NCBI GenBank assembly: GCA_950097015.1
Contig: CATNEN010000015.1
Coordinates: 1,426,001-1,490,000 of the forward strand
Source of the DNA: Macrostomum hystrix
Lineage: Eukaryota > Animalia > Platyhelminthes
Direction of reading: 5' to 3'
DNA length: 64,000 nt
Below are positions 1 to 64,000 of this stretch, one piece after another. Under the pieces are notes generated by a model that was given only the letters and a program-made list of their open reading frames with translations, made no database searches and was not told where the DNA came from. Made by a program: the position numbers and the translations under genes. The first letter of the stretch is position 1. Every line of letters begins with the position of its first letter.

Positions 1-2015
1 CCGTTTTAAAAATTGCTGTGGCAGGCAATAATATGTATACCAACGCTGGGTTGCTCTGTGACGTCCAGTGTCACCCAGGGCTGTGTCACGCAGACACACA
101 CTCCAAGACTCATTGTCTTTGAGTTTAAACTTTCGCTGTTCCTCGCATGAAAAATGAACCAAAAAGACACAAGAAATCTTTCCTCAGCAGCGCCCAGAAA
201 ATGTGGTGTCACCGCGGAATCGAGATCAGCAGACACTTTAACCCTTCTGCCACAGCCTTTGATTTGGCATTGATGAGATATGATACAGAGTTCGTTCGTA
301 TATATATATTATAGCTTAGATAAGCCAGAGATGAGTTTTTTTAATAATCCATTGATTAATATAAAGCGCACGCGCGGGTGCTGATTATTATTCTTCGAAA
401 ATAATTGCCCTCAAAATTCCCATTATCAAAAGCAAAAGCGAAAGCAAAGACCAAGGTCTAAAAATGTTCTTGTAAAACTATCGAGACAAATATTTATGGT
501 GAGGAAGTTGATAACTAAACAAACAAAGGGAAGAGAAAAAATGTTCGGAAATAAAATTTAAATTTAGCCAACGGGGAGAGAAATTTGCTGATTTTTTTAA
601 CACCTAAACCTTATTAGGGCAGCTGTTCTCTGATTTTAGATACCTCCGTAATATAATTAGCTAGGGCTTCAGTGGTTTCCCTGTCATCTCGTTCCATTAA
701 ATAGTTTTATTACCCAGTCAGAAATGGTAGATTTACGCACTCGCAAGACTATTTACCAAGGACTTCTATATAATAGCATCTGTTATTATATAGATGCTAT
801 TATATAGAAGTCCTTGCTATTTACGAACTATTTACAACAATTTACGCATTGATTTATGACCAAGTGTGTGTGCGCAAGACCAGCTCCTTCGGCCCATAGA
901 CAATACCCGTCTGGGATTTACTGCATAGTAGCTCAGAAGAGGGATGGCACGGAGATCAAGTGGGGCAGCATTTACCGCACAGTTGCGGAATTTATTACAC
1001 ACTTCAATATATTTCTTTGATGGCCTTTGGGCCATAAACTATACACGAGCTTGAGACGTTTACGCACACTTGGTTATATGTCAATGAGAATATTTTTCTA
1101 GCTTCGCCATCGGAACCATTAGAGCAGACCACAGATATAATCATTTTATTATTATATTTGTTTTATTGTCTGTGGAGCAGACAGATATTTTTTACTTCTT
1201 CAATGTATATTTATAGGCATATTTATATGCTCATATGTGCTAATATGTGCTCATATGTTTATTTCGAAAATCAGACAGCACTTTATGTTTAGCCAATCAC
1301 AGGCAAAGCGATAAAACAGAACTATTAAACAGTTTGCACCTGGAGACTGGCTGGAGTAAAATATGTTCTCACAAAAGGATTCTGACATGAAGTTAAGGGA
1401 ATTCATGCAAAAAATTGGAATAACGAATCGTAAGATTAGGATAATTGAAGAAATTATTGATAGGCACCAGTAGGGAACAACAAACTCTGGGCCAGTAAGA
1501 GTCGACTTACAAAATCGAACCGCTTGGCTAACGAAAAAAAACTGAATTTTCCTAAAAAGTTATTAAAAATGCCTACTCTAAGTAGACTAATTGGCACGTA
1601 AACAATATCGGTGCTAAATTCTACAAATCGGAAGATCCTAAATGTGACCTTAATAGGTGGAGCGCGACGGGGGCGGTCATTAGCTACTCATGCTGTCTGT
1701 GTGTGCTGCCACTGCAAACAGGCCAACTTAAAGCTGGTAAGCTGTTGTGTTGACAGGAGTTTAATTTTAAATTATCAACTTACTAAATGTACCTAACGGC
1801 TTATGCTAACACTATTTGCCTATTCCTGGGGGCGACTCAGGTACTTATATCCTGCCATATTTCCCTACGCTTAAATGTTTTATATATACAGTGTCTTCCC
1901 CTTTCATTGGCCAATATTTTCCTTAAAAATATGCTTCAATGAAGTTATTTATATTGCTTGACTCAAATTTAACACACAGCAAGGAGAGATCCGCCATGCT
2001 GCATCTGATTTAGCA

Positions 2016-4970
2016 TCAGATCTTCAGCATCAGCCGCAGTTTACGAAGCGATACCCACTTTGAGCCTAAGTTAATCATCATAAACTCGTCACGTGTGTTC
2101 TCCTTCAGAGGAAATAGTCCGTTCGGGTTAAAAGTATGGCACCTGTTATACCACCAGCCACCGCGATCATACAAAAGCGAACAAAAACCGATAGCGTTGT
2201 CGTTGTCCTGGTCCATGGTGGAGAAGCGCATTCCTTTGTGGTACTCCATAGCATCGAATCCGACACTGGACCTGTTCCTCAGCATCTCTCGGTACGTCAT
2301 CTCATATTTGGTGCTGGCGTTTCCCACCTGGAATCCAGCATACTCAGCATGCAGCTCAGTCCCATTCCACAGCTTCATCTCCACTCTGAGTGTGGCTCCG
2401 CCTGCGCTCAGCGAGTGGATGGTGGAGAGACCTGCGGGTTGAGTTTGGCTGGTGATGTGAATACAGGCAAAATGCAAGAGCAGTTGACACGTACTATCTC
2501 TACGCAACTTTGTGCGACAGAACTTGTACTTTTTCACAGACAGCACGACTGGTACGTGTGCTTCTGTCTCTACGTGCTATTTGCTATTCCTGTGTCTTGG
2601 AGCTGAACCAAAAGAATATTTCAGACAGGACAACCATACTCAATTCCAACAGCAAGGCCGCACTACAGGTTATACCACTACTACTCCTCTGACAGACTCC
2701 AATAGATACCAGGGCATTCTGGTTTTCTGGAAATGAGCTTGTCGACTCGCTGGCAAAGCAGTGAGGCGCTAGCTCTGCGTTGGGTCCTGACCCACCAGCT
2801 CTCATCCTCAATACGTCAGTAATCGCCAGATTAATAACAGGCCGGCAAAAACCTCCATCACACGCGACGGAGGGACAACAAAAACTGCTGCCAGTCCAGA
2901 GCGGCAGTCCCGGTCCCATCCACCCGGCTCCGGAAGGTCCTCCTGAACCAAACCTCCTGAAGGACATCCGAGCCCTCACAATGACTTTCACAGGTCATGG
3001 CTGCTATGCCAGGCACTGCTTCCTCCGGGGAGACCTTCGGAACGAGGTGCGTCCATACTGTGTGTTTGAGAATGAGGATGCCCTGTACTTCGTCTGTCAC
3101 TGCCCTTTCTTTATTAGGGAGAGGCCTAACCTCCTTGGTCCGAACCCCTCCATGGATGCCGTTTGCAGATCCGAGAACATCTCGCGGCTCGTCCGGTTCC
3201 CGAGGGCTACCCGACGAGCATCGTTCTTCCCTAATGAGGAACACGCTGCAGGAAAGACCGGCCACGGACCTGCTTTGACTGGCTGCGCACCATTGGCTGA
3301 AGCGGTTTTTCAGGGATCAGTGGAATGTGCGACTGCCGCCTTCCCACTTAGTCTTCGGACCGCCCTACAGCTGAGTCAAGTAAGTGCCTAACTACTAAAT
3401 TGTAGTCCTTGATAGAAAAGGTGTTTCGCAAGCTCACCAATCCAGAAGCTGACGTTGTTTCCAAACCCAGACTCGTACTCCATCCAGTTCCGCTGGAAAC
3501 TGACATCTCCACTGAGTCGTTGTTGAATCGTTATGTATCTGCTTCCGTCAAGCATCAGAAAATCCTTCTTTGAGGAGTTTACTCCGACCCAGTCGGTGTC
3601 AAGCAGCCAATCACATGAAGCCTGGTTGGAACAGCTAAGTGGATTCTTAGTGAGCTCACTTTTGGACGAGAACATGTGCACCTGACTCTCCAGCAGGCAC
3701 TGGTTGGAAATCATCGAAGTTACCTGCCAGCGCACATCCCGCAGCAAGTCAGCTGGTTCGGCACTCAAAGACAATCTGAAGGTGTGAGAACTTGGATTTA
3801 TTGCACGAAAGCACATCAGCACGAGTATCTATAATATGTATAAAACTTAGATTTCCAACCTTAAACTGTCACAGCGATGAAAAGTATCGCAGTAAACTCT
3901 TAGATAAGTTGACTTGAAGTCCTCCAACACCTGCATTTTACCGAGCAAGAAGCGTGAACTCAAAGTCGAGCTCACAATGCTCTGAGCATTCCACAGACGC
4001 ATGAAGGCGATCGAGCGAGGCGATACATCAGCCAGCTGAGCCCTCACAGCCTCCAGGACTGTGTAATCTTGCAGCACTACATCCAGCCTGAGATAAAACT
4101 TCCTACTGCTGTTGTCATAAATTACTGACTCGCTGCTCAAGCTGCTGATGTTGTGGCAGAGAAGAGGCTCCACGAGGAATCCACCTGGCGTGTCCAGCAC
4201 CTGGTGAACTCGAGCCGTACAGGTGGAAGTGCTCACATTGCGAAAGAACTGCAGATGCTGGCAAAACGGCAGGTTCGTGTTCGCGTTGAGGAGCGATGCA
4301 TCTTCCGCTTGCATTACAATGCGATATCTCCTTTGCAGAGAGATCCGCTCTAGGTTTATGGTTGCTATTAGAACCACTCCACCCAGAACTTCCAGAGCAA
4401 AGTTTCTCATTCGAAACCTGAAGAGTCATGGAAATACTGAAACAAATATGTTGGCTCTTCTTACAAGACGAATTCGATAACTTACGCCAACGACAACGCG
4501 GCGCCATTGTCAGTGCACCAGAGTCTCAGGTCACCAACCGGCTCGCCCCAATTCCACACGAATTCAACAGATTTGAAATCAGAATTCTCCCGAGACGAGG
4601 CGCTGATTTCCGTCACGACCGCGAATTTCACCACCTTTGGTGACAGGTTTCTAAGGCGAAAATAAACTTCAGGTAGCAAGGCATCGTCCGTCAGCATCAC
4701 AGGAACACTGACGTACACCTGCTGCCTGATCAGATCGACTCTGGGAGTCAGGCTCTGCAGCTTGTCGGTGACGCACATTGCCGGCTCGATGGCGAAGTGC
4801 GAGCCGTTGCTCTCCACCGAGTGGTGCGCGAACAGCGGGCAGCCGCGCACCCGGAGCTGGGTGACGAAGTCCGAGCGAATGCACTGAGAGACCTGACCGG
4901 CTGCCAGCGAACATAGCAGCAGGGCCAATATGAAGGTGCAGATCAAAAGATTTGCTATTATATTTCTCAT
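2016..4970 (-). CDS. Secreted fibrinogen-related (FReD) protein, copy A, 4 exons, ~598 aa
   Basis: Exons 4970-4486, 4417-3860, 3775-3438 and 2431-2016 (485+558+338+416 = 1797 nt). All introns are GT-AG with matching phases 2,2,1. Hydrophobic leader MRNIIANLLICTFILALLLCSLAAG. Fibrinogen C-domain motifs IQQR..G.VSF.R.W.EY..GFG...FWIG|L, FST.DQDND and GGWWYN.C...NPNG. Confidence 0.88.
2590..3395 (+). mobile_element. Degenerate 3' fragment of an RNase H-containing non-LTR retrotransposon (I/Loa/R1-like) in intron 3 of FReD A
   Basis: Broken RNase H motifs NSNSKAALQ and Q*IPGHSG/GNELVDSLAKQ (~2640-2765), then TGHG and the C-terminal Zn-knuckle-like YCVFENEDALYFVCHCP in ORF 2780-3391. Contains stops and frameshifts; boundaries approximate. 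Confidence 0.75.
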
Positions 4971-7260
4971 TCTTGTCGTGGATTTCAAATCTAATAAAAT
5001 AAAAAGGCTAATTGCTTAAATTTGTTACTCACTAACATACCTTTCTACTGTTTCTGTAATTCACGATTATATATTAAACTTCGAAAGTCACTTGCTGGAA
5101 GCGACAAGTTTATGCACTGCAGATTCATTTTTAGTCATCACGAGATTTATTTGATCCAGCGACAATTTGTTCAAAATTCTGTCCGACTAGATATTTTGGT
5201 TGCGTTTGTATTAATAGAAATATTAACTTTCCACTGAATATCAGCTCGCTGACTAGCATGCTGATTTGTCTTCTATTTACTTCAGCTTTTAATTTTAAGG
5301 TACTTCGTACTTAATTTATCCCTGGCGAAATCAGTTTCTTTGTTTATTTCGGCAAATACTTATTTAGTACTTAGAGAAGACCATGAATAGCTGTCATGTG
5401 ATGCATTCACAGCATGGCTTCAAAGCGAGCCTTTACTGGACATCAGTACATACGCAATGGGCCGCTGAAGTGCTACCAGTGCCAGAGGTAATCTTATTTT
5501 TCGATGTTTTGCTTAGAGATGATGGTAGCGAAGCAGCAAAGGCTGCGCTGCCTCACCTGAGAAATAGTACTGAGAGGAAAGGCACTTGATGAGAATCTGG
5601 TTGATGAGAACCAACGCCACTGTGTTTACCCGCTTTCTCCCCGAGTTCGTTTAGGCCAGAAACCTTGTGGTGCCTAGTGGATATCTAAGACAACGTTTCA
5701 GCAAACATCTTTCCTTTTTGCGGTCCAAATAGACGTGTCACTCGTCTCGATTCTGCTCCGAAAACTGCAAGACAAGACCAAGGTTCGTTAGGTTCGTAAC
5801 ATTCGCCCCTGCTGCATTGAGGCTGACCACAGTCTTATTACTTGCGAAGTTGACCTTCGATGGACCAAATATAAAAAGTCTCCCGCGTCCCCCTATAGGC
5901 GAAATTCTGCTACTCGGGAAGCTTTTGTCTCAAAAGTTCTGAGCGCCGTTTCTGCATGGTCCTGAAACTTCTGCGAGACCTTCACTGCTGCTATTCAAGC
6001 TGCGGCCGACATCCTTCTCAGACACACAGCTAATAGACCAAAGGCCATCTGGGATGCGGATCCTGAAATTGCGCTCGCTTGACGACGAGTCCAAAGTGCC
6101 GCTGCTCGCGATGGTCCCGACAGCGAGCATGCTTTGGCCCTCCACAATGAATTTCAACGCATCTAGGCTGCCACAATCGAGAAGTACACCGAAGAAGCAG
6201 TGTCTGAAATTTAGGTCGCCTCTGACACGTGCAAGCATGCTGCTGCATGGCGTGCTATCAACAAGCAAGGACTACTTAAGTAGATACTACGGCTCGTACT
6301 ATATCACTACTATTGAGTATATAAATCTAATAATTCTTCAGTCGTCCTTGTCCACAAGGTGAGTCGGAGACCTAGACCTAGCGCAGTCGTTAGAGCTTCC
6401 TCTGTCGAAGAAAGAAAAGCCACTCTTGCTGCTCACTACCACAAAGTTCACCACGCTCCGCCTCCTGACACTGGACCTCTTCCGATTCTTGACTTCAATC
6501 CGTCTGCTCCAAGCAGTTTTAATACTGGGTCCATTTCTGCCACTGAAGTCCGTCAAGCATTGGCCACTACACACTCCGATGCCGCAGCTGGTGTTGACGA
6601 AATTCCTCCTCGGGTGCTCAAGCTCCCTGAGTTCTTGCACGTAATAACAAGCTTGCTTAATAAGCACACCATCCTTGGAGGAAACCTAGATGCTCACGCT
6701 CCAGGAAGACCAGGAAGATCTACTACCGAGCAGATCATCACCCTCCGCATCATCATCGAAGCCTTGGCTCGTCATAATGTTTATGACTCGGCTCGTCAAT
6801 CGTCGCTCATCCCAATCGTGTTTATAGACTTCCGGATGGCTTTTGACTCCTCGGTGGCGCGCTCGATTATCTCCTGGTTGCTGGCCCAGTACGGGGTTCC
6901 AGCTGCCCTGGTCACTGCTGTCACTGACCTTTTCATGGACCACGCGTGCCTTCGTCGAGACTCCTGACGGTCGAATATGTCACCTCATAAAGAGTTCTTC
7001 AATATGATATCTTGGCCCCATGTCTTTTTATCTTGTTCGTCGACTACATCCTGAGACGCGCAGGATGATGATGGCTTCATCATGACAACTCGTCGAGATC
7101 CGCGCCACCCTTCCGTCACCCTCGGTGCAATTGCTTTCGCTGACGACATCGCTCTTACCTGCAAGGACCCGTGTGCTGCTCAACGCGCCGTCACCAGACT
7201 TTTCGAAAAAGCCGCTCGAGTTGGCCTGGTGGTCAATGCCCGCAAAACCGAGGTTCTCTA
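4660..7260. repeat. Segmental duplication unit 1 (5' part of FReD exon 1, upstream region, RTE remnant); near-identical to ~13131-16500
   Basis: Identical ORFs recur at an offset of 8471 (5022/13493, 5383/13854, 5930/14401). The sequence matches by eye apart from indels inside the RTE remnant. Confidence 0.95.
5600..7260 (+). mobile_element. RTE-clade-like LINE remnant, copy 1 (end of AP endonuclease, linker, partial RT)
   Basis: Endonuclease end ...GPNRRVTRLD...IEADHSLITCEV. RT motifs GVDEIP, RSTTEQI..LR.IIE, IVFIDFR.AFDS, AFADDIAL and GLVVNARKTEV. Internal deletions, frameshifts, truncated at ~7260. Confidence 0.85.
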
Positions 7261-7665
7261 ACCGAGGGCTATATTGCTTCCCTCGCAAAATTAAAGGTGG
7301 AAATCTTGGAAACTAAATTCCACGCGAGAGTTACGCCAGCGCTAATGATGGCTTGTTCAGTCGGAGGCAAAAATGAGTTCTGCTCGGTATCGACTACGTT
7401 GAGAAGGCTTGCATCCGCACCAATGAGGAATGAGTTATACGATTAAATTCTGCACGTTTACTGCAACCAGTTACCTGTTTTTCATGTTCCACTACAATGT
7501 TTGCTTGTATATCGACTTATTGTAAGTCTATGGTCGAGGTCCGGTTACGAGCACTTTTTCGTTCATAACTTTTGTTTTCATGGTCAGTTTTAAAATGATG
7601 TTTGAGTTTATACGGCTCGTATAAATGTAGTATCCTTGCAAATATCGAACACTGCAGAGGCTCCG

Positions 7666-7990
7666 TGTAGTAGAGTTATAGTTGAAAAGGATGTGCGCCG
7701 ATAGCAAGCACTCGGCAGTAGATTTGCTTGAAGCGTGTATTTGTAGTAGTCTGGGCTAGCAATAATAGGTGGAGGACCCCAAAGGAGTTTTGGTTATGAC
7801 TGCGCGTGGAGTTTCTATTTATAGGCGGGAGCGCGAGTGGGGGAACTTTCCAGAAGGATACCATACATGACACACGCGCACACGAGAGAAGGGTCGAGAA
7901 GATTCTGGAATAAACAAATGAACTCACGCATTATAACAAATGAGGGAAGTTTCTAGAAACTTCCAGAATAATTGCACGAGCGCCATCACA
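7666..7990 (-). repeat. 3' LTR of the Gypsy element (~325 bp)
   Basis: On the minus strand the purine tract GGTGGGGAGG (8000-7991) is followed directly by TGTGATG... and the unit ends ...CTACTACA at 7666 (TG...CA termini). TATA-like TATAAATAG inside. Confidence 0.75.
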
Positions 7991-10070
7991 CCTCCCCACC
8001 AAGCTGTGAGTGCAGCTGACAGAAAAGGAAAGGTCTATAAGTCCATTCGTAGCCGAGGCTTACGCTGTCTCACCGAGCGTCTGGGGTTGTCCGGTCCGAA
8101 AGGTGGTGGCTGAACATGTCCTTGCTCCCGCCGGCCAGGAGACGGAGGCGCCGCCAGCGGTCTGGCCGGTAACACCTGGTGACCGGCCGTTTCGTTTAGC
8201 TGAACCGGCAGCGATCCTGGTTCGCTGTCTTCCATTGACGCGTGTCGTGGTTGCAGCTGGTCGAAGTGCCGCCGCCAGACCGGGCCGTTCGAGACCACCT
8301 TGACGTTAACGCTGCGGCTACCATGCCGCTTGGTGACCACCGCGGGAACCCAGCGGCCTTCCTTCTCGCGGCGTGGTCCGTAGTAGCGCGCATAGACCGC
8401 ATCTCCGACGTTGAACCCTTCTCGGATGCGAGACACCTCTTGACGAGCTCTGGACGCCTCGGCCTGCTTGGCTTGGCGATCCTGGGCGAGATGGGCCGGC
8501 GATGGTAGCAGCGTATCGATCTGCGTCCGGTTCTGCCGGCCGTTGAGGAGTTCACTCGGAGAGTAGCCATTTACTGCCGGAGTCCGTCGGTACTGCATCA
8601 GGAATTGTTGTAGAGCCCTGGCAGGTGGCAGGCTGGATTTCCTCAGGGCCTTCTTTAAGGTCTGAACCAGCTGTTCAGCCGCTCCATTCGTTGCCGGGTG
8701 ATACGGAGCTCCGGTGAGGTGCGCGCTGCGCGCTGGTGTTCGCGACACCATGCTTGGAATTCCTCGGCCATGAATGCCGCTGCGTTGTCCGTGACGACGG
8801 CATGAGGGTAGCCGAAGTGGGCGAAGTCTTCTTCTAGAAGCTCGATCGTAGCCCGAGTTGACATGGATTGCGTCAGGTGTATGCACGGATACTTCGAGTA
8901 GGCGTCCGTAAGCACAAGCCAGTTGGTGCCGAGGAAGTTGACTGCGTGGTCTAGATGTAGGCGACTCCAAGGTTTCTCAGGCATCATCCACGGATGAACG
9001 GCGGCCTTTGGCGGCTGATTTTGGTGCTCGGCGCAGCTGTGGCAGCCGCGGCATAGGTGTTCGACGTCGTCGTCGATGTTCGGCCAATAGACTGCCGATC
9101 GGGCCAGCTGCTTCATCCTCTGCATTCCGAAATGTCCGAGGTGGAGAATTTTCAGCACGTCATTTCGGAGGTTCCGTGGAATTACAAGGCGACAGCCATG
9201 CAGAAGGCATCCGTTGCAGCAGGACAGCGAGTTTTTGACTTTCCGCAGGCGGGCCAGCTCAGCGTCCTCGTCTCGTCCGATTGGCGGCCAACCTTCTCGA
9301 CAGTAGCGCATGGCGGTGGAGATGACTGGGTCCCTCGATGATTCCTTGGCTACGGCTGAGGCGTCAGCCGGCCGGATCTGCAGGCTCAGGACCTTGATCG
9401 CACAGACCATGTCGAAATCGGCTGTGCTCTCCTCCCCGTCGAAGTCTGGGTCGTCTCCGACTGGCAGGCGACTCAGGGCGTCCGCATTTCCGTGACTCTT
9501 CGTCTGGCGGTACTCGATTTCGTAGGTGAAATTGTGGAGCAGGTTCGCCGAACGAGCCAGTCGGTTTGCTGCCATCACAGGTGTCTCCTTTTCGGGCCCA
9601 AGTAGCGAAATCAACGGCTTATGGTCCGTGACCAGGATGAACTTTCGGTTAAACAAGTATTGGAAGAACTTCTTTAAGCCGAAGATGATTGAAAGCGCTT
9701 CCTTCTGAATCTGTGGATAGCGGCGCTGAGCATCCGTCAGAGACTTTGAAGCGTTGGCGATCGGCCGCTCGCTACCATCCGGGTAGCGGTGGAACAGGAC
9801 AGCGCCTATCCCGACGTTTGATGCATCGCAGGAGAGCCCGAGAGGGAGCTCAGGCCTGTAGTGGACAAGTACGTTGTCCGAAGAGAGCTCCTGCTTGATC
9901 CAGTCGAAGGCCCGCTGCTCCGCGTCTCCCCAAATCCATGGTGTGTCCTTCCTGGTGAGGCGGTACAGCGGCTCGGAGATGGTGGCCATGCTCGGTGGCA
10001 AAAACTTTGCGTAGAACTGGACCGAACCGAGGAATGACCGGAGGCTGGACACGTCCTTTGGTGGAGGCAT
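7666..10070 (-). mobile_element. 5'-truncated Ty3/Gypsy LTR retrotransposon (RT connection, RNase H, integrase, PPT, 3' LTR)
   Basis: ORF 8655-10070 has LRSFLG..QFYAKF, RNase H LSCDAS..GIGAVL...EKEAL...TDHKPL, integrase HHCC (H..H...C..C) and core LDHA/TDNA. ORF 8035-8970 continues (PYHPATNGAAEQ) after a frameshift near 8745. The RT-RH-IN order is Gypsy-type. Confidence 0.93.
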
Positions 10071-10411
10071 TACGAGTAAATCACTTTTTGGACCATCAGA
10101 ATAAAAGATATGATAAAAATAAAGACTACCTTTGGGCCATCCCTTGTTGTCTATATGCTGCTCGTAGTTCTAACATAGATTAAAACGCGATTTAAATCGA
10201 AGGTAATTAGTTGCATCTATTACCTTTGTCTTGCGATGTAAGAAACCTGCATGCGAAACCATTGAGCAAACATTTATTAAGCGCTTAAAGTGATCAACTG
10301 AAGTCATCACAACATTCTTTTTTATTTATCATTTAGTGCACAAATATATAATTTGCAATGTTTAATCGGATGGGCTGTAGCAAATCAACAGTGCAATCAA
10401 TTAGTTGTCTA

Positions 10412-10894
10412 AGTGTTCCTGTGATGCTGACGGACGATGCCTTGCTACCTGAAGTTTATTTTCGCCTTAGAAACCTGTCACCAAAGGTGGTGAAATTCGC
10501 GGCCGTGACGGAAATCAGCGCCTCGTCTCGGGAGAATTCTGATTTCAATTCTGTTGAATTCGTGTGGAGACCGGGAGAGTCCATTGGGCACCTGAGACTG
10601 TGGTTCAGCGACTTTGATTCGGCCTTCTTACTAGCGTGAGTTTGCGCTGAAAACATTCGTCATTCGCACATCAGCTCTGGTAAGATTATGACGCTACCTC
10701 GATATTTTTTTTATTTTTAGGTCTCAGACAAGTACTGGTCCCATGAAGGAATTCAATCAAGTGGCACTTTCTGCATCAATCACTCTGGGCAAGAGAGTTA
10801 TGAAAATGAAATACAAGCTGGTGATGCGCAGAGAAGGTGCTCAGGAATCGAGCTTGCGAGCTGACAGCGACACAGACCTGCCATTGTGCCGACA
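10412..10894 (+). pseudogene. Inverted internal fragment of a FReD gene (3' half of exon 1, intron 1, start of exon 2)
   Basis: Encodes SVPVMLTDDALLPEVYFRLRNLSPKVVKF...WRPGESIGHLRLWF, then an intact GTGAG...TTTAG intron, then SQTSTGPMKEFNQ...LPLCR. No start codon and no fibrinogen domain. Confidence 0.9.
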
Positions 10895-11158
10895 TTGATT
10901 GAGTTGTCTTAGATTTGGCATGGCAAATTTACATAAATATATTTTCATTCCTTTATAAAGTTTTGAATCAGAAAGCAGGAACGTGAATAACGAATCGTAT
11001 TCTATTCTATATTTTCTTGACTATATAATGGAGGCTTCAGTATAGTCTCAGTCGATAGATTGATTAAAAATATTAACACGAAAAACCCTTTCAATGCGTC
11101 AAAAAGACAAACACCCTAAGTTCGTTATGCTCAACTCTAAAATAATTTTCATGTCTGT

Positions 11159-13441
11159 TCACATCTGCAGCAGCATTCGCATTTCACGAAGGTTGATCGG
11201 CGTAACATCCTCCCACCAAGTCATGTGGGAATAATCATGATAGTATATATCCTCATAAGGATACAGTCCGTTAGGATTAAAGTACAAGCAATTGTTGAAC
11301 CACCAGCCACCCGACCCACGATTTTGTGAACACGAATAATTTGGAGACCAATCATTGTCGCTGTCCATAGTAGAGAAGCGCATTCCTCTGTGGTTCGCCA
11401 TGGCATCGTATCCGACAGTGGACCTGTCCCACAGCATCTCTCGGTACGTCATCTCATATTTGGTGCTGGCGTTTCCCACCTGGAATCCAGCATACTCAGC
11501 ATGCAGCTCAGTCCCATTCCACAGCTTCATCTCCACTCTGAGTGTGGCACCGCCTGAGCACAGCGAGTGGATGGCGGAGAGACCTGCGGAAGTTTTACGA
11601 AGTTCGTTTGCTACATCACTGCTATAGCTATGCGAATAATCAGTTTTTTGATAAATTATGAAACCAAGATAATATGTACTCTAAGCCAACGCAACTTTCA
11701 TTCAAAGTGCCCTGAAACAAAATGCTGTAGTGCCTTGTGCATTCTGGAAGTTTTGCACGAAAATGGTGACATCAGTTGGTAAATAAAGTCAAACATCATA
11801 ACGTCGATAAGGCATACGCTTATTCTGAAATACAACTACCAGGCGAAGCATTGTATCCCAGTAACTCACCAATCCAAAAGTTCTCTTCGTTTCCGAATCC
11901 AGATTCATAATCTTCCCAACTACGACGAAAATCAACGCTCCCATAAATTCTTTGTTGTATAGCAACAAATATTTTGTTTGCGGCAGTGACAACCAGTCCT
12001 CTGTGCAATATTTTCAGCCGTGCGATGCTAAGAAGCCTCTCGTATGAAGATCTCATGGAACTGCGGAGATAAACATCGTTTTCGTCAGTCTTCCAGGAAG
12101 AAGGAATTTCGTCAGACTTCAGCAGACAAAGATCGGGCAGCGCTGAAGTCAGCTGCCACTTCACGTGACGCCAGAAGTCAGCTGGCACAGCCCGCAAGAT
12201 AAATCTGTTGATACAAAAGTGGAGCATCATTATGAATTAAAAATGCTTTTCTAATGCAAAGTAGACTTTCGTTATAACAATGTAAACAACCACACCTACT
12301 TCATGATTTGGCACTGTTTCAAGGCTCGACAAGACAGCCTTACATGGGCGGATCTCCCATCCGAAGACACATTTAAAGGGCCAATCGAGATTCTAGGACT
12401 AAAGACAGGCCTTATTATGCTCTGAGCACTCCGAAATTTCATAAAGGTGACTGAGCCAGGTGCCAGATCAGCTAGCTGAGATCTGACAGCATCTAGTGTT
12501 GCGCTGTCTTCGAGTATAAACTCCAGCTCAAGATAAAACATTCCGCGGCTGCTGTCATACATGACAGGTTGGCTGCTCAGGCTGATGATGTTGTGACAGA
12601 GCAGCGGCTCGATGAGGAAGTGACTCGGGGCATCACGTCTCTGGTTCACGCGGACCGAGCAGCTGGCGACTGTGACAATTCGAACGAGTTCAAGTTGTCG
12701 GCACAATGGCAGGTCTGTGTCGCTGTCAGCTCGCAAGCTCGATTCCTGAGCACCTTCTCTGCGCATCACCAGCTTGTATTTCATTTTCATAACTCTCTTG
12801 CCCAGAGTGATTGATGCAGAAAGTGCCACTTGATTGAATTCCTTCATGGGACCAGTACTTGTCTGAGACCTAAAAATAAATAAAAAAGATCGAGGTAGCG
12901 TCATAATCTTACCAGAGCTGATGTGCGAATGACGAATGTTTTCAGCGCAAACTCACGCTAGTAAGAAGGCCGAATAAAAGTCGTTGAACCACAGTCTCAG
13001 GTGCCCAATGGACTCTCCCGGTCTCCAAACGAATTCGGCGGATTCGAACACTTGGTTTCCTCCGATGGAGGCTTTGATGTCCGTCACAATTGCGAAGTTG
13101 ACATGCTTCGGTGAAACGCTTCTGAGCCGGAAATAAACTTCAGGTAGCAAAGTATCGTCCGTCAGCATCACAGGAACACTGACGTACACCTGCTGCCTGA
13201 TCAGATCGACTCTGGGAGTCAGGCTCTGCAGCTTGTCGGTGACGCACATTGCCGGCTCGATGGCGAAGTGCGAGCCGTTGCTCTCCACCGAGTGGTGCGC
13301 GAACAGCGGGCAGCCGCGCACCCGGAGCTGGGTGACGAAGTCCGAGCGAATGCACTGAGAGACCTGACCGGCTGCCAGCGAACATAGCAGCAGGGCCAAT
13401 ATGAAGGTGCAGATCAAAAGATTTGCTATTATATTTCTCAT
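11159..13441 (-). CDS. Secreted fibrinogen-related (FReD) protein, copy B, 4 exons, ~604 aa
   Basis: Exons 13441-12957, 12869-12300, 12204-11870 and 11583-11159 (485+570+335+425 = 1815 nt). GT-AG introns in phases 2,2,1; same fibrinogen motifs as copy A. Confidence 0.9.
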
Positions 13442-16400
13442 TCTTGTCGTGGATTTCAAATCTAATAAAATAAAAAGGCTAATTGCTTAAATTTGTTACT
13501 CACTAACATACCTTTCTACTGTTTCTGTAATTCACGATTATATATTAAACTTCGAAAGTCACTTGCTGGAAGCGACAAGTTTATGCACTGCAGATTCATT
13601 TTTAGTCATCACGAGATTTATTTGATCCAGCGACAATTTGTTCAAAATTCTGTCCGACTAGATATTTTGGTTGCGTTTGTATTAATAGAAATATTAACTT
13701 TCCACTGAATATCAGCTCGCTGACTAGCATGCTGATTTGTCTTCTATTTACTTCAGCTTTTAATTTTAAGGTACTTCGTACTTAATTTATCCCTGGCGAA
13801 ATCAGTTTCTTTGTTTATTTCGGCAAATACTTATTTAGTACTTAGAGAAGACCATGAATAGCTGTCATGTGATGCATTCACAGCATGGCTTCAAAGCGAG
13901 CCTTTACTGGACATCAGTACATACGCAATGGGCCGCTGAAGTGCTACCAGTGCCAGAGGTAATCTTATTTTTCGATGTTTTGCTTAGAGATGATGGTAGC
14001 GAAGCAGCAAAGGCTGCGCTGCCTCACCTGAGAAATAGTACTGAGAGGAAAGGCACTTGATGAGAATCTGGTTGATGAGAACCAACGCCACTGTGTTTAC
14101 CCGCTTTCTCCCCGAGTTCGTTTAGGCCAGAAACCTTGTGGTGCCTAGTGGATATCTAAGACAACGTTTCAGCAAACATCTTTCCTTTTTGCGGTCCAAA
14201 TAGACGTGTCACTCGTCTCGATTCTGCTCCGAAAACTGCAAGACAAGACCAAGGTTCGTTAGGTTCGTAACATTCGCCCCTGCTGCATTGAGGCTGACCA
14301 CAGTCTTATTACTTGCGAAGTTGACCTTCGATGGACCAAATATAAAAAGTCTCCCGCGTCCCCCTATAGGCGAAATTCTGCTACTCGGGAAGCTTTTGTC
14401 TCAAAAGTTCTGAGCGCCGTTTCTGCATGGTCCTGAAACTTCTGCGAGACCTTCACTGCTGCTATTCAAGCTGCGGCCGACATCCTTCCCAGACACACAG
14501 CTAATAGACCAAAGGCAATCTGGGATGCGGATCCTGAAATTGCGCTCGCTTGACGACGAGTCCAAAGTGCCGCTGCTCGCGATGGTCCCGACAGCGAGCA
14601 TGCTTTGGCCCTCCACAATGAATTTCAACGCATCTAGGCTGCCACAATCGAGAAGTACACCGAAGAAGCAGTGTCTGAAATTTAGGTCGCCTCTGACACG
14701 TGCAAGCATGCTGCTGCATGGCGTGCTATCAACAAGCAAGGACTACTTAAGTAGATACTACTATACTACTACTATTTAGTAGATAATTCTAATAATTCTT
14801 CAGTCGTCCTTGTCAACAAGCTGACCGGTCGGAGACCTAGACCTAGCGCAGTCGTTAGAGCTTCCTCTGTCGAAGAAAGAAAAGCCACTCTTGCTGCTCA
14901 CTACCACGAAGTTCACCACGCTCCGCCTCCTGACAATGGACCTCTTCCGATTCCGGACTTCAATCCGTCTGCTCCAAGCAGTTTTAATACTGGGTCCATT
15001 TCTTCCACTGAAGTCCGTCAAGCATTGGCCACTACACACTCCGATGCCGCAGCTGGTGTTGACGAAATTCCTCCTCGGGTGCTCAAGCTCCCTGAGTTCT
15101 TGCACGTAATAACAAACTTGCTTAATAAGCACACCATCCTTGGAGGAAACCTAGATGCTCACGCTCCATCTGCTTGGCGAACTTCGAAAATTGCTTCCAT
15201 CCCAAAGTGCCGTCAACTAGCCTTGATAATCAGCGTGGCATTGTTCTCCAGTGTACTCTCTGCTAGCTGCTCAATTCTATCCTTCGAAACCGCTTGCTCA
15301 CAGGCTTGATCATCTGCTCCTTAGCGTTCAAAGACCAGTAAGATCTACTACCGAGCAGATCATCAGCCTCCGCATCACCATCGAAGCCTTGGCTTGTCAT
15401 AATGTTTATGACTCGGCTCGTCAATCGTCACTCGTCCCAATTGTGTTTATAGACTTCCGGAAGGCTTTTGACTCGGTGGCGCTTACTTCACTTAATTACT
15501 TAATTGCAGGGGGGCCTGGGGCACTTGACGCACAAGCGCAGGAACGGCATGCCCCCAAGCCGGCGAACTAGGCGGGAGTCGCCCATTGCGCAATCTAGAC
15601 CCCTGAACACAGGCACCTCATACACAGCCGCAAGCCATGCGGGGAAGGGGGCGGCAGCCGGAGTGCCTCTCACCCCAGGCGCGCACACGCACAGAGCTGA
15701 CCAAACCAGGGGAGGACTTAGATGCCTGAAAAGAGTAGGGACGAGAGGACCAAGCCACGCGCGCAGACGGCTGGTGAAACCTCGCCGCTCAGAGCACGCA
15801 TGGCTGGTGCACACCCGCCCCACCCCCCATTACGACGCCTCACACCCGGCCCAACGCACAAACACAAACACAAACAAGCAGGCATGCTTGCAGGCAGGCA
15901 GGGGTTAAGCTATTTTTAATTAGCTTTGCTTGCACAGAATAAGGTGCATCTCCGCAAGTCACTACTTCGCAAACCTCCAACTATGCCCCGAAATAATCGT
16001 GACTTGGAGGGACAAACGAACCAGCGACCATTGGAAAGTGAGGCAGCGACATTAGCCGCTGACCCACTCACCCCCGACTCGGTGGCGCGCTCGATTATCT
16101 CCTGGTTGCTGGCCCAGTACAGGGTTCCAGCTGCGCTGATCACTGATGTCACTGACCTCTACATGGACCACGCGTGCCTTCGTCGAGACTCCTGATGGGC
16201 CAACGGTCGAATATGTCACCTCATAAAGAGTTCTTCAATATGATACCTGGGCCCCATGTCTTTTTATCTTGTTCGTCGACTACATCCTGCGACGCGCAGG
16301 ATGATGATGGCTTCATCATGACAAATCGTCGAGGTCCGCGCCACCCTTCCGTCACCCTCGGTGCAATTGCTTTCGCTGACGACATCGCTCTTACCTGCAA

Positions 16401-16500
16401 GGACCCGTGTGCTGCTCAACGCGCCGTCACCAGACTTTTCGAAAAAGCCGCCCGATTTGGCCTGGTGGTCAATGCCCGCAAAACCGAGGTTCTTTACGTG
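13131..16500. repeat. Segmental duplication unit 2 (counterpart of 4660-7260)
   Basis: Near-identical to unit 1, but retains RT sequence deleted from unit 1 and carries the SINE insertion. Confidence 0.9.
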
Positions 16501-16885
16501 GGAACCGAAAACAGTCCATCGCTGTCTCTCCCGAGTAGTGAGAAATCATGGCCTGCGGCGACTTTCGCTACCTCAGTTCCCTCGTCATGACCCCCGAGAC
16601 CATCATCGCCGATCGAAGGACGCAAGCTGCCATCAAGCTGCGCCTGGTTTTCTCCTCTGCTTCCCCCCGACAAATAAAAGATGAAGATTTTTCATGCTGC
16701 CCTCGAAACCATCCTGCTCTACGGCCTGGAGGCGGTCCCCGTGACTCAATCGAGGGAAAGAAGTATCGACGCCTCACACATAGCCCTTCCTCTCTATGCT
16801 ATCGGTATCCGCTACCCAGAGACCATCTCCAACCGTGAACTGAGGAGACGGACGGGCGCTCTTCCGGTCAGCACGCTTGTCCGTC
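14070..16885 (+). mobile_element. RTE-clade-like LINE remnant, copy 2 (longer, interrupted by a SINE)
   Basis: Same motifs as copy 1, plus AWRTSKI..IPK and the RT C-terminus KIFHAALETILLYGLEA...ISNRELRRRTG (ORF 16681-16974). Degenerate. Confidence 0.85.
15483..16075 (-). mobile_element. tRNA-headed SINE-like insertion (~593 bp) with a 13-bp TSD
   Basis: GACTCGGTGGCGC flanks it at 15470-15482 and 16076-16088, and the insert is absent from RTE copy 1. The minus-strand 5' end GGGGGTGAGTGGGTCAGCGG...GGTTCG has A-box/B-box-like motifs; the 3' tail is a short repeat (AATTAAGTAATTAAGTGAAGTAA). Confidence 0.75.
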
Positions 16886-17581
16886 GCAGGCGGTACATTA
16901 ACAGCACCGTTTCAGAATTCGATTGTTTGAGTTTAGTAGATTTATCATGCATTTTGGCTAAGTGCGTGTGTTAGATGCTTAAATATATTAAACTCTATTA
17001 AATGCTAGTAAATTCAAACAAGAAGAAGCATGTGCTTAATTTGTCTGAAGCGTGTGTTGTGCAAATACTGACTATTTTCTGTTTAACTTAGATCTTGACT
17101 GTCAATTTTCAAAATTAAAGAATATAGACTACCGAAGCCTCACCAGCAAGGATCATGTGAAGCTGAGTGCTCGCAGGATTCCACGCCTGCTAATACCGGA
17201 CCTGAAAGATCAGCGGCAGCGCGTGTGCCGTGAGACAATCTGGAGCGTGTCAGGCAACATGGTGGATGGGAAATGTTTCGACAAATTGTTGTCATTGGTG
17301 ACGAGACGTGTGTGCCACATTTTTATCACATTTTTATCAAATTTTTGAGCTAGGAAAGTGCATGCAATGCCGAGGGCTTTATTGCTTCCCTCGCAAAATT
17401 AGGAGCGTGAATAACGAATCGTATTCTATTCGAGATTTTCTTGACTATATAATGGAGGCTTCAGTCTCAGTCGATAGCTTGGATTACAAATAAAAACACG
17501 CAGAACCCTTTCAATGCGTCAAAAAGACAAACACCCTAAGTTCGCCATGCACAACTCTAAAATAGTTTTCATGTCTGTTCA

Positions 17582-18149
17582 GTTTTACTCCCGATTCGCC
17601 GAATCCCGGTTCGCCGATTCCCGAATCGCCGATTCCTGATTCGCCGAATCCCGATTCCCGATTCGCCGAATTCCTGATTCGCCGATTCCTAATTCGCCGA
17701 ATTCCCTATTCGTCTAAAAAATTGCTAAGAACATTTTGCTGAGCTAACGTACCTCATTAAAGTTTTACTTTCGGCTCTACAAGGATGTCCAGCAAGTTTT
17801 GCTTTTTCCGAAGTACGTGTGATGTTCTTCATTTGCTCACTCAATCTACGTTCCAGAAAGTTAATAAAGTTTAGAAGCAAGTTTACAAGTTAATGAATCA
17901 AGAAAGTGCATTTCATTTAAGTTAGTTTTTTAATTAATTTCAATTCAAAAGAAATAAAGTTCCAATGTTTGACCAACACTCAAAAATGGCAATGGTTATG
18001 TGGTTTAATTTTAATTTATGATAAAGTAAGATGTATTAAATCAGGATTCGGCGAATCAGGATTCGAGTCAGGAATTTCGGAAAGGCCAGGAATTTCGGCA
18101 AATCGGGAATTCGGCGAGTCAGGAATTTCGGCGAATCGGGAGTAAACCA
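17582..18149. mobile_element. Non-autonomous foldback/MITE-like DNA element with an 8-bp TSD
   Basis: TCTGTTCA at 17574-17581 and 18150-18157; copy B has a single TCTGTTCA at the homologous site (~11154-11161). Termini TTTACTCCCGATTCGCCGAA are inverted, each arm is built of GATTCGCCGAA-type subrepeats, and the core is AT-rich and non-coding. Confidence 0.88.
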
Positions 18150-18154
18150 TCTGT

Positions 18155-21100
18155 TCACATCTGCAGCAGCATTCGCATTTCACGAAGGTTAATCGGCGTA
18201 ACATCTTCCCACCAAGTCATGTAAGAATAATCCTCATAGCGTTTATCCTCATAAGGATACAGTCCGTTAGGATTAAAGTACAAGCAACCGTTGAACCACC
18301 AGCCACCCGACCCACGATTTTGTGAACACGAATAATTTAGAGTCCTATCATTGTCGCTGTCCATAGTAGAGAAGCGCATTCCTCTGTGGCTCGCCATGGC
18401 ATCGTATCTGACAGTGGACCTGTCCCACAGCATCTCTCGGTACGTCATCTCATATTTGGTGCTGGCGTTTCCCACCTGGAATCCAGCATACTCAGCATGC
18501 AGCTCAGTCCCATTCCACAGCTTCATCTCCACTCTGAGTGTGGCACCGCCTGCGCTCAGCGAGTGGATGGCGGAGAGACCTGCGGAAGTTTTACGAAGTT
18601 CGTTTGCTACATCTCTGCTATACTACGGGTGTCATAAGTAATGTCACTGCGGTTGTTGTGCGGGAACCCAAAGCAATTATCATCCAAATATATTATATTC
18701 TTCTGAAAGTACATTTATTGAGAAGTTGCCACCACACCTGAGCAGCAATTTTAATGTCTATGGCCAAAACTGTCGCAAGAATTTGTTAATCAGATTTAGC
18801 AAGCGCAACGCGATGAAATCTTATTTTTGCAACGAGCAAAACTCAACATGAATCACGACAAGACGCACATCCAGTTCTACGCTTTCATTCGCTTCAAGCT
18901 TGGAAAATCTGCACTTGAAGTAGAGGAGGATCTCCGGAACACACTGCCAGACAACTGCCCAACTCGCAGGACAATTTACAGGTGGTTTCAGAACTTTACT
19001 GATCCTGGGTTCTAATTGGGAGATGCCGCCAGATCTGGACGACCATGTTCAACCAGGACAATAGAGAACATCGAAGTCATCAGCGACCTGGTCAAAGAAG
19101 ATCCGCGGCAGTCTGTCAGGGAGCTAGCGGACTGCTTGGAGATTGATTTCAAGACAGTCCATCGCATCTTGACAGAGGATCTCCATCTCCGAAACGTCTG
19201 CTCGGTCTGGGTGCCCCATGACCTCACTGCGGACCAACGTCAGGCCCGTGTGAACTGCGCCAATCAGATCCGCAAGGTGTTTAGCAGCCGGGGCTTGGAT
19301 GACATCCTAAACTGCCTGGTTGTTGAGGATGAGACCTGGCTCCACCTGGATGGCAAAAGCAGCAAGGCAGACAATCGCTGCTGGCTGGGAGCTCGGGACT
19401 CCAGGCTGACTGTGACCAGGAGGTCCATCTCAGACAAGAAGACGATGCTGCTGGTGGCATTCACGCCAAACAAACGAGTCTCCATCTGTACAACTCCGCC
19501 AAACACCAAGGTCGATGGCCAGTACTTCATCGACTTTGTCCGACACACTGGGAACCTCTGGCGCACGCTCCGGTCAAACCCGATTCACCTGAACGAAGTT
19601 CTGTGGCAGATGGACAACGCACGGCCCCACACCTGTCAGGCTGTTTCGGATTTTCTGGCTGGACGGCGAGTAAATCTGCTCTGGCAGAGTCCCTACAGCC
19701 CAGACTTCAACTTGTGCGACAGTTTTCTCTTTAAATGGCTGAAGGCAGACTTTTCCCAGAGAAGTTTCGCAAACCATGATGAGGTCAAAGAAGACGCGTT
19801 GCACTGGTTCCGACAGCTGGAGGAAAAACACCTACAGGCTGAGGTAGAGAAGCTGTACGAGCACTGTCAGAGGGTGATTGATATTGGGGGACACTATGTT
19901 GTTGATTGATACAGTTTCGTTCATCTGCGATTGTTAGTTGGTCTGTTTTACCCTCAGTGACAATACTTATGACACACCCGAAGTAGCTATGCGAATAATC
20001 AGTTTTTTGATAAATTGTGAAACCAAGATAATATGTACTCTAAGCCAACGCAACTTTCATTCAAAGTGCCCTGAAACAAAATGCTGTAGTGCCTTGTGCA
20101 TTCTGGAAGAATGTTTTGCAGGAAAATGCTGACATCAGTTGTTAAATAAAGTCAAACATCATAATGTCGATAAGGCATACGCTTATTCTGAAATACAACT
20201 ACCAGGCGAAGCATTGTATCCCAGTAACTCACCAATCCAAAAGTTCTCTTCGTTTCCGAATCCAGATTCATAATCTTCCCAACTACGACGAAAATCAACG
20301 CTCCTATTAATTCTTTGTTGTATAGCAACAAATATTTTGTTTGCGGCAGTGACAACCAGTCCTCTGTGCAATATTTTCAGCCGTGCGATGCTAAGAAGCC
20401 TGTCGCATGAAGATCTCATGGAACAGCTGAGATAAACATCGTTTTCGTCAGTCTTCCAGGAAGAAGAAATTTCGTCAGACTTCAGCAGACAAAGATCGGG
20501 CAGCACTGAAGTCAGCTGCCACTTCACGTGACGCCAGAAGTCAGCTGGCACAGCCCGCAAGATAAATCTGTTGATACACAAGTGGAGCATCATTATGAAT
20601 TAAAAATGCTTTTCTAATGCAAAGTAGACTTTCGTTATAACAATGTAAACAACCACACCTACTTTATGATTTGGCACTGTTTCAAGGCTCGACAAGACAG
20701 CCTTACATGGGCGGATCTCCCATCCGAAGACACATTTAAAGGGCCAATCGAGATTCTAGGACTAAAGACAGGTCTTATTATGCTCTGAGCACTCCGAAAT
20801 TTCATAAAGGTGACTGAGCCAGGTGCCAGATCAGCTAGCTGAGATCTGACAGCATCTAGTGTTGCGCTGTCTTCCAGTATAAACTCCAGCTCAAGATAAA
20901 ACATTCCGCGGCTGCTGTCATACATGACAGGTTGGCTGCTCAGGCTGATGATGTTGTGGCAGAGCAGCAGCTCGATGAGGAAGTGACTCGGGGCATCACG
21001 TCTCTGGTTCACGCGGACCGAGCAACTGGCGACTGTGACAATTCGAACGAGTTCAAGTTGTCGGCACAATGGCAGGTTTGTGTCGCTGTCAGCACTTAAG

Positions 21101-21807
21101 CTCGATTCCTGAGCACCTTCTCTGCGCATCACCAGCTTGTATTTCATTTTCATAACTCTCTTGCGCAGAGTGATTGATGCAGAAAGTGCCACTTGATTGA
21201 ATGCCTTCATGGGACCAGTACTTGTCTGAGACCTGAAAATAAATAAAAAATATCGAGGTAGCGTCATAATCTTACCAGAGCTGATGTGCGAATGACCAAT
21301 GTTTTCAGCGCAAACTCACGCTAGTAAGAAGGCCGAATAAAAGTCGTTGAACCACAGTCTCAGGTGTCCAATGGACTCTCCCGTTCTCCAAACGAATTCG
21401 GCGGATTCGAACACTTGGTTTCCTCCGATGGAGGCTTTGATGTCCGTCACAATTGCGAAGTTGACATGCTTCGGTGAAACGCTTCTGAGCCGGAAATAAA
21501 CTTCAGGTAGCAAAGTATCGTCCGTCAGCATCACAGGAACACTGACGTACACCTGCTGCCTGATCAGATCGACTCTGGGAGTCAGGCTCTGCAGCTTGTC
21601 GGTGACGCACATTGCCGGCTCGATGGCGAAGTGCGAGCCGTTGCTCTCCACCGAGTGGTGCGCGAACAGCGGGCAGCCGCGCACCCGGAGCTGGGTGACG
21701 AAGTCCGAGCGAATGCACTGAGAGACCTGACCGGCTGCCAGCGAGCAGAACAGCAGGGCCGGCACGTAGCTGAGAATGAGAGTGACTGCCTGAAGTCGCA
21801 TTGTCAT
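18155..21807 (-). CDS. Secreted fibrinogen-related (FReD) protein, copy C, 4 exons, ~605 aa; mariner in intron 3
   Basis: Exons 21807-21320, 21232-20663, 20567-20233 and 18579-18155, all in frame. Body close to copy B (offset 8363 for exons 2-3), but with a different leader MTMRLQAVTLILSYVPALLFCSLAAG. Confidence 0.9.
18623..19983 (+). mobile_element. Full-length mariner (DD34D) transposon with one in-frame stop in the transposase
   Basis: TA TSD at 18621-22 and 19984-85; the empty site GCTATAGCTA is in copy B at 11621-30. TIRs of ~28 bp, CT(A/T)CGGGTGT(GT)CATAAGTA(A/T)TGTCACTG. Transposase 18848-19909 with WVPH, DETW, DNARPH-34 aa-D and YSPD; TAA at 19013-15. Confidence 0.96.
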
Positions 21808-22183
21808 ATCTTTGAGTCATTCGAAACTTTGTGGCATTTTGCGTTCAAAATGTAACTTTAATATATCTACTTTGCGGCATTAGTCACCAGCTGTTTATTT
21901 TCAGCAGGATGTGGTTCGTATGGCTAAGACACGGCTCGTTTTCGACATTTTCGACAGTTTTCGACATAAGAATAATTCAAATTGACAAGAATTTTCTTGT
22001 ATACAAATGCGAAGGTGCCTATGAAGCAAATGATAGCATGAAACAAAGCTTTGCATCGATTGCTTATAAATTGTGACAAGCAAGACGTTCGTTGTGTACA
22101 CAGAATCGGACCAAGGCTTATCGTTTCTGGAAATAGTTTAGCAAGCTTGTTCATCAATTGTCAATTTCATATGGAGTGATGCT

Positions 22184-22410
22184 GTGGTGGAGTGGGTGCT
22201 GTGGTGGAGTGGGTGCTGTGGTGGAGTGGGTGCTGTGGTGGAGTGGGTGCTGTGGTGGAGTGGGTGCAGTGGTGGAGTGGGTGCTGTGGTTGAGTGGGTG
22301 CTGTGGTTGAGTGGGTGCTGTGTTGGAGTGGGTGCTGTGGTGGAGTGGGTGCTGTGGTGGAGTGGGTGCTGTGGTGGAGTGGGTGCTGTGGTGGAGTGGG
22401 TGCTGTGGTG
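22184..22410. repeat. 17-bp minisatellite (GTGGTGGAGTGGGTGCT)n, ~13 copies
   Basis: Periodicity directly visible. Confidence 0.95.
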
Positions 22411-22750
22411 AAGTGCTGTTTGTCACCACACTGACATTGGGTGAACACTAAAGCTATCATGGCTTTGTCTGTTTTAAGGACTAGTTCGAGTTTTGTCTTC
22501 AGTAACTCAGGAGCTAATTACAATGTGAGAATACTTGTGGCAGTTCCTCATTTATTCGCTAAATTTGGCCTGGAGTTTTTATATGTTTGGAATGCCAAGA
22601 TTTCCTGCATCGCTGGATCAAATAATTGCTACTGCGTTAAGACATTTGACGACTACATTTTAAGCTTTTGTTCGTCTTATTGTGTAGATCCCACTGAGAA
22701 ATATTATGATTTTTCCTCTTCCGAGCTATACAATACCTTGGCTAGCTAGC

Positions 22751-23140
22751 TAGCTGAGTCTAGCTGAGTACAGCTGAGTCTAGCTGAGTCTAGCTGAGTC
22801 TAGCTGAGTCTAGCTGAGTCTAGCTGAGTCTAGCTCAGTCTAGCTGAGTCTAGCTGAGTCTAGCTGAGTCTAGCTGAGTCTAGCTGAGTCTAGCTCAGTC
22901 TAGCTGAGTCTAGCTGAGTCTAGCTGAGTCTAGCTCAGTCTAGCTGAGTCTAGCTGAGTCTAGCTGAGTCTAGCTGAGTCTAGCTGAGTCTAGCTGAGTC
23001 TAGCTGAGTCTAGCTCAGTCTAGCTGAGTCTAGCTGAGTCTAGCTGAGTCTAGCTGAGTCTAGCTGAGTCTAGCTGAGTCTAGCTCAGTCTAGCTGAGTC
23101 TAGCTCAGTCTAGCTCAGTCTAGCTCAGTCTAGCTGAGTT
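22751..23140. repeat. 10-bp tandem repeat (TAGCT[G/C]AGTC)n, ~39 copies
   Basis: Periodicity directly visible; preceded by (GCTA)n. Confidence 0.97.
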
Positions 23141-24279
23141 TATCAAAGTTTAATTATGTCGTTCTTTTGGCCATGCCAGCACCGGTAAAGACAGTTGGAT
23201 TTTATGCAAGGCAAAGTATAGAGTAATGCTTTACCGTGGTTTTGGATCAGTCACACGTGCCGCCAATAAGAAATTGTACGCCAGCTCTCAATGCCTCAAT
23301 GTTCGAGGTAATTATTCATTTACTTTATATTATGTTTAAATAGAGAATGTCAAACGAGAAATTAATTTGGACAACAAGGACAAGAGCAAGAGTTGTAGTA
23401 CATAACACAGAAACTGGTTCCTTCGAGAAGGATTTCAGCGTTTCGGACGGCTAATCTCTCGCGACTGTGAGTAAATATTACTCAGACGTCGGTTGCGTTG
23501 TCAGGCCCGCTTATGGTTACAAATTCTAAGACACCAAACAAAAGCTATGCTATGTAAAAAATGTCAGACAAAACAAAAGTGCAGTCGCGTGCTGAAGGGC
23601 CAGAAAATAGCAGGAATTGTGTGTTGAAGAGAAAAAGCAAACGACAAATTTTAATATTTTGGGGTTGGGAACAGGTACAAGCCAGATGGAAAACAAGACC
23701 ATCGACAAATTATTGGCTGGTAGTTCATAGAGGTCTGTAGCGTGATTTGCCAAGCACGTTCTGATGGAATGTACTTTAGTGCTGACTCTCGGCCTGTCAG
23801 CAATCCGAAAGAAATCCGACTGATTCGGTCGACGCTGTCGTCTAATATAGCCCTCTGAGTTCTAGATAAGGAAAGCTGTGCTCAATTTAAGAATTCGAAA
23901 AGCATGCCTTTGCCACTGACTGCTTCGAGCATTTTCTGATTGAAATTTTGTTTCATTTCTAGTTACCAAGCTCGATTTTCTTAAAACCGAACGCAGCAAA
24001 TAGAGCACGAAAGACTATAGTTTGCCGAGCAGTGCCATCTTGAAGTGTTTTCTATCAAACAGATATGGGCCAGGCATCTTGGGTATGCATTTAGAAACTT
24101 TCTACTAGCAATATAGCAGAAAATGACTTGGAGACAATTAAAAATCTGCTTTTATAAAATGTCCCAGTAAAATTTGCAGCTCCGCACAAAACGTTGGTTA
24201 TAAGATGCTACAGATTTGAAGGAACACAGCGTTGTTTCAAAGCAGTCTTAGCTGGGCTGTTCAGCAACGCCGCTCCACG

Positions 24280-25224
24280 TCACTTCTTGCGCTTGTTGAC
24301 GGAGTTCATGACCCACTCCAGGCCCTGCTGGATGCCCTCGCCCTTCAGGGCTGAGCAGCCCTGGATTTGCCACGGTCGATCTCGAATGGAGATCAGGTTG
24401 AGCCCCTTGGAGATCTCGTCCGCCCTGCTGGCGCCCATGAGGTCCTGCTTGTTGGCGAAGATGAGCACGGGAACGCCCGAGAGTTTCTCCTCCTCGAGCA
24501 GCTCGAACAGCTCCTCGCCGGTCTCCTCGAAGCGCTTCTTGTCCGAGCTGTCAATCACGTAGATCTGCGCGACAGAATGTGAATTATTTTTTCACGAAAA
24601 CCGGTCATTCGGTTTGGGAGCTGTCGTGAAGTAGGCAGTGGGCATTTGAAATGCCCCGTGATCTTTCCCCAGGGGGAAAATAACATGCTCTTTCTACTGT
24701 TAATGGCTCATGTGTGTGTCGGCCACGAGTCCATGGACTAAAAGCTGTACATAAGCTGCTGACAGTTAGACTAAATCTGTGCGCAAACGTTAGCTAAGCG
24801 TTTCAATGGGAGAATTAGTAGACCTGAGACACTACAAACAACGGCAGCAGGTGCATGTTAAGAGCCTTACTAGAACATCAGTGTTGTCAAAGTAGTTCTT
24901 CCAATACGGCCGGATTTTACGTTGGCCTCCAATGTCCCACACGTTCAGCTTGAAGCCCTGAGACTGAACACTCTTGATGTTGAACCCCTACAGTGAATTA
25001 AGATAGATAAAATATATAAATTTAAATCAGTCTTGCAAGTCAAAGCGAGACTATCCGGTTAGTTGTCAAGACAAGCTAACCTGAGTAGGCGTGATGTGAC
25101 TGATGTCCTCGGAAGCAAGGGCCTTGAGGATGGTTGTCTTGCCGGCATTGTCCAGGCCCAGAGTCAGGATGCGGACCTCCTGCTCCGGCTTGGCCTTGAG
25201 GTTTCGAAGAAGGCTTAGCAGACC
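24280..25224 (-). CDS. ARL3: ADP-ribosylation factor-like GTPase 3; coding exons 25224-25081, 24987-24871, 24564-24280; first (ATG) exon lies upstream and is uncertain
   Basis: [29 protein letters not shown]; [29 protein letters not shown]; NKQD; WQIQGCSAL. Phase-0 GT-AG introns; 181 codons plus a Met matches the length of ARL3. Confidence 0.93.
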
Positions 25225-28200
25225 CTGCAAATTTTGAAATATACTTACAGTGGTGATTAAAATACAAAAGACAATATGCACAGAGAGAGCATACTTACAT
25301 ATAGCAAAAAACACTATTTTATAGTTCTTTAGGTAAACAGAAACATGCTAAAACTTAAAATGCCTAAAATCATTGACAGAAACACTGGTAGATGCAGTGT
25401 TTTACAGTGCTATTTAGTCCTGTAAATTTTAGTATGTTTTAATCCTGTTAGTAGTTTTATAACTAAAAATAAAATTAGAAAACTAGACATTCATTTTCTA
25501 ATTGGGACGATGGAGGAGATGGGGATGATAAAACACAGCAGGTGTTCATCCATTTTCGGCAAAAGTGTCAAAGTCAGCGTGCAGGGCGAGAACAAAGTTG
25601 AAATTTAATTTTTATACCCCCAAAACAAAAGAATGGTTCAGCGCATGAAAAAAAATACGGTTAAGACTTAACTTTAAAAAATCATTTAGGTCTGTAAAGT
25701 AGCAGATAAATAGTTACATTTAAGTCTTTGAGTCTTGCATTCAATGTAAATTAAAATGCAAGTATAAAGAAAAATTAAGATTAGAAATTCCTGTTAATCC
25801 AGTCATCATTTATAGCCCTAAAATGTAAGCTTCAAAAAATTAGTTTGCTAAGTTTACAAAATAATTTGAATACATATCAGGATGCTCTTTTAGTATGAAA
25901 TTGGCTACACTAAAGTATTAGTTATCCGTAGATTATCCAAAAATTTTAAAGCCATTGCTGTCAGAGACAATACGCAAAAATGGAGTCGCATATTTAAGTT
26001 AAACTAGCGCTAAACTGCATCCAACAATGCTAGTTAATAGTTTATTGGCAAGTTGTAAAAAATAGGACTCTAATTTAAAAAATAAGAAAATAAAAAAAGT
26101 AATGTGTAATAGCAAAGCTACCTTACGTTGATTTTTTGTTTTAATCGATAACTCAGCAGGCATTTAATTTAAATTTTCAGGCCGACTTGTTACGAAGTTG
26201 AAGAAATCTGCAATGAATGAATTACTAATAAAGTTGGCATTTGGCTAGATGTAAAACAAGGATAGATAAATCTAGCTGCTATGAAGTATCGCTAAACTAA
26301 ATATAAATCTAAACATTAGAAAGTGTTAAGAACTATGGTGAATTTTTATCAAAATAATGTCAAGACGACTTATGTTGATATATATGTTACTTTAGTAATC
26401 CTTGAATAGTATATAGAGCAAAGTGGTATGTGAGCGTTTGTTCTTTAGAAAGAAAGAAAGGAATGGATTAAAGTTGACAGTTTTTTAGTTGGTGTAGGAA
26501 TAAAATTAGGTTGTGCTGACTAAATTATTATAAACCAGAATCACGAATCAATATGTTAATGTATTGGGTTAAATGTGCTATATATTCTGTGCTAGGCCTA
26601 GCCTATATGTCATAATAGCAAAAGCAAATTAGATAGGCAGATAGGCCTAGCTGTAGCCTATCAAACAAAACATGGCATCCAATAACCATAGGGTCTAACT
26701 AATTGTACAGCTAGTGTTGATCATGGCATCATGCTGGGTGTACAAATGCAATCCACTTTAGTAACCATCACTTAGGCCTAGCCTTTGGTTCAGTAACAAC
26801 TGCTTTGGCCAATGAATAATAGGCTAACTCATACGCCACATTTACATTGTAATACTTTATAGTAAGTTCATTTTATCCAAGTAAAAACTAATCAATATTG
26901 AGTAGCTAATATTCTTCATGCCATTAATATGGTTTAATTGCTTTTTGTACTTAGTTTTCTTTTCTGACTCTAACATTTTTACTTTTACATATACAACACA
27001 TAAATGCATACACAGTACACATTTGTGCTTTCTTATAACCCCTAATTCCTACTAAATAATCAGTCAGAGTCTTAGACAAAAAATATGTAAACAGCTTGAT
27101 TTTGAAATATAAATATAAATTTATTACTGTATTTAGCTTTTTGAAATTAAAGACTAATGACCATATTGTAAGGCTAACAAGAATAGGGTCAAAAAAACCT
27201 TCAGGCTCTAAGGCCTTACGGTCAGTATATTTATTTGTTAACAATTGTAGAGTGGTGGGTATTGCATATGCATCGATGCAGTTGCATGTTGCAACCCTAT
27301 AATTCAGTGTGGGCATGAGCATTACATGCTCTGAAATGAACAATGATATACAAAACCTGCAAAGCTCACAGTATATAACTAGATCAGATCAGATAATATG
27401 TTATAGAACTAGTTATTATTGAAGTCGTTGTTACTGAAGTAGACTGTCACCCAGTGTACAACAGGAAACTAAAGTTGAAACTAAATTACACACTTAAAAT
27501 CTCTTTGCACATTTATAAGTTAAATGAAGTTTATTTCACATTGAAAAATTAATTTATAAAAGTTAAAACAGTGTACAAGTCTAGCCTCTAGACCATCTGC
27601 AAAAAAGTAAATAGGCAGTGAAACAATGTCAATTTTCTCTTATTAACAACCTTACTTGTTTCTATTACTCACTCACTAGAGCTACACATGCATTATACCT
27701 GCCTTGACCTTAGGCACAAAGTGTACATGCCAAGAATAAAATAGACAAGTATATGTAAAAATGCACTTCAAATTTTTGTATACAGCACCAAAAATAAGTT
27801 TAGGTAGGATTAAGTAGTTTTTTGGATATAAAGGTCTTATAAAAATCATTATTATTTCTAGATATATAAAATAATAAAAATTTAAGTCATGTCTATTCAA
27901 AAACTTTTATATACACAAAAAAGGTTTGTTAAAATAAATGAATTTGACAGAATTTATAATATTTATAATATTTTACATACAAAAAATATTTGGCGCATTT
28001 AAACAAAGAGAATAGGTACAAATTTGACTTTAAAAATGATAAAAGCATCCTTACTACACTAGTAAAGATATAAGTGTGAGAAATTTCAAGAATGAGTCTT
28101 TGACAGTGACAGATTATTGTTATATTTTTTAAAGCCTTTTTTGATAAATTTTTTTATTAAAAAATCTCTCAAACAAATCCATTCCCATTACAAGTACCTT

Positions 28201-29022
28201 GATAAATTAACCTTGCAAATGCACCTACTCCACCTAAATACAGAATATTTTTTCTATTCCTACTTCCTCCCTAGCTATAGACTTAAGGTAAGCCACTATG
28301 ATAGTTAATGATTTTTTGTATTTTTCCCATTCCCACTTCCTCCCTAGCCATAGAATTAAGGTAAGCCACTATGATAGTTAATGATTATTTGTGGTAATTA
28401 TAGCTATGGCAAAATACTCCATGCTACTATTAGCAATAGTATTGCTGTGATTTTTATCATATGTGGACAGTTTTTTATAATTTCATGCTGATTTCAAGTG
28501 GTGTAAACCCACTTAATTTTTTTAACTTTGCTACAACAAAGTGCCTAAGGGCAGGATACTCAAGTTCATTTTATGTAATTCAACTGTACTATAATACAAT
28601 ATAATATCTAAATTTTGTACTCATATCTACTATATTTCTATGCAATATAAATATGCACACCATACAAGTACCATCCTAATGTTTTTTGTATTCATGAGCA
28701 TTTTGAGTCAATGTTTTTGTCTTCATATGAAAAATTTTTATTCTAAATTTTATTCTAACTGCAACTAATTATTAAAAAAAATTAAAGCAATACCTATTGG
28801 CTAGCTATACATAGGAATCTTATGCAAACATGTAATAAACCTTAAAAATTAAAATACTGGCTTAAAAGTGGCTTTAAGAACTTCTTCAACTATGATCATT
28901 CATTATTGAAATTTTATGTAGTATTGACCATTTTTGTCACCAAATATTTTTGCATCAACTAAAGCACTGAATTTAACTTCAGCTAGACCCAAACAGCGAA
29001 CTATGCTTGTCTGCAAAGCCAT

Positions 29023-31165
29023 ATGCCAATAGTCATGAGCCATACTCAGCTAGATCTGTCACACACCCAGCAGCAGGCATTTGGCACTGGTCCCGGCATG
29101 GTGGCCACCCTGTGCTGCCCGCTCTCCGCCTCTGAGAAGCGACAGAAATTTCTTCACCGCTTGTTCCATTTCCGTCAGATGGACTTTGAATATGCGCTAT
29201 GGCAGATGCTCTATCTGTTTGTGTCGCCGCAGAAAGTATATAGAAATTTCCAGTATAGAAAGCGTGAGTGTACTATATTTTTTGTTTGTAAAATGGCCCC
29301 AAACTACTAGAATAGATTTTGGTCCTGTTAAAGTTTTTTAAAATAATCAATCAAATACTCATAGTAGTTAGAAAAGCATATATTTCTCTTCTTGCACCGT
29401 CACACAGAGACTCGAAACCAATGGGCTCGCGATGATCCAGCCTTTCTAGTGCTGCTGTCTGCAGTTCTGCTGGTCACGTCACTAGCCTTTGGCCTTGTGC
29501 TGCGTCTGTCATTCTTAGAAATTCTCAAACTCATGCTGTGGATTGTATGCATCGATTGCATCGGCGTTGGCGTTGTCATAGCAACGCTGTTCTGGCTGCT
29601 GGCCAATCGGGTATTCAAGGTGCCGGGCTCCGGTTCCGCGCTGCAAGTTGAATGGGCCTACGCCTTTGACGTTCACCTGAATGCCTTCTTCCCACTGCTG
29701 GTTATTCTTCACCTCATCCAGCTGCCGTTTCTTTATCGTGAGCGCCAATTTTAAATACCGATCGTTGTAAGTTAAAATAAACAAATTCAAACCCGCTAAT
29801 GTTTTCTACTTTTTCAGCTGTACTTTACCACGAGTGGTTTGTTTCGTCACTGCTGGGAAACCTTTTCTGGCTAGTGGCCATTGTCTACTATTTGTACATC
29901 ACCTTTCTAGGATATCGAGGTGAGTGCGAAGCCGCACCTGATTTTCATTCATCTCATTTTAGCACCGAGATTATGGAGGGTAGGCAAGCGTGGGGAAACT
30001 GCAGTGAATCATTGAGATACTAATGAAAAGAGGAAGAAACTGCAGTGGAAGGGTGAGAAACTGTAGTGGAAGGGTGAGAATCTGTAGTGGAAGTGTGAGA
30101 AACTGTAGTGGAAGGGTGAGAAACTGTAGTGGAAAGGTGAGAAACTGTAGTGGAAGGGTGAGAAACTGTAGTGGAAAGGTGAGAAACTGTAGTGGAAGGG
30201 TGAGAAACTGTAGTGGAAGGGTGAGAAACTGTAGTGGAAAGGTGAGAAACTGTAGTGGAAGGGTGAGAAACTGTAGTGGAAGGGTGAGAAACTGTAGTGG
30301 AAGGAGGGGGGGAGAAACAGCCGAGCAGAGGGGGGGAGAAACAGCCGAGCAGAGGGGGGAGAAACAGCCGAGCAGAGGGGGGAAGAAACAACCGAGCAGA
30401 GGGGGGAGAAACAGCCGAGCAGAGGGGGGAGAAACAGCCGAGCAGAGGGGGGAGAAACAGCCGAGCAGATGGGGGGAGAAACAGCCGAGCAGATGGGGGG
30501 AGAAACAGCCGAGCAGATGGGGGGAGAAACAGCCGAGCAGATGGGGGGAGAAACAGCCGAGCAGATGGGGGGAGAAACAGCCGAGCAGATGGGGGGAGAA
30601 ACAGCCGCGCAGAGGGGGGAGAAACAGCCGAGCAGAGGGGGGGAGAAACAGCCGAGCAGATGGGGGGAGAAACAGCCGAGCAGATGGGGGGAGAAACAGC
30701 CGAGCAGAGGGGGGAGAAACAGCCGAGCAGATGGGGGGAGAAACAGCCGAGCAGATGGGGGGAGAAACAGCCGAGCAGATGGGGGGAGAAACAGCCAAGC
30801 AGATGGGGGGAGAAACAGCCGAGCAGATGGGGGGAGAAACAGCCGAGCAGATGGGGGGAGAAACAGCCGAGCAGAGGGGGGGAGAAACAGCCGAGCAGAG
30901 GGGGGGAGAAACAGCCGAGCAGAGGGGGAGAAATAGCATAGGAGGGGTGAATAGTCAGTGGACAGTACTCTCACTGCAATCCTGATTCGGTGGTCGTCAA
31001 TCGCTGGCCAACCCACGCGGCATTTCAGCGCTGAGTTTCCTTCGCGGCGTGAACGCCATCCTGTACCCCATCACCCTGCTGTGCATTGTGTTCCTGGTGT
31101 CTGTTCTGTTCCGCTGGAATTTCACCAAACTGTTGGCTGATTTCTACAAGTATCGCATACGCTGA
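29023..31165 (+). CDS. UNC50: UNC-50 homolog (Golgi multi-pass membrane protein); exons 29023(or 29098)-29263, 29408-29737, 29818-29919, 31029-31165
   Basis: FRQMDFEYALWQMLYLFVSPQKVYRNFQYRK|QTRNQWARDDPAFLVLLS, VEWAYAFDVHLNAFFP, YITFLGY and WNFT..L..FYKYR. Phase-1 introns are consistent throughout. Confidence 0.95.
30036..30303. repeat. 21-bp minisatellite (GGGTGAGAAACTGTAGTGGAA)n, ~12 copies, UNC50 intron 3
   Basis: Periodicity directly visible. Confidence 0.95.
30305..30935. repeat. 23-24-bp minisatellite (AGAAACAGCCGAGCAGATGGGGGG)n, ~26 copies, UNC50 intron 3
   Basis: Periodicity directly visible; length variation lies in the G-run. Confidence 0.95.
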
Positions 31166-32526
31166 GTTGATTAGCGTCTTTAATTTTACGTAGAGTTACC
31201 GGACAAAACTGGACAATTCACTTCTTAAGTATAGATTTTATTATTCTCATTTCTCCTCTTATTCATGCGTGTTAAACGCATAACTGCACTACTGTTAGTA
31301 GCTGGGCACCTTTGCTTACTGTTAGCTAGTGTTATTATCGTTTGCTATGTGCTTTATAATTGTATCGCTTTATTTTTCCACTCTGATCCGTTAAGAATTG
31401 TTTCAAAGTCACTTGAATTGGGTCAAAGGTGTACTGAAATATGGCCGACTTTTGTGTCCTGCACATGTACAAACCTGTCAATACAAATAGCCATTATATA
31501 TTCCCCTATTTGTTTCATTTGTTATGCAAATGCTTTGCTTTCTAGATTTGATTGGTTGACAGTTTTTTTAAATTCCTTTTGAATTCGATGAATATTTTAG
31601 ATTTTAGATTTAGAATTTTCGGTGGCCGGATGTTGACGATTGCACGGGTCGAATTGATTGCGGAATCGAACTCCCGACGCTACTCACTGGCCGCTTACTA
31701 CACAATAATATTAATTATTCAGGTTTGCCGCAGGCTGTTCATGTACTAGCTGTGTTTGTACCTGTAGGATAAAAGTATAAACTGTGCATGTTCAGTGATA
31801 ATCTAATTTATTGGCTAATTAGTAAGCCTTTTCCCCGCCAGTTGGCTTTATTTACTTACTAATAACTTATACTACTACTGTGAGTAGCAGCATTGAAGTC
31901 TTATCTGTGTTATCCAATTAGAAATTGAAATTTTCTGTTGAATTTTTTTAATCAAGGGTAACCCACAATGAGAAGTTCGTTATAAACGAGCAAGTAATTG
32001 GATCGCAATTTATATTGAATATGTAACACTCTTGAGTGTGCATTCACACTGCACTACAGGCGCACATATTGTATCTGGAATCTGTTGAGTATAACTATTA
32101 ATGTTACCATGCTGTCCTAACAAACTGCCTGGTCTTGTTGCTTTATTTATTCATTGCCTGTTAGAAGATGGTATACAGTAGAAACCCGTAAGTTAGTTAA
32201 TCTAAGACTTTGCATTCACCGTTGCTTCAAATCAGCAGAAGTTTGTGTTTGTCCATGGACTGAACAGCCTTTAGAAGGCTGCGTCTAGGCCCTAGACTAT
32301 GCATTTCTATCTCTGCTGGCTATCTGTTCACAACAGCTTCTCTAGGGGATTTTTTTATGGAATTTTTTTTTTGGAACTGTGGAATTTTATGGAATTTTTA
32401 TGGAATTGGAGAATCAAATTGACCTTAATTGTCCTTCAGATTGCTGCCAAGTCTGGGCAAAATGCCTGTTAGCAGTGCCAGAACAATTTGATTCGTCTGA
32501 GAGCTGAGATCCGCGCTAGCAGACCA

Positions 32527-35500
32527 ATGTCCACGGTGCTAGTGTGCGTTGGCCAGTGCGGCAACCAACTGGGGGCCGAGTACCTGTGCCGCCAGCTTGC
32601 CAACGAGCCCAGCGTTGTGGCCGACGCCCTTGGCAATGTTCGCGCGGTGTTTGTCGACTCGGAGCGAAAAGTGGTGCAGTCCATGTACCGGCGTTATCCG
32701 GCTCTCCGGGGCCGAGTGCCCGATGCCAACTGCGTCACTGCTAGGTCTGTCACTCTACTTGATTGTCACTCATCTGTTACTTATCTGTCACTCAGCTGTC
32801 ACTCTACCTTCATTGTCTCTCACCCGTCACTCAGCTGTCACTCTACCTATATTCTCACTCACCTATCACTCTGCCTTTATTTTCACTCACCTGTCGCTCT
32901 ACCTTGATTGTCACTCACCTGTCACTCAACTGTGACTCAACCTTTATTTTCACTCACCTGTCGCTATACCCTGATTGTCACTCACCTGTCACTCTACCTT
33001 GATTGTCACTCACCTGTCACTCAGCTGTCACTCTACCTTTATTTTCACTCACCTGTCACTCTACCTTTCTTTTCACTTACCTGTCACTCTAACTTCATTG
33101 TCTCTCACTTGTCACTCTACCTTAATTGTCACTCACCTGTCACTCTACCTTGATTGTCACTCACCTGTCACTCTACCTTGATTGTCACTCACCTGTCACT
33201 CTACCTTGATTGTCACTCACCTGTCACTCAGCTGTCACTCTACCTTTATTTTCACTCACCTGTCACTCTACCTTGATTTTCACTCACCTGTCACTCAGCT
33301 GTCACTCTACCTTTATTTTCATTCACCTGTCACTCTACCTTTATTTTCACTTACCTGTCACTCTAACTTCATTGTCTCTCACTTGTCACTCTACCTTAAT
33401 TGTCACTCACCTGTCACTCTACCTTGATTGTCACTCACCTGTCACTCTACCTTGATTGTCACTCACCTGTCACTCAGCTGTCACTCTACCTTTATTTTCA
33501 CTCACCTGTCACTAACTTCATTGTCTCTCACTTGTCACTCTACCTTAATTGTCACTCAGCTGTCACTCTACCTTGATTTTCACTCACCTGTCACTCAGCT
33601 GTCACTCTACCTTTATTTTCATTCACCTGTCACTCTACCTTTATTTTCACTTACCTGTCACTCTAACTTCATTGTCTCTCACTTGTCACTTACCTTAATT
33701 TTCACTCACCTGTCACTCTACCTTTATTTTCACTTACCTGTCACTCTAACTTCATTGTCACTCACCTATCACTCTACCTTGATTTTCTGTCAACCTGTCA
33801 CTCTATTTTGATTGTCACTCACCTGTCACTCTACCTTGACTGTCACTCACATGTCGCCCAACACAGACAGGGTCGTGGCAACAACTGGGCCTACGGCTAT
33901 TCGGCCAGCTCCGACGAAGCGCTATCAGCTGAGCGCCTCGTTGAGGACTGTATCCGTCGAGTTGGCGAGCAGTGCGATTATTTCTCAGGCGTGCTGCTGA
34001 CGCACTCACTGGCTGGCGGTACCGGCTCCGGTCTGGGCACCCGCCTGGCCGAGTGTCTGCGTGACAACCTCGGCCTCCAGCTGCTCGCCCACTGCTGCGT
34101 GCTGGCTGACCGTGACACCCCGCTGCAGAACTATAACAGCCTGCTGGCCCTGAGCCGCGTGGCTGGCTTGTCAGACTGCCTGCTGCTGTACAGGAATTCA
34201 CCGGATGCCTCGCCTATCAAGGTAGCAGCAAGAAACTCTGAACTGTTTCTTCTCTGACCTAGTCAGATCATTTAGTTTCATTTCAATATGCCGTTTTTAT
34301 ATCCCATAAGCTTCCTACATAAGTTCATAAGCCCCACCCCAAACTGGCCACGTATTCTAAGCTTTTCCTTTGAGATCCGTTTCTTCCTCACAGATCTCAA
34401 GATGTTTCATCCCACGGACCCAAGCCGTTTCTTCCCAGATCCAAGAATGTGTCTTCCCAGATCCAAGGATGTGTCTTCCCAGATCCAAGGATGTGTCTTC
34501 CCAGATCCAAGGATGTGTCTTCCCCAATCCCTAGATGTTTTATCCCATGGACCCAAGCCGTTTCTTCCCAAATCCAAGGATGATGTGTCTTCCCAGATCC
34601 AAGGATGTGTCTTCCCAGATCCCTTGAAGATGTTTCTTCCCAGATGCCTTGTAAATCTTGCCAAATCCCTTGAACATATTTCTTCCCAGATTCCTTGAAA
34701 ATGTTTCTTCCCAGATCCCTTGAAGATGGTTCTTCCCAGATCTCTTGAAGATGGTTCTTCCCAGATCTCTTGAAGATGGTTCTTCCCAGATCTCTTGAAG
34801 ATGTTTCTCCCCATATCCCAATGCGTTTCTTCCCAGGTCCCTCGAAGATGTTTTTTTTCCCAGACATCAACATGTTTCTCCCCAGATCCCAATACTTTTC
34901 TTCCCAGATCCAAGATCCTAAAGTCAGATCTCGAATTCTGCCCGGATCCAAAGTTTCCCCCAGATCCAGCATGTTAGCAGTGATTTCAATAATGACGGAC
35001 TTCGATGGCAGGTGAACGAATCCGTGGCCACCCAGCTGTGCCGCCTGCTGTCGCCCTGTCGCAGTTTGTACAAATCTTGCCGACTGGGCGGAAACGAGCT
35101 GGCCGAGCTCAGCCGCTCCTGCTGCCCGCTGCCCGGCCTGAGCCTCCTGCGCAGCGCCACGGCCGACGACCTGCCCGGCCTCCTGCGCTCTCGGCCGCGC
35201 CCAACTGCCACCATCGCCGCCGTGGCCGTGCTCCGATCCGCTGCTCCCGCCCGTGTCAGGGCGCCGAAGTCGGCAGACTGCGCCGCTTTGAAATCCTACC
35301 TCAGACCCGTTGAGTACAACGCCTTCCCCGTGGACTACTGGATGGACGGCGGCGGTGGCGGCTCCGGCAGCGTCACACTGGCCTACAATTCGGCCTGCAT
35401 TGTAGACTGGCTGGTTCCCATAGCAACCAAGAGTGCAGCCCAGTTGAATGCCGGAGCATACGTGCATCACTACGAGAGATACCTGCCAGATGCCAGGCAG

Positions 35501-35569
35501 GCCTTGCGACTGGCGACCGAACAGTTTGCCGACCTCATCGATGGCTATAGATCGATGGCCTCCAATTAA
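32527..35569 (+). CDS. Delta/zeta-group tubulin, most likely zeta-tubulin; exons 32527-32744, 33867-34221, 34964(or 35012)-35569 (~376-392 aa)
   Basis: VGQCGNQLG, RAVFVDSERKV, R|QGRGNNWAYGY, HSLAGGTGSGLG, DTPLQNYNSLL, NAFPVDYW and GAYVHHYERY. Splice phases 2 and 0 match. Tubulin superfamily is certain; zeta versus delta rests on recalled motifs. Confidence 0.8.
32750..33855. repeat. ~28-bp minisatellite (CACCTGTCACTCTACCTTGATTGTCACT)n filling tubulin intron 1, with a ~246-bp higher-order repeat
   Basis: Visible periodicity; identical ORFs recur at offsets of 28 and 246 nt (33182/33210/33428). Confidence 0.93.
34370..34920. repeat. Degenerate ~22-25-bp repeat (GATGTTTCTTCCCAGATCC...)n in tubulin intron 2
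   Basis: Recurring TCTTCCCAGATCC core. Confidence 0.88.
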
Positions 35570-35699
35570 TAAATTGAATTCTTCATAATTTTTTACAGAA
35601 TCATTTTCCGTCCACGTGCTGTATTTAAATATACTAAACAATTATTTTTACATTTGTGGTTCGATTCGTGTACTCCCTTTCGATTGGAAGCTTGGAATG

Positions 35700-35970
35700 G
35701 AAAACACATCCAAATCCTTCAGGGACTGAAAACACACGAAAATCCTTCAGTAACCGAAGACACACTTGATTCCTTCAGGGACTAAAGACACAAACCCGAA
35801 TCCTTCAGGGACCAAAGACACAAACCCGAATCCTTCAGGGACCAAAGACACAAACCCGATTCCTTCAGGGACTAAATACACAAAACCCGATTCCTTCAGG
35901 GACTAAATACACAAAAACCCGATTCCTTCAGGGACCAAAGACACAAACCCGAATCATTCTAGGACCAAGG
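35700..35970. repeat. ~30-bp tandem repeat (TCCTTCAGGGACYAAAGACACAAACCCGAW)n, ~9 copies, intergenic
   Basis: TCCTTCAGGG recurs at 35771, 35801 and 35831. Confidence 0.9.
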
Positions 35971-36301
35971 ACGACAGTGACCAAATTATCCCGCTGATCG
36001 TACTATTAAAAAGTATTAGTAAGTAGTATAGTTGGGACATGCAACGAGTTCTCATTCGCATAGGGACCTTTGTACGGTCTCTGAAGAAGCAGCCAATGGC
36101 TGAGGGACGGCTCCCCTCCCCCCAATTGGTATTTAATTTGTGCCTCAAAATTGAAATCCACTGTCCATACTTGCAGCCTGCGCGCGGCCGGCCTGTCAGA
36201 ATTCATTGTCGTCGGTTGAGAGGGGCGGCGAAGTTTTTTGATATCCAGTAGTTGCTGCTTTTACTAGACAAGTTCTCAATCGAATTAAAAGCTCAGAGAG
36301 A

Positions 36302-39300
36302 ATGTGCAACGCTAAAGACTGGAGACAGGTGAGAACAGGCGCCTCAGTAATCTGCTTCCTGCTCTGCGTGCTGCTCAATGTGCATGTGGACTCAGCGGCC
36401 GCTGGCGAGCCCCAACTGAGAACTAATCAGTCCCAGAGACACCTTAAGCTAATCATGTACGAGTACGGTGGACTCAACAAGACTGGCATCAGCCTGGCAG
36501 ACCTGCAGCGGCTCATGATGCGTATCGGCCTCATGCCGACCGCTGCCAGCACAACAGTCGGTCCCGATCATGATCACGACGATCCAAATCATAAGCACGA
36601 AAATGAGCCAGATCATAAGCCTGAAGCTGTTTCAGCTGCTAATCAAACTGCGGAATCGTCTGAGGTGAGTCCTTTCGCATTTCCTAATCATTTTGCTGAC
36701 TCCTAAGTACACGCGGGTATTCTACATCTACTTTGACTACTATTTCACTATACTACTGACCTTTTGCCAAGCTCAGCCACTCGCGCTGTCCCCAGCACAA
36801 TTCACACTCGTATAATTGGCCCGCTTATCTAGCTGTTAGTATTTTCTTTAGGCTTCTCATTGTAGGAAAGTCACGAGTTGTCAGCTCAGTCCTTGTGTTT
36901 AACTTCAAAGCTAGGCTAGCAGAGAGATACAGGAGATTCACGTGACCCTCCTGTGGGTGGCCGTCAGCGCAGGATTGTAGCTAAAGTGCTCGGCCTGGCT
37001 GTAGCCTGCAGCTCGCACTGGTCGTGCAGTTATTCGCAGTTGGCATGCACACTCTAGGTACTATTGCTGCTGCAGTGGAAGTGGAAGGCTTGGTTTTCAT
37101 GAGCTTTTCTCTGTTTTGTTTCTGCTGAAGTACTTCATTGAGTGGGCGTTTTGAGATTTCTCTAGATAAGATTGGCCCTATCCGGCTTGAGCGGCATGAA
37201 GTTTTGTTTTCTTTCAATTTTTTCTTATTTCGCAAATATGCGAGGGACAGACTGGTGCACCTGTACCTGGTTCTTGTTTCTTTTTCAGAGTTTATTATCT
37301 TTTAGCACTGTCAATCTCTCAACCTTAAAGTTTGTCTAGTTGCAATTAATAACAGCGCAATTAACACGTATTCACCGATTAGCTTGGGCTATTTTGTAAG
37401 CATAACTTTTAAATTTGCAAAGTTTAGTAAAAACAAAAAGAAAATAAACTTAAAGCAGCAGGATGCAATAATATGTTGAAGCTCAGACACTAAAAATTCA
37501 CAAGCTCGCTTACAAAAAATGCTCGTGGTGAGGGAAAAACTATGAAAACTTTAAGGCGAGAATCAAAGCCACCAAACAGAAACTGACAAGAGTCAAAGAC
37601 ACCTACCGAAAACTGACAAGAATCATAGCCACCAAACAGAAACTGACAAGAGTCAAAGACACCTACCGAAAACTGACAAGAATCATAGCCACCAAACAGA
37701 AACTGACAAGAGTCAAAGACACCTACCGAAAACTGACAAGAATCATAGCCACCAAACAGAAACTGACAAGAGTCAAAGACACCTACCGAAAACTGACAAG
37801 AATCATAGCCACCAACCAGAAACTGACAAGAGTCAAAGACATATACCGGAAACTGACAAGAATCAAATACACATACCGGAAACTGAAAAGAATCAGACAC
37901 ATACCGGAAACTGACAAGAATCAAATACACATACTGGAAACTGACAAGAATCAAATACACATACCGGAAACTGACAAGTATAAAAGACACATACCGGAAA
38001 CTGAAAAGAATCAGACACATACCGGAAACTGACAAGAATCAAATACACATACCGGAAACTGACAAGAATCAAATACACATACCGGAAACTGACAAGTATA
38101 AAAGACACATACCGGAAACTGACAAGAATCATAGATACATACCGGAAACTGACAAGAATCAAAGACATACCGGAAACTGACAAGTATCAAAGACATATAC
38201 CGGAAACTGACAAGAATCATAGACACATACCGGAAACTGACAAAAATCATAGATGTAATATTCCAATCTAACATGTGTTCTGGGAATGTATGCTAGCTGT
38301 GCCTAGAACCGCGTGCTCTGGCCCAACCAATTATCTGCCTGCGATATGTACATCGATATGCCAATCGATAGTTGCACCAACCCCCGGTTTGCTCAAATAA
38401 AAATACGCATGCTTGGCCAGCTGGGGCCTTACAAATCTTCGCACCACACTAAACTACTCTCGTGCGGACTTCATACTTTACATACCGGAAACTGACAAGA
38501 ATCAAAGACTACCGGAAACTGACGAGAACTAACTACACATCAACCCAAAATTAAACAGAACCGAAGACACATGCCAGAAACTTCGATGACGGAAAAGTAA
38601 CTAGTAAATAATAGTTTATATTTATAGGCTGTAAAATGGGTCAGAAATTCAAAGAACTGACATTTATTTACACGCAAACCTTATCTATTGAAGGTTCACG
38701 AAGATGCGAGTTTGGCTTATCAACGATTTTCAAATCAGATTTTTTATATATTAACCCAGCCTCAATTTTGAAGATGTCGAATCTCCGAAGCCCGAAACTT
38801 CCATAGTAGGATATTTTATAGACTGCTAAAATGTGGTCATTTGACCGTACAGTCCTCAACCTAGTTTTCAAAACAGAACAATCTACTTTAAATGTAGTTG
38901 TCAAGCCCAATAGGGAACGGCTCCATAGTATAAAGCTGGCGTAAACTACGAGTACAACTTGTACTCTAAAAGTAACATTGACCCAGGAATTATCTTTTTT
39001 ATCTTCTACACTGTAACTTATTAAAAATCATGCCCCGCTGAATATTTAATGGCATTAAGTCCAACTAGACATAGTTGGACTGACAACATCGCACTGACAA
39101 CATCGGATTAACATACTGTAGATTTGGCAAGTAGGCTAGACTTATTGACCTTTTAAATTTCTCTTGGTTTAATGGAATATCTTGGTTGACTCTTTAGTAA
39201 GTCAGTATTTCCCAATCGATAATCCGAGCCACTTAAACTAACGATCCATATGGCTTGAAAATTTTATTAGACTTTAAAGACGATAAAAAATGTACAATCT

Positions 39301-42300
39301 TCGTAGTCTTAAATATATTCAGCCATAGCCACTTGTTTGCTACCAGCCACTGCACTGCGGATGGAGTTACCTCGGATGGTGTTTGCCTGTCGCAGTTCTC
39401 GCTAGCCCATAAGCTATTTTTAGCAAGTGGAATACACCGTACACGCCTACGGAAAGTAAATAGAAGTGGATTTTTAATTTTTGAGCCTGCGCTGAGGCTT
39501 CGATGTGAAGAGGGGAGGAGGTAGAGCCCAACGTCTCCTCACTTCCATCCCTTTTGCTTTCTATTTCATTCCCAATGTTCCAATGGTAGCCAAACTGGGC
39601 TCAAATACTACATTTTGGAGGCCTCGGCCTTCTTACCAATCTTCTTCGCGCTTCTGGTAAGAGCCCAGCATCTCCGATCGATTTGAGCGCTTGGCCTTGG
39701 CAACGCCCACGCACTGGCTCTGTTTGCCTTGTCTTACCCCGCGCGCGAAGGTTGTGACCGTTGTGAGGAAAGCCGGTATTTCAGCATGGCTTATAAAATA
39801 AGATGCGAGACAACCCGGCAGATCTGTCTGATCAATATCGCCTAGGAGGTCGTGTTATTCGTTTCCCCGTAATTGTTCATCCGATTTCTATTCACGATCG
39901 GATAAGTGAATTAAATAGCTGACATAACACGAACCTGAAGCAAGAGTCTGTCTTAACGCGCTGTCGATTTCTGATCAAATTAATTATAAGGCAGTGGGAG
40001 AGAAGTGATGAGTAATGCGAATCTAGACTCCTGTTCCAATGCTCCAACCTGATTGCGCAATAGAGCATAGGATTTCCTGCATCATAACAGCCTACCTATG
40101 TGCCGTCCTGTTAAATTATTTCTAACTCGAATTAAACTTGAATCAGACCTGAGTACAGGGCTTCAAGCACTGACCCATCTTTTGGCGGCAGTTGTCCCGC
40201 AAGCTAGCGAGGATGCGATTCGGCACGTTCCCGCTGACCCCTAAACACACATCTAGACTTATTATTATCATGCAGTGTACACTGTCACTGTGACTCAAAC
40301 GTTGGCCTCATACGAGTAGGCGTATATTGCACGAGCATCCAAGCCTTCTCTGCGTGCATCTCATCAAAGGAACTTGAGTGTCGGGCTTGCTACAGCCCCG
40401 CTACACTCCCCTGTGAGGCACATCAAGTATGGACTTCGCACTGGATGAATGAAGCCTTGGAGTATTGGCAAATTGTAACTTATTAACATGAGCATGAAGT
40501 CATTGTCAATTAAGAATTTCTAGTTAATAATATACCTTTTTGCAATCCATTTCGTCGTTTTTGCGTTTAATTTAGGCGCGAGCGCTAGTGTGCAGTCTAA
40601 ACAACTGAGCCATAGACACTGAGCAACTTTTGCGTTCAAATTCAGCCGTTTTGCGTCCTATTTCGGCAGCTTACGGCATCAGACATTCTCCATTTGAAAT
40701 TACAGAAACTAGCCTCGCCGCCACAAAGTAACCATGGATACGCATGAACAGTAAAGGACAATACAAATAAGAAACAACTAGACTTGAACAGTGTAGGAGA
40801 CAATAAAGGACAATACAAATAAGAAACAACTAGACTTGAACAGTCAATTAGAAACATATTTTAGTCCACAGAGTCTACAAAGTTTCGTTGGGTCGCATCA
40901 CTTAAGCCAAAATATCCTCGACATCCAGGCAACGCTGCACGTACGTCTGGCCGTGGTTCACCCATTGCAGACACTTGAACGGTGTAATGTCCTGCGCTGC
41001 AATGCGCCTCCCGCTGCACCGCAGGCGACGAGAGAGCGCGCTTCAGCGCTACCTTCAGGCATGAGCCTGCCTTCAGGAATGGTGAATACGGGGGCAGAAA
41101 CCGGCACTCATGACCTTCACCCAATCCTGGCACGTTCAGCTGCGCACGAGCGCTATCAACCATGACCAGGCAGATGGTTAGGTTCTGCCCTCGCTGGCCA
41201 TTCAAAACCGAGACGGCACGCTGGCCTCGTGGAACCCAGCCCTGACTGTGGAGTGTCCACAGATTGACACCGAACTCGTCAAGTCAGATCGTGTAGCGAT
41301 GGACGCCTTCGGCCAGCATCCACTCAGCATGCATGCGGCGGGCCTCCTTGGTCACGGGAGTGTTCCAATCCACTGGATTCCCTCTCATGAGCTTGAGAGT
41401 GATGAGTCTTCCATCCAGTGCGCGGCTGATGGCAGACAGTGACACATTCACTAGATTGGGGAATCCCTGCAGGATGTGGTTCCTCATCTGCGCCAGTGTT
41501 GCGCCAGGTTGGGTCTCCAGGAATTCGGTGATCGCATTCACCATCTCATCTGTCAAGCGACGCCTCTTTGCTCCGCCTTTTGGAAGAGGGTCCGCTCTGC
41601 CCTGGTCAGCGTAGGCTTTGATAATGCTTGCCGCAGTTTGGCGCGCAAAGCCCAGCACACGAGCGAGCGCTCGCCAGTCTGCATTGAAGTCGTTAGCTGC
41701 GATCAGTCTCTGTCGATCAACTGTCGTGACGCGCGTGTATTGTCCTCTTGGAGGCATTCTAGCCGGGAGCAGAAAGTAAAAACACCGAAACAGACTTGCG
41801 GAGACGACTATAGGGCTGCTTTCGGAGACAAATTTTTCATCCCACCCTCACTGAACGCGATCGAGTGAGAAAGTGTCTATAGCAAAAACATTCGAACTGT
41901 GCCCACAGTGCCCATGTGATTGCGCTGCCGAAATAGGACGCAAAAAGGCCGAATTTGAACGCAAAAGTTGCCCAGTGTCTATGGCTCAGTTGTTTGGACT
42001 GCACACTAGCGCTCGCGCCGAAATTGAACGCAAAATGACGAAATTGATTGCAAAAAGATATATAAGGTGCTAATTGTGATCAAGATAGCAATTCAATGCA
42101 ATTTAATAGCAGCATTCATATTTCCTCTTGTCTAATTTTTCCTGCCCTGTGCTAGCCTTAGACTTAACCCATAATTAGGTCGCATCAGGCCGGTACCTTC
42201 CGACTAACACAGCCAGCCACCCGCCTTACCAGGGACTTCCTTATAGTCACAATTTCAAAGCTAAAATCGCTCGCAGATCGCTACATCGATACGGGCTTGC

Positions 42301-44278
42301 TGTCGGCGGATCGCTACTGTACCAGCTGAGTATTAGTTGTTAGTCCTACTCGTATAAAGTGAACTGGCTGGGGTCATTTGCATTGTGCGGAATACAGGCC
42401 GATGGGTTGAACTAGAGCATCACTTTTTTTGCCGAACTTCCGTTGGTCGTTTCGCGTGCTAAAATCGATATCATATTTTTGCTTCATTTCAGTTTCTAGT
42501 TTGAGTTGCAGAACCATGCGTTTTTTGGAGAGCTGCTTAAACCATTAATAACGCAGAATGCTCTTTAAAAAGAAATAAAAGTACTATTTCATTAGTCTAT
42601 TTAGTAGATTATTGGAGTCAGTCGGGCAAATTAAGTAGATTAATCATCAATTTGTTAGATAAAGAGTCAGTCGGGTAGATAAGATTCTCTCGGGTATATT
42701 GAGAATCACTCAAGTATATTTAGAATCACTCGGGTAGATGAAGTGTAGTCACTCGGGTAGATGAAGTGTAGTCACTCGGGTAGATGAAATGTAGTCACTC
42801 GGGAAGATGAAGTGTAGTCACTCGGGTAGATGAAGTGTAGTCACTCGGGTAGATGAAATGTAGTCACTCGGGTAGATTGAATGTAGTCACTCGGGTAGAT
42901 GAAATGTAGTCACTCGGGTAGATGAAGTGTAGTCACTCGGGTAGATTGAGCGTAGTCACTCGGGTAGATGAAGTGTAGTCACTCGGGTAGATGAAGTGTA
43001 GTCACTCGGGTAGATGAAGTGTAGTCACTCGGGTAGATGAAGTGTAGTCACTCGGGTAGATTGAGTGTAGTCACTCGGGTAGATTGAGTGTAGTCACTCG
43101 GGTAGATGAAATGTAGTCACTCGGGTAGATAAAGTGTAGTCACTCGGGTAGATGAAATGTAGTCACTCGGGTAGATGAAATGTAGTCACTCGGGTAGATG
43201 AAGTGTAGTCACTCGGGTAGATTGAGTGTAGTCACTCGGGTAGATGAAGTGTAGTCACTCGGGTAGATGAAATGTAGTCACTCGGGTAGATGAAATGTAG
43301 TCACTCGGGTAGATTGAGTGTAGTCACTCGGGTAGATTGAGTGTAGTCACTCGGGTAGATTGAGTGTAGTCACTCGGGTAGATTGAGTGTAGTCACTCGG
43401 GTAGATGAAATGTAGTCACTCGGGTAGATGAAATGTAGTCACTCGGGTAGATGAAGTGTAGTCACTCGGGTAGATTGAGTGTAGTCACTCGGGTAGATGA
43501 AGTGTAGTCACTCGGGTAGATGAAATGTAGTCACTCGGGTAGATGAAATGTAGTCACTCGGGTAGATTGAGTGTAGTCACTCGGGTAGATTGAGTGTAGT
43601 CACTCGGGTAGATTGAGTGTAGTCACTCGGGTAGATGAAATGTAGTCACTCGGGTAGATGAAGTGTAGTCACTCGGGTAGATGAAGTGCAGTCAGTCTAA
43701 ATATACGTCAATTGACGTTATCAGACCATCTGGCATTCTCTTTATAACAAGCAATCGCAAACGCTTCCTTGCCGCAGTGCCCCACCGCTAGCCAGATGCT
43801 GGCCTGGTATCCCACCGGACAGCAGCGCAACAGTCTCACCGAGTCAGACTTCCTGGACCTGTGCCCAACACTGGTTTACCTGCTGCACTCCAAGGTCTGC
43901 AGCAGCGGCGCTCACCAATCCGCCAGCACTTCCAAGCAGCCCTCGCGCACCTGGCAGGTGTGGGGCGCCTCACTGCTTGCCGTGGTCATCACTAGTCTGG
44001 GCGGCGTGGCCACCATCTTCCTCATCCGCCCGCTGATGCGCACCCGCTTCTACACCCTAGTGGTCCAGTTCCTCATCGCCCTGGCTGTGGGCTCCCTGAG
44101 CGGTGACGCCTTCCTGCACCTCCTGCCTCATGTGAGTCCTGCTGCGTGTCTGATGGGGTGTCTGTCTGTCTGTCCGTCTGTCTGTCTGTACTGGGTGTCT
44201 GTACTGGGTGTCTGTCCGTCTGTCTGTCTGTCTGTCTGTACTGGGTGTCTGTCTGTCTGTCTGTCTGTCTGTACTGGG

Positions 44279-44331
<53 letters not shown>

Positions 44332-47300
44332 GCCTGTCCGTGAGCCCTCCGCTTTGCTGTCTCAGCCAATCTACGTATAAAACTCAAATCAGAGTGTTGT
44401 TGCATTTAAAAAAACTTCTATATTTAATTTCTAAACTATTTCACGGATGCACAAGCTATGCCAAATTTAACATAGCTTTAAATTTCCAAGTGTCTTTGGG
44501 GGGAGTTTTTCGGGTGTCTCCCCGGCCTCCGTCGGTTCTCCCTGCATAATTTAGCCCTTTTTCAGTATTTTAATTATTTGTTTCTCACGAAATCGGAAGT
44601 GCAAATTGATTTTTTGTGGCAAAAAACTAAGTTTTTATTTGCATTAAAATGCTATTGATTTGAAAAAAACGTCTATATATAGTGTAGAAAAAGCTTAGGC
44701 TATTGTGAGACTGCAAATTAACGATACCCACTCTGGCCTTGTAAAAAACTGCTCGTTGCAATTAATTGGTAAGTCTGTCAATCAAATCAGACCTGTTTCT
44801 ACACCTAAAAGAAAATAAATAAATGTAGCTGTTTTGGCAATTGATTTTATGCTACAAAGTTTCGCTTGTGTATTGGCTTTTATAATGATCTCAATTATTC
44901 GCTAGTTCATGACGAAATTGTTTCTTCAAGGACGAAATTGTATCCAATCCTAAAAATTGAAGTACAAGGCTCACCTGGACTGGAGCGGATGGCTGTCACT
45001 TGGACTGGAGTAGAGTGGATGGCTGTCACTTGGATTGGAGTGGATGGCTGTCACCTGGACTGAAGTGGAGCGGATGGCTGTCACTTGGACTGGAGTAGAG
45101 TGGATGGCTGTCACTTGGACTGAAGTGGATGGCTGTCACTTGGACTGGAGTAGTGTGGATGGCTGTCACTTGGACTGAAGTGGATGGCTGTCACTTGGAC
45201 TGAAGTGGATGGCTGTCACTTGGACTGGAGTAGAGTGGATGGCTGTCACTTGGACTGGAGTGGATGGCTGTCACCTGGACTGAAGTGGAGCGGATGGCTG
45301 TCACTTGGACTGGAGTAGAGTGGATGGCTGTCACTTGGACTGAAGTGGATGGCTGTCACTTGGACTGGAGTAGAGTGGATGGCTGTCACTTGGACTGGAG
45401 TGGATGGCTGTCACCTGGACTGAAGTGGAGCGGATGGCTGTCACTTGGACTGGAGTAGAGTGGATGGCTGTCACTTGGACTGGAGTGGATGGCTGTCACC
45501 TGGACTGAAGTGGAGCGGATGGCTGTCACTTGGACTGGAGTAGAGTGGATGGCTGTCACTTGGACTGAAGTGGATGGCTGTCACTTGGACTGGAGTAGAG
45601 TGGATGGCTGTCACTTGGACTGAAGTGGATGGCTGTCACTTGGACTGGAGTAGAGTGGATGGCTGTCACTTGGACTGGAGTGATTGGCTGTCACTTGGAC
45701 TGGAGTGGATGGCTGTCGCTTGGACTTGAGTGGATGGCTGTCGCTTGGACTGGAGTGGATGGCTGTCACTTGGACTGGAGTGGATGGCTGTCGCTTGGAC
45801 TGGAGTGGATGGCTGTCACTTGGACTGGAGTGGTTGGCTGTCGCTTGGACTGGAGTGGATCGCTGTCGCTTGGACTGGAGTGGATGGCTGTCACTTGGAC
45901 TAGAGTGGATGGCTGTCGCTTGGAATAGAGTGGATGGCTGTCACTTGGACTGGAGTGATTGGCTGTCACTTGGGCTGGAGTGGTTGGCTGTCACTTGGAC
46001 TGGAGTGATTGGCTGTCACTTGGACTGGAGTGGTTGGCTGTCACTTGGACTGAAGTGGTTGGCTGTCACTTGGACTGGAGTGGTTGGCTGTCACTTGGAC
46101 TGGAGTGGTTGGCTGTCACTTGGACTGAAGTGGTTGGCTGTCACTTGGACTGGAGTGGTTGGCTGTCACTTGGACTGGAGTGATTGGCTGTCACTTGGAC
46201 TGGAGTGGTTGGCTGTCACTTGGACTGGAGTGGTTGGCTGTCACTTGGACTGAAGTGGACTAAATTAGAAGGCTGTCACCTGGACTAGATTAGAAGGCTG
46301 TCACCTGGACTAAATTAGAAGGCTGTCACCAGTACTGTTTACTTCGGTTGCCACATGCATTACTAGCTCAAACATGCCAGTCTGCTGACGCCCTGTTCCC
46401 CCCCAGGCCCTTTTCCCCGAGACTGACGACGCGCATGATCACGGGAAGGACGAAAAGGACGCGGTGGACCACATGGGCACCCTGTACCGGTGCCTGACTG
46501 CCCTGATGGGTATCTACTGCTTCTTTGTCATCGAGCGCATCACCGTTCTTTGCCAAAATAGGCGCAGTCGCAGGCGCAACAGTGCCAGGAGACCTGTGAG
46601 TGCAATTCTTCTCGTGGTTTGCACTGAATTATGCTCGTATATTCCAGCAATAGAAATAGATAGCTGTAGGAATGTGAGCACTGTACCTTACCTCTAAATG
46701 ATCGTCTCTTTGACGCTTTCACGCTTTCCTTTCGTAAGTTGTTCGCAACAATCTGGTTTTATTTTGTTTCACTTTTTTCAGTTTTCGCTTTCCGCACTGG
46801 TGCGTTCTTGGCCTGTGGCTTTGAGTTGTCAGATCAATTCTGTATATTACTGCTTTAGTATTTTAGAGACCCCATACTAATCCCTACTCATTCACCCCCT
46901 GCTGCTACCGGGTGTGCTCAAGGGAGATCGGTTTAATTAGGCTGAGTAGAAACTTGCACAGCGTAAGCTAACACCTGTCTAGAATATAGAATTCAGTATT
47001 GTTTGTGATAGTAGATGTTGTCGTGTACTCGCCTGAGTCATGTGCCAGCAAACCACTTAGAAAATATGGCTCGTTTCTCATTTTTCTGCTTTTGTTTTGT
47101 TACCAATTATCTTTAGCAATGCATCACCTTATAGATTGTCACGTCCACTGTTGTCTAGTGTACAATAATTTTTGTACTTTTGTTGTCACTCTTTCCACCT
47201 GTTATTTCACAACCATCGAACTCCCCCCAACAATTTTCCCTTCCATCCCATTCAAAATTATTCCTACCACCACTTCGTGAAAATCCCTACCATATCACTC

Positions 47301-50300
47301 CACAATGATCCCTCCCTTTTCCCCTCACAATGATCTTCCCACCCCCTCACAATGATCTTCCCACCCCCTCACAATGATCTTCCCACCCCCTCACAATGAT
47401 CTTCCCACCCCCTCACAATGATCTTCCCACCCCCTCATAATAATCTTCCCACCCCCTCACAATGATCTTCCTACCCCTCACAATGATCTTCCCATCCCCT
47501 CACAATGATCTTCCTATCCCCTCCGATCTATTGATCTGTGATATATTGTATCCCCAAGTCACCAATGAATTTTTATCCCTCAATAGGAATTTTGGTAAGC
47601 TGTGTCACATGTAGCCACTCTCAGTGCAGTCTATTTTTATCCCATCAGTCCCACTTTGGTGCAGCCTCTCCGCCACCCCCCCTGAATCCCTCGGGGCGGA
47701 CCTGAACACAGCCCAGATGGCGCGTTCGTTATCCGCTTCATCGAATGGCTCCCCAGGCTCGCACGTCGCCCTTAGCTGCTCGTCATCAGCCATCGTCACC
47801 GATGCGTCAAACCCAGGAGCTGCCCTACCCGGATTTAAAAGCCCAACCGACGGTTCAAGAAACCCCAGCAACCTTGTCATTTGTTCAATTAGGCGCCTCA
47901 TCATAGCGGAAACTGCGGAGCTGCTGGGTTCAACTGGGGCTTCGCTCTAGGCCCTGTCTCTATCTAGGGCCTCTTCTAGCTGATTCCCTGTTAGCCAAAC
48001 ACTTTTTTCTGTGTGCTCATCCGTGCTCAAAGCTCGCAGTCTATTTCTCGCGTCTCCTCCCCGCATTGCTCATTTTTGCAGCAGTCAAATTCGTCAAATG
48101 TGGGCGAGAAGCTGTGCAACCCGTTCCACAGGTCCTACGCCAACCTCACCGGAGGAACTCAGCGTGAGTACTGCTTCTGCTGCTGCTGCTGCCGCTGCTG
48201 CTGCTGCTGCTGAATGCAATGCTTAATTTCTCTAGCAGATCCCATTTTGCGGAGATTTTGCGGAGACTGTCACTGACAGATTGATCCCTGAGATAGACTG
48301 GCTGGAACTCAGACACTCGGGACACAGGAAGCATCAGTAGCATCAGTGTTTTTTTACTCTGTTAGAAATCTTTTTTGCAGCTGAATCCGTAATCTGCGAA
48401 GCTGCCGCCGCCGCCGCCGTTGAAGCTGCCGAAGCCGCGGCCGATGACCTGACTGTGGAATTCCTGCACGACTGCAACCGCTGCACAGCCAATGCGGCTA
48501 ACGTAGCTGCCGCTGCTGCCGCCGCAGCTGCCGCCGACGCAGCCAAGGCCAATGCGACAGAGAGCGACAGCAACGGAAACAACGGCGGCTGCTTCCGTCG
48601 TCTGTCCGCCTGCGGCAGCCCTCAGCAGCAAAAGAACAATCACAATGACAATCAACACAATGACTACGAGAAGCCGCAGCCACCGCAGGAGTCAGAACTG
48701 GCCAGCATCGTCTCGCCGCTAACTGTCACTCCGGCTACGAATGTCGCGGTGATCGACGACTCGACAACTGTAGCCGACGACTCGGCCAGCGCGACCATCT
48801 GTCGGCGCAGCGCGGGCGCTGTCACCTTCGAGGAAACCGGCGACGATCCGAACGAAAGCGAAGGCCACGGGCACGGGCATCACGGACACTCTCACTCGCA
48901 CACCACCGTGCGGGCTCTGGCCTGGACTGTCATCATCGGCGACGGCCTGCACAACTTCTGCGACGGCATGGCCCTCGGCGCCGCTTTCGCCGCCGGCGGC
49001 AGCTCCGGCTGGTCAACCGCCGTGGCCGTTTTCTGTCACGAGCTGCCGCACGAACTTGGCGACTTCGCCGTCCTGCTGCAGGCGGGCATGTCGGTGCGGA
49101 TGGCACTGCTGGCAAACCTCGTGTCCAGCCTGGTCTGCCTGCTCGGCATGATCTGCGGTGTCTTGCTGGCCAAGGGCGCCACCAACTGGGTGTTCATGGT
49201 CACCGCCGGCATGTTCCTCTACATTGCCCTGGTTGATATGGTCAGTCAGCACCTGCTTATAAACCTATCAGCCATCCCCGTCTGTTCCGTCATTTCCTAA
49301 CAAACCCCCCTTATCCTGTCAGTCAGCAAATCCATCAACAAACCAACTCCTGTGTTATCCCATCCATCAACAAATCAACTCCTGTGTTATCCCATCCATC
49401 AACAAATCAACTCCTGTGCTATCCCATCGATCAACAAATCAACTCCTGTGTTATCCCATCCATCAACAAATCAACCCCTGTGTTATCCCATCCATCAACA
49501 AATCAACCCCTATGTTATCCCATCCATCAACAAATCAACTCCTGTGTTATCCCATCCATCAACAAATCAACTCCTGTGTTATCCCATCCATCAACAAATC
49601 AACTCCTGTGTTATCCCATCGATCAACAAATCAACTCCTGTGTTATCCCATCCATCAACAAATCAACCCCTGTGTTATCCCATCCATCAACAAATCAACT
49701 CCTGTGTTATCCCATCCATCAACAAATCAACTCCTGTGTTATCCCATCCATCAACAAATCAACTCCTGTGTTATCCCATCCATCAACAAATCAACTCCTG
49801 TGTTATCCCATCGATCAACAAATCAACTCCTGTGTTATCCCATCCATCAACAAATCAACTCCTGTGTTATCCCATCCATCAACAAATCAACTCCTGTGTT
49901 ATCCCATCCATCAACAAATCAACTCCTGTGTTATCCCACCCATCAACAAATCAACTCCTGTGTTATCCCATCGATCAACAAATCAACTCCTGTGTTATCC
50001 CATCCATCAACAAATCAACCCCTGTGTTATCCCACCCATCAACAAATCAACTCCTGTGTTATCCCATCCATCAACAAATCAACTCCTGTGTTATCCCATC
50101 GATCAACAAATCAACTCCTGTGTTATCCCATCCATCAACAAATCAACTCCTGTGTTATCCCATCCATCAACAAATCAACTCCTGTGTTATCCCATCCATC
50201 AACAAATCAACTCCTGTGTTATCCCACCCATCAACAAATCAACTCCTGTGTTATCCCATCGATCAACAAATCAACTCCTGTGTTATCCCATCCATCAACA

Positions 50301-50741
50301 AATCAACTCCTGTGTTATCCCACCCATCAACAAATCAACTCCTGTGTTATCCCATCCATCAACAAATCAACTCCTTTGTTATCCCATCGATCAACAAATC
50401 AACTCCTGTGTTATCCCATCCATCAACAAATCAACTCCTGTGTTATCCCATCCATCAACAAATCAACTCCTGTGTTATCCCACCCATCAACAAATCAACT
50501 CCTGTGTTATCCCATCCATCAACAAATCAACTCCTGTGTTATCCCATCCATCAACAAATCAACTCCTGTGTTATCCCATCCATCAACAAATCAACTCCAG
50601 ATGCCCGAGCTGACAACGGAGAAGTCTACCCGCGGCCCTGGGCCCTGCGTTGTGTTCTTCTGGCAGAACGTGGGCTTCTTCATTGGCGCCGGCATCATGC
50701 TGCTGATTTCACTGTTTGAGCACAAGATCATCCGCTTCTAG
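36302..50741 (+). CDS. LIV-1 subfamily ZIP zinc transporter (ZIP6/ZIP10-like; paralog not resolved); exons 36302-36664, 43778-44131, 46407-46595, 48082-48163, 48381-49240, 50601-50741 (~662 aa)
   Basis: Signal peptide, His-rich N-terminus, CPTLVYLL motif, TM1-2 ALAVGSLSGDAFLHLLPH, His-rich loop GHGHGHHGHSHSH, GDGLHNFCDG, CHELPHELGDFAVLL, GMFLYIALVDM|MPE. Phases are consistent; extra exons inside the 7.1-kb intron 1 cannot be excluded. Confidence 0.92.
37560..38245. repeat. ~30-bp minisatellite (AAACTGACAAGAATCAAAGACACATACCGG)n with a 60-bp dimeric sub-block, ZIP intron 1
   Basis: Visible periodicity; lines 37621-37800 repeat exactly every 60 nt; orphan units at ~38478-38530. Confidence 0.93.
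40533..42060 (-). mobile_element. Tc1/IS630-superfamily DNA transposon with ~138-bp TIRs and a defective transposase, ZIP intron 1
   Basis: TIRs 40533-40670 and 41924-42060 with a TA TSD. Transposase from 41757 has an HTH region, then TI*LDEFGVNLW (in-frame TGA), GQRGQNLT and FLPPYSPFL; an internal deletion shortens the catalytic core. Confidence 0.92.
42727..43690. repeat. 23-bp minisatellite (GTAGTCACTCGGGTAGATGAAGT)n, ~42 copies, ZIP intron 1
   Basis: Periodicity directly visible, with three unit variants (GAAGT/GAAAT/TGAGT). Confidence 0.97.
44150..44335. repeat. (TGTC)n microsatellite with TGTACTGGG interruptions, ZIP intron 2
   Basis: Directly visible. Confidence 0.95.
44972..46335. 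repeat. 25/30-bp minisatellite (GGATGGCTGTCACTTGGACTGGAGT)n, ZIP intron 2
   Basis: Periodicity directly visible. Confidence 0.96.
47320..47522. repeat. 22-bp minisatellite (CCCTCACAATGATCTTCCCACC)n, ~9 copies, ZIP intron 3
   Basis: Periodicity directly visible. Confidence 0.93.
49332..50598. repeat. 32-bp minisatellite (CCATCAACAAATCAACTCCTGTGTTATCCCAT)n, ~39 copies, ZIP last intron
   Basis: Periodicity directly visible; the last unit runs into the acceptor ...AACTCCAG|ATG. Confidence 0.97.
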
Positions 50742-51720
50742 CTGATGAAACAGTTGCAATGCTTTGAGTACAACTGCTCATTCTCTGTGGGACCTAATAT
50801 GTGCATTAGGCATGCTGCTGCTGCTGCTGCTGCTGCTAAATTTCGCTTTCTGAAAACTTCTAATTTTAATTTGTTATAATACCAATCAGCAATACGCTAC
50901 AGTGTTACCTCCGAAAGTCACTGATTTTTTGCTTACGTATATTATGAGACCTAAGAAGCTATTCTCATACATAATTTTCAAGCTGGATATACTTCAGTCT
51001 TGACTTAAGTTTTCTTTCTTTGAACTATTTGTTTAATAATTTTCAAGTATTTGCTAGCAGACACTTTCATTTGTTGCAATTCCTAGCTTTGCTAAAGTCT
51101 TTTGTTTTCTATTTTAAATTCGCGCTGGAAAGTCGTTTAAAACTAAATGAATTTCTCAAAAATGTTAAGACTAAATTTCATTTTTTAATAACCTCCTTGT
51201 GCTTTGTTATACTTTTTCGCGCGGATTTAAAAATCGGAACATTGTTTATCGATTTTGCAGCATTTCGACTGAGCCAGTCACACTTTGAGGGAGGATTTGG
51301 GCACCCCCCGGTTTGCGTGCAAGAATATTTTGTTTTTATTTTACACAACCCGAAACCCATATCCGCTGGCTGCTTTCCGGTACCAGGTGTGCGAGCTCTT
51401 CTGCTGCCGTGCAAACATTTGCCCCATTGTGCGAGCCTTCTGTCTTCTTTGTAAAGCATCCCCAACTGTAACAGCTCCGTGCTCACACTGGCTCTTTGCC
51501 TGCTCTATTTAGCCTTGCTTGCTTTGCATTGAGCGCTGATAAAAATGTCACAGAAAGTGCATTCTCTTCGCTTCTTCATCAGTCCTCTATGCCTCTATGC
51601 CTATATTGTACGCTGACCTTGTGCCACCCGTTTAACACCTGCTGATTCGGACTGTGTTGCCTGTGTTTGCGCGGCTTTGTCAATACTTGTTCTATCTACT
51701 TTAATTTCCTATTTCTTTTT

Positions 51721-52312
51721 CCCATATCCCATATCCCATCTCTCACATCCCATATCCTGTATCCCATCTCTCACATCCCATATCCCGTATCGCATCTCTC
51801 ACATCCCATATCCCTTGTCCAATCTCTCACATCCCATATCCCTTGTCCAATCTCTCACATCCCATATTCCGTATCCCATCTATCACATCCCATATCCCGT
51901 ATCCCATCTATCACATCCCATATCCCGTATCCCATCTATCACATCCCATATCCCGTATCCCATCTCTCACATCCCACATCCCGTATCCCATCTCTCACAT
52001 CCCATTTCCCGTATCCCATCTCTCACATCCCATATTCCATATCACATATCTTGCATCCCATATCCCGTATCCCATCTCTCACATCCCATATCCCGTATCC
52101 CATCTCTCACATCCCATATTCCATATCACATATCTTGCATCCCATATCCCGTATCCCATCTCTCACATCCCATATCCCGTGTCCAATCTCTCACATCCCA
52201 TATCCCGTATCCCATCTCTCACATCCCATATTCCGTATCCTATCTCTCGCATCCCATATTCCGTATCCCATCTCTCACATCCCACATCCCGTATCCCATC
52301 TCCCACATCCCG
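51721..52312. repeat. ~28-bp minisatellite (CATATCCCGTATCCCATCTCTCACATCC)n, ~21 copies
   Basis: Periodicity directly visible. Confidence 0.94.
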
Positions 52313-52589
52313 TAGTATTCTTGTATATTAGTGATAATGGAAGTTCCTTAAAAGGAATTTCAACTCCTGTTTGACCCGCATGTTCTGGCTAATTAAATAG
52401 TTCAATTAGCACAGCCAATCACCAGTTCGGCAATCACTTCCAGTTGCTATGCCGCAATACCTGTTGACTTTCTATTCCCAGCGCAGTGTGTATGATTTAT
52501 CGATTTATCAGCTCTGCATTGCAACCGGTATATAACGGATAACGGTCACAGCTGAAGCTCATAATTTTGTTTTTCCATTTTTCTAACCG

Positions 52590-53290
52590 TTGTGTGACCG
52601 TTACTAACAGTCACATGTGTGACCATACCTAACAATCACACGTGTGACCGTTACTAACAGTCACATGTGTGACCATACCTAACAATCACACGTGTGACCA
52701 TCCCTAACAGGCACATGTGTGACCATCCCTAACAATCACACGTGTGACCATCCCTAACAGTCACATGTGGGACCATCCCTAACAGTCACATGTGTGACCA
52801 TCCCTAACAGGCACATGTGTGACCATCCCTAACAATCACACGTGTGACCATCCCTAACAATCACATGTGTGACCATCCCTAACAGTCACACGTGTGACCA
52901 TCCCTAACAGTCACACGTGTGACCATCCCTAACAGTCACATGTGTGACCATCCCTAACAGTCACATGTGTGACCATCCCTAACAGTCACATGTGTGACCA
53001 TCCCTAACAGTCACATGTGTGACCATCCCTAACAGTCACATGTGTGACCATCCCTAACAGTCACATGTGTGACCATCCCTAACAGTCACATGTGTGACCA
53101 TCCCTAACAGTCACATGTGTGACCATCCCTAACAGTCACATGTGGGACCATCCCTAACAGTCACATGTGTGACCATCCCTAACAGTCACATGTGTGACCA
53201 TCCCTAACAGTCACATGTGTGACCATCCCTAACAGTCACATGTGTGACCATCCCTAACAGTCACATGTGTGACCATCCCTAACAGTCACA
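52590..53290. repeat. 25-bp minisatellite (TCACATGTGTGACCATCCCTAACAG)n, ~28 copies
   Basis: GACCATCCCT recurs every 25 nt. Confidence 0.96.
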
Positions 53291-54018
53291 AAAGTTATTT
53301 TGCATACTTTGTAATCAAAATGGTGACACAAGCACGGCGGTCAGCATGCATGTGATGGTAAAGGGACATGTTTTGTGACCGTTGTCCGTTCTATTCGGCT
53401 AGTTTATTCCACTTATCGGCGAAAAGTTTTTCAGTCAAGTTTATCTCTCTATAATATTCTGTCCTGTTGCTGATTTGCCATGGAAGCCAGTGAGGGCGCC
53501 ACTTTCCATTGTCCAGTGCTTGCTTGTCTGTGTCGGTTTTTTCTCTTCTAATAAGTCTTGTTTTCTTGTGCGCTATTTCTCTCTGTGTTTGTGAGTGATT
53601 TTTTGTGTTTAAATACCTGTCCGTATCTCCTGACTGTATCTAGCCACCCGAATGAGGTGTTTATCTTTCTTATAGTTTTTCTCCGCTCGGTAAGTTCTCT
53701 TGTCGGCTCGCCACAATTTTTGCAAATTGTTCGTCTTTTTGTCCGATAAGTAAATGAGCATCTGGTTTCTCGAGCGTTTATTTTGTGTCCATTTGTTCCG
53801 CTTTTTGTTTTTTTCGACCAAAATTATCGGCTTCTCGTGTGTTCTCTGTTCGTTTCATTGTGTTAATTTTCCTTAGCAATGCTCTCTCGCGAGCCTATTA
53901 GGCCAGATGTACAGCCAGCGCGCTGAGATACGAGCTCGCGACCTGTCTTCGATAATGAGTCGAAAGCTATTAAGCAATGCGCTACAACCTCACCTGACTG
54001 TACCTGACCTGAACCTTA

Positions 54019-54085
54019 TAGCCTAAGGGTGTAGTCCAATGATTTGTGCATCCGAAAGGTCGCGAGTTCGAATCCTACTCCAAGC
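54019..54085 (+). mobile_element. Degenerate tRNA-derived (SINE-head-like) sequence
   Basis: A-box-like TAGCCTAAGGG (54019) and B-box-like AGTTCGAATCC (54065); no valid cloverleaf by eye. Confidence 0.4.
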
Positions 54086-54929
54086 TAGAGAATTTGTAAA
54101 AAGCGTGCCAAAATCAGCCGGGGTTGAAATTTTCGATGGGTGTGGCGGCTACCTCCAGTCCACGGACTGAACAGTTGTACACAGTCTTTGAAAGCGCCAC
54201 GCAGTAGATCCCGCTAGCTGATAATCTGTCCCAACTGGAGGCTAGGAATCATTTTCTATCTGATCTGAAGCTGTTCTGAGCACAACTCTGAATGTCTTGG
54301 CTTGGCATTGCGCAAGTGCGCAAGTCTCTAGGCTTCAAGTCGGTACTGTGTTTCTGGTCGTGGCTATCTGATTTCATCCAGAACTGATGGACGCGATTTG
54401 GCTTTCCTTTCTCAGTCACCTTCGACCAGTGGCCGCACTGGCAGGACTTTCCGTATTGATAGGATAAGAGTATCGATTTCACGCTGGCTGGATGCGGAGT
54501 CGAGCCTCAGTTCAATACTGCTCTGGTGTCCTGTTACTTCTGATGTCTGGTTTGGGAGAGACTTTAGAACTCAGTCAGTCTTGCGTCTTTGATTTCACAT
54601 TGTTGGCCGCTTGATAGTCTACGAGCGTAGTATTTCGAGCTGTGTAAGAAACAACGAGTGAACAAAAACTCCTTATTCTGACAATAATTAATCTGGATTC
54701 ATTGTGCGAAGCAGTTACGCAGAACCGAGTTGCAGTGTCATGTGATCCCTAGAATCGTAGCAGGAAACGTAACAAACGTCGTGGCTCGAATCCGATCCGG
54801 AATAGTTAGCGAGGCATTTCCTGAATCGCAGCTAGAATGCTAGAATGGAATCTAAAACGTAGCAGAAGCCGTAGCCGGAATCGTACCTGCAACCGAAGCT
54901 AGAATCGTGGCTAAAGGCGCAATAAATGA

Positions 54930-55590
54930 CGCGATTTGAATCGCAGCAGGAGATGTATCCAGAATCGCAGCTTGGGACATATCCAGAATCGCAGCAGGAA
55001 ATTTATCCAGAATCGCAGCAGGAGATGCATCCAGAATCGCAGCAGGAGATGTATCCAGAATCGCAGCAGGAGATGCATCCAGAATCGCAGCAGGAGATGT
55101 ATTCAGAATCGCAGCTGGGGACATATCCAGAATCGCAGCAGATGTATCCAGAATCACAGCTTGGGATATATCCAGAATCGCAGCAGGAGATGCATCCAGA
55201 ATCGCAGCAGGAGATGTATTCAGAATCGCAGCTGGGGACATATCCAGAATCGCAGCAGATATATCCAGAATCACAGCTTGGGATATATCCAGAATCGCAG
55301 CAGGAGATGTATCTAGAATCACAGCTTGTGATATATCCAGAATCGCAGCAGGAGATGCATCCAGAATCGCAGCAGGAGATGTATCCAGAATCACAGTAGG
55401 AGATGTATCCAGAATCACATCTTGGGATATATCCAGAATCGCAGCAGGAGATGTATCCAGAATCACAGCTTGGAATATATATCCAGAATCGCAGCAGGAG
55501 ATGTATCCAGAATCACAGCTTGGGATATATCCAGAATCGCAGCAGGAGCCGTATCCAGAATCGCAGCAAAGGCCGTATCCAGAATCGTAG
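54930..55590. repeat. 24/21-bp minisatellite (TATCCAGAATCGCAGCAGGAGATG)n, ~27 copies
   Basis: Periodicity directly visible. Confidence 0.94.
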
Positions 55591-56249
55591 CTGGGACCGA
55601 ACCCTTAGCAACTAGGCCGTTGTTAGCAGTTGATACCGAGTTTGTACTGCTATTCAAGTCTGAGTGCATGGAATTGTGCCTTGGGTATAATTGCATACTT
55701 GTCAGCAGCTGTTATGGCGCCAGTTGGAGCAGATGCAGGCCTGAAACAGAAGCCAGTGTTCAGCAGTCGCTACTTCTTGTGAAGCTGGCTTGGCGTGAGA
55801 AAATTCTCAGCAGGCAGTCGGAGTCTGCTGTTGAAAACAGAACCGTCGGGGGAGGCCGCCTAGTGGATGTCACCTAAAACTGCAGAATGCATGAATTAAG
55901 GGTGCAGCAGTACCGCTTCCAAGCATAAAAGGCCTTACAGCAGCGCTCAATGCTTTCCAATTCAATGTTGGCAGCCGTTGTCCGTTGTCAGACATCGAAA
56001 TTGCGCGCTCGGACTATCGTCAAGTAAAGAATAAAGTAAAAAAACAACCGTCAACACTTGAATTGCGCATCCATATGATTTAAGCAACTACGCCCAGGAA
56101 TGATTTGCGCATTTCTTTCGGACTGCAGAGCTTATTTAATTAAACTTTTATTACCTTCGCATTTCCACTGGACGCAAAAAGACGATCTGTCTTGGCATCT
56201 AATTTCAATCAGCAACTCTTTTGGTCCGCTACATTCCTTGGGGCATTCC

Positions 56250-57285
56250 AGTACTCTCTCCATACCCTCCAGCACTCTCCGTATCCTCCAGCACTCTCTC
56301 CGTAGTATCCTCCAGCACTTTTCATACTCTCCAGCACTCTCCGTACCCTCCATACCCTCCAGCACTCTCCATACCCTCCAGCACTCTCTTGTACCTTCCA
56401 TACCCTCAAGCACTCTCTCCGTATCCTCCAGCACTTTTCATACCCTCCAGCACTCTCTCCGTACCCTCCATGCCCTCCAGCACTCTCTCCGTAACCTCCA
56501 TGCCCTCCAGCACTCTCTCCGTACCCTCCATGCCCTCCAGCACTCTCTCCGTAACCTCCATGCCCTCCAGCACTCTCTCCGTACCCTCCATGCCCTCCAG
56601 CACTCTCTCCGTAACCTCCATGCCCTCCAGCACTCTCTCCGTACCCTCCATACCCTCCAGCACTCTTCATACCCTCCAGCACTCTCTCCGTACCCTCCAT
56701 GCCCTCCAGCACTCTCTCCGTACCCTCCATGCCCTCCAGCACTCTCTCCGTACCCTCCATGCCCTCCAGCACTCTCTCCGTACCCTCCATACCCTCCAGC
56801 ACTCTTCATACCCTCCAGCACTCTCTCTGTATCCTCCAGCACTTTTCATACCCTCCAGCACTCTCTCCGTACCCTCCATGCCCTCCAGCACTCTCTCCGT
56901 ACCCTCCATGCCCTCCAGCACTCTCTCCGTACCCTCCATACCCTCCAGCACTCTTCATACCCTCCAGCACTCTCTCTGTATCCTCCAGCACTTTTCATAC
57001 CCTCCAGCACTCTCTCCGTACCCTCCATGCCCTCCAGCACTCTCTCCGTACCCTCCATGCCCTCCAGCACTCTCTCCGTACCCTCCATACCCTCCAGCAC
57101 TCTTCATACCCTCCAGCACTCTCTCTGTATCCTCCAGCACTTTTCATACCCTCCAGCACTCTCTCCGTACCCTCCATGCCCTCCAGCGCTCTCTCCGTAC
57201 CCTCCATACCCTCCAGCACTCTTCATACCCTCCAGCACTCTCTACGTATCCTCCAGCACTTTTCATACTCTCCAGCACTTTACGT
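56250..57285. repeat. ~30-bp minisatellite (CCCTCCAGCACTCTCTCCGTACCCTCCATG)n with a 149-bp higher-order unit
   Basis: Visible periodicity; identical ORF starts at 56842, 56991 and 57140. Confidence 0.95.
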
Positions 57286-57834
57286 ACCCCCAGGAATGTC
57301 CATTAAAGCTAATAACTAGGAATTCCAAACAACTAAAAATCGAAACAACTATCGATTGGCTAGACACATTGTCAACAATGCCCCCCAATTTCGCAGCGGA
57401 AGCAGCCAAATAATAAGATAAAAAGGCACGAAGACTGGCAAACCTGGCTGGTGTCTGACAAGCTTTTCAATTTCCTCAGCAAAATCCCTGTGCCAAAGCT
57501 TCTCTCTATCCAGCTCATATCCGGGCGGGCAAACGAGTCTGCCAGTTTGCCAAAAAATTCCAATGTAGAACAAATGCAAATGCACACCCAGTGACCTTCC
57601 ACTACCTCTGCTTCGCTTGCTGTGTGAATTTACAATTGCATCAACTAGATACATTGGCACAGGAAGTGCAGCACTTTGCACGATTTAAAAGTCCAGCTCC
57701 GATATTGGCACTTTAATAGTGCATCTTTTCTTGACGAGTTCGATTTAGTTGATCTGATGCCGAATTGAATGTTTAATTATCGTAATTCAACTACTTGCAA
57801 GTAGGTAGAGTAGGGTGTTGAGTAAGCACTGTTA

Positions 57835-57900
57835 GGTTGGCTGGAACTTAGGGACCGCGGTGCGAGAGGCAAACACGTTAACCGCTCTGCCACTGGCTGC
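57835..57900 (-). mobile_element. tRNA-like SINE head remnant
   Basis: The minus strand CAGTGGCAGAGCGGTTAACGTGTTTGCCTCTCGCACCGCGGTCCCT aligns with the plus-strand head at 59101. Confidence 0.55.
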
Positions 57901-58781
57901 ACTAAATACTTCAGGTACTGAATACAAATGGTAGAATGCAGATATCTGTGTCTTTATATATATATATTTATTTATATTCATATGATGCCTAAATAAAGTA
58001 CACAAAAATACAACACTAAAAACGAGCTCACACTTCATTTAATAAATTTATCAGGTTTTGTTCTGTTTAGAGAGATAATCATTGGATAGATGCGGGCTTA
58101 ATTAGACCATCGACCTGGCCGTCAGTTGATGCTGCTACAGCTACACGTAGATGAGAATGGCATTTTAGTCTGCTGCTAGTTAATTTCAGATTCGACACGC
58201 TAAATAAACAAAAAATAAGTAGTTTGCGAGAACAGTTTAAATAATCTGCGATAGAAATACAAATTTGAGTCCATAAGTACTGATGCGAATCACAAGAGCA
58301 GTCCATGTTGTAGACATAATAAGTATGCAATTGTGGAGCGAGCAAATCACAATGGATTCAAAATGTAAAATTCAATCCGCAGAATTTACAAAATTTAATA
58401 TTTCTTGCCGTATGACACGTATTTAAGCATTCGAGGCTGCTGCTACACGAACTAGTGATGTCACGTGGCTGTATAATACCTTCGTTAGTTATGACGTCAC
58501 GATAACGACCTAAAATGACGTCATTTCTTTTTTCTTGCTATCAACAATGCAAGTCACTCGCTTTATCAACTGTCAAAATTTCGATGACGTCACAACTTGC
58601 ACTATTCCCAATGCGTTGAATCCAAGCTCTGTAACATGGATTTGCGTGAGTGTCAAGAGGGGAGAGCAGAAGAAGATAGGAGCCAGGACTGGGAAGCGAT
58701 TGTGGAGGTTCATTTCTGGTGCTGCGAAGTCCCATTGGCTGGCAGCTGCTAATTTGAGCGTCGACTCGCCCTCCGCGGGTC

Positions 58782-61700
58782 TCACATCCAGCCGTCGTCG
58801 TAGTCGTTGTTACTCAGAGCACAGTCAGATTCTCCCGCGTTTCCCTGCGGCTTGCGCAGGTTGAGCCGCAGCTCCCCGGTGCCTGTTGAGCCGGCGGCGG
58901 CGGCGGCGGAGGCGGCGGCTGCTGCGGCTGCAGCAGCGGCGGCTGATGCGGAGGACATCTCGCCGAGTCCCGGAGAACAGGAGAGTCTGTCCTCATCGTC
59001 GTAGTGAAAGGATCTGGAGTGAGCGGAGGAATTCTGTCACCTGCTTTGGAGGCCATCAACTTGTGACTTGAAATGTACTCATCACACTCAGCTACAACGT
59101 GGGGTGAGTGGCCGAGCGGTTACCGCGTCTGCCCCTCGCACCAACGTCCCTCAGCTTGATTCCGCGGCGATGCCACATCAGTTTAGGGCGCAGCCGCGGA
59201 GAGAAGGCTTGGGCTTGTCGTGCAATTTCCAAGGCACGGTGAAAGTGTGCACTGCCTGACGATGAGAAAGTCAGGGCAGATGTACACTTGCGTACGTGTG
59301 TGCTCAGGAGTCAGTAAAATGGGCGGAATGGCCTCCTCGCTGGCTGCAGCCTCTGTAAAACACTGAACTTTGAAATCGAATAGAAAACTGTAGATAATTA
59401 TTACAAAGGACTAGTCGAGCATTACTGGCTTGTATTAGCTATTACTGGCCTATGCTCCACTAGCAGATGCAGGTACACAAACAAGTGCGCAATAAATGAG
59501 GCGTGCAGACGTGTTTCATAACGGCCAGGTTGTGTGAGCAGTTAATCAAGAAGGCAGCGCGGGCTTCTCTAAAGGGTTTGTCGGACTATTAACATCAGAG
59601 ATATTCGGCGGACAACACGTCAGCTAAGATGACAATCGGAATATTCACAATGAGAAGTTACTATGACTTTATCGGTTGGCCAGACACGCAAATAAAATCT
59701 CAACAACATTGCAACACAAGTCAACTGAAGCCCGCAATTAGCTGAGAAGGATTATAACAAATATTGGTAATGCGATGCACTTTAACAGCTGCAACTTTAC
59801 GCGATCGCGGAAATAACAAAGTTATACTTTTCAAATCGTTGTTTTAAATAATAAATACATAAGAACAATATGCGCGCTGTGCTACTAATGGTTTTCAGCA
59901 GTAGGCATGTAAGCATATGCATTCACTAGCTAGACTAACGAGGCGCATAATATTCTTATGGCGCAAGCTGCTTGACTTCTACAGTACAACAGAGGCCAGC
60001 AGTTCAACCCAGCTCAATCACATGGGGTTGTCTGAGCATGGCTATTCTGATTTCAACTTACCTGTGAGTTGGCCGCACTGCTTTCACTTAAAAAATGGGA
60101 GTTAGAACGATATTTTTTATGGGATAAATATGAAAAAACCGAGGGATCATCGCTATGTACATGCCTCTTGTATAAGTAATTTTTTGCACTTATATTTTCT
60201 AGATGCGTGAGTGACTGAAATAGAGGAGTGACTGAAGCTGAGGAGTGACTAAAGTTCAAGAGTGACTGAAATAGAGGAGTGACTGAAGCTGAGGAGTGAC
60301 TAAAGTTCAGGAGTGACTGAAACTGAGGAGTGACTGAAGCTGAGGAGTGACTGAAGTTCAGGAGTGACTGAAGTTCAGCAGTGACTGAAGTTCAGGAGTG
60401 ACTGAAATCGAAGAGTCTACAGATCCCAAGCTAATAGATCCCACAAACGTGACGCACCTCCTCGAAGGCTCCGCTGGTGCAGCTCGCAGATTCCAGCCTC
60501 ACCTTTGGGCGCCTGCTTGGCCGACTTCGAGCGGCACCTGAGGCGGGACAGCAGGTGCACCACCAGGGTGAGGAACAGGCTGATGCTCAGGGTGCTCGTG
60601 ATCAGGAACAGAACCCGGTCTGCGGGTGCAGGCGAGTGGAGCTTGTACTCAAGTTTAGCGGATTCGGTCTTGCAGGGGAATGTGACAGGTAAAATGCATG
60701 GAAGAAGAGGAGAGGAGTAAAAGGGGAGATCTTTAGAGAAGGGTGAAAAGGGGAGATCTGTAGAGGGGTGAGAATGGGAGATCTGTAGAAGGGTGAGAAT
60801 GGGAGATCTGTAGGAGGGTGAGAAGGGGTGATCTGTAGGAGGGTGAGAATGGGAGATCTGTAGGAGGGTGAGAATGGGAGATCTGTAGGAGGGTGACAAT
60901 GGCAGATCTGTAGGAGGGTGAGAAGGGGGATCTGTAGGAGGGTGAGAATGGGAGATCTGTAGGAGGGTGAGAAGGGGATCTGTAGGAGGGTGAGAAGGGG
61001 AGATCTGTAGGAGGGTGAGAATGGGGGATCTGTAGGAGGGTAAGAATGAGAGATCTGTAGGAGGGTAAGAGTGGGAGATCTGTAGGAGGGTGAGAAGAGG
61101 TGATCTGCTGTAGGAGGGTGAGAAGGGGTGATCTGTAGGAGGGTAAGAACGGGAGATCTGTAGGAGGGTGAGAAGGGGAGATCTGTAGGAAGGTGAGAAG
61201 GGGTGATCTGTAGGAGGGTGAGAAGGGGTGATCTGTAGGAGGGTGAGAAGGGGTGATCTGTAGGAGGGTGAGCAGGGGGATCTGTATGAGGGTGAGAAGG
61301 GGTGATCTGTAGGAGGGTGAGAATGGGAGATCTGTAGGAGGGTGAGAAGGGGTGATCTGTAGAGGGGTGAGAATGGGAGATCTGTAGAAGGGTGAGAATG
61401 AGAGATCTGTAGGAGGGTAAGAATGGGAGATCTGTAGGAGGGTGAGAAGGGGGATCTGTAGGAGGGTGAGAAGGGGTGATCTGTAGGAGGGTGAGAAGGG
61501 GTGATCTGTAGGAGGGTGAGAAGGGGTGATCTGTAGGAGGGTGAGAAGGGGTGATCTGTAGGAGGGTGAGAAGGGGGATCTGTAGGAGGGTGAGAAGGGG
61601 AGTTCTGTAGGAGGGTGAGAAGGGGGATCTGTAGGAGGGTGAGAAGGGGGATCTGTAGGAGGGTGAGAAGGGGAGTTCTGTAGGAGGGTGAGAAGGGGGA

Positions 61701-62544
61701 TCTGTAGGAGGGTGAGAAGGGGTGATCTGTAGGAGGGTGAGAAGGGGTGATCTGTAGGAGGGTGAGAAGGGGTGATCTGTAGGAGGGTGAGAAGGGGTGA
61801 TCTGTAGGAGGGTGAGAAGGGGGATCTGTAGGAGGGTGAGAAGGGGAGTTCTGTAGGAGGGTGAGAAGGGGAGTTCTGTAGGAGGGTGAGAGGGGTAGAT
61901 TTGTAGGGGATAATGAAAGGATTTTGGTGTCGCCTGAGTTTACCTGGCGCCTGTGTCTGCACAATTCGGACTGCCGTTGGTGGGCTGCGCACCTTCTGCT
62001 CCATCTGCAGCTTGACTGTGAGGGCCACGAAGCTGCGAACAGAGAGTCAGGATGAAAATATCAGGTGTGTGAGCACACACTCCATTCTGAGTCAAACAAA
62101 CATACTCTTGAGACCCATATATAGTAAGCATCGAATCACCACATGTGAGTGAATAAGACAAGGGATTATCAAATAGCGCTTGATGCAAATTGGCTGCCGA
62201 CAAATCAAAATAAACATTGGATTTTTTTGTTATAACGAGACAAACTTTGTTAAAGTGTGCGTAAATGTTAAAAACCATTTCTGCCTGTACGTGAATTCAG
62301 ATAAGCATTTGGTGAGGTGCGGTATAGGCCGAGTTATGAGTAGTATGCCATGTATATTCGCGGAGTTATTGTTTACAATATTCATTTTGGATTATTTGTT
62401 GAATTGAATTACAGTTAGATTAGCATTTGGGGTTTCACTGTGCGAAACTACTGACAGTAGAACATGCGAGATTGGGCAGTCACTGCGAAATGCTTGTTAA
62501 ATTTGGTGCTAATACCAAATCTTTCTGTTGGGACGATAATGTCA

Positions 62545-62591
<47 letters not shown>

Positions 62592-62596
62592 CTGGG

Positions 62597-62676
<80 letters not shown>

Positions 62677-62712
62677 AGTCTGTCTGTCTGCCTGTCTGTC
62701 TGTCTGTCTGCC

Positions 62713-62745
<33 letters not shown>

Positions 62746-62760
62746 GCCTGTCTGTCTGCC

Positions 62761-62805
<45 letters not shown>

Positions 62806-63041
62806 GCAAATTAGCTCGCACTTTAGACTTTCACCTCTTCAACAAATTTTTGCTAATAGCGTCATCCTCTTTGCTCTGAGAGTGTTTCTGCTGCTGCTGC
62901 TGCTGTTGCTGTTGCTGTCTGCCCCTGCTGTCGCCGCTCGAGTGCCGCTTGTCGCTAGTTTCGGATCGCCTGCTGCCGCCGCTTACTCGTGTTCTCGAGT
63001 CGCTGCCCGGATGCTTGATTCCCGACATCGGCATCTGGCTG
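58782..63041 (-). CDS. Unrecognised single-pass membrane protein; exons ~63041(ATG 63034)-62835, 62032-61944, 60619-60503, 60077-60062 (16-nt microexon), 59013-58782; 5' exons probably outside the window
   Basis: All junctions are GT-AG with matching phases (2,1,1,2) and C/G-ending codon bias. TM helix [22 protein letters not shown] followed by basic SRLRCRSK. C-terminus ...[10 protein letters not shown]...poly-Ala...NNDYDDGWM*. Confidence 0.72.
59101..59165 (+). mobile_element. tRNA-like SINE head remnant, in the last intron of the minus-strand membrane-protein gene
   Basis: GGGGTGAGTGGCCGAGCGGTTACCGCGTCTGCC... carries an A-box-like TGGCCGAGCGG and resembles the heads at 16075(-) and 57900(-). 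Confidence 0.55.
60208..60415. repeat. 17-bp minisatellite (GAGTGACTGAAGTTCAG)n, ~12 copies
   Basis: Periodicity directly visible. Confidence 0.92.
60725..61905. repeat. 25-bp minisatellite (GGGTGAGAAGGGGTGATCTGTAGGA)n, ~47 copies, intronic
   Basis: Periodicity directly visible. Confidence 0.96.
62545..62806. repeat. (GTCT)n microsatellite
   Basis: Directly visible. Confidence 0.97.
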
Positions 63042-63284
63042 CTGATGGCAGCGTTCAGAAGCGATGGCAACAGAGGCGAGTGAATATTGCGCAATAAATC
63101 AGGCAGGTGCCTCTGAGACAGCTATTAACAGGGTAGCGGCTTGTTTATTGTGCTATTTCTTGGAAACGATACTCCGGGATTTTAGCATTCGCTGCGCAAG
63201 CATTGTAAGCCAAAGCGCGTTATTGGTTGCGGTGCTGAAGATTATGACACGGCGTTCTACCTGCTAGAATAGGAACTATACTGC

Positions 63285-63735
63285 GATTGTTTCACCTGTT
63301 TGGAGAGAGGCTAAACCTGTTGGACAGGTGATTGTTTCACCTGTTTGGAGAGAGGCTAAACCTGTTGGACAGGTGATTGTTTCACCTGTTTGGAGAGAGG
63401 CTAAACCTGTTGGACAGGTGATTGTTTCACCTGTTTGGAGAGAGGCTAAACCTGTTGGACAGGTGATTGTTTCACCTGTTTGGAGAGAGGCTAAACCTGT
63501 TGGACAGGTGATTGTTTCACCTGTTTGGAGAGAGGCTAAACCTGTTGGACAGGTGAGTGTTTCACCTGTTTGGAGAGAGGCTAAACCTGTTGAACAGGTG
63601 ATTGTTTCACCTGTTTGGAGAGAGGCTAAACCTGTTGGACAGGTGATTGTTTCACCTGTTTGGAGAGAGGCTAAACCTGTTGAACAGGTGATTGTTTCAC
63701 CTGTTTGGAGAGAGGCTAAACCTGTTGGACAGGCG
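63285..63735. repeat. 45-bp minisatellite (GATTGTTTCACCTGTTTGGAGAGAGGCTAAACCTGTTGGACAGGT)n, 10 copies
   Basis: Periodicity directly visible; units are near-identical. Confidence 0.97.
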
Positions 63736-64000
63736 ATGATGTAGGCCCATTGTTACGTGCCTTGAGTGTCTATGGCCACGAGTCGCTATGACTGTCTGGC
63801 TAAACCATCAATAGCTTAGGGCCATAGACAATTGCAGAAAATGATTTATTGCTTTTACTGTCTATGGGTAAAAATGGGCGAATGCCAGTGAGAAAGGCAA
63901 TACATTGCATGAAAAAATTACACATAATTTTTTCGCATTAATCAAGTGAACGCTGCGACTCTAGTGCATTGTGCACGGTTAGGATGGCAGTTTAATCACG

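Follow-up and report, generated by a model that had tools for sequence, protein, structure and literature searches.

A repeated cysteine-containing module, found so far only in Macrostomum, precedes two types of lectin head and may serve as their stalk

The stretch of DNA analysed here (the window; 64,000 nt of the Macrostomum hystrix genome) contains three tandem, intact genes on its minus strand, delineated by homology and splice-site reading: gene A (2016-4970), which encodes 598 amino acids, gene B (11159-13441) and gene C (18155-21807). Each gene encodes a product of about 600 residues composed of a signal peptide, repeat 1, a linker, repeat 2, a short neck and a fibrinogen-type domain (FReD). 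Exon models were built from homology to M. lignano proteins together with reading of the splice sites, and all three keep the frame, end in a single terminal stop and contain GT-AG introns. How genes A, B and C are spliced and expressed was deduced from M. lignano gene models and from one transcript-like contig of a related gene. Exons were searched separately, and the joined protein models served only for frame checks and substitution counts.

The layout is described here for gene A, all of whose parts are on the minus strand. Exon 1 (4970-4486) encodes the signal peptide and repeat 1 and ends at a GTAAGT donor in phase 2. The 25-residue signal peptide (4896-4970) lies directly before an invariant mature N terminus, QVSQC, which in M. 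lignano proteins likewise directly follows a hydrophobic leader; the repeat 1 core (137 residues, 4485-4895) was placed by the gene model and by a hidden Markov model (HMM). Exon 2 (4417-3860) encodes a 48-residue linker (4273-4417) and the repeat 2 core (138 residues, 3859-4272), the latter bounded by alignment and by an AlphaFold2 model. Because exon 2 is in phase 2 at both ends, the linker-plus-repeat unit could be moved or duplicated as an exon. The linker keeps the pattern L.A.I.L ... Y.[IL]VM among paralogues, in which positions 1-45 of the repeat 2 HMM, corresponding to the linker, are matched, and it has low confidence in a two-repeat AlphaFold2 model.

Exon 3 (3775-3438) begins with the neck (3637-3775), a segment after the repeat 2 core that reads AEPADLL.DV.WQVTS...C and has weak to moderate statistical support, and continues into the first part of the FReD (3438-3636; PF00147, E 6.4e-8). 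The remainder of the FReD, including the stop, lies in exon 4 (2431-2016), for which the acceptor and frame were read directly. The predicted introns of gene A measure 68, 84 and 1006 nt. This exon matches Fibrinogen_C (PF00147) at E 6.9e-27, with 95 bits against a cut-off of 22, and the domain is hence a FReD by this measure. The first ~38 positions of the PF00147 profile are unmatched, indicating that the A sub-domain is divergent. In genes B and C, the repeat 1 cores lie at 12956-13366 and 21319-21729, respectively, and the repeat 2 cores at 12299-12712 and 20662-21075, again on the minus strand. No transmembrane stretch was found in proteins A, B or C, and none of the three genes encodes a run of four or more G-x-x triplets that could form a collagen stalk. 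From their sequences, the three products are predicted to be secreted.

Other elements are interspersed with the cluster. An inverted partial copy on the plus strand (10352-10895; L025), detected by tblastn and HMM, retains the C-terminal half of a repeat 1 plus the first part of the linker and is most likely dead. Between genes A and B, fragments of reverse transcriptase on the plus strand (6359-7261; RVT_1, E 2.4e-7 for the open reading frame (ORF) at 7082-7261) suggest a decayed retroelement. Intron 3 of gene C, which is 1653 nt long compared with 286 nt in gene B, contains a 297-aa ORF on the plus strand (19016-19909) with similarity to a DDE_3 transposase (E 2e-9) and a Tc3-type helix-turn-helix.

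A first-pass annotation of this DNA had proposed that a Cys-containing domain of about 130 residues, at 3860-4900, is present twice ahead of the FReD. This span corresponds to exons 1 and 2 of gene A, and the strings on which the proposal was based are indeed there, with modules of ~135 residues (~190 with the linker), one per exon. Its comparison of repeat 1 of gene A with repeat 2 of gene B (its 'copy B repeat 2') also held, with C-x13-C-x12/13-HF.IEP..C-x19/20-Y and a later LR..C present in both. Statistical comparisons point the same way. A tblastn search of the window with exon 1 matched exon 2 of gene B (E 8.7e-4), and hhalign aligned the repeat 1 and repeat 2 profiles, built from three sequences each, over 88 columns (E 5.4e-5). 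The repeat 2 HMM matched repeat 1 of paralogues from the same genome with E values down to 5e-13 (5e-8 in the reverse search), and in M. lignano proteins the HMM of each repeat found the other at E 1e-9 to 1e-12. Three paralogues (L011, L013 and L014) encode both repeats within one unbroken ORF. Judged by these sequence comparisons, repeats 1 and 2 are copies of one extracellular module, and their identity of merely 21-25% implies that the duplication is old.

To define the extent of the family, we searched the window's 220-Mb genome with a profile of both repeats (alignment A3), which matched 66 places on at least 10 contigs; the window's own repeats scored E 2.6e-50 and 3.7e-45, matches that are partly by construction as both are in the profile. 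The genome contains about 30 module-bearing genes, and M. lignano has at least 30 fibrinogen-type genes with the module in addition to multi-repeat C-type lectin genes. The proteins closest to the products of the cluster are from M. lignano, at 55-60% identity. An HMMER search of 1.84 billion cluster representatives returned 20 proteins at E<=1e-3; every whole-domain match bearing a species name was from M. lignano, and the rest were Logan or JGI metagenome contigs. Thus, as far as these searches reach, the module appears to occur only in Macrostomum. The first-pass annotation had regarded a lineage-restricted distribution combined with no significant Pfam match as signs of novelty, and we found both.

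Matches outside the genus were confined to 25-45 residues and did not extend over the whole domain. Three such bacterial proteins (P0033-35), which we rejected as homologues, are surface proteins of clostridia in which a hairpin-like motif of 30 residues recurs. We also rejected a protein of Sycon ciliatum (P0032/P0058), in which the rest of the domain is absent. The Sycon protein is of low complexity, rich in Ser, Thr and Gln, and carries the 12-residue string HF..EPLMCSTR five times; its likeness to the most conserved part of the module is probably coincidence.

FReDs as such are more numerous in the window's genome, with at least 161 exon-level matches to the FReD profile. Set against the ~30 module-bearing genes, this number indicates that most FReD genes have other N-terminal partners or none. 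At one further locus (L033; G000:C11:2845000-2854999), the module occurs as one highly diverged copy behind a signal peptide (5209-5685, plus strand), and no FReD lies within 5 kb of it. The ORF that comes next (6690-7664) includes a stretch containing E-P-N that looks lectin-like by eye and has no Pfam match.

The usual partners of FReDs are collagen, coiled-coil, IgSF, EGF or FN3 domains. That the module is none of these, as had been suggested by eye, is borne out by searches, which gave no Ig, EGF or FN3 match in Pfam and no collagen Gly-X-Y run. More broadly, none of 45 repeats matched Pfam, in which we saw only scattered matches at E>0.02, each in at most two members. A sequence profile search of the PDB returned nothing (best E 0.74), and an ESM Atlas feature search with repeat 2 and with repeat 1 gave no usable match. 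Structure prediction with a fold search, and profile-HMM searches of proteins, both of which the first-pass annotation had put forward as ways to identify the domain, likewise assigned no known family.

AlphaFold2 modelled repeat 2 of gene A, with 32 related sequences aligned, at a pLDDT of 89.5 and a pTM of 0.77. In this model, a pair of long strands and a shorter one lead into a short helix, two further strands and a second helix; a single strand, a long loop, another strand and a closing helix complete the order. The module is thus predicted to adopt a mixed alpha/beta fold. A two-repeat model of the paralogue L011, in which each repeat had separate alignment columns, was poor (pLDDT 53) and was read for secondary-structure order only; that order is equal in both repeats. 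Foldseek found no PDB structure at E<=1e-3 for the repeat 2 model. The best match by shape in the ESM Atlas was an uncharacterized Bacteroidota cluster (TM 0.58), and the best among viral structures in BFVD an uncharacterized Medusavirus protein (TM 0.64, E 1.4e-2).

These results bear on whether the module might belong to a known fold or family from which it has diverged strongly, such as a SEA-like or other two-layer alpha/beta sandwich, and hence be new in sequence only. A SEA/ferredoxin-like fold had been tentatively suggested in the first-pass annotation, and there are similarities to SEA (PF01390), which is also an extracellular domain of ~120-135 residues with mixed strands and helices that is often found beside other extracellular modules. 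However, PF01390 gave no match at E<=1 in the exons or in any of the 45 repeats, the predicted model did not resemble the ferredoxin-like sandwich of solved SEA structures, and no SEA structure or chain was among the fold matches. The G/SVVV-type autoproteolysis motif occurs in many, not all, SEA domains; none of the three proteins contains the corresponding pattern GS[VI]V[VI], and the module has conserved putative disulfides that SEA lacks. The SEA suggestion thus found no backing. Given also that neither Pfam, the PDB profile search nor Foldseek returned a family, we consider membership of any known fold improbable. We regard the module instead as a candidate for a new domain family and perhaps for a new fold, as no solved structure clearly resembles its predicted shape.

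Within the module, an E-P dipeptide (E35, P36) is present in 98% of the 45 repeats, and the cysteines on either side of it come and go together: 37 repeats have both C2 and C3, 7 have neither and only 1 has one without the other. The same is true of C4 and C5 (both present in 32, both absent in 10, discordant in 3), and the two pairs vary independently of one another. This co-occurrence, the counts of which are inflated by shared ancestry, implies two internal disulfides, C2-C3 around E-P and C4-C5 in the LR..C.....C tail. Cys1, which includes the cysteine of QVSQC, has no constant partner within the core, and the mature protein of gene C has an odd number of cysteines. Together, these features make it plausible that free cysteines link chains to one another. 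A homodimer prediction for repeat 2, run without using the alignment, scored 0.05, which speaks neither for nor against such links.

The module is not tied to FReDs. In four proteins (P0021, P0037 and P0038 of M. lignano, of 1285-1438 aa, and P0020, of 1462 aa), five to six repeats stand ahead of a C-type lectin domain, which matched PF00059 at E 1e-9 to 1e-11. P0020 is encoded by an intron-free ORF on a 4758-nt contig, whereas the equivalent locus in the window's genome (L031, on contig C34; G000:C34:6654000-6663999, minus strand) is split into many ORFs, a contrast that makes the P0020 contig look like a spliced transcript. At L031, five or more copies of the module (4471-9998) are accompanied by a neck ORF (3274-3624), and the last ORF encodes a C-type lectin domain (2347-2727; Lectin_C, E 1e-9). 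Its parts are separated by long, low-complexity tandem repeats that are open in several frames. There are also FReD forms with a single repeat (P0025 and locus L034). In the products of genes A, B and C, and in the M. lignano FReD and C-type-lectin proteins, the module occupies the same position, behind the signal peptide and ahead of a lectin-type head at the C terminus.

The last repeat is followed by a segment of ~20 residues, [ED]-P-x-D-[LYF]-[LW]...V-[TS]-S...C, which precedes both types of head and resembles the start of several inter-repeat linkers, a resemblance for which the statistics are weak to moderate. In tests with an HMM of this neck, each of the four lectin proteins gave its best match where a neck was expected, and 4 of the 10 inner linkers scored above the 99th percentile of shuffled sequences; BLASTP of the neck against a C-type-lectin protein gave no alignment. 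In the literature on Macrostomum fibrinogen genes and flatworm FReD lectins, we found no description of this module family. What is new here is the module ahead of a C-type lectin domain, the co-occurrence of the cysteines of the putative disulfides and, as described below, a contrast in substitutions between stalk and head.

The history of the cluster is partly one of exchange between its genes. Genes A and B are nearly identical at their 5' ends, where 4671-4970 and 13142-13441 (minus strand) differ at 2 of 300 bases, a block that covers the signal peptide and repeat 1 up to its residue 75; the two genes are again almost identical at alignment columns 481-520, within the FReD, and elsewhere dS exceeds 1.5. 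This mosaic looks like the result of gene conversion or recombination between paralogues. It could be taken, together with the truncated inverted fragment at 10352-10895, to mean that there is no real domain at all and that the similarity of the repeats arose only secondarily, from recent duplication, from gene conversion or from non-coding repeats within pseudogenes in decay. Such an account is very hard to reconcile with three intact frames with canonical splice sites, orthologous M. lignano gene models, a 4.7-kb intron-free contig that encodes six repeats and a lectin domain, a confident and consistent repeat 2 model, repeats divergent enough to indicate an old duplication, and dN/dS well below 1 at saturated dS. 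We therefore regard it as highly improbable.

To examine constraint, we compared substitutions between paralogues. Overall, dN/dS for the module was 0.15-0.5. Between genes A and B, for which dS is saturated, it was 0.26 in repeat 2 and 0.19 in the C-terminal half of repeat 1, and pooled paralogue pairs, which are not independent of one another, gave 0.3-0.5, indicating moderate constraint. Genes B and C, which are 97-98% identical, form the youngest pair. Their repeat 2 sequences differ by 4 synonymous and 2 non-synonymous substitutions, whereas their FReDs (exon 4; 11159-11583 compared with 18155-18579) differ by 20 non-synonymous and 3 synonymous substitutions, a dN/dS of 1.8 that comes from small numbers in one gene pair. 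The direction of this contrast, from few substitutions in a single pair, is of a constrained stalk and a changing head.

These data are relevant to the possibility that the module itself binds, as a second recognition surface or as a docking site for an effector or a cell receptor, and does not serve chiefly as a spacer. The family is large and has expanded in tandem, the pooled dN/dS values are relaxed for a purely structural domain, and the candidate surface motifs QVSQC and HF.IEP are strictly conserved across paralogues and species. In addition, genes A and B are only 25-60% identical in repeat 2 and in the C-terminal half of repeat 1, a divergence not required of a pure spacer and one that counts against a stalk. 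Yet the non-synonymous excess in the youngest pair falls in the FReD and not in the repeats, the range from one to six copies and the presence of two unrelated head types are typical of stalk modules, and no ligand-binding family or fold was matched. On balance, a primary role in binding seems to us rather unlikely, although it deserves to be taken seriously.

The reading that we favour, and to which we give somewhat better than even weight, is that this Macrostomum-restricted module is a scaffold or stalk that presents lectin heads. To the domain, its repetition and restriction, its two head partners, its cysteine pattern and its constraint, this reading adds a stalk and oligomerisation role, which the module would have, and sugar binding, which the heads would perform. 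One, two or five to six modules would be strung from the signal peptide to a carbohydrate-recognition head of the FReD or the C-type lectin kind, which they would space and present. Chains could be linked through cysteines without an internal partner, such as that of QVSQC. A stronger version, in which a new fold that arose within macrostomids became a general lectin stalk that both oligomerises heads and couples them to a flatworm-specific effector (for example, opsonisation by thioester proteins), is speculative and, taken as a whole, unlikely. If it were true, Macrostomum would have independently invented a 'lectin pathway' architecture, with a disulfide-linked, globular counterpart of the collagen stalk.

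Other implications are less demanding. The phase 2 boundaries at both ends of the repeat 2 exon suggest that a domain was first invented and then shuffled, as an exon, from one lectin head to another. The module also delimits a defined gene family for studies of immune or mucus function in a genus of regenerating model flatworms. Should the module prove merely a lineage-specific spacer, its recognition would be a useful annotation and a modest finding.

A recognition head on an oligomerising stalk is a recurrent arrangement in animal innate immunity, seen in collectins, ficolins, snail FREPs and tachylectins. The closest parallel in layout is with ficolins and collectins, in which a signal peptide, an N-terminal Cys-containing segment, a stalk and a neck are followed by a C-terminal FReD (ficolins) or C-type lectin domain (collectins), such that, as in Macrostomum, one type of stalk serves both types of head. 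The stalks themselves differ, as that of Macrostomum has no Gly-X-Y repeats and is instead made of one, two or five to six globular modules of ~135 residues. MASPs dock on the collagen stalk of ficolins; in the Macrostomum proteins, trimerisation, a MASP-type effector and sugar binding would be hypothetical. Gastropod FREPs, such as those of Biomphalaria, have one or two IgSF domains followed by a FReD, and these IgSF domains are regarded as a further surface for recognition. The Macrostomum module has no Ig match in Pfam, either in exons 1 and 2 or in the 45 repeats, and its predicted fold includes helices. The two families nevertheless share one or two N-terminal globular domains before the FReD, and both are large, tandemly expanded and lineage-specific, with signs of diversification in the FReD.

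Follow-up and report, generated by a model that had tools for sequence, protein, structure and literature searches.

We consider it probable that the fibrinogen-related genes clustered in this stretch of the Macrostomum hystrix genome (64,000 nucleotides, hereafter the window) are members of a family that is specific to Macrostomum and numbers about 25 genes, in which a crossover made one member, gene B, and gene conversion keeps constant blocks alike between old variable blocks. According to this explanation, genes A and C are old paralogues with saturated synonymous sites across most of their length, and unequal crossing-over between them inside the common exon-1 block duplicated about 8.4 kb, giving rise to B. 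A later conversion then left A and B almost identical across about 1.5 kb, and a second exchange with another breakpoint produced fragment F. Recurrent family-wide conversion accounts for three short near-identical blocks (5' exon 1, the exon 2 core and 5' exon 4), and the intervening blocks, those for the fibrinogen ligand-binding loops included, are ancient, highly diverged and partly reassorted. The process is already known; the gene family is previously undescribed.

A, B and C are three intact four-exon genes on the minus strand, occupying 2016-21807 of the window (Table 1). Their introns are canonical GT-AG with phases 2, 2 and 1, and their coding lengths are multiples of three; open reading frames, splice sites and phases confirm what the first-pass annotation had described as three intact-looking four-exon genes with a common architecture. 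Each product consists, in order, of a signal peptide, two orphan domains of about 130 aa each, a linker that varies across the family and a fibrinogen C domain. In gene A, exon 1 encodes the signal peptide and the first orphan domain, exon 2 the second orphan domain, and exons 3 and 4 a linker and the fibrinogen C domain. Exons were used singly in searches, by reference, and the sole two-domain query was the natural uninterrupted frame of one paralogue (L012:775-1974).

Table 1. Features of the fibrinogen-related gene cluster, in window positions.
Feature	Position	Strand	Details
Gene A	2016-4970	-	exons 4486-4970, 3860-4417, 3438-3775, 2016-2431; 598 aa; from ORFs, splice sites, phases
Gene B	11159-13441	-	exons 12957-13441, 12300-12869, 11870-12204, 11159-11583; 604 aa
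Gene C	18155-21807	-	exons 21320-21807, 20663-21232, 20233-20567, 18155-18579; 605 aa
Fragment F	10412-10894	+	inverted piece: 3' half of exon 1, intron 1, 5' part of exon 2
Constant block, exon 4 start	A 2265-2431, B 11417-11583, C 18413-18579	-	89-96% nucleotide identity across cluster members
Tract identical in A, B and C	A 4683-4910, B 13154-13381, C 21517-21744	-	228 nt
A/B near-identical tract	4683-6249 (= 13154-14720)		2 substitutions in ~1.57 kb
Two colinear copies of ~8.4 kb unit	4514-21760 (4514-13397 and 12985-21760)		ordered BLAST blocks, per-block substitution counts
Non-LTR reverse-transcriptase remnant	6359-7288	+	upstream of A; part of duplicated unit
Truncated LTR-retrotransposon pol (RNase H and integrase)	8035-10075	-	A-B spacer only
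Tc1/mariner-like element	18623-19983	+	in C intron 3; open 297-aa transposase frame

The N-terminus of these proteins is a tandem pair of one orphan domain (hhalign 98.5%), which is, as modelled, a Cys-containing alpha/beta repeat. Two AlphaFold models of the domain are mixed alpha/beta with medium confidence (pLDDT 67), and nothing credible resembled their fold in Foldseek PDB, ESM Atlas or VIA-align: no Foldseek match reached E <= 0.001, and VIA-align peaked at a Z of 5.4, with the ferredoxin-like and beta-sandwich rows within noise. A protein-atlas feature search yielded sub-threshold phage rows only. Pfam identified no Ig family in exons 1-2, setting these proteins apart from snail-type FREPs, and the earlier claim of a non-Ig N-terminus is consistent with both the Pfam and the fold searches, which reveal no Ig signal, the orphan tandem pair standing in its place. 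No Gly-X-Y run, the mark of a ficolin-type collagen-like stalk, is present in the exon 1-3 translations.

Pfam Fibrinogen_C (PF00147) is divided between exons 3 and 4, with exon 3 contributing profile positions 39-81 and exon 4 scoring 95.1 bits in A and 76.1 bits in B (cut-off 22), which makes it a FReD. The PDB matches of gene A are fibrinogen gamma and ficolin-2 (E 3e-16), and when A exon 4 is aligned with fibrinogen gamma 1m1j_C (E 3e-16) it shows the calcium-site Asp motif and the P-subdomain Cys pair, the residue-by-residue check covering gene A only. Gene A thus has in common with ficolins, tachylectin-5, FIBCD1 and fibrinogen gamma a calcium-binding Asp motif and a Cys pair flanking the pocket, as well as the His that follows the second Cys; this residue is Leu in B and C and one of several others in M. 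lignano. Unlike these known proteins, A, B and C harbor neither a collagen-like nor a coiled-coil stalk. Among paralogues, the position following the second Cys is hypervariable, as are the adjacent loops, and variable residues are located in the fibrinogen binding loops. The constant blocks code for conserved protein cores. The proteins are putative secreted, calcium-dependent, lectin-like binders, whose binding specificities may differ via the variable fibrinogen loops. Positive selection on the fibrinogen domain was considered for B and C, which differ in the fibrinogen exons by 23 non-synonymous and 3 synonymous changes, and was rejected as suggestive only, the dN/dS above 1 not being significant (p 0.17).

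The three genes are patchworks of one another. Both pairwise relations proposed at first reading are borne out: A and B share the upstream region, leader and 5' exon 1, with zero differences from 4683 to about 5850, but not exons 2 and 3, where protein identity is 42% and 37%; B and C share the gene body, at about 98% identity across 1.8 kb, but not the leader and upstream regions, which are unrelated. No alignment is possible between the introns of A and those of B. Gene B is a chimera in which an A-type promoter, leader and 5' exon 1 are joined to a C-type body, being A-type upstream and C-type downstream of the tract over which A, B and C are identical, with the junction lying within that tract. 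The probability of finding no difference in this tract is about 0.01 at the B-C rate (0.006 for 265 nt). The two copies of the duplicated unit overlap in B exon 1 and differ by at least four transposon-sized insertions. Both intergenic spacers are colinear too. Unequal crossing-over leaves two colinear units that overlap in a chimeric gene, whose junction falls within homology that already existed. All of this is seen here, and since the units are colinear and B switches type at the shared tract, one such event explains B.

The crossover does not suffice for the whole arrangement, which also calls for a later conversion between A and B and for the second breakpoint, that of F. Farther upstream, the duplicated unit diverges by 3-4%, and B and C differ by about 2%. 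Differences within the unit number 2 in 1540 nt versus 35 in 1020 nt, and the near-identical A/B tract departs from the flanking and B-C divergence with Fisher p of 2e-12 and 1e-7. A tract so nearly identical, inside a unit otherwise diverged to this extent, argues for recent gene conversion between A and B. The first ~640 bp upstream occur genome-wide only at A and B, and on this ground the idea that the upstream identity reflects two insertions of one young element was rejected.

Fragment F combines an A-type segment (10412-10566, 147/149) with a B-type segment (10567-10894, about 99%, nearer B than C), and it changes type about 155 nt to the 3' side of the B breakpoint. The chimerism previously ascribed to this fragment stands, and its description is corrected in that the fragment is inverted and lies on the plus strand. 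A transposon-captured origin of F was rejected; its flanks are single-copy and F does not sit inside a multi-copy element. Mobile elements are present around the genes. The LTR-retrotransposon pol of the A-B spacer has at least 25 further copies elsewhere in the genome, the non-LTR remnant upstream of A has a counterpart upstream of B (15025-16590), and the Tc1/mariner-like element of C intron 3, with a DDE_3 transposase match at 19016-19909, is missing from B.

The joins between A, B and C, like the tract of full identity, were read from the assembly alone, and it is conceivable that B or the identical A/B tract is an artefact of tandem-joined haplotypes, of a repeat-induced misjoin or of short-read over-polishing. 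Separately assembled haplotypes did need purging, followed by Illumina polishing (PMC10468722); in that case the two units would be alleles about 2-4% apart and a tract of 1.2-1.5 kb with zero or two differences a possible over-polishing product. Nevertheless, the inbreeding coefficient of the line is about 0.998 and long reads went into its assembly (PMC10468722), the transposon-sized insertions separate the two units, and long reads would not be misled by a repeat as short as 228 nt. Furthermore, F is an independent record of A/B exchange, and the same mosaics are found at other loci and in a separate M. lignano assembly. We therefore regard an artefact as very unlikely.

The mosaic extends well beyond the three genes. 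The family comprises about 25-30 loci, most of them on contig 15, and in about 25 paralogues blocks almost devoid of synonymous differences alternate with saturated blocks. Between A and B, synonymous difference is 0.00 over the signal peptide and the 5' block of exon 1, 0.03 over the 5' block of exon 4 and 0.54-0.96 in every other block; these contrasts are far beyond chance (Fisher p 3e-11, 8e-8 and 2e-12 by block; overall 1e-7 to 1e-12). Other family pairs have the same alternation, the exon-4 constant block differs by 0.00-0.20 at synonymous sites among all cluster members, and two otherwise near-identical paralogues diverge mainly in the variable part of exon 4. A single consistent tree along the length of the copies, which would have spoken against the mosaic, is rejected by AU tests: data from exons 1-3 reject the exon-4 trees (delta lnL 240-430), and the constant exon-4 block rejects the exon 1-3 trees (p <= 0.004), the variable exon-4 tree being weakened by several paralogues in which the 3' part of exon 4 is incomplete. 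A split of {A,B,C} from the rest is recovered in exons 1-3, and the conflict for these three genes thus concerns mainly branch lengths and exon 4, not every segment.

The protein search run here found the family only in Macrostomum, the sole homologues being fibrinogen-C proteins from M. lignano, about 520-650 aa long. These automatically annotated "Fibrinogen C-terminal domain-containing proteins" (BOX15_Mlig...), for which, as for flatworm fibrinogen-domain genes generally, we found no paper, resemble A, B and C in architecture and length at 52-65% identity. Their loci are tandem as in M. hystrix, with the same constant and variable blocks and the same mosaic; one copy adjoins an ISWI-type gene. 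The constant blocks exist in species-specific versions, with synonymous difference of 0-0.1 among the M. hystrix paralogues and 0.25-0.4 between the two species, while the variable blocks differ by 0.55-0.95 within M. hystrix. We read the family pattern as concerted evolution by gene conversion, with old variable blocks reassorted.

The same alternation could in principle arise with no family-wide recombination, if selection at the nucleotide or RNA level held the constant blocks while the variable blocks came under runaway positive selection after recent duplications. Consistent with this notion, the constant blocks encode conserved cores, and the exon-4 block ends at the intron boundary in A, in B and in their left neighbour, beginning exactly at the splice acceptor, which also fits selection on the exon. 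However, synonymous sites of the variable blocks are saturated and the A and B introns unalignable. In addition, a contig 1 paralogue has synonymous differences of 0.6-1.0 uniformly, conserved-protein blocks included, and across this paralogue and M. lignano the same protein blocks have synonymous differences of 0.25-0.6. The homogenised sequence, moreover, enters intron 3 by about 100 nt in 8 paralogues and covers 1.3 kb of DNA upstream of A and B. Selection without recombination is the least likely of the explanations considered, and concerted evolution by conversion is retained.

Snail FREPs and chicken antibody genes are proposed precedents for recognition repertoires built by conversion, and the cluster had been put forward at first reading as a recombination-diversified recognition system. 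The mosaics in that proposal hold, but a diversification system is not required, the local pattern needing only one unequal crossover and one or two conversions. In its full form, constant blocks would be selected as homology anchors, and germline or somatic conversion would shuffle variable cassettes into a recognition repertoire. Constant and variable blocks do alternate with breakpoints at block edges, new combinations of variable blocks are seen in B, F and the near-identical paralogue pair differing mainly in exon 4, and the variable residues fall in binding loops. In Biomphalaria glabrata, FREP variants have been attributed to point mutation together with gene conversion (PMC7588048). 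Yet all events seen are ordinary germline events, neither a pseudogene donor array nor a recombination signal accompanies them, and such a pattern may originate passively in any tandem family if conversion is purged from sites under diversifying selection. The detectable conversion mostly homogenises constant blocks and does not create variety, the variable blocks being old. A dedicated system of this kind is thus unlikely, and a recognition role and purposeful diversification are both putative.

Like the FREPs of Biomphalaria glabrata (PMC7588048), the proteins encoded by A, B and C are secreted (here by prediction), multigene products, in which the N-terminal part is one domain or a tandem of two and an interceding region separates it from the fibrinogen domain at the C-terminus. 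FREP N-terminal domains belong to the IgSF, in contrast to the orphan alpha/beta Cys-containing repeat; moreover, the host here is a free-living flatworm, and the exchange seen in it is germline. The family might still be a convergent counterpart of snail FREPs. On that reading, secreted fibrinogen lectins with a pair of orphan domains at the N-terminus would form a repertoire, and the constant blocks would act as conversion anchors by which variable cassettes of ancient origin are reassorted, in the germline and possibly in somatic cells too, under selection to diversify recognition in immunity or otherwise; we hold this to be rather improbable.

MHC and other receptor clusters are tandem families with concerted evolution and mosaics of constant and variable blocks. 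The present family is like them in its short converted tracts, alternating silent-site divergence and unequal crossover chimeras, and in converted tracts that are closer within than between species. It differs in being a new family in a new phylum, with unusually sharp blocks in which silent differences of 0-0.1 lie beside those of more than 0.6 inside single exons. It offers a clean, dated case of evolution in a tandem lectin-like family, in which one unequal crossover gave a gene body the promoter and leader of another gene, and conversions of short extent keep cores constant as binding loops remain diverse. It also introduces a Macrostomum-restricted, undescribed protein family with an orphan repeated domain, whose overall layout, though lacking Ig domains, parallels that of snail FREPs. 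RNAi and transgenesis are available in Macrostomum, which serves as a laboratory model, and its innate recognition molecules are, to our knowledge, essentially unknown; the family provides a concrete candidate set for them.

The genes A, B and C, three fibrinogen-related genes of 598, 604 and 605 aa, are each encoded by four exons with GT-AG introns of phases 2, 2 and 1, and their coding frames contain no internal stops. A self-comparison of the window, which spans contig 15 1,426,001-1,490,000, reveals that 4514-13397 is colinear with 12985-21760. Large insertions set the two copies apart. The first holds an inverted gene fragment, F (10412-10894, plus strand), and an LTR-retrotransposon pol remnant (8035-10075); the second holds a Tc1/mariner-like element together with others. 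The Tc1/mariner-like element is missing from B, which is elsewhere 96-98% identical to C, indicating a recent insertion. Two short tandem-repeat arrays lie directly upstream of C (22154-22460 and 22742-23142). Elsewhere in the window, open frames on both strands of long minisatellite arrays (29971-31016, 49352-50741, 51667-52374, 54852-57413 and 60417-62028) are spurious, and some of these arrays sit inside or next to a ZIP zinc-transporter gene (Pfam Zip, 48455-49297); 32488-35569 (plus strand) holds exon-like frames with a tubulin-type N-terminal motif, the first piece having no Pfam match.

Genes, transposon and duplicated blocks (window positions)
Feature	Position	Strand	Detail
Gene A	exons 4486-4970, 3860-4417, 3438-3775, 2016-2431	minus	coding 1797 nt
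Gene B	exons 12957-13441, 12300-12869, 11870-12204, 11159-11583	minus	coding 1815 nt
Gene C	exons 21320-21807, 20663-21232, 20233-20567, 18155-18579	minus	coding 1818 nt
Tc1/mariner-like element	18623-19983, intron 3 of C	plus	DDE_3 open 297-aa transposase frame, 19016-19909
Matching block 1	4514-6703 with 12985-15168		self-comparison
Matching block 2	6850-7260 with 16078-16496		self-comparison
Matching block 3	10977-11161 with 17401-17581		self-comparison
Matching block 4	11154-11626 with 18150-18622		self-comparison
Matching block 5	11625-13397 with 19984-21760		self-comparison

The overlap of the colinear copies falls in exon 1 of B, and inside it lies a 228-nt tract that is identical in A (4683-4910), B (13154-13381) and C (21517-21744). 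Going 5' from the tract, B has the sequence of A, and C shows no relation; going 3', B has the sequence of C, and A stands at ~60-70% identity. The first-pass annotation had described the genes as patchworks of each other, and the switch of B from A-type to C-type across this tract bears that out. The gene order is C, the chimera (B) and A, with both spacers duplicated; unequal crossing-over of an A-type with a C-type gene would predict both this duplicated layout and the switch in B. The joins and the identical tract were read from the assembly of Macrostomum hystrix line SR1 (inbreeding coefficient ~0.998), which was built from long reads, purged of haplotigs and then polished with Illumina reads (PMC10468722); an artefact of assembly or polishing behind B or behind the identical tract is considered very improbable.

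A and B/C are paralogues of long standing. Protein identity between A and B is 83%, 42%, 37% and 61% in exons 1 to 4, and over exons 2-4 A is no closer to B than to other family members. As a proportion, synonymous differences between the two run at 0.00 in the leader and 5' exon-1 block and at 0.56 over the remainder of exon 1; exon 2 gives 0.61-0.69 and exon 3 gives 0.64-0.96, and exon 4 has 0.03 over its first 165 nt and 0.54 beyond, confirming the earlier impression that the two are alike in the leader and 5' exon 1 and far apart in exons 2-3.

One crossover is insufficient for the local mosaic, and three observations demand more. First, A and B differ by 2 substitutions across 4683-6249, against 35 in ~1020 nt further upstream in the duplicated unit and a B-C divergence of ~2% (p 2e-12 and 1e-7), indicating a later A/B conversion. 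Second, A equals C over the 228-nt tract, yet the adjoining silent sites are saturated. Third, F, whose flanks are single-copy, is A-type at 147/149 positions up to 10566 and then ~99% B-type, with a breakpoint that falls ~155 nt to the 3' side of the one in B; it represents a second A/B exchange or else the fossil of an earlier B state. The chimeric nature originally assigned to this fourth piece between A and B stands, with the correction that it is inverted.

Protein searches and fold models were run by reference on each exon separately. All three genes open with a hydrophobic leader. A Pfam profile search assigned exons 1 and 2 to no family, and the two are homologous to one another (hhalign probability 98.5%, E 3.6e-15, 129 columns), indicating that the N-terminus is a tandem pair of one cysteine-containing domain of ~130 aa. 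AlphaFold models of this domain are mixed alpha/beta at medium confidence (pLDDT 67), and Foldseek, ESM Atlas and VIA-align returned no credible relative for them (top Z 5.4), in agreement with the non-Ig N-terminus proposed at first. A fibrinogen C domain follows in exons 3-4 (Pfam, up to 95 bits); against the PDB, exon 4 of A matches fibrinogen gamma and beta, ficolin-2, tenascin and FIBCD1, with the calcium motif and the cysteine pair aligned.

A genome search found ~25-30 family loci, the majority on contig 15 (0.94-1.45 Mb) and the remainder on contigs 1, 3, 24, 34, 37 and 38. A fourth four-exon member lies left of A, 0.5-4.2 kb beyond the window's left edge (contig 15 1,421,842-1,425,521), with matched exons that are stop-free (loci L019, L029, L033, L034, L045), and beyond it lie exon-1-like pieces carrying stop codons, indicating that the local sub-cluster extends past the window. 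In the paralogue at locus L012:775-1974 (minus strand) and its near-twins at contig 15 1,204,422 and 1,321,289, signal peptide, domain 1, linker and domain 2 form a single uninterrupted frame of ~400 aa, intron 1 being either lost or open in frame. Three members in tight tandem on contig 37 (3,693,613-3,702,742, ~3.5 kb spacing; L024-L026, L059-L061) share 26-47% identity with B exon by exon and constitute a separate, more distant sub-cluster. Outside M. hystrix, the protein search found homologues only in M. lignano, with the same layout and genes that are also in tandem; one of these has an ISWI-type chromatin remodeller gene 5 kb away (NIVC01001802.1; L067:1-4843, 10001-13065).

Among cluster members, silent difference is low in three constant blocks, 5' exon 1, the exon 2 core and 5' exon 4 (0.00-0.20 for every pair in the last), and reaches 0.55-1.0 in the variable blocks between them. 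A contig 1 paralogue retains the same protein blocks at a uniform silent difference of 0.6-1.0, indicating that low silent divergence is not inherent to the codons of the constant blocks. Identity of the exon-4 block extends ~100 nt into intron 3 in eight paralogues and ends at the splice acceptor in A, B and the left neighbour. In AU tests, exon 1-3 data rejected the exon-4 trees (delta lnL 240-430, exon 4 being incomplete for several paralogues) and the constant exon-4 block rejected the exon 1-3 trees (p <= 0.004), so the copies, as anticipated in the first-pass annotation, follow no single tree along their length; conflict among exons 1-3 was mild, and the {A,B,C} grouping was recovered. 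Silent difference in the constant blocks is 0.25-0.4 versus M. lignano (four loci) and 0-0.1 within M. hystrix, where variable blocks differ by 0.55-0.95; in the M. lignano paralogues the constant blocks come in versions of their own, with the same constant/variable alternation. Together, the silent-site, tree and cross-species patterns indicate concerted evolution of the constant blocks by gene conversion, in which variable blocks of greater age are kept and at times recombined.

In snail FREPs a linker connects one or two N-terminal domains to a fibrinogen domain, and variants are generated via gene conversion (PMC7588048). The layout of A, B and C parallels theirs, but the N-terminal domains here are non-Ig and the events seen are all germline; no publication on these flatworm genes turned up in a literature search. 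In exon 4, the variable parts are the loops round the fibrinogen binding pocket, and the position following the second pocket cysteine is occupied by His in A and by Leu in both B and C; in M. lignano it varies. Changes between B and C number 23 non-synonymous and 3 synonymous in the fibrinogen exons; exons 1-2 have 7 of each (p 0.018), and the fibrinogen-exon ratio is not significantly above neutral (p 0.17). The predicted role of these proteins is most likely that of secreted, calcium-dependent lectin-like binders with copy-specific ligands.
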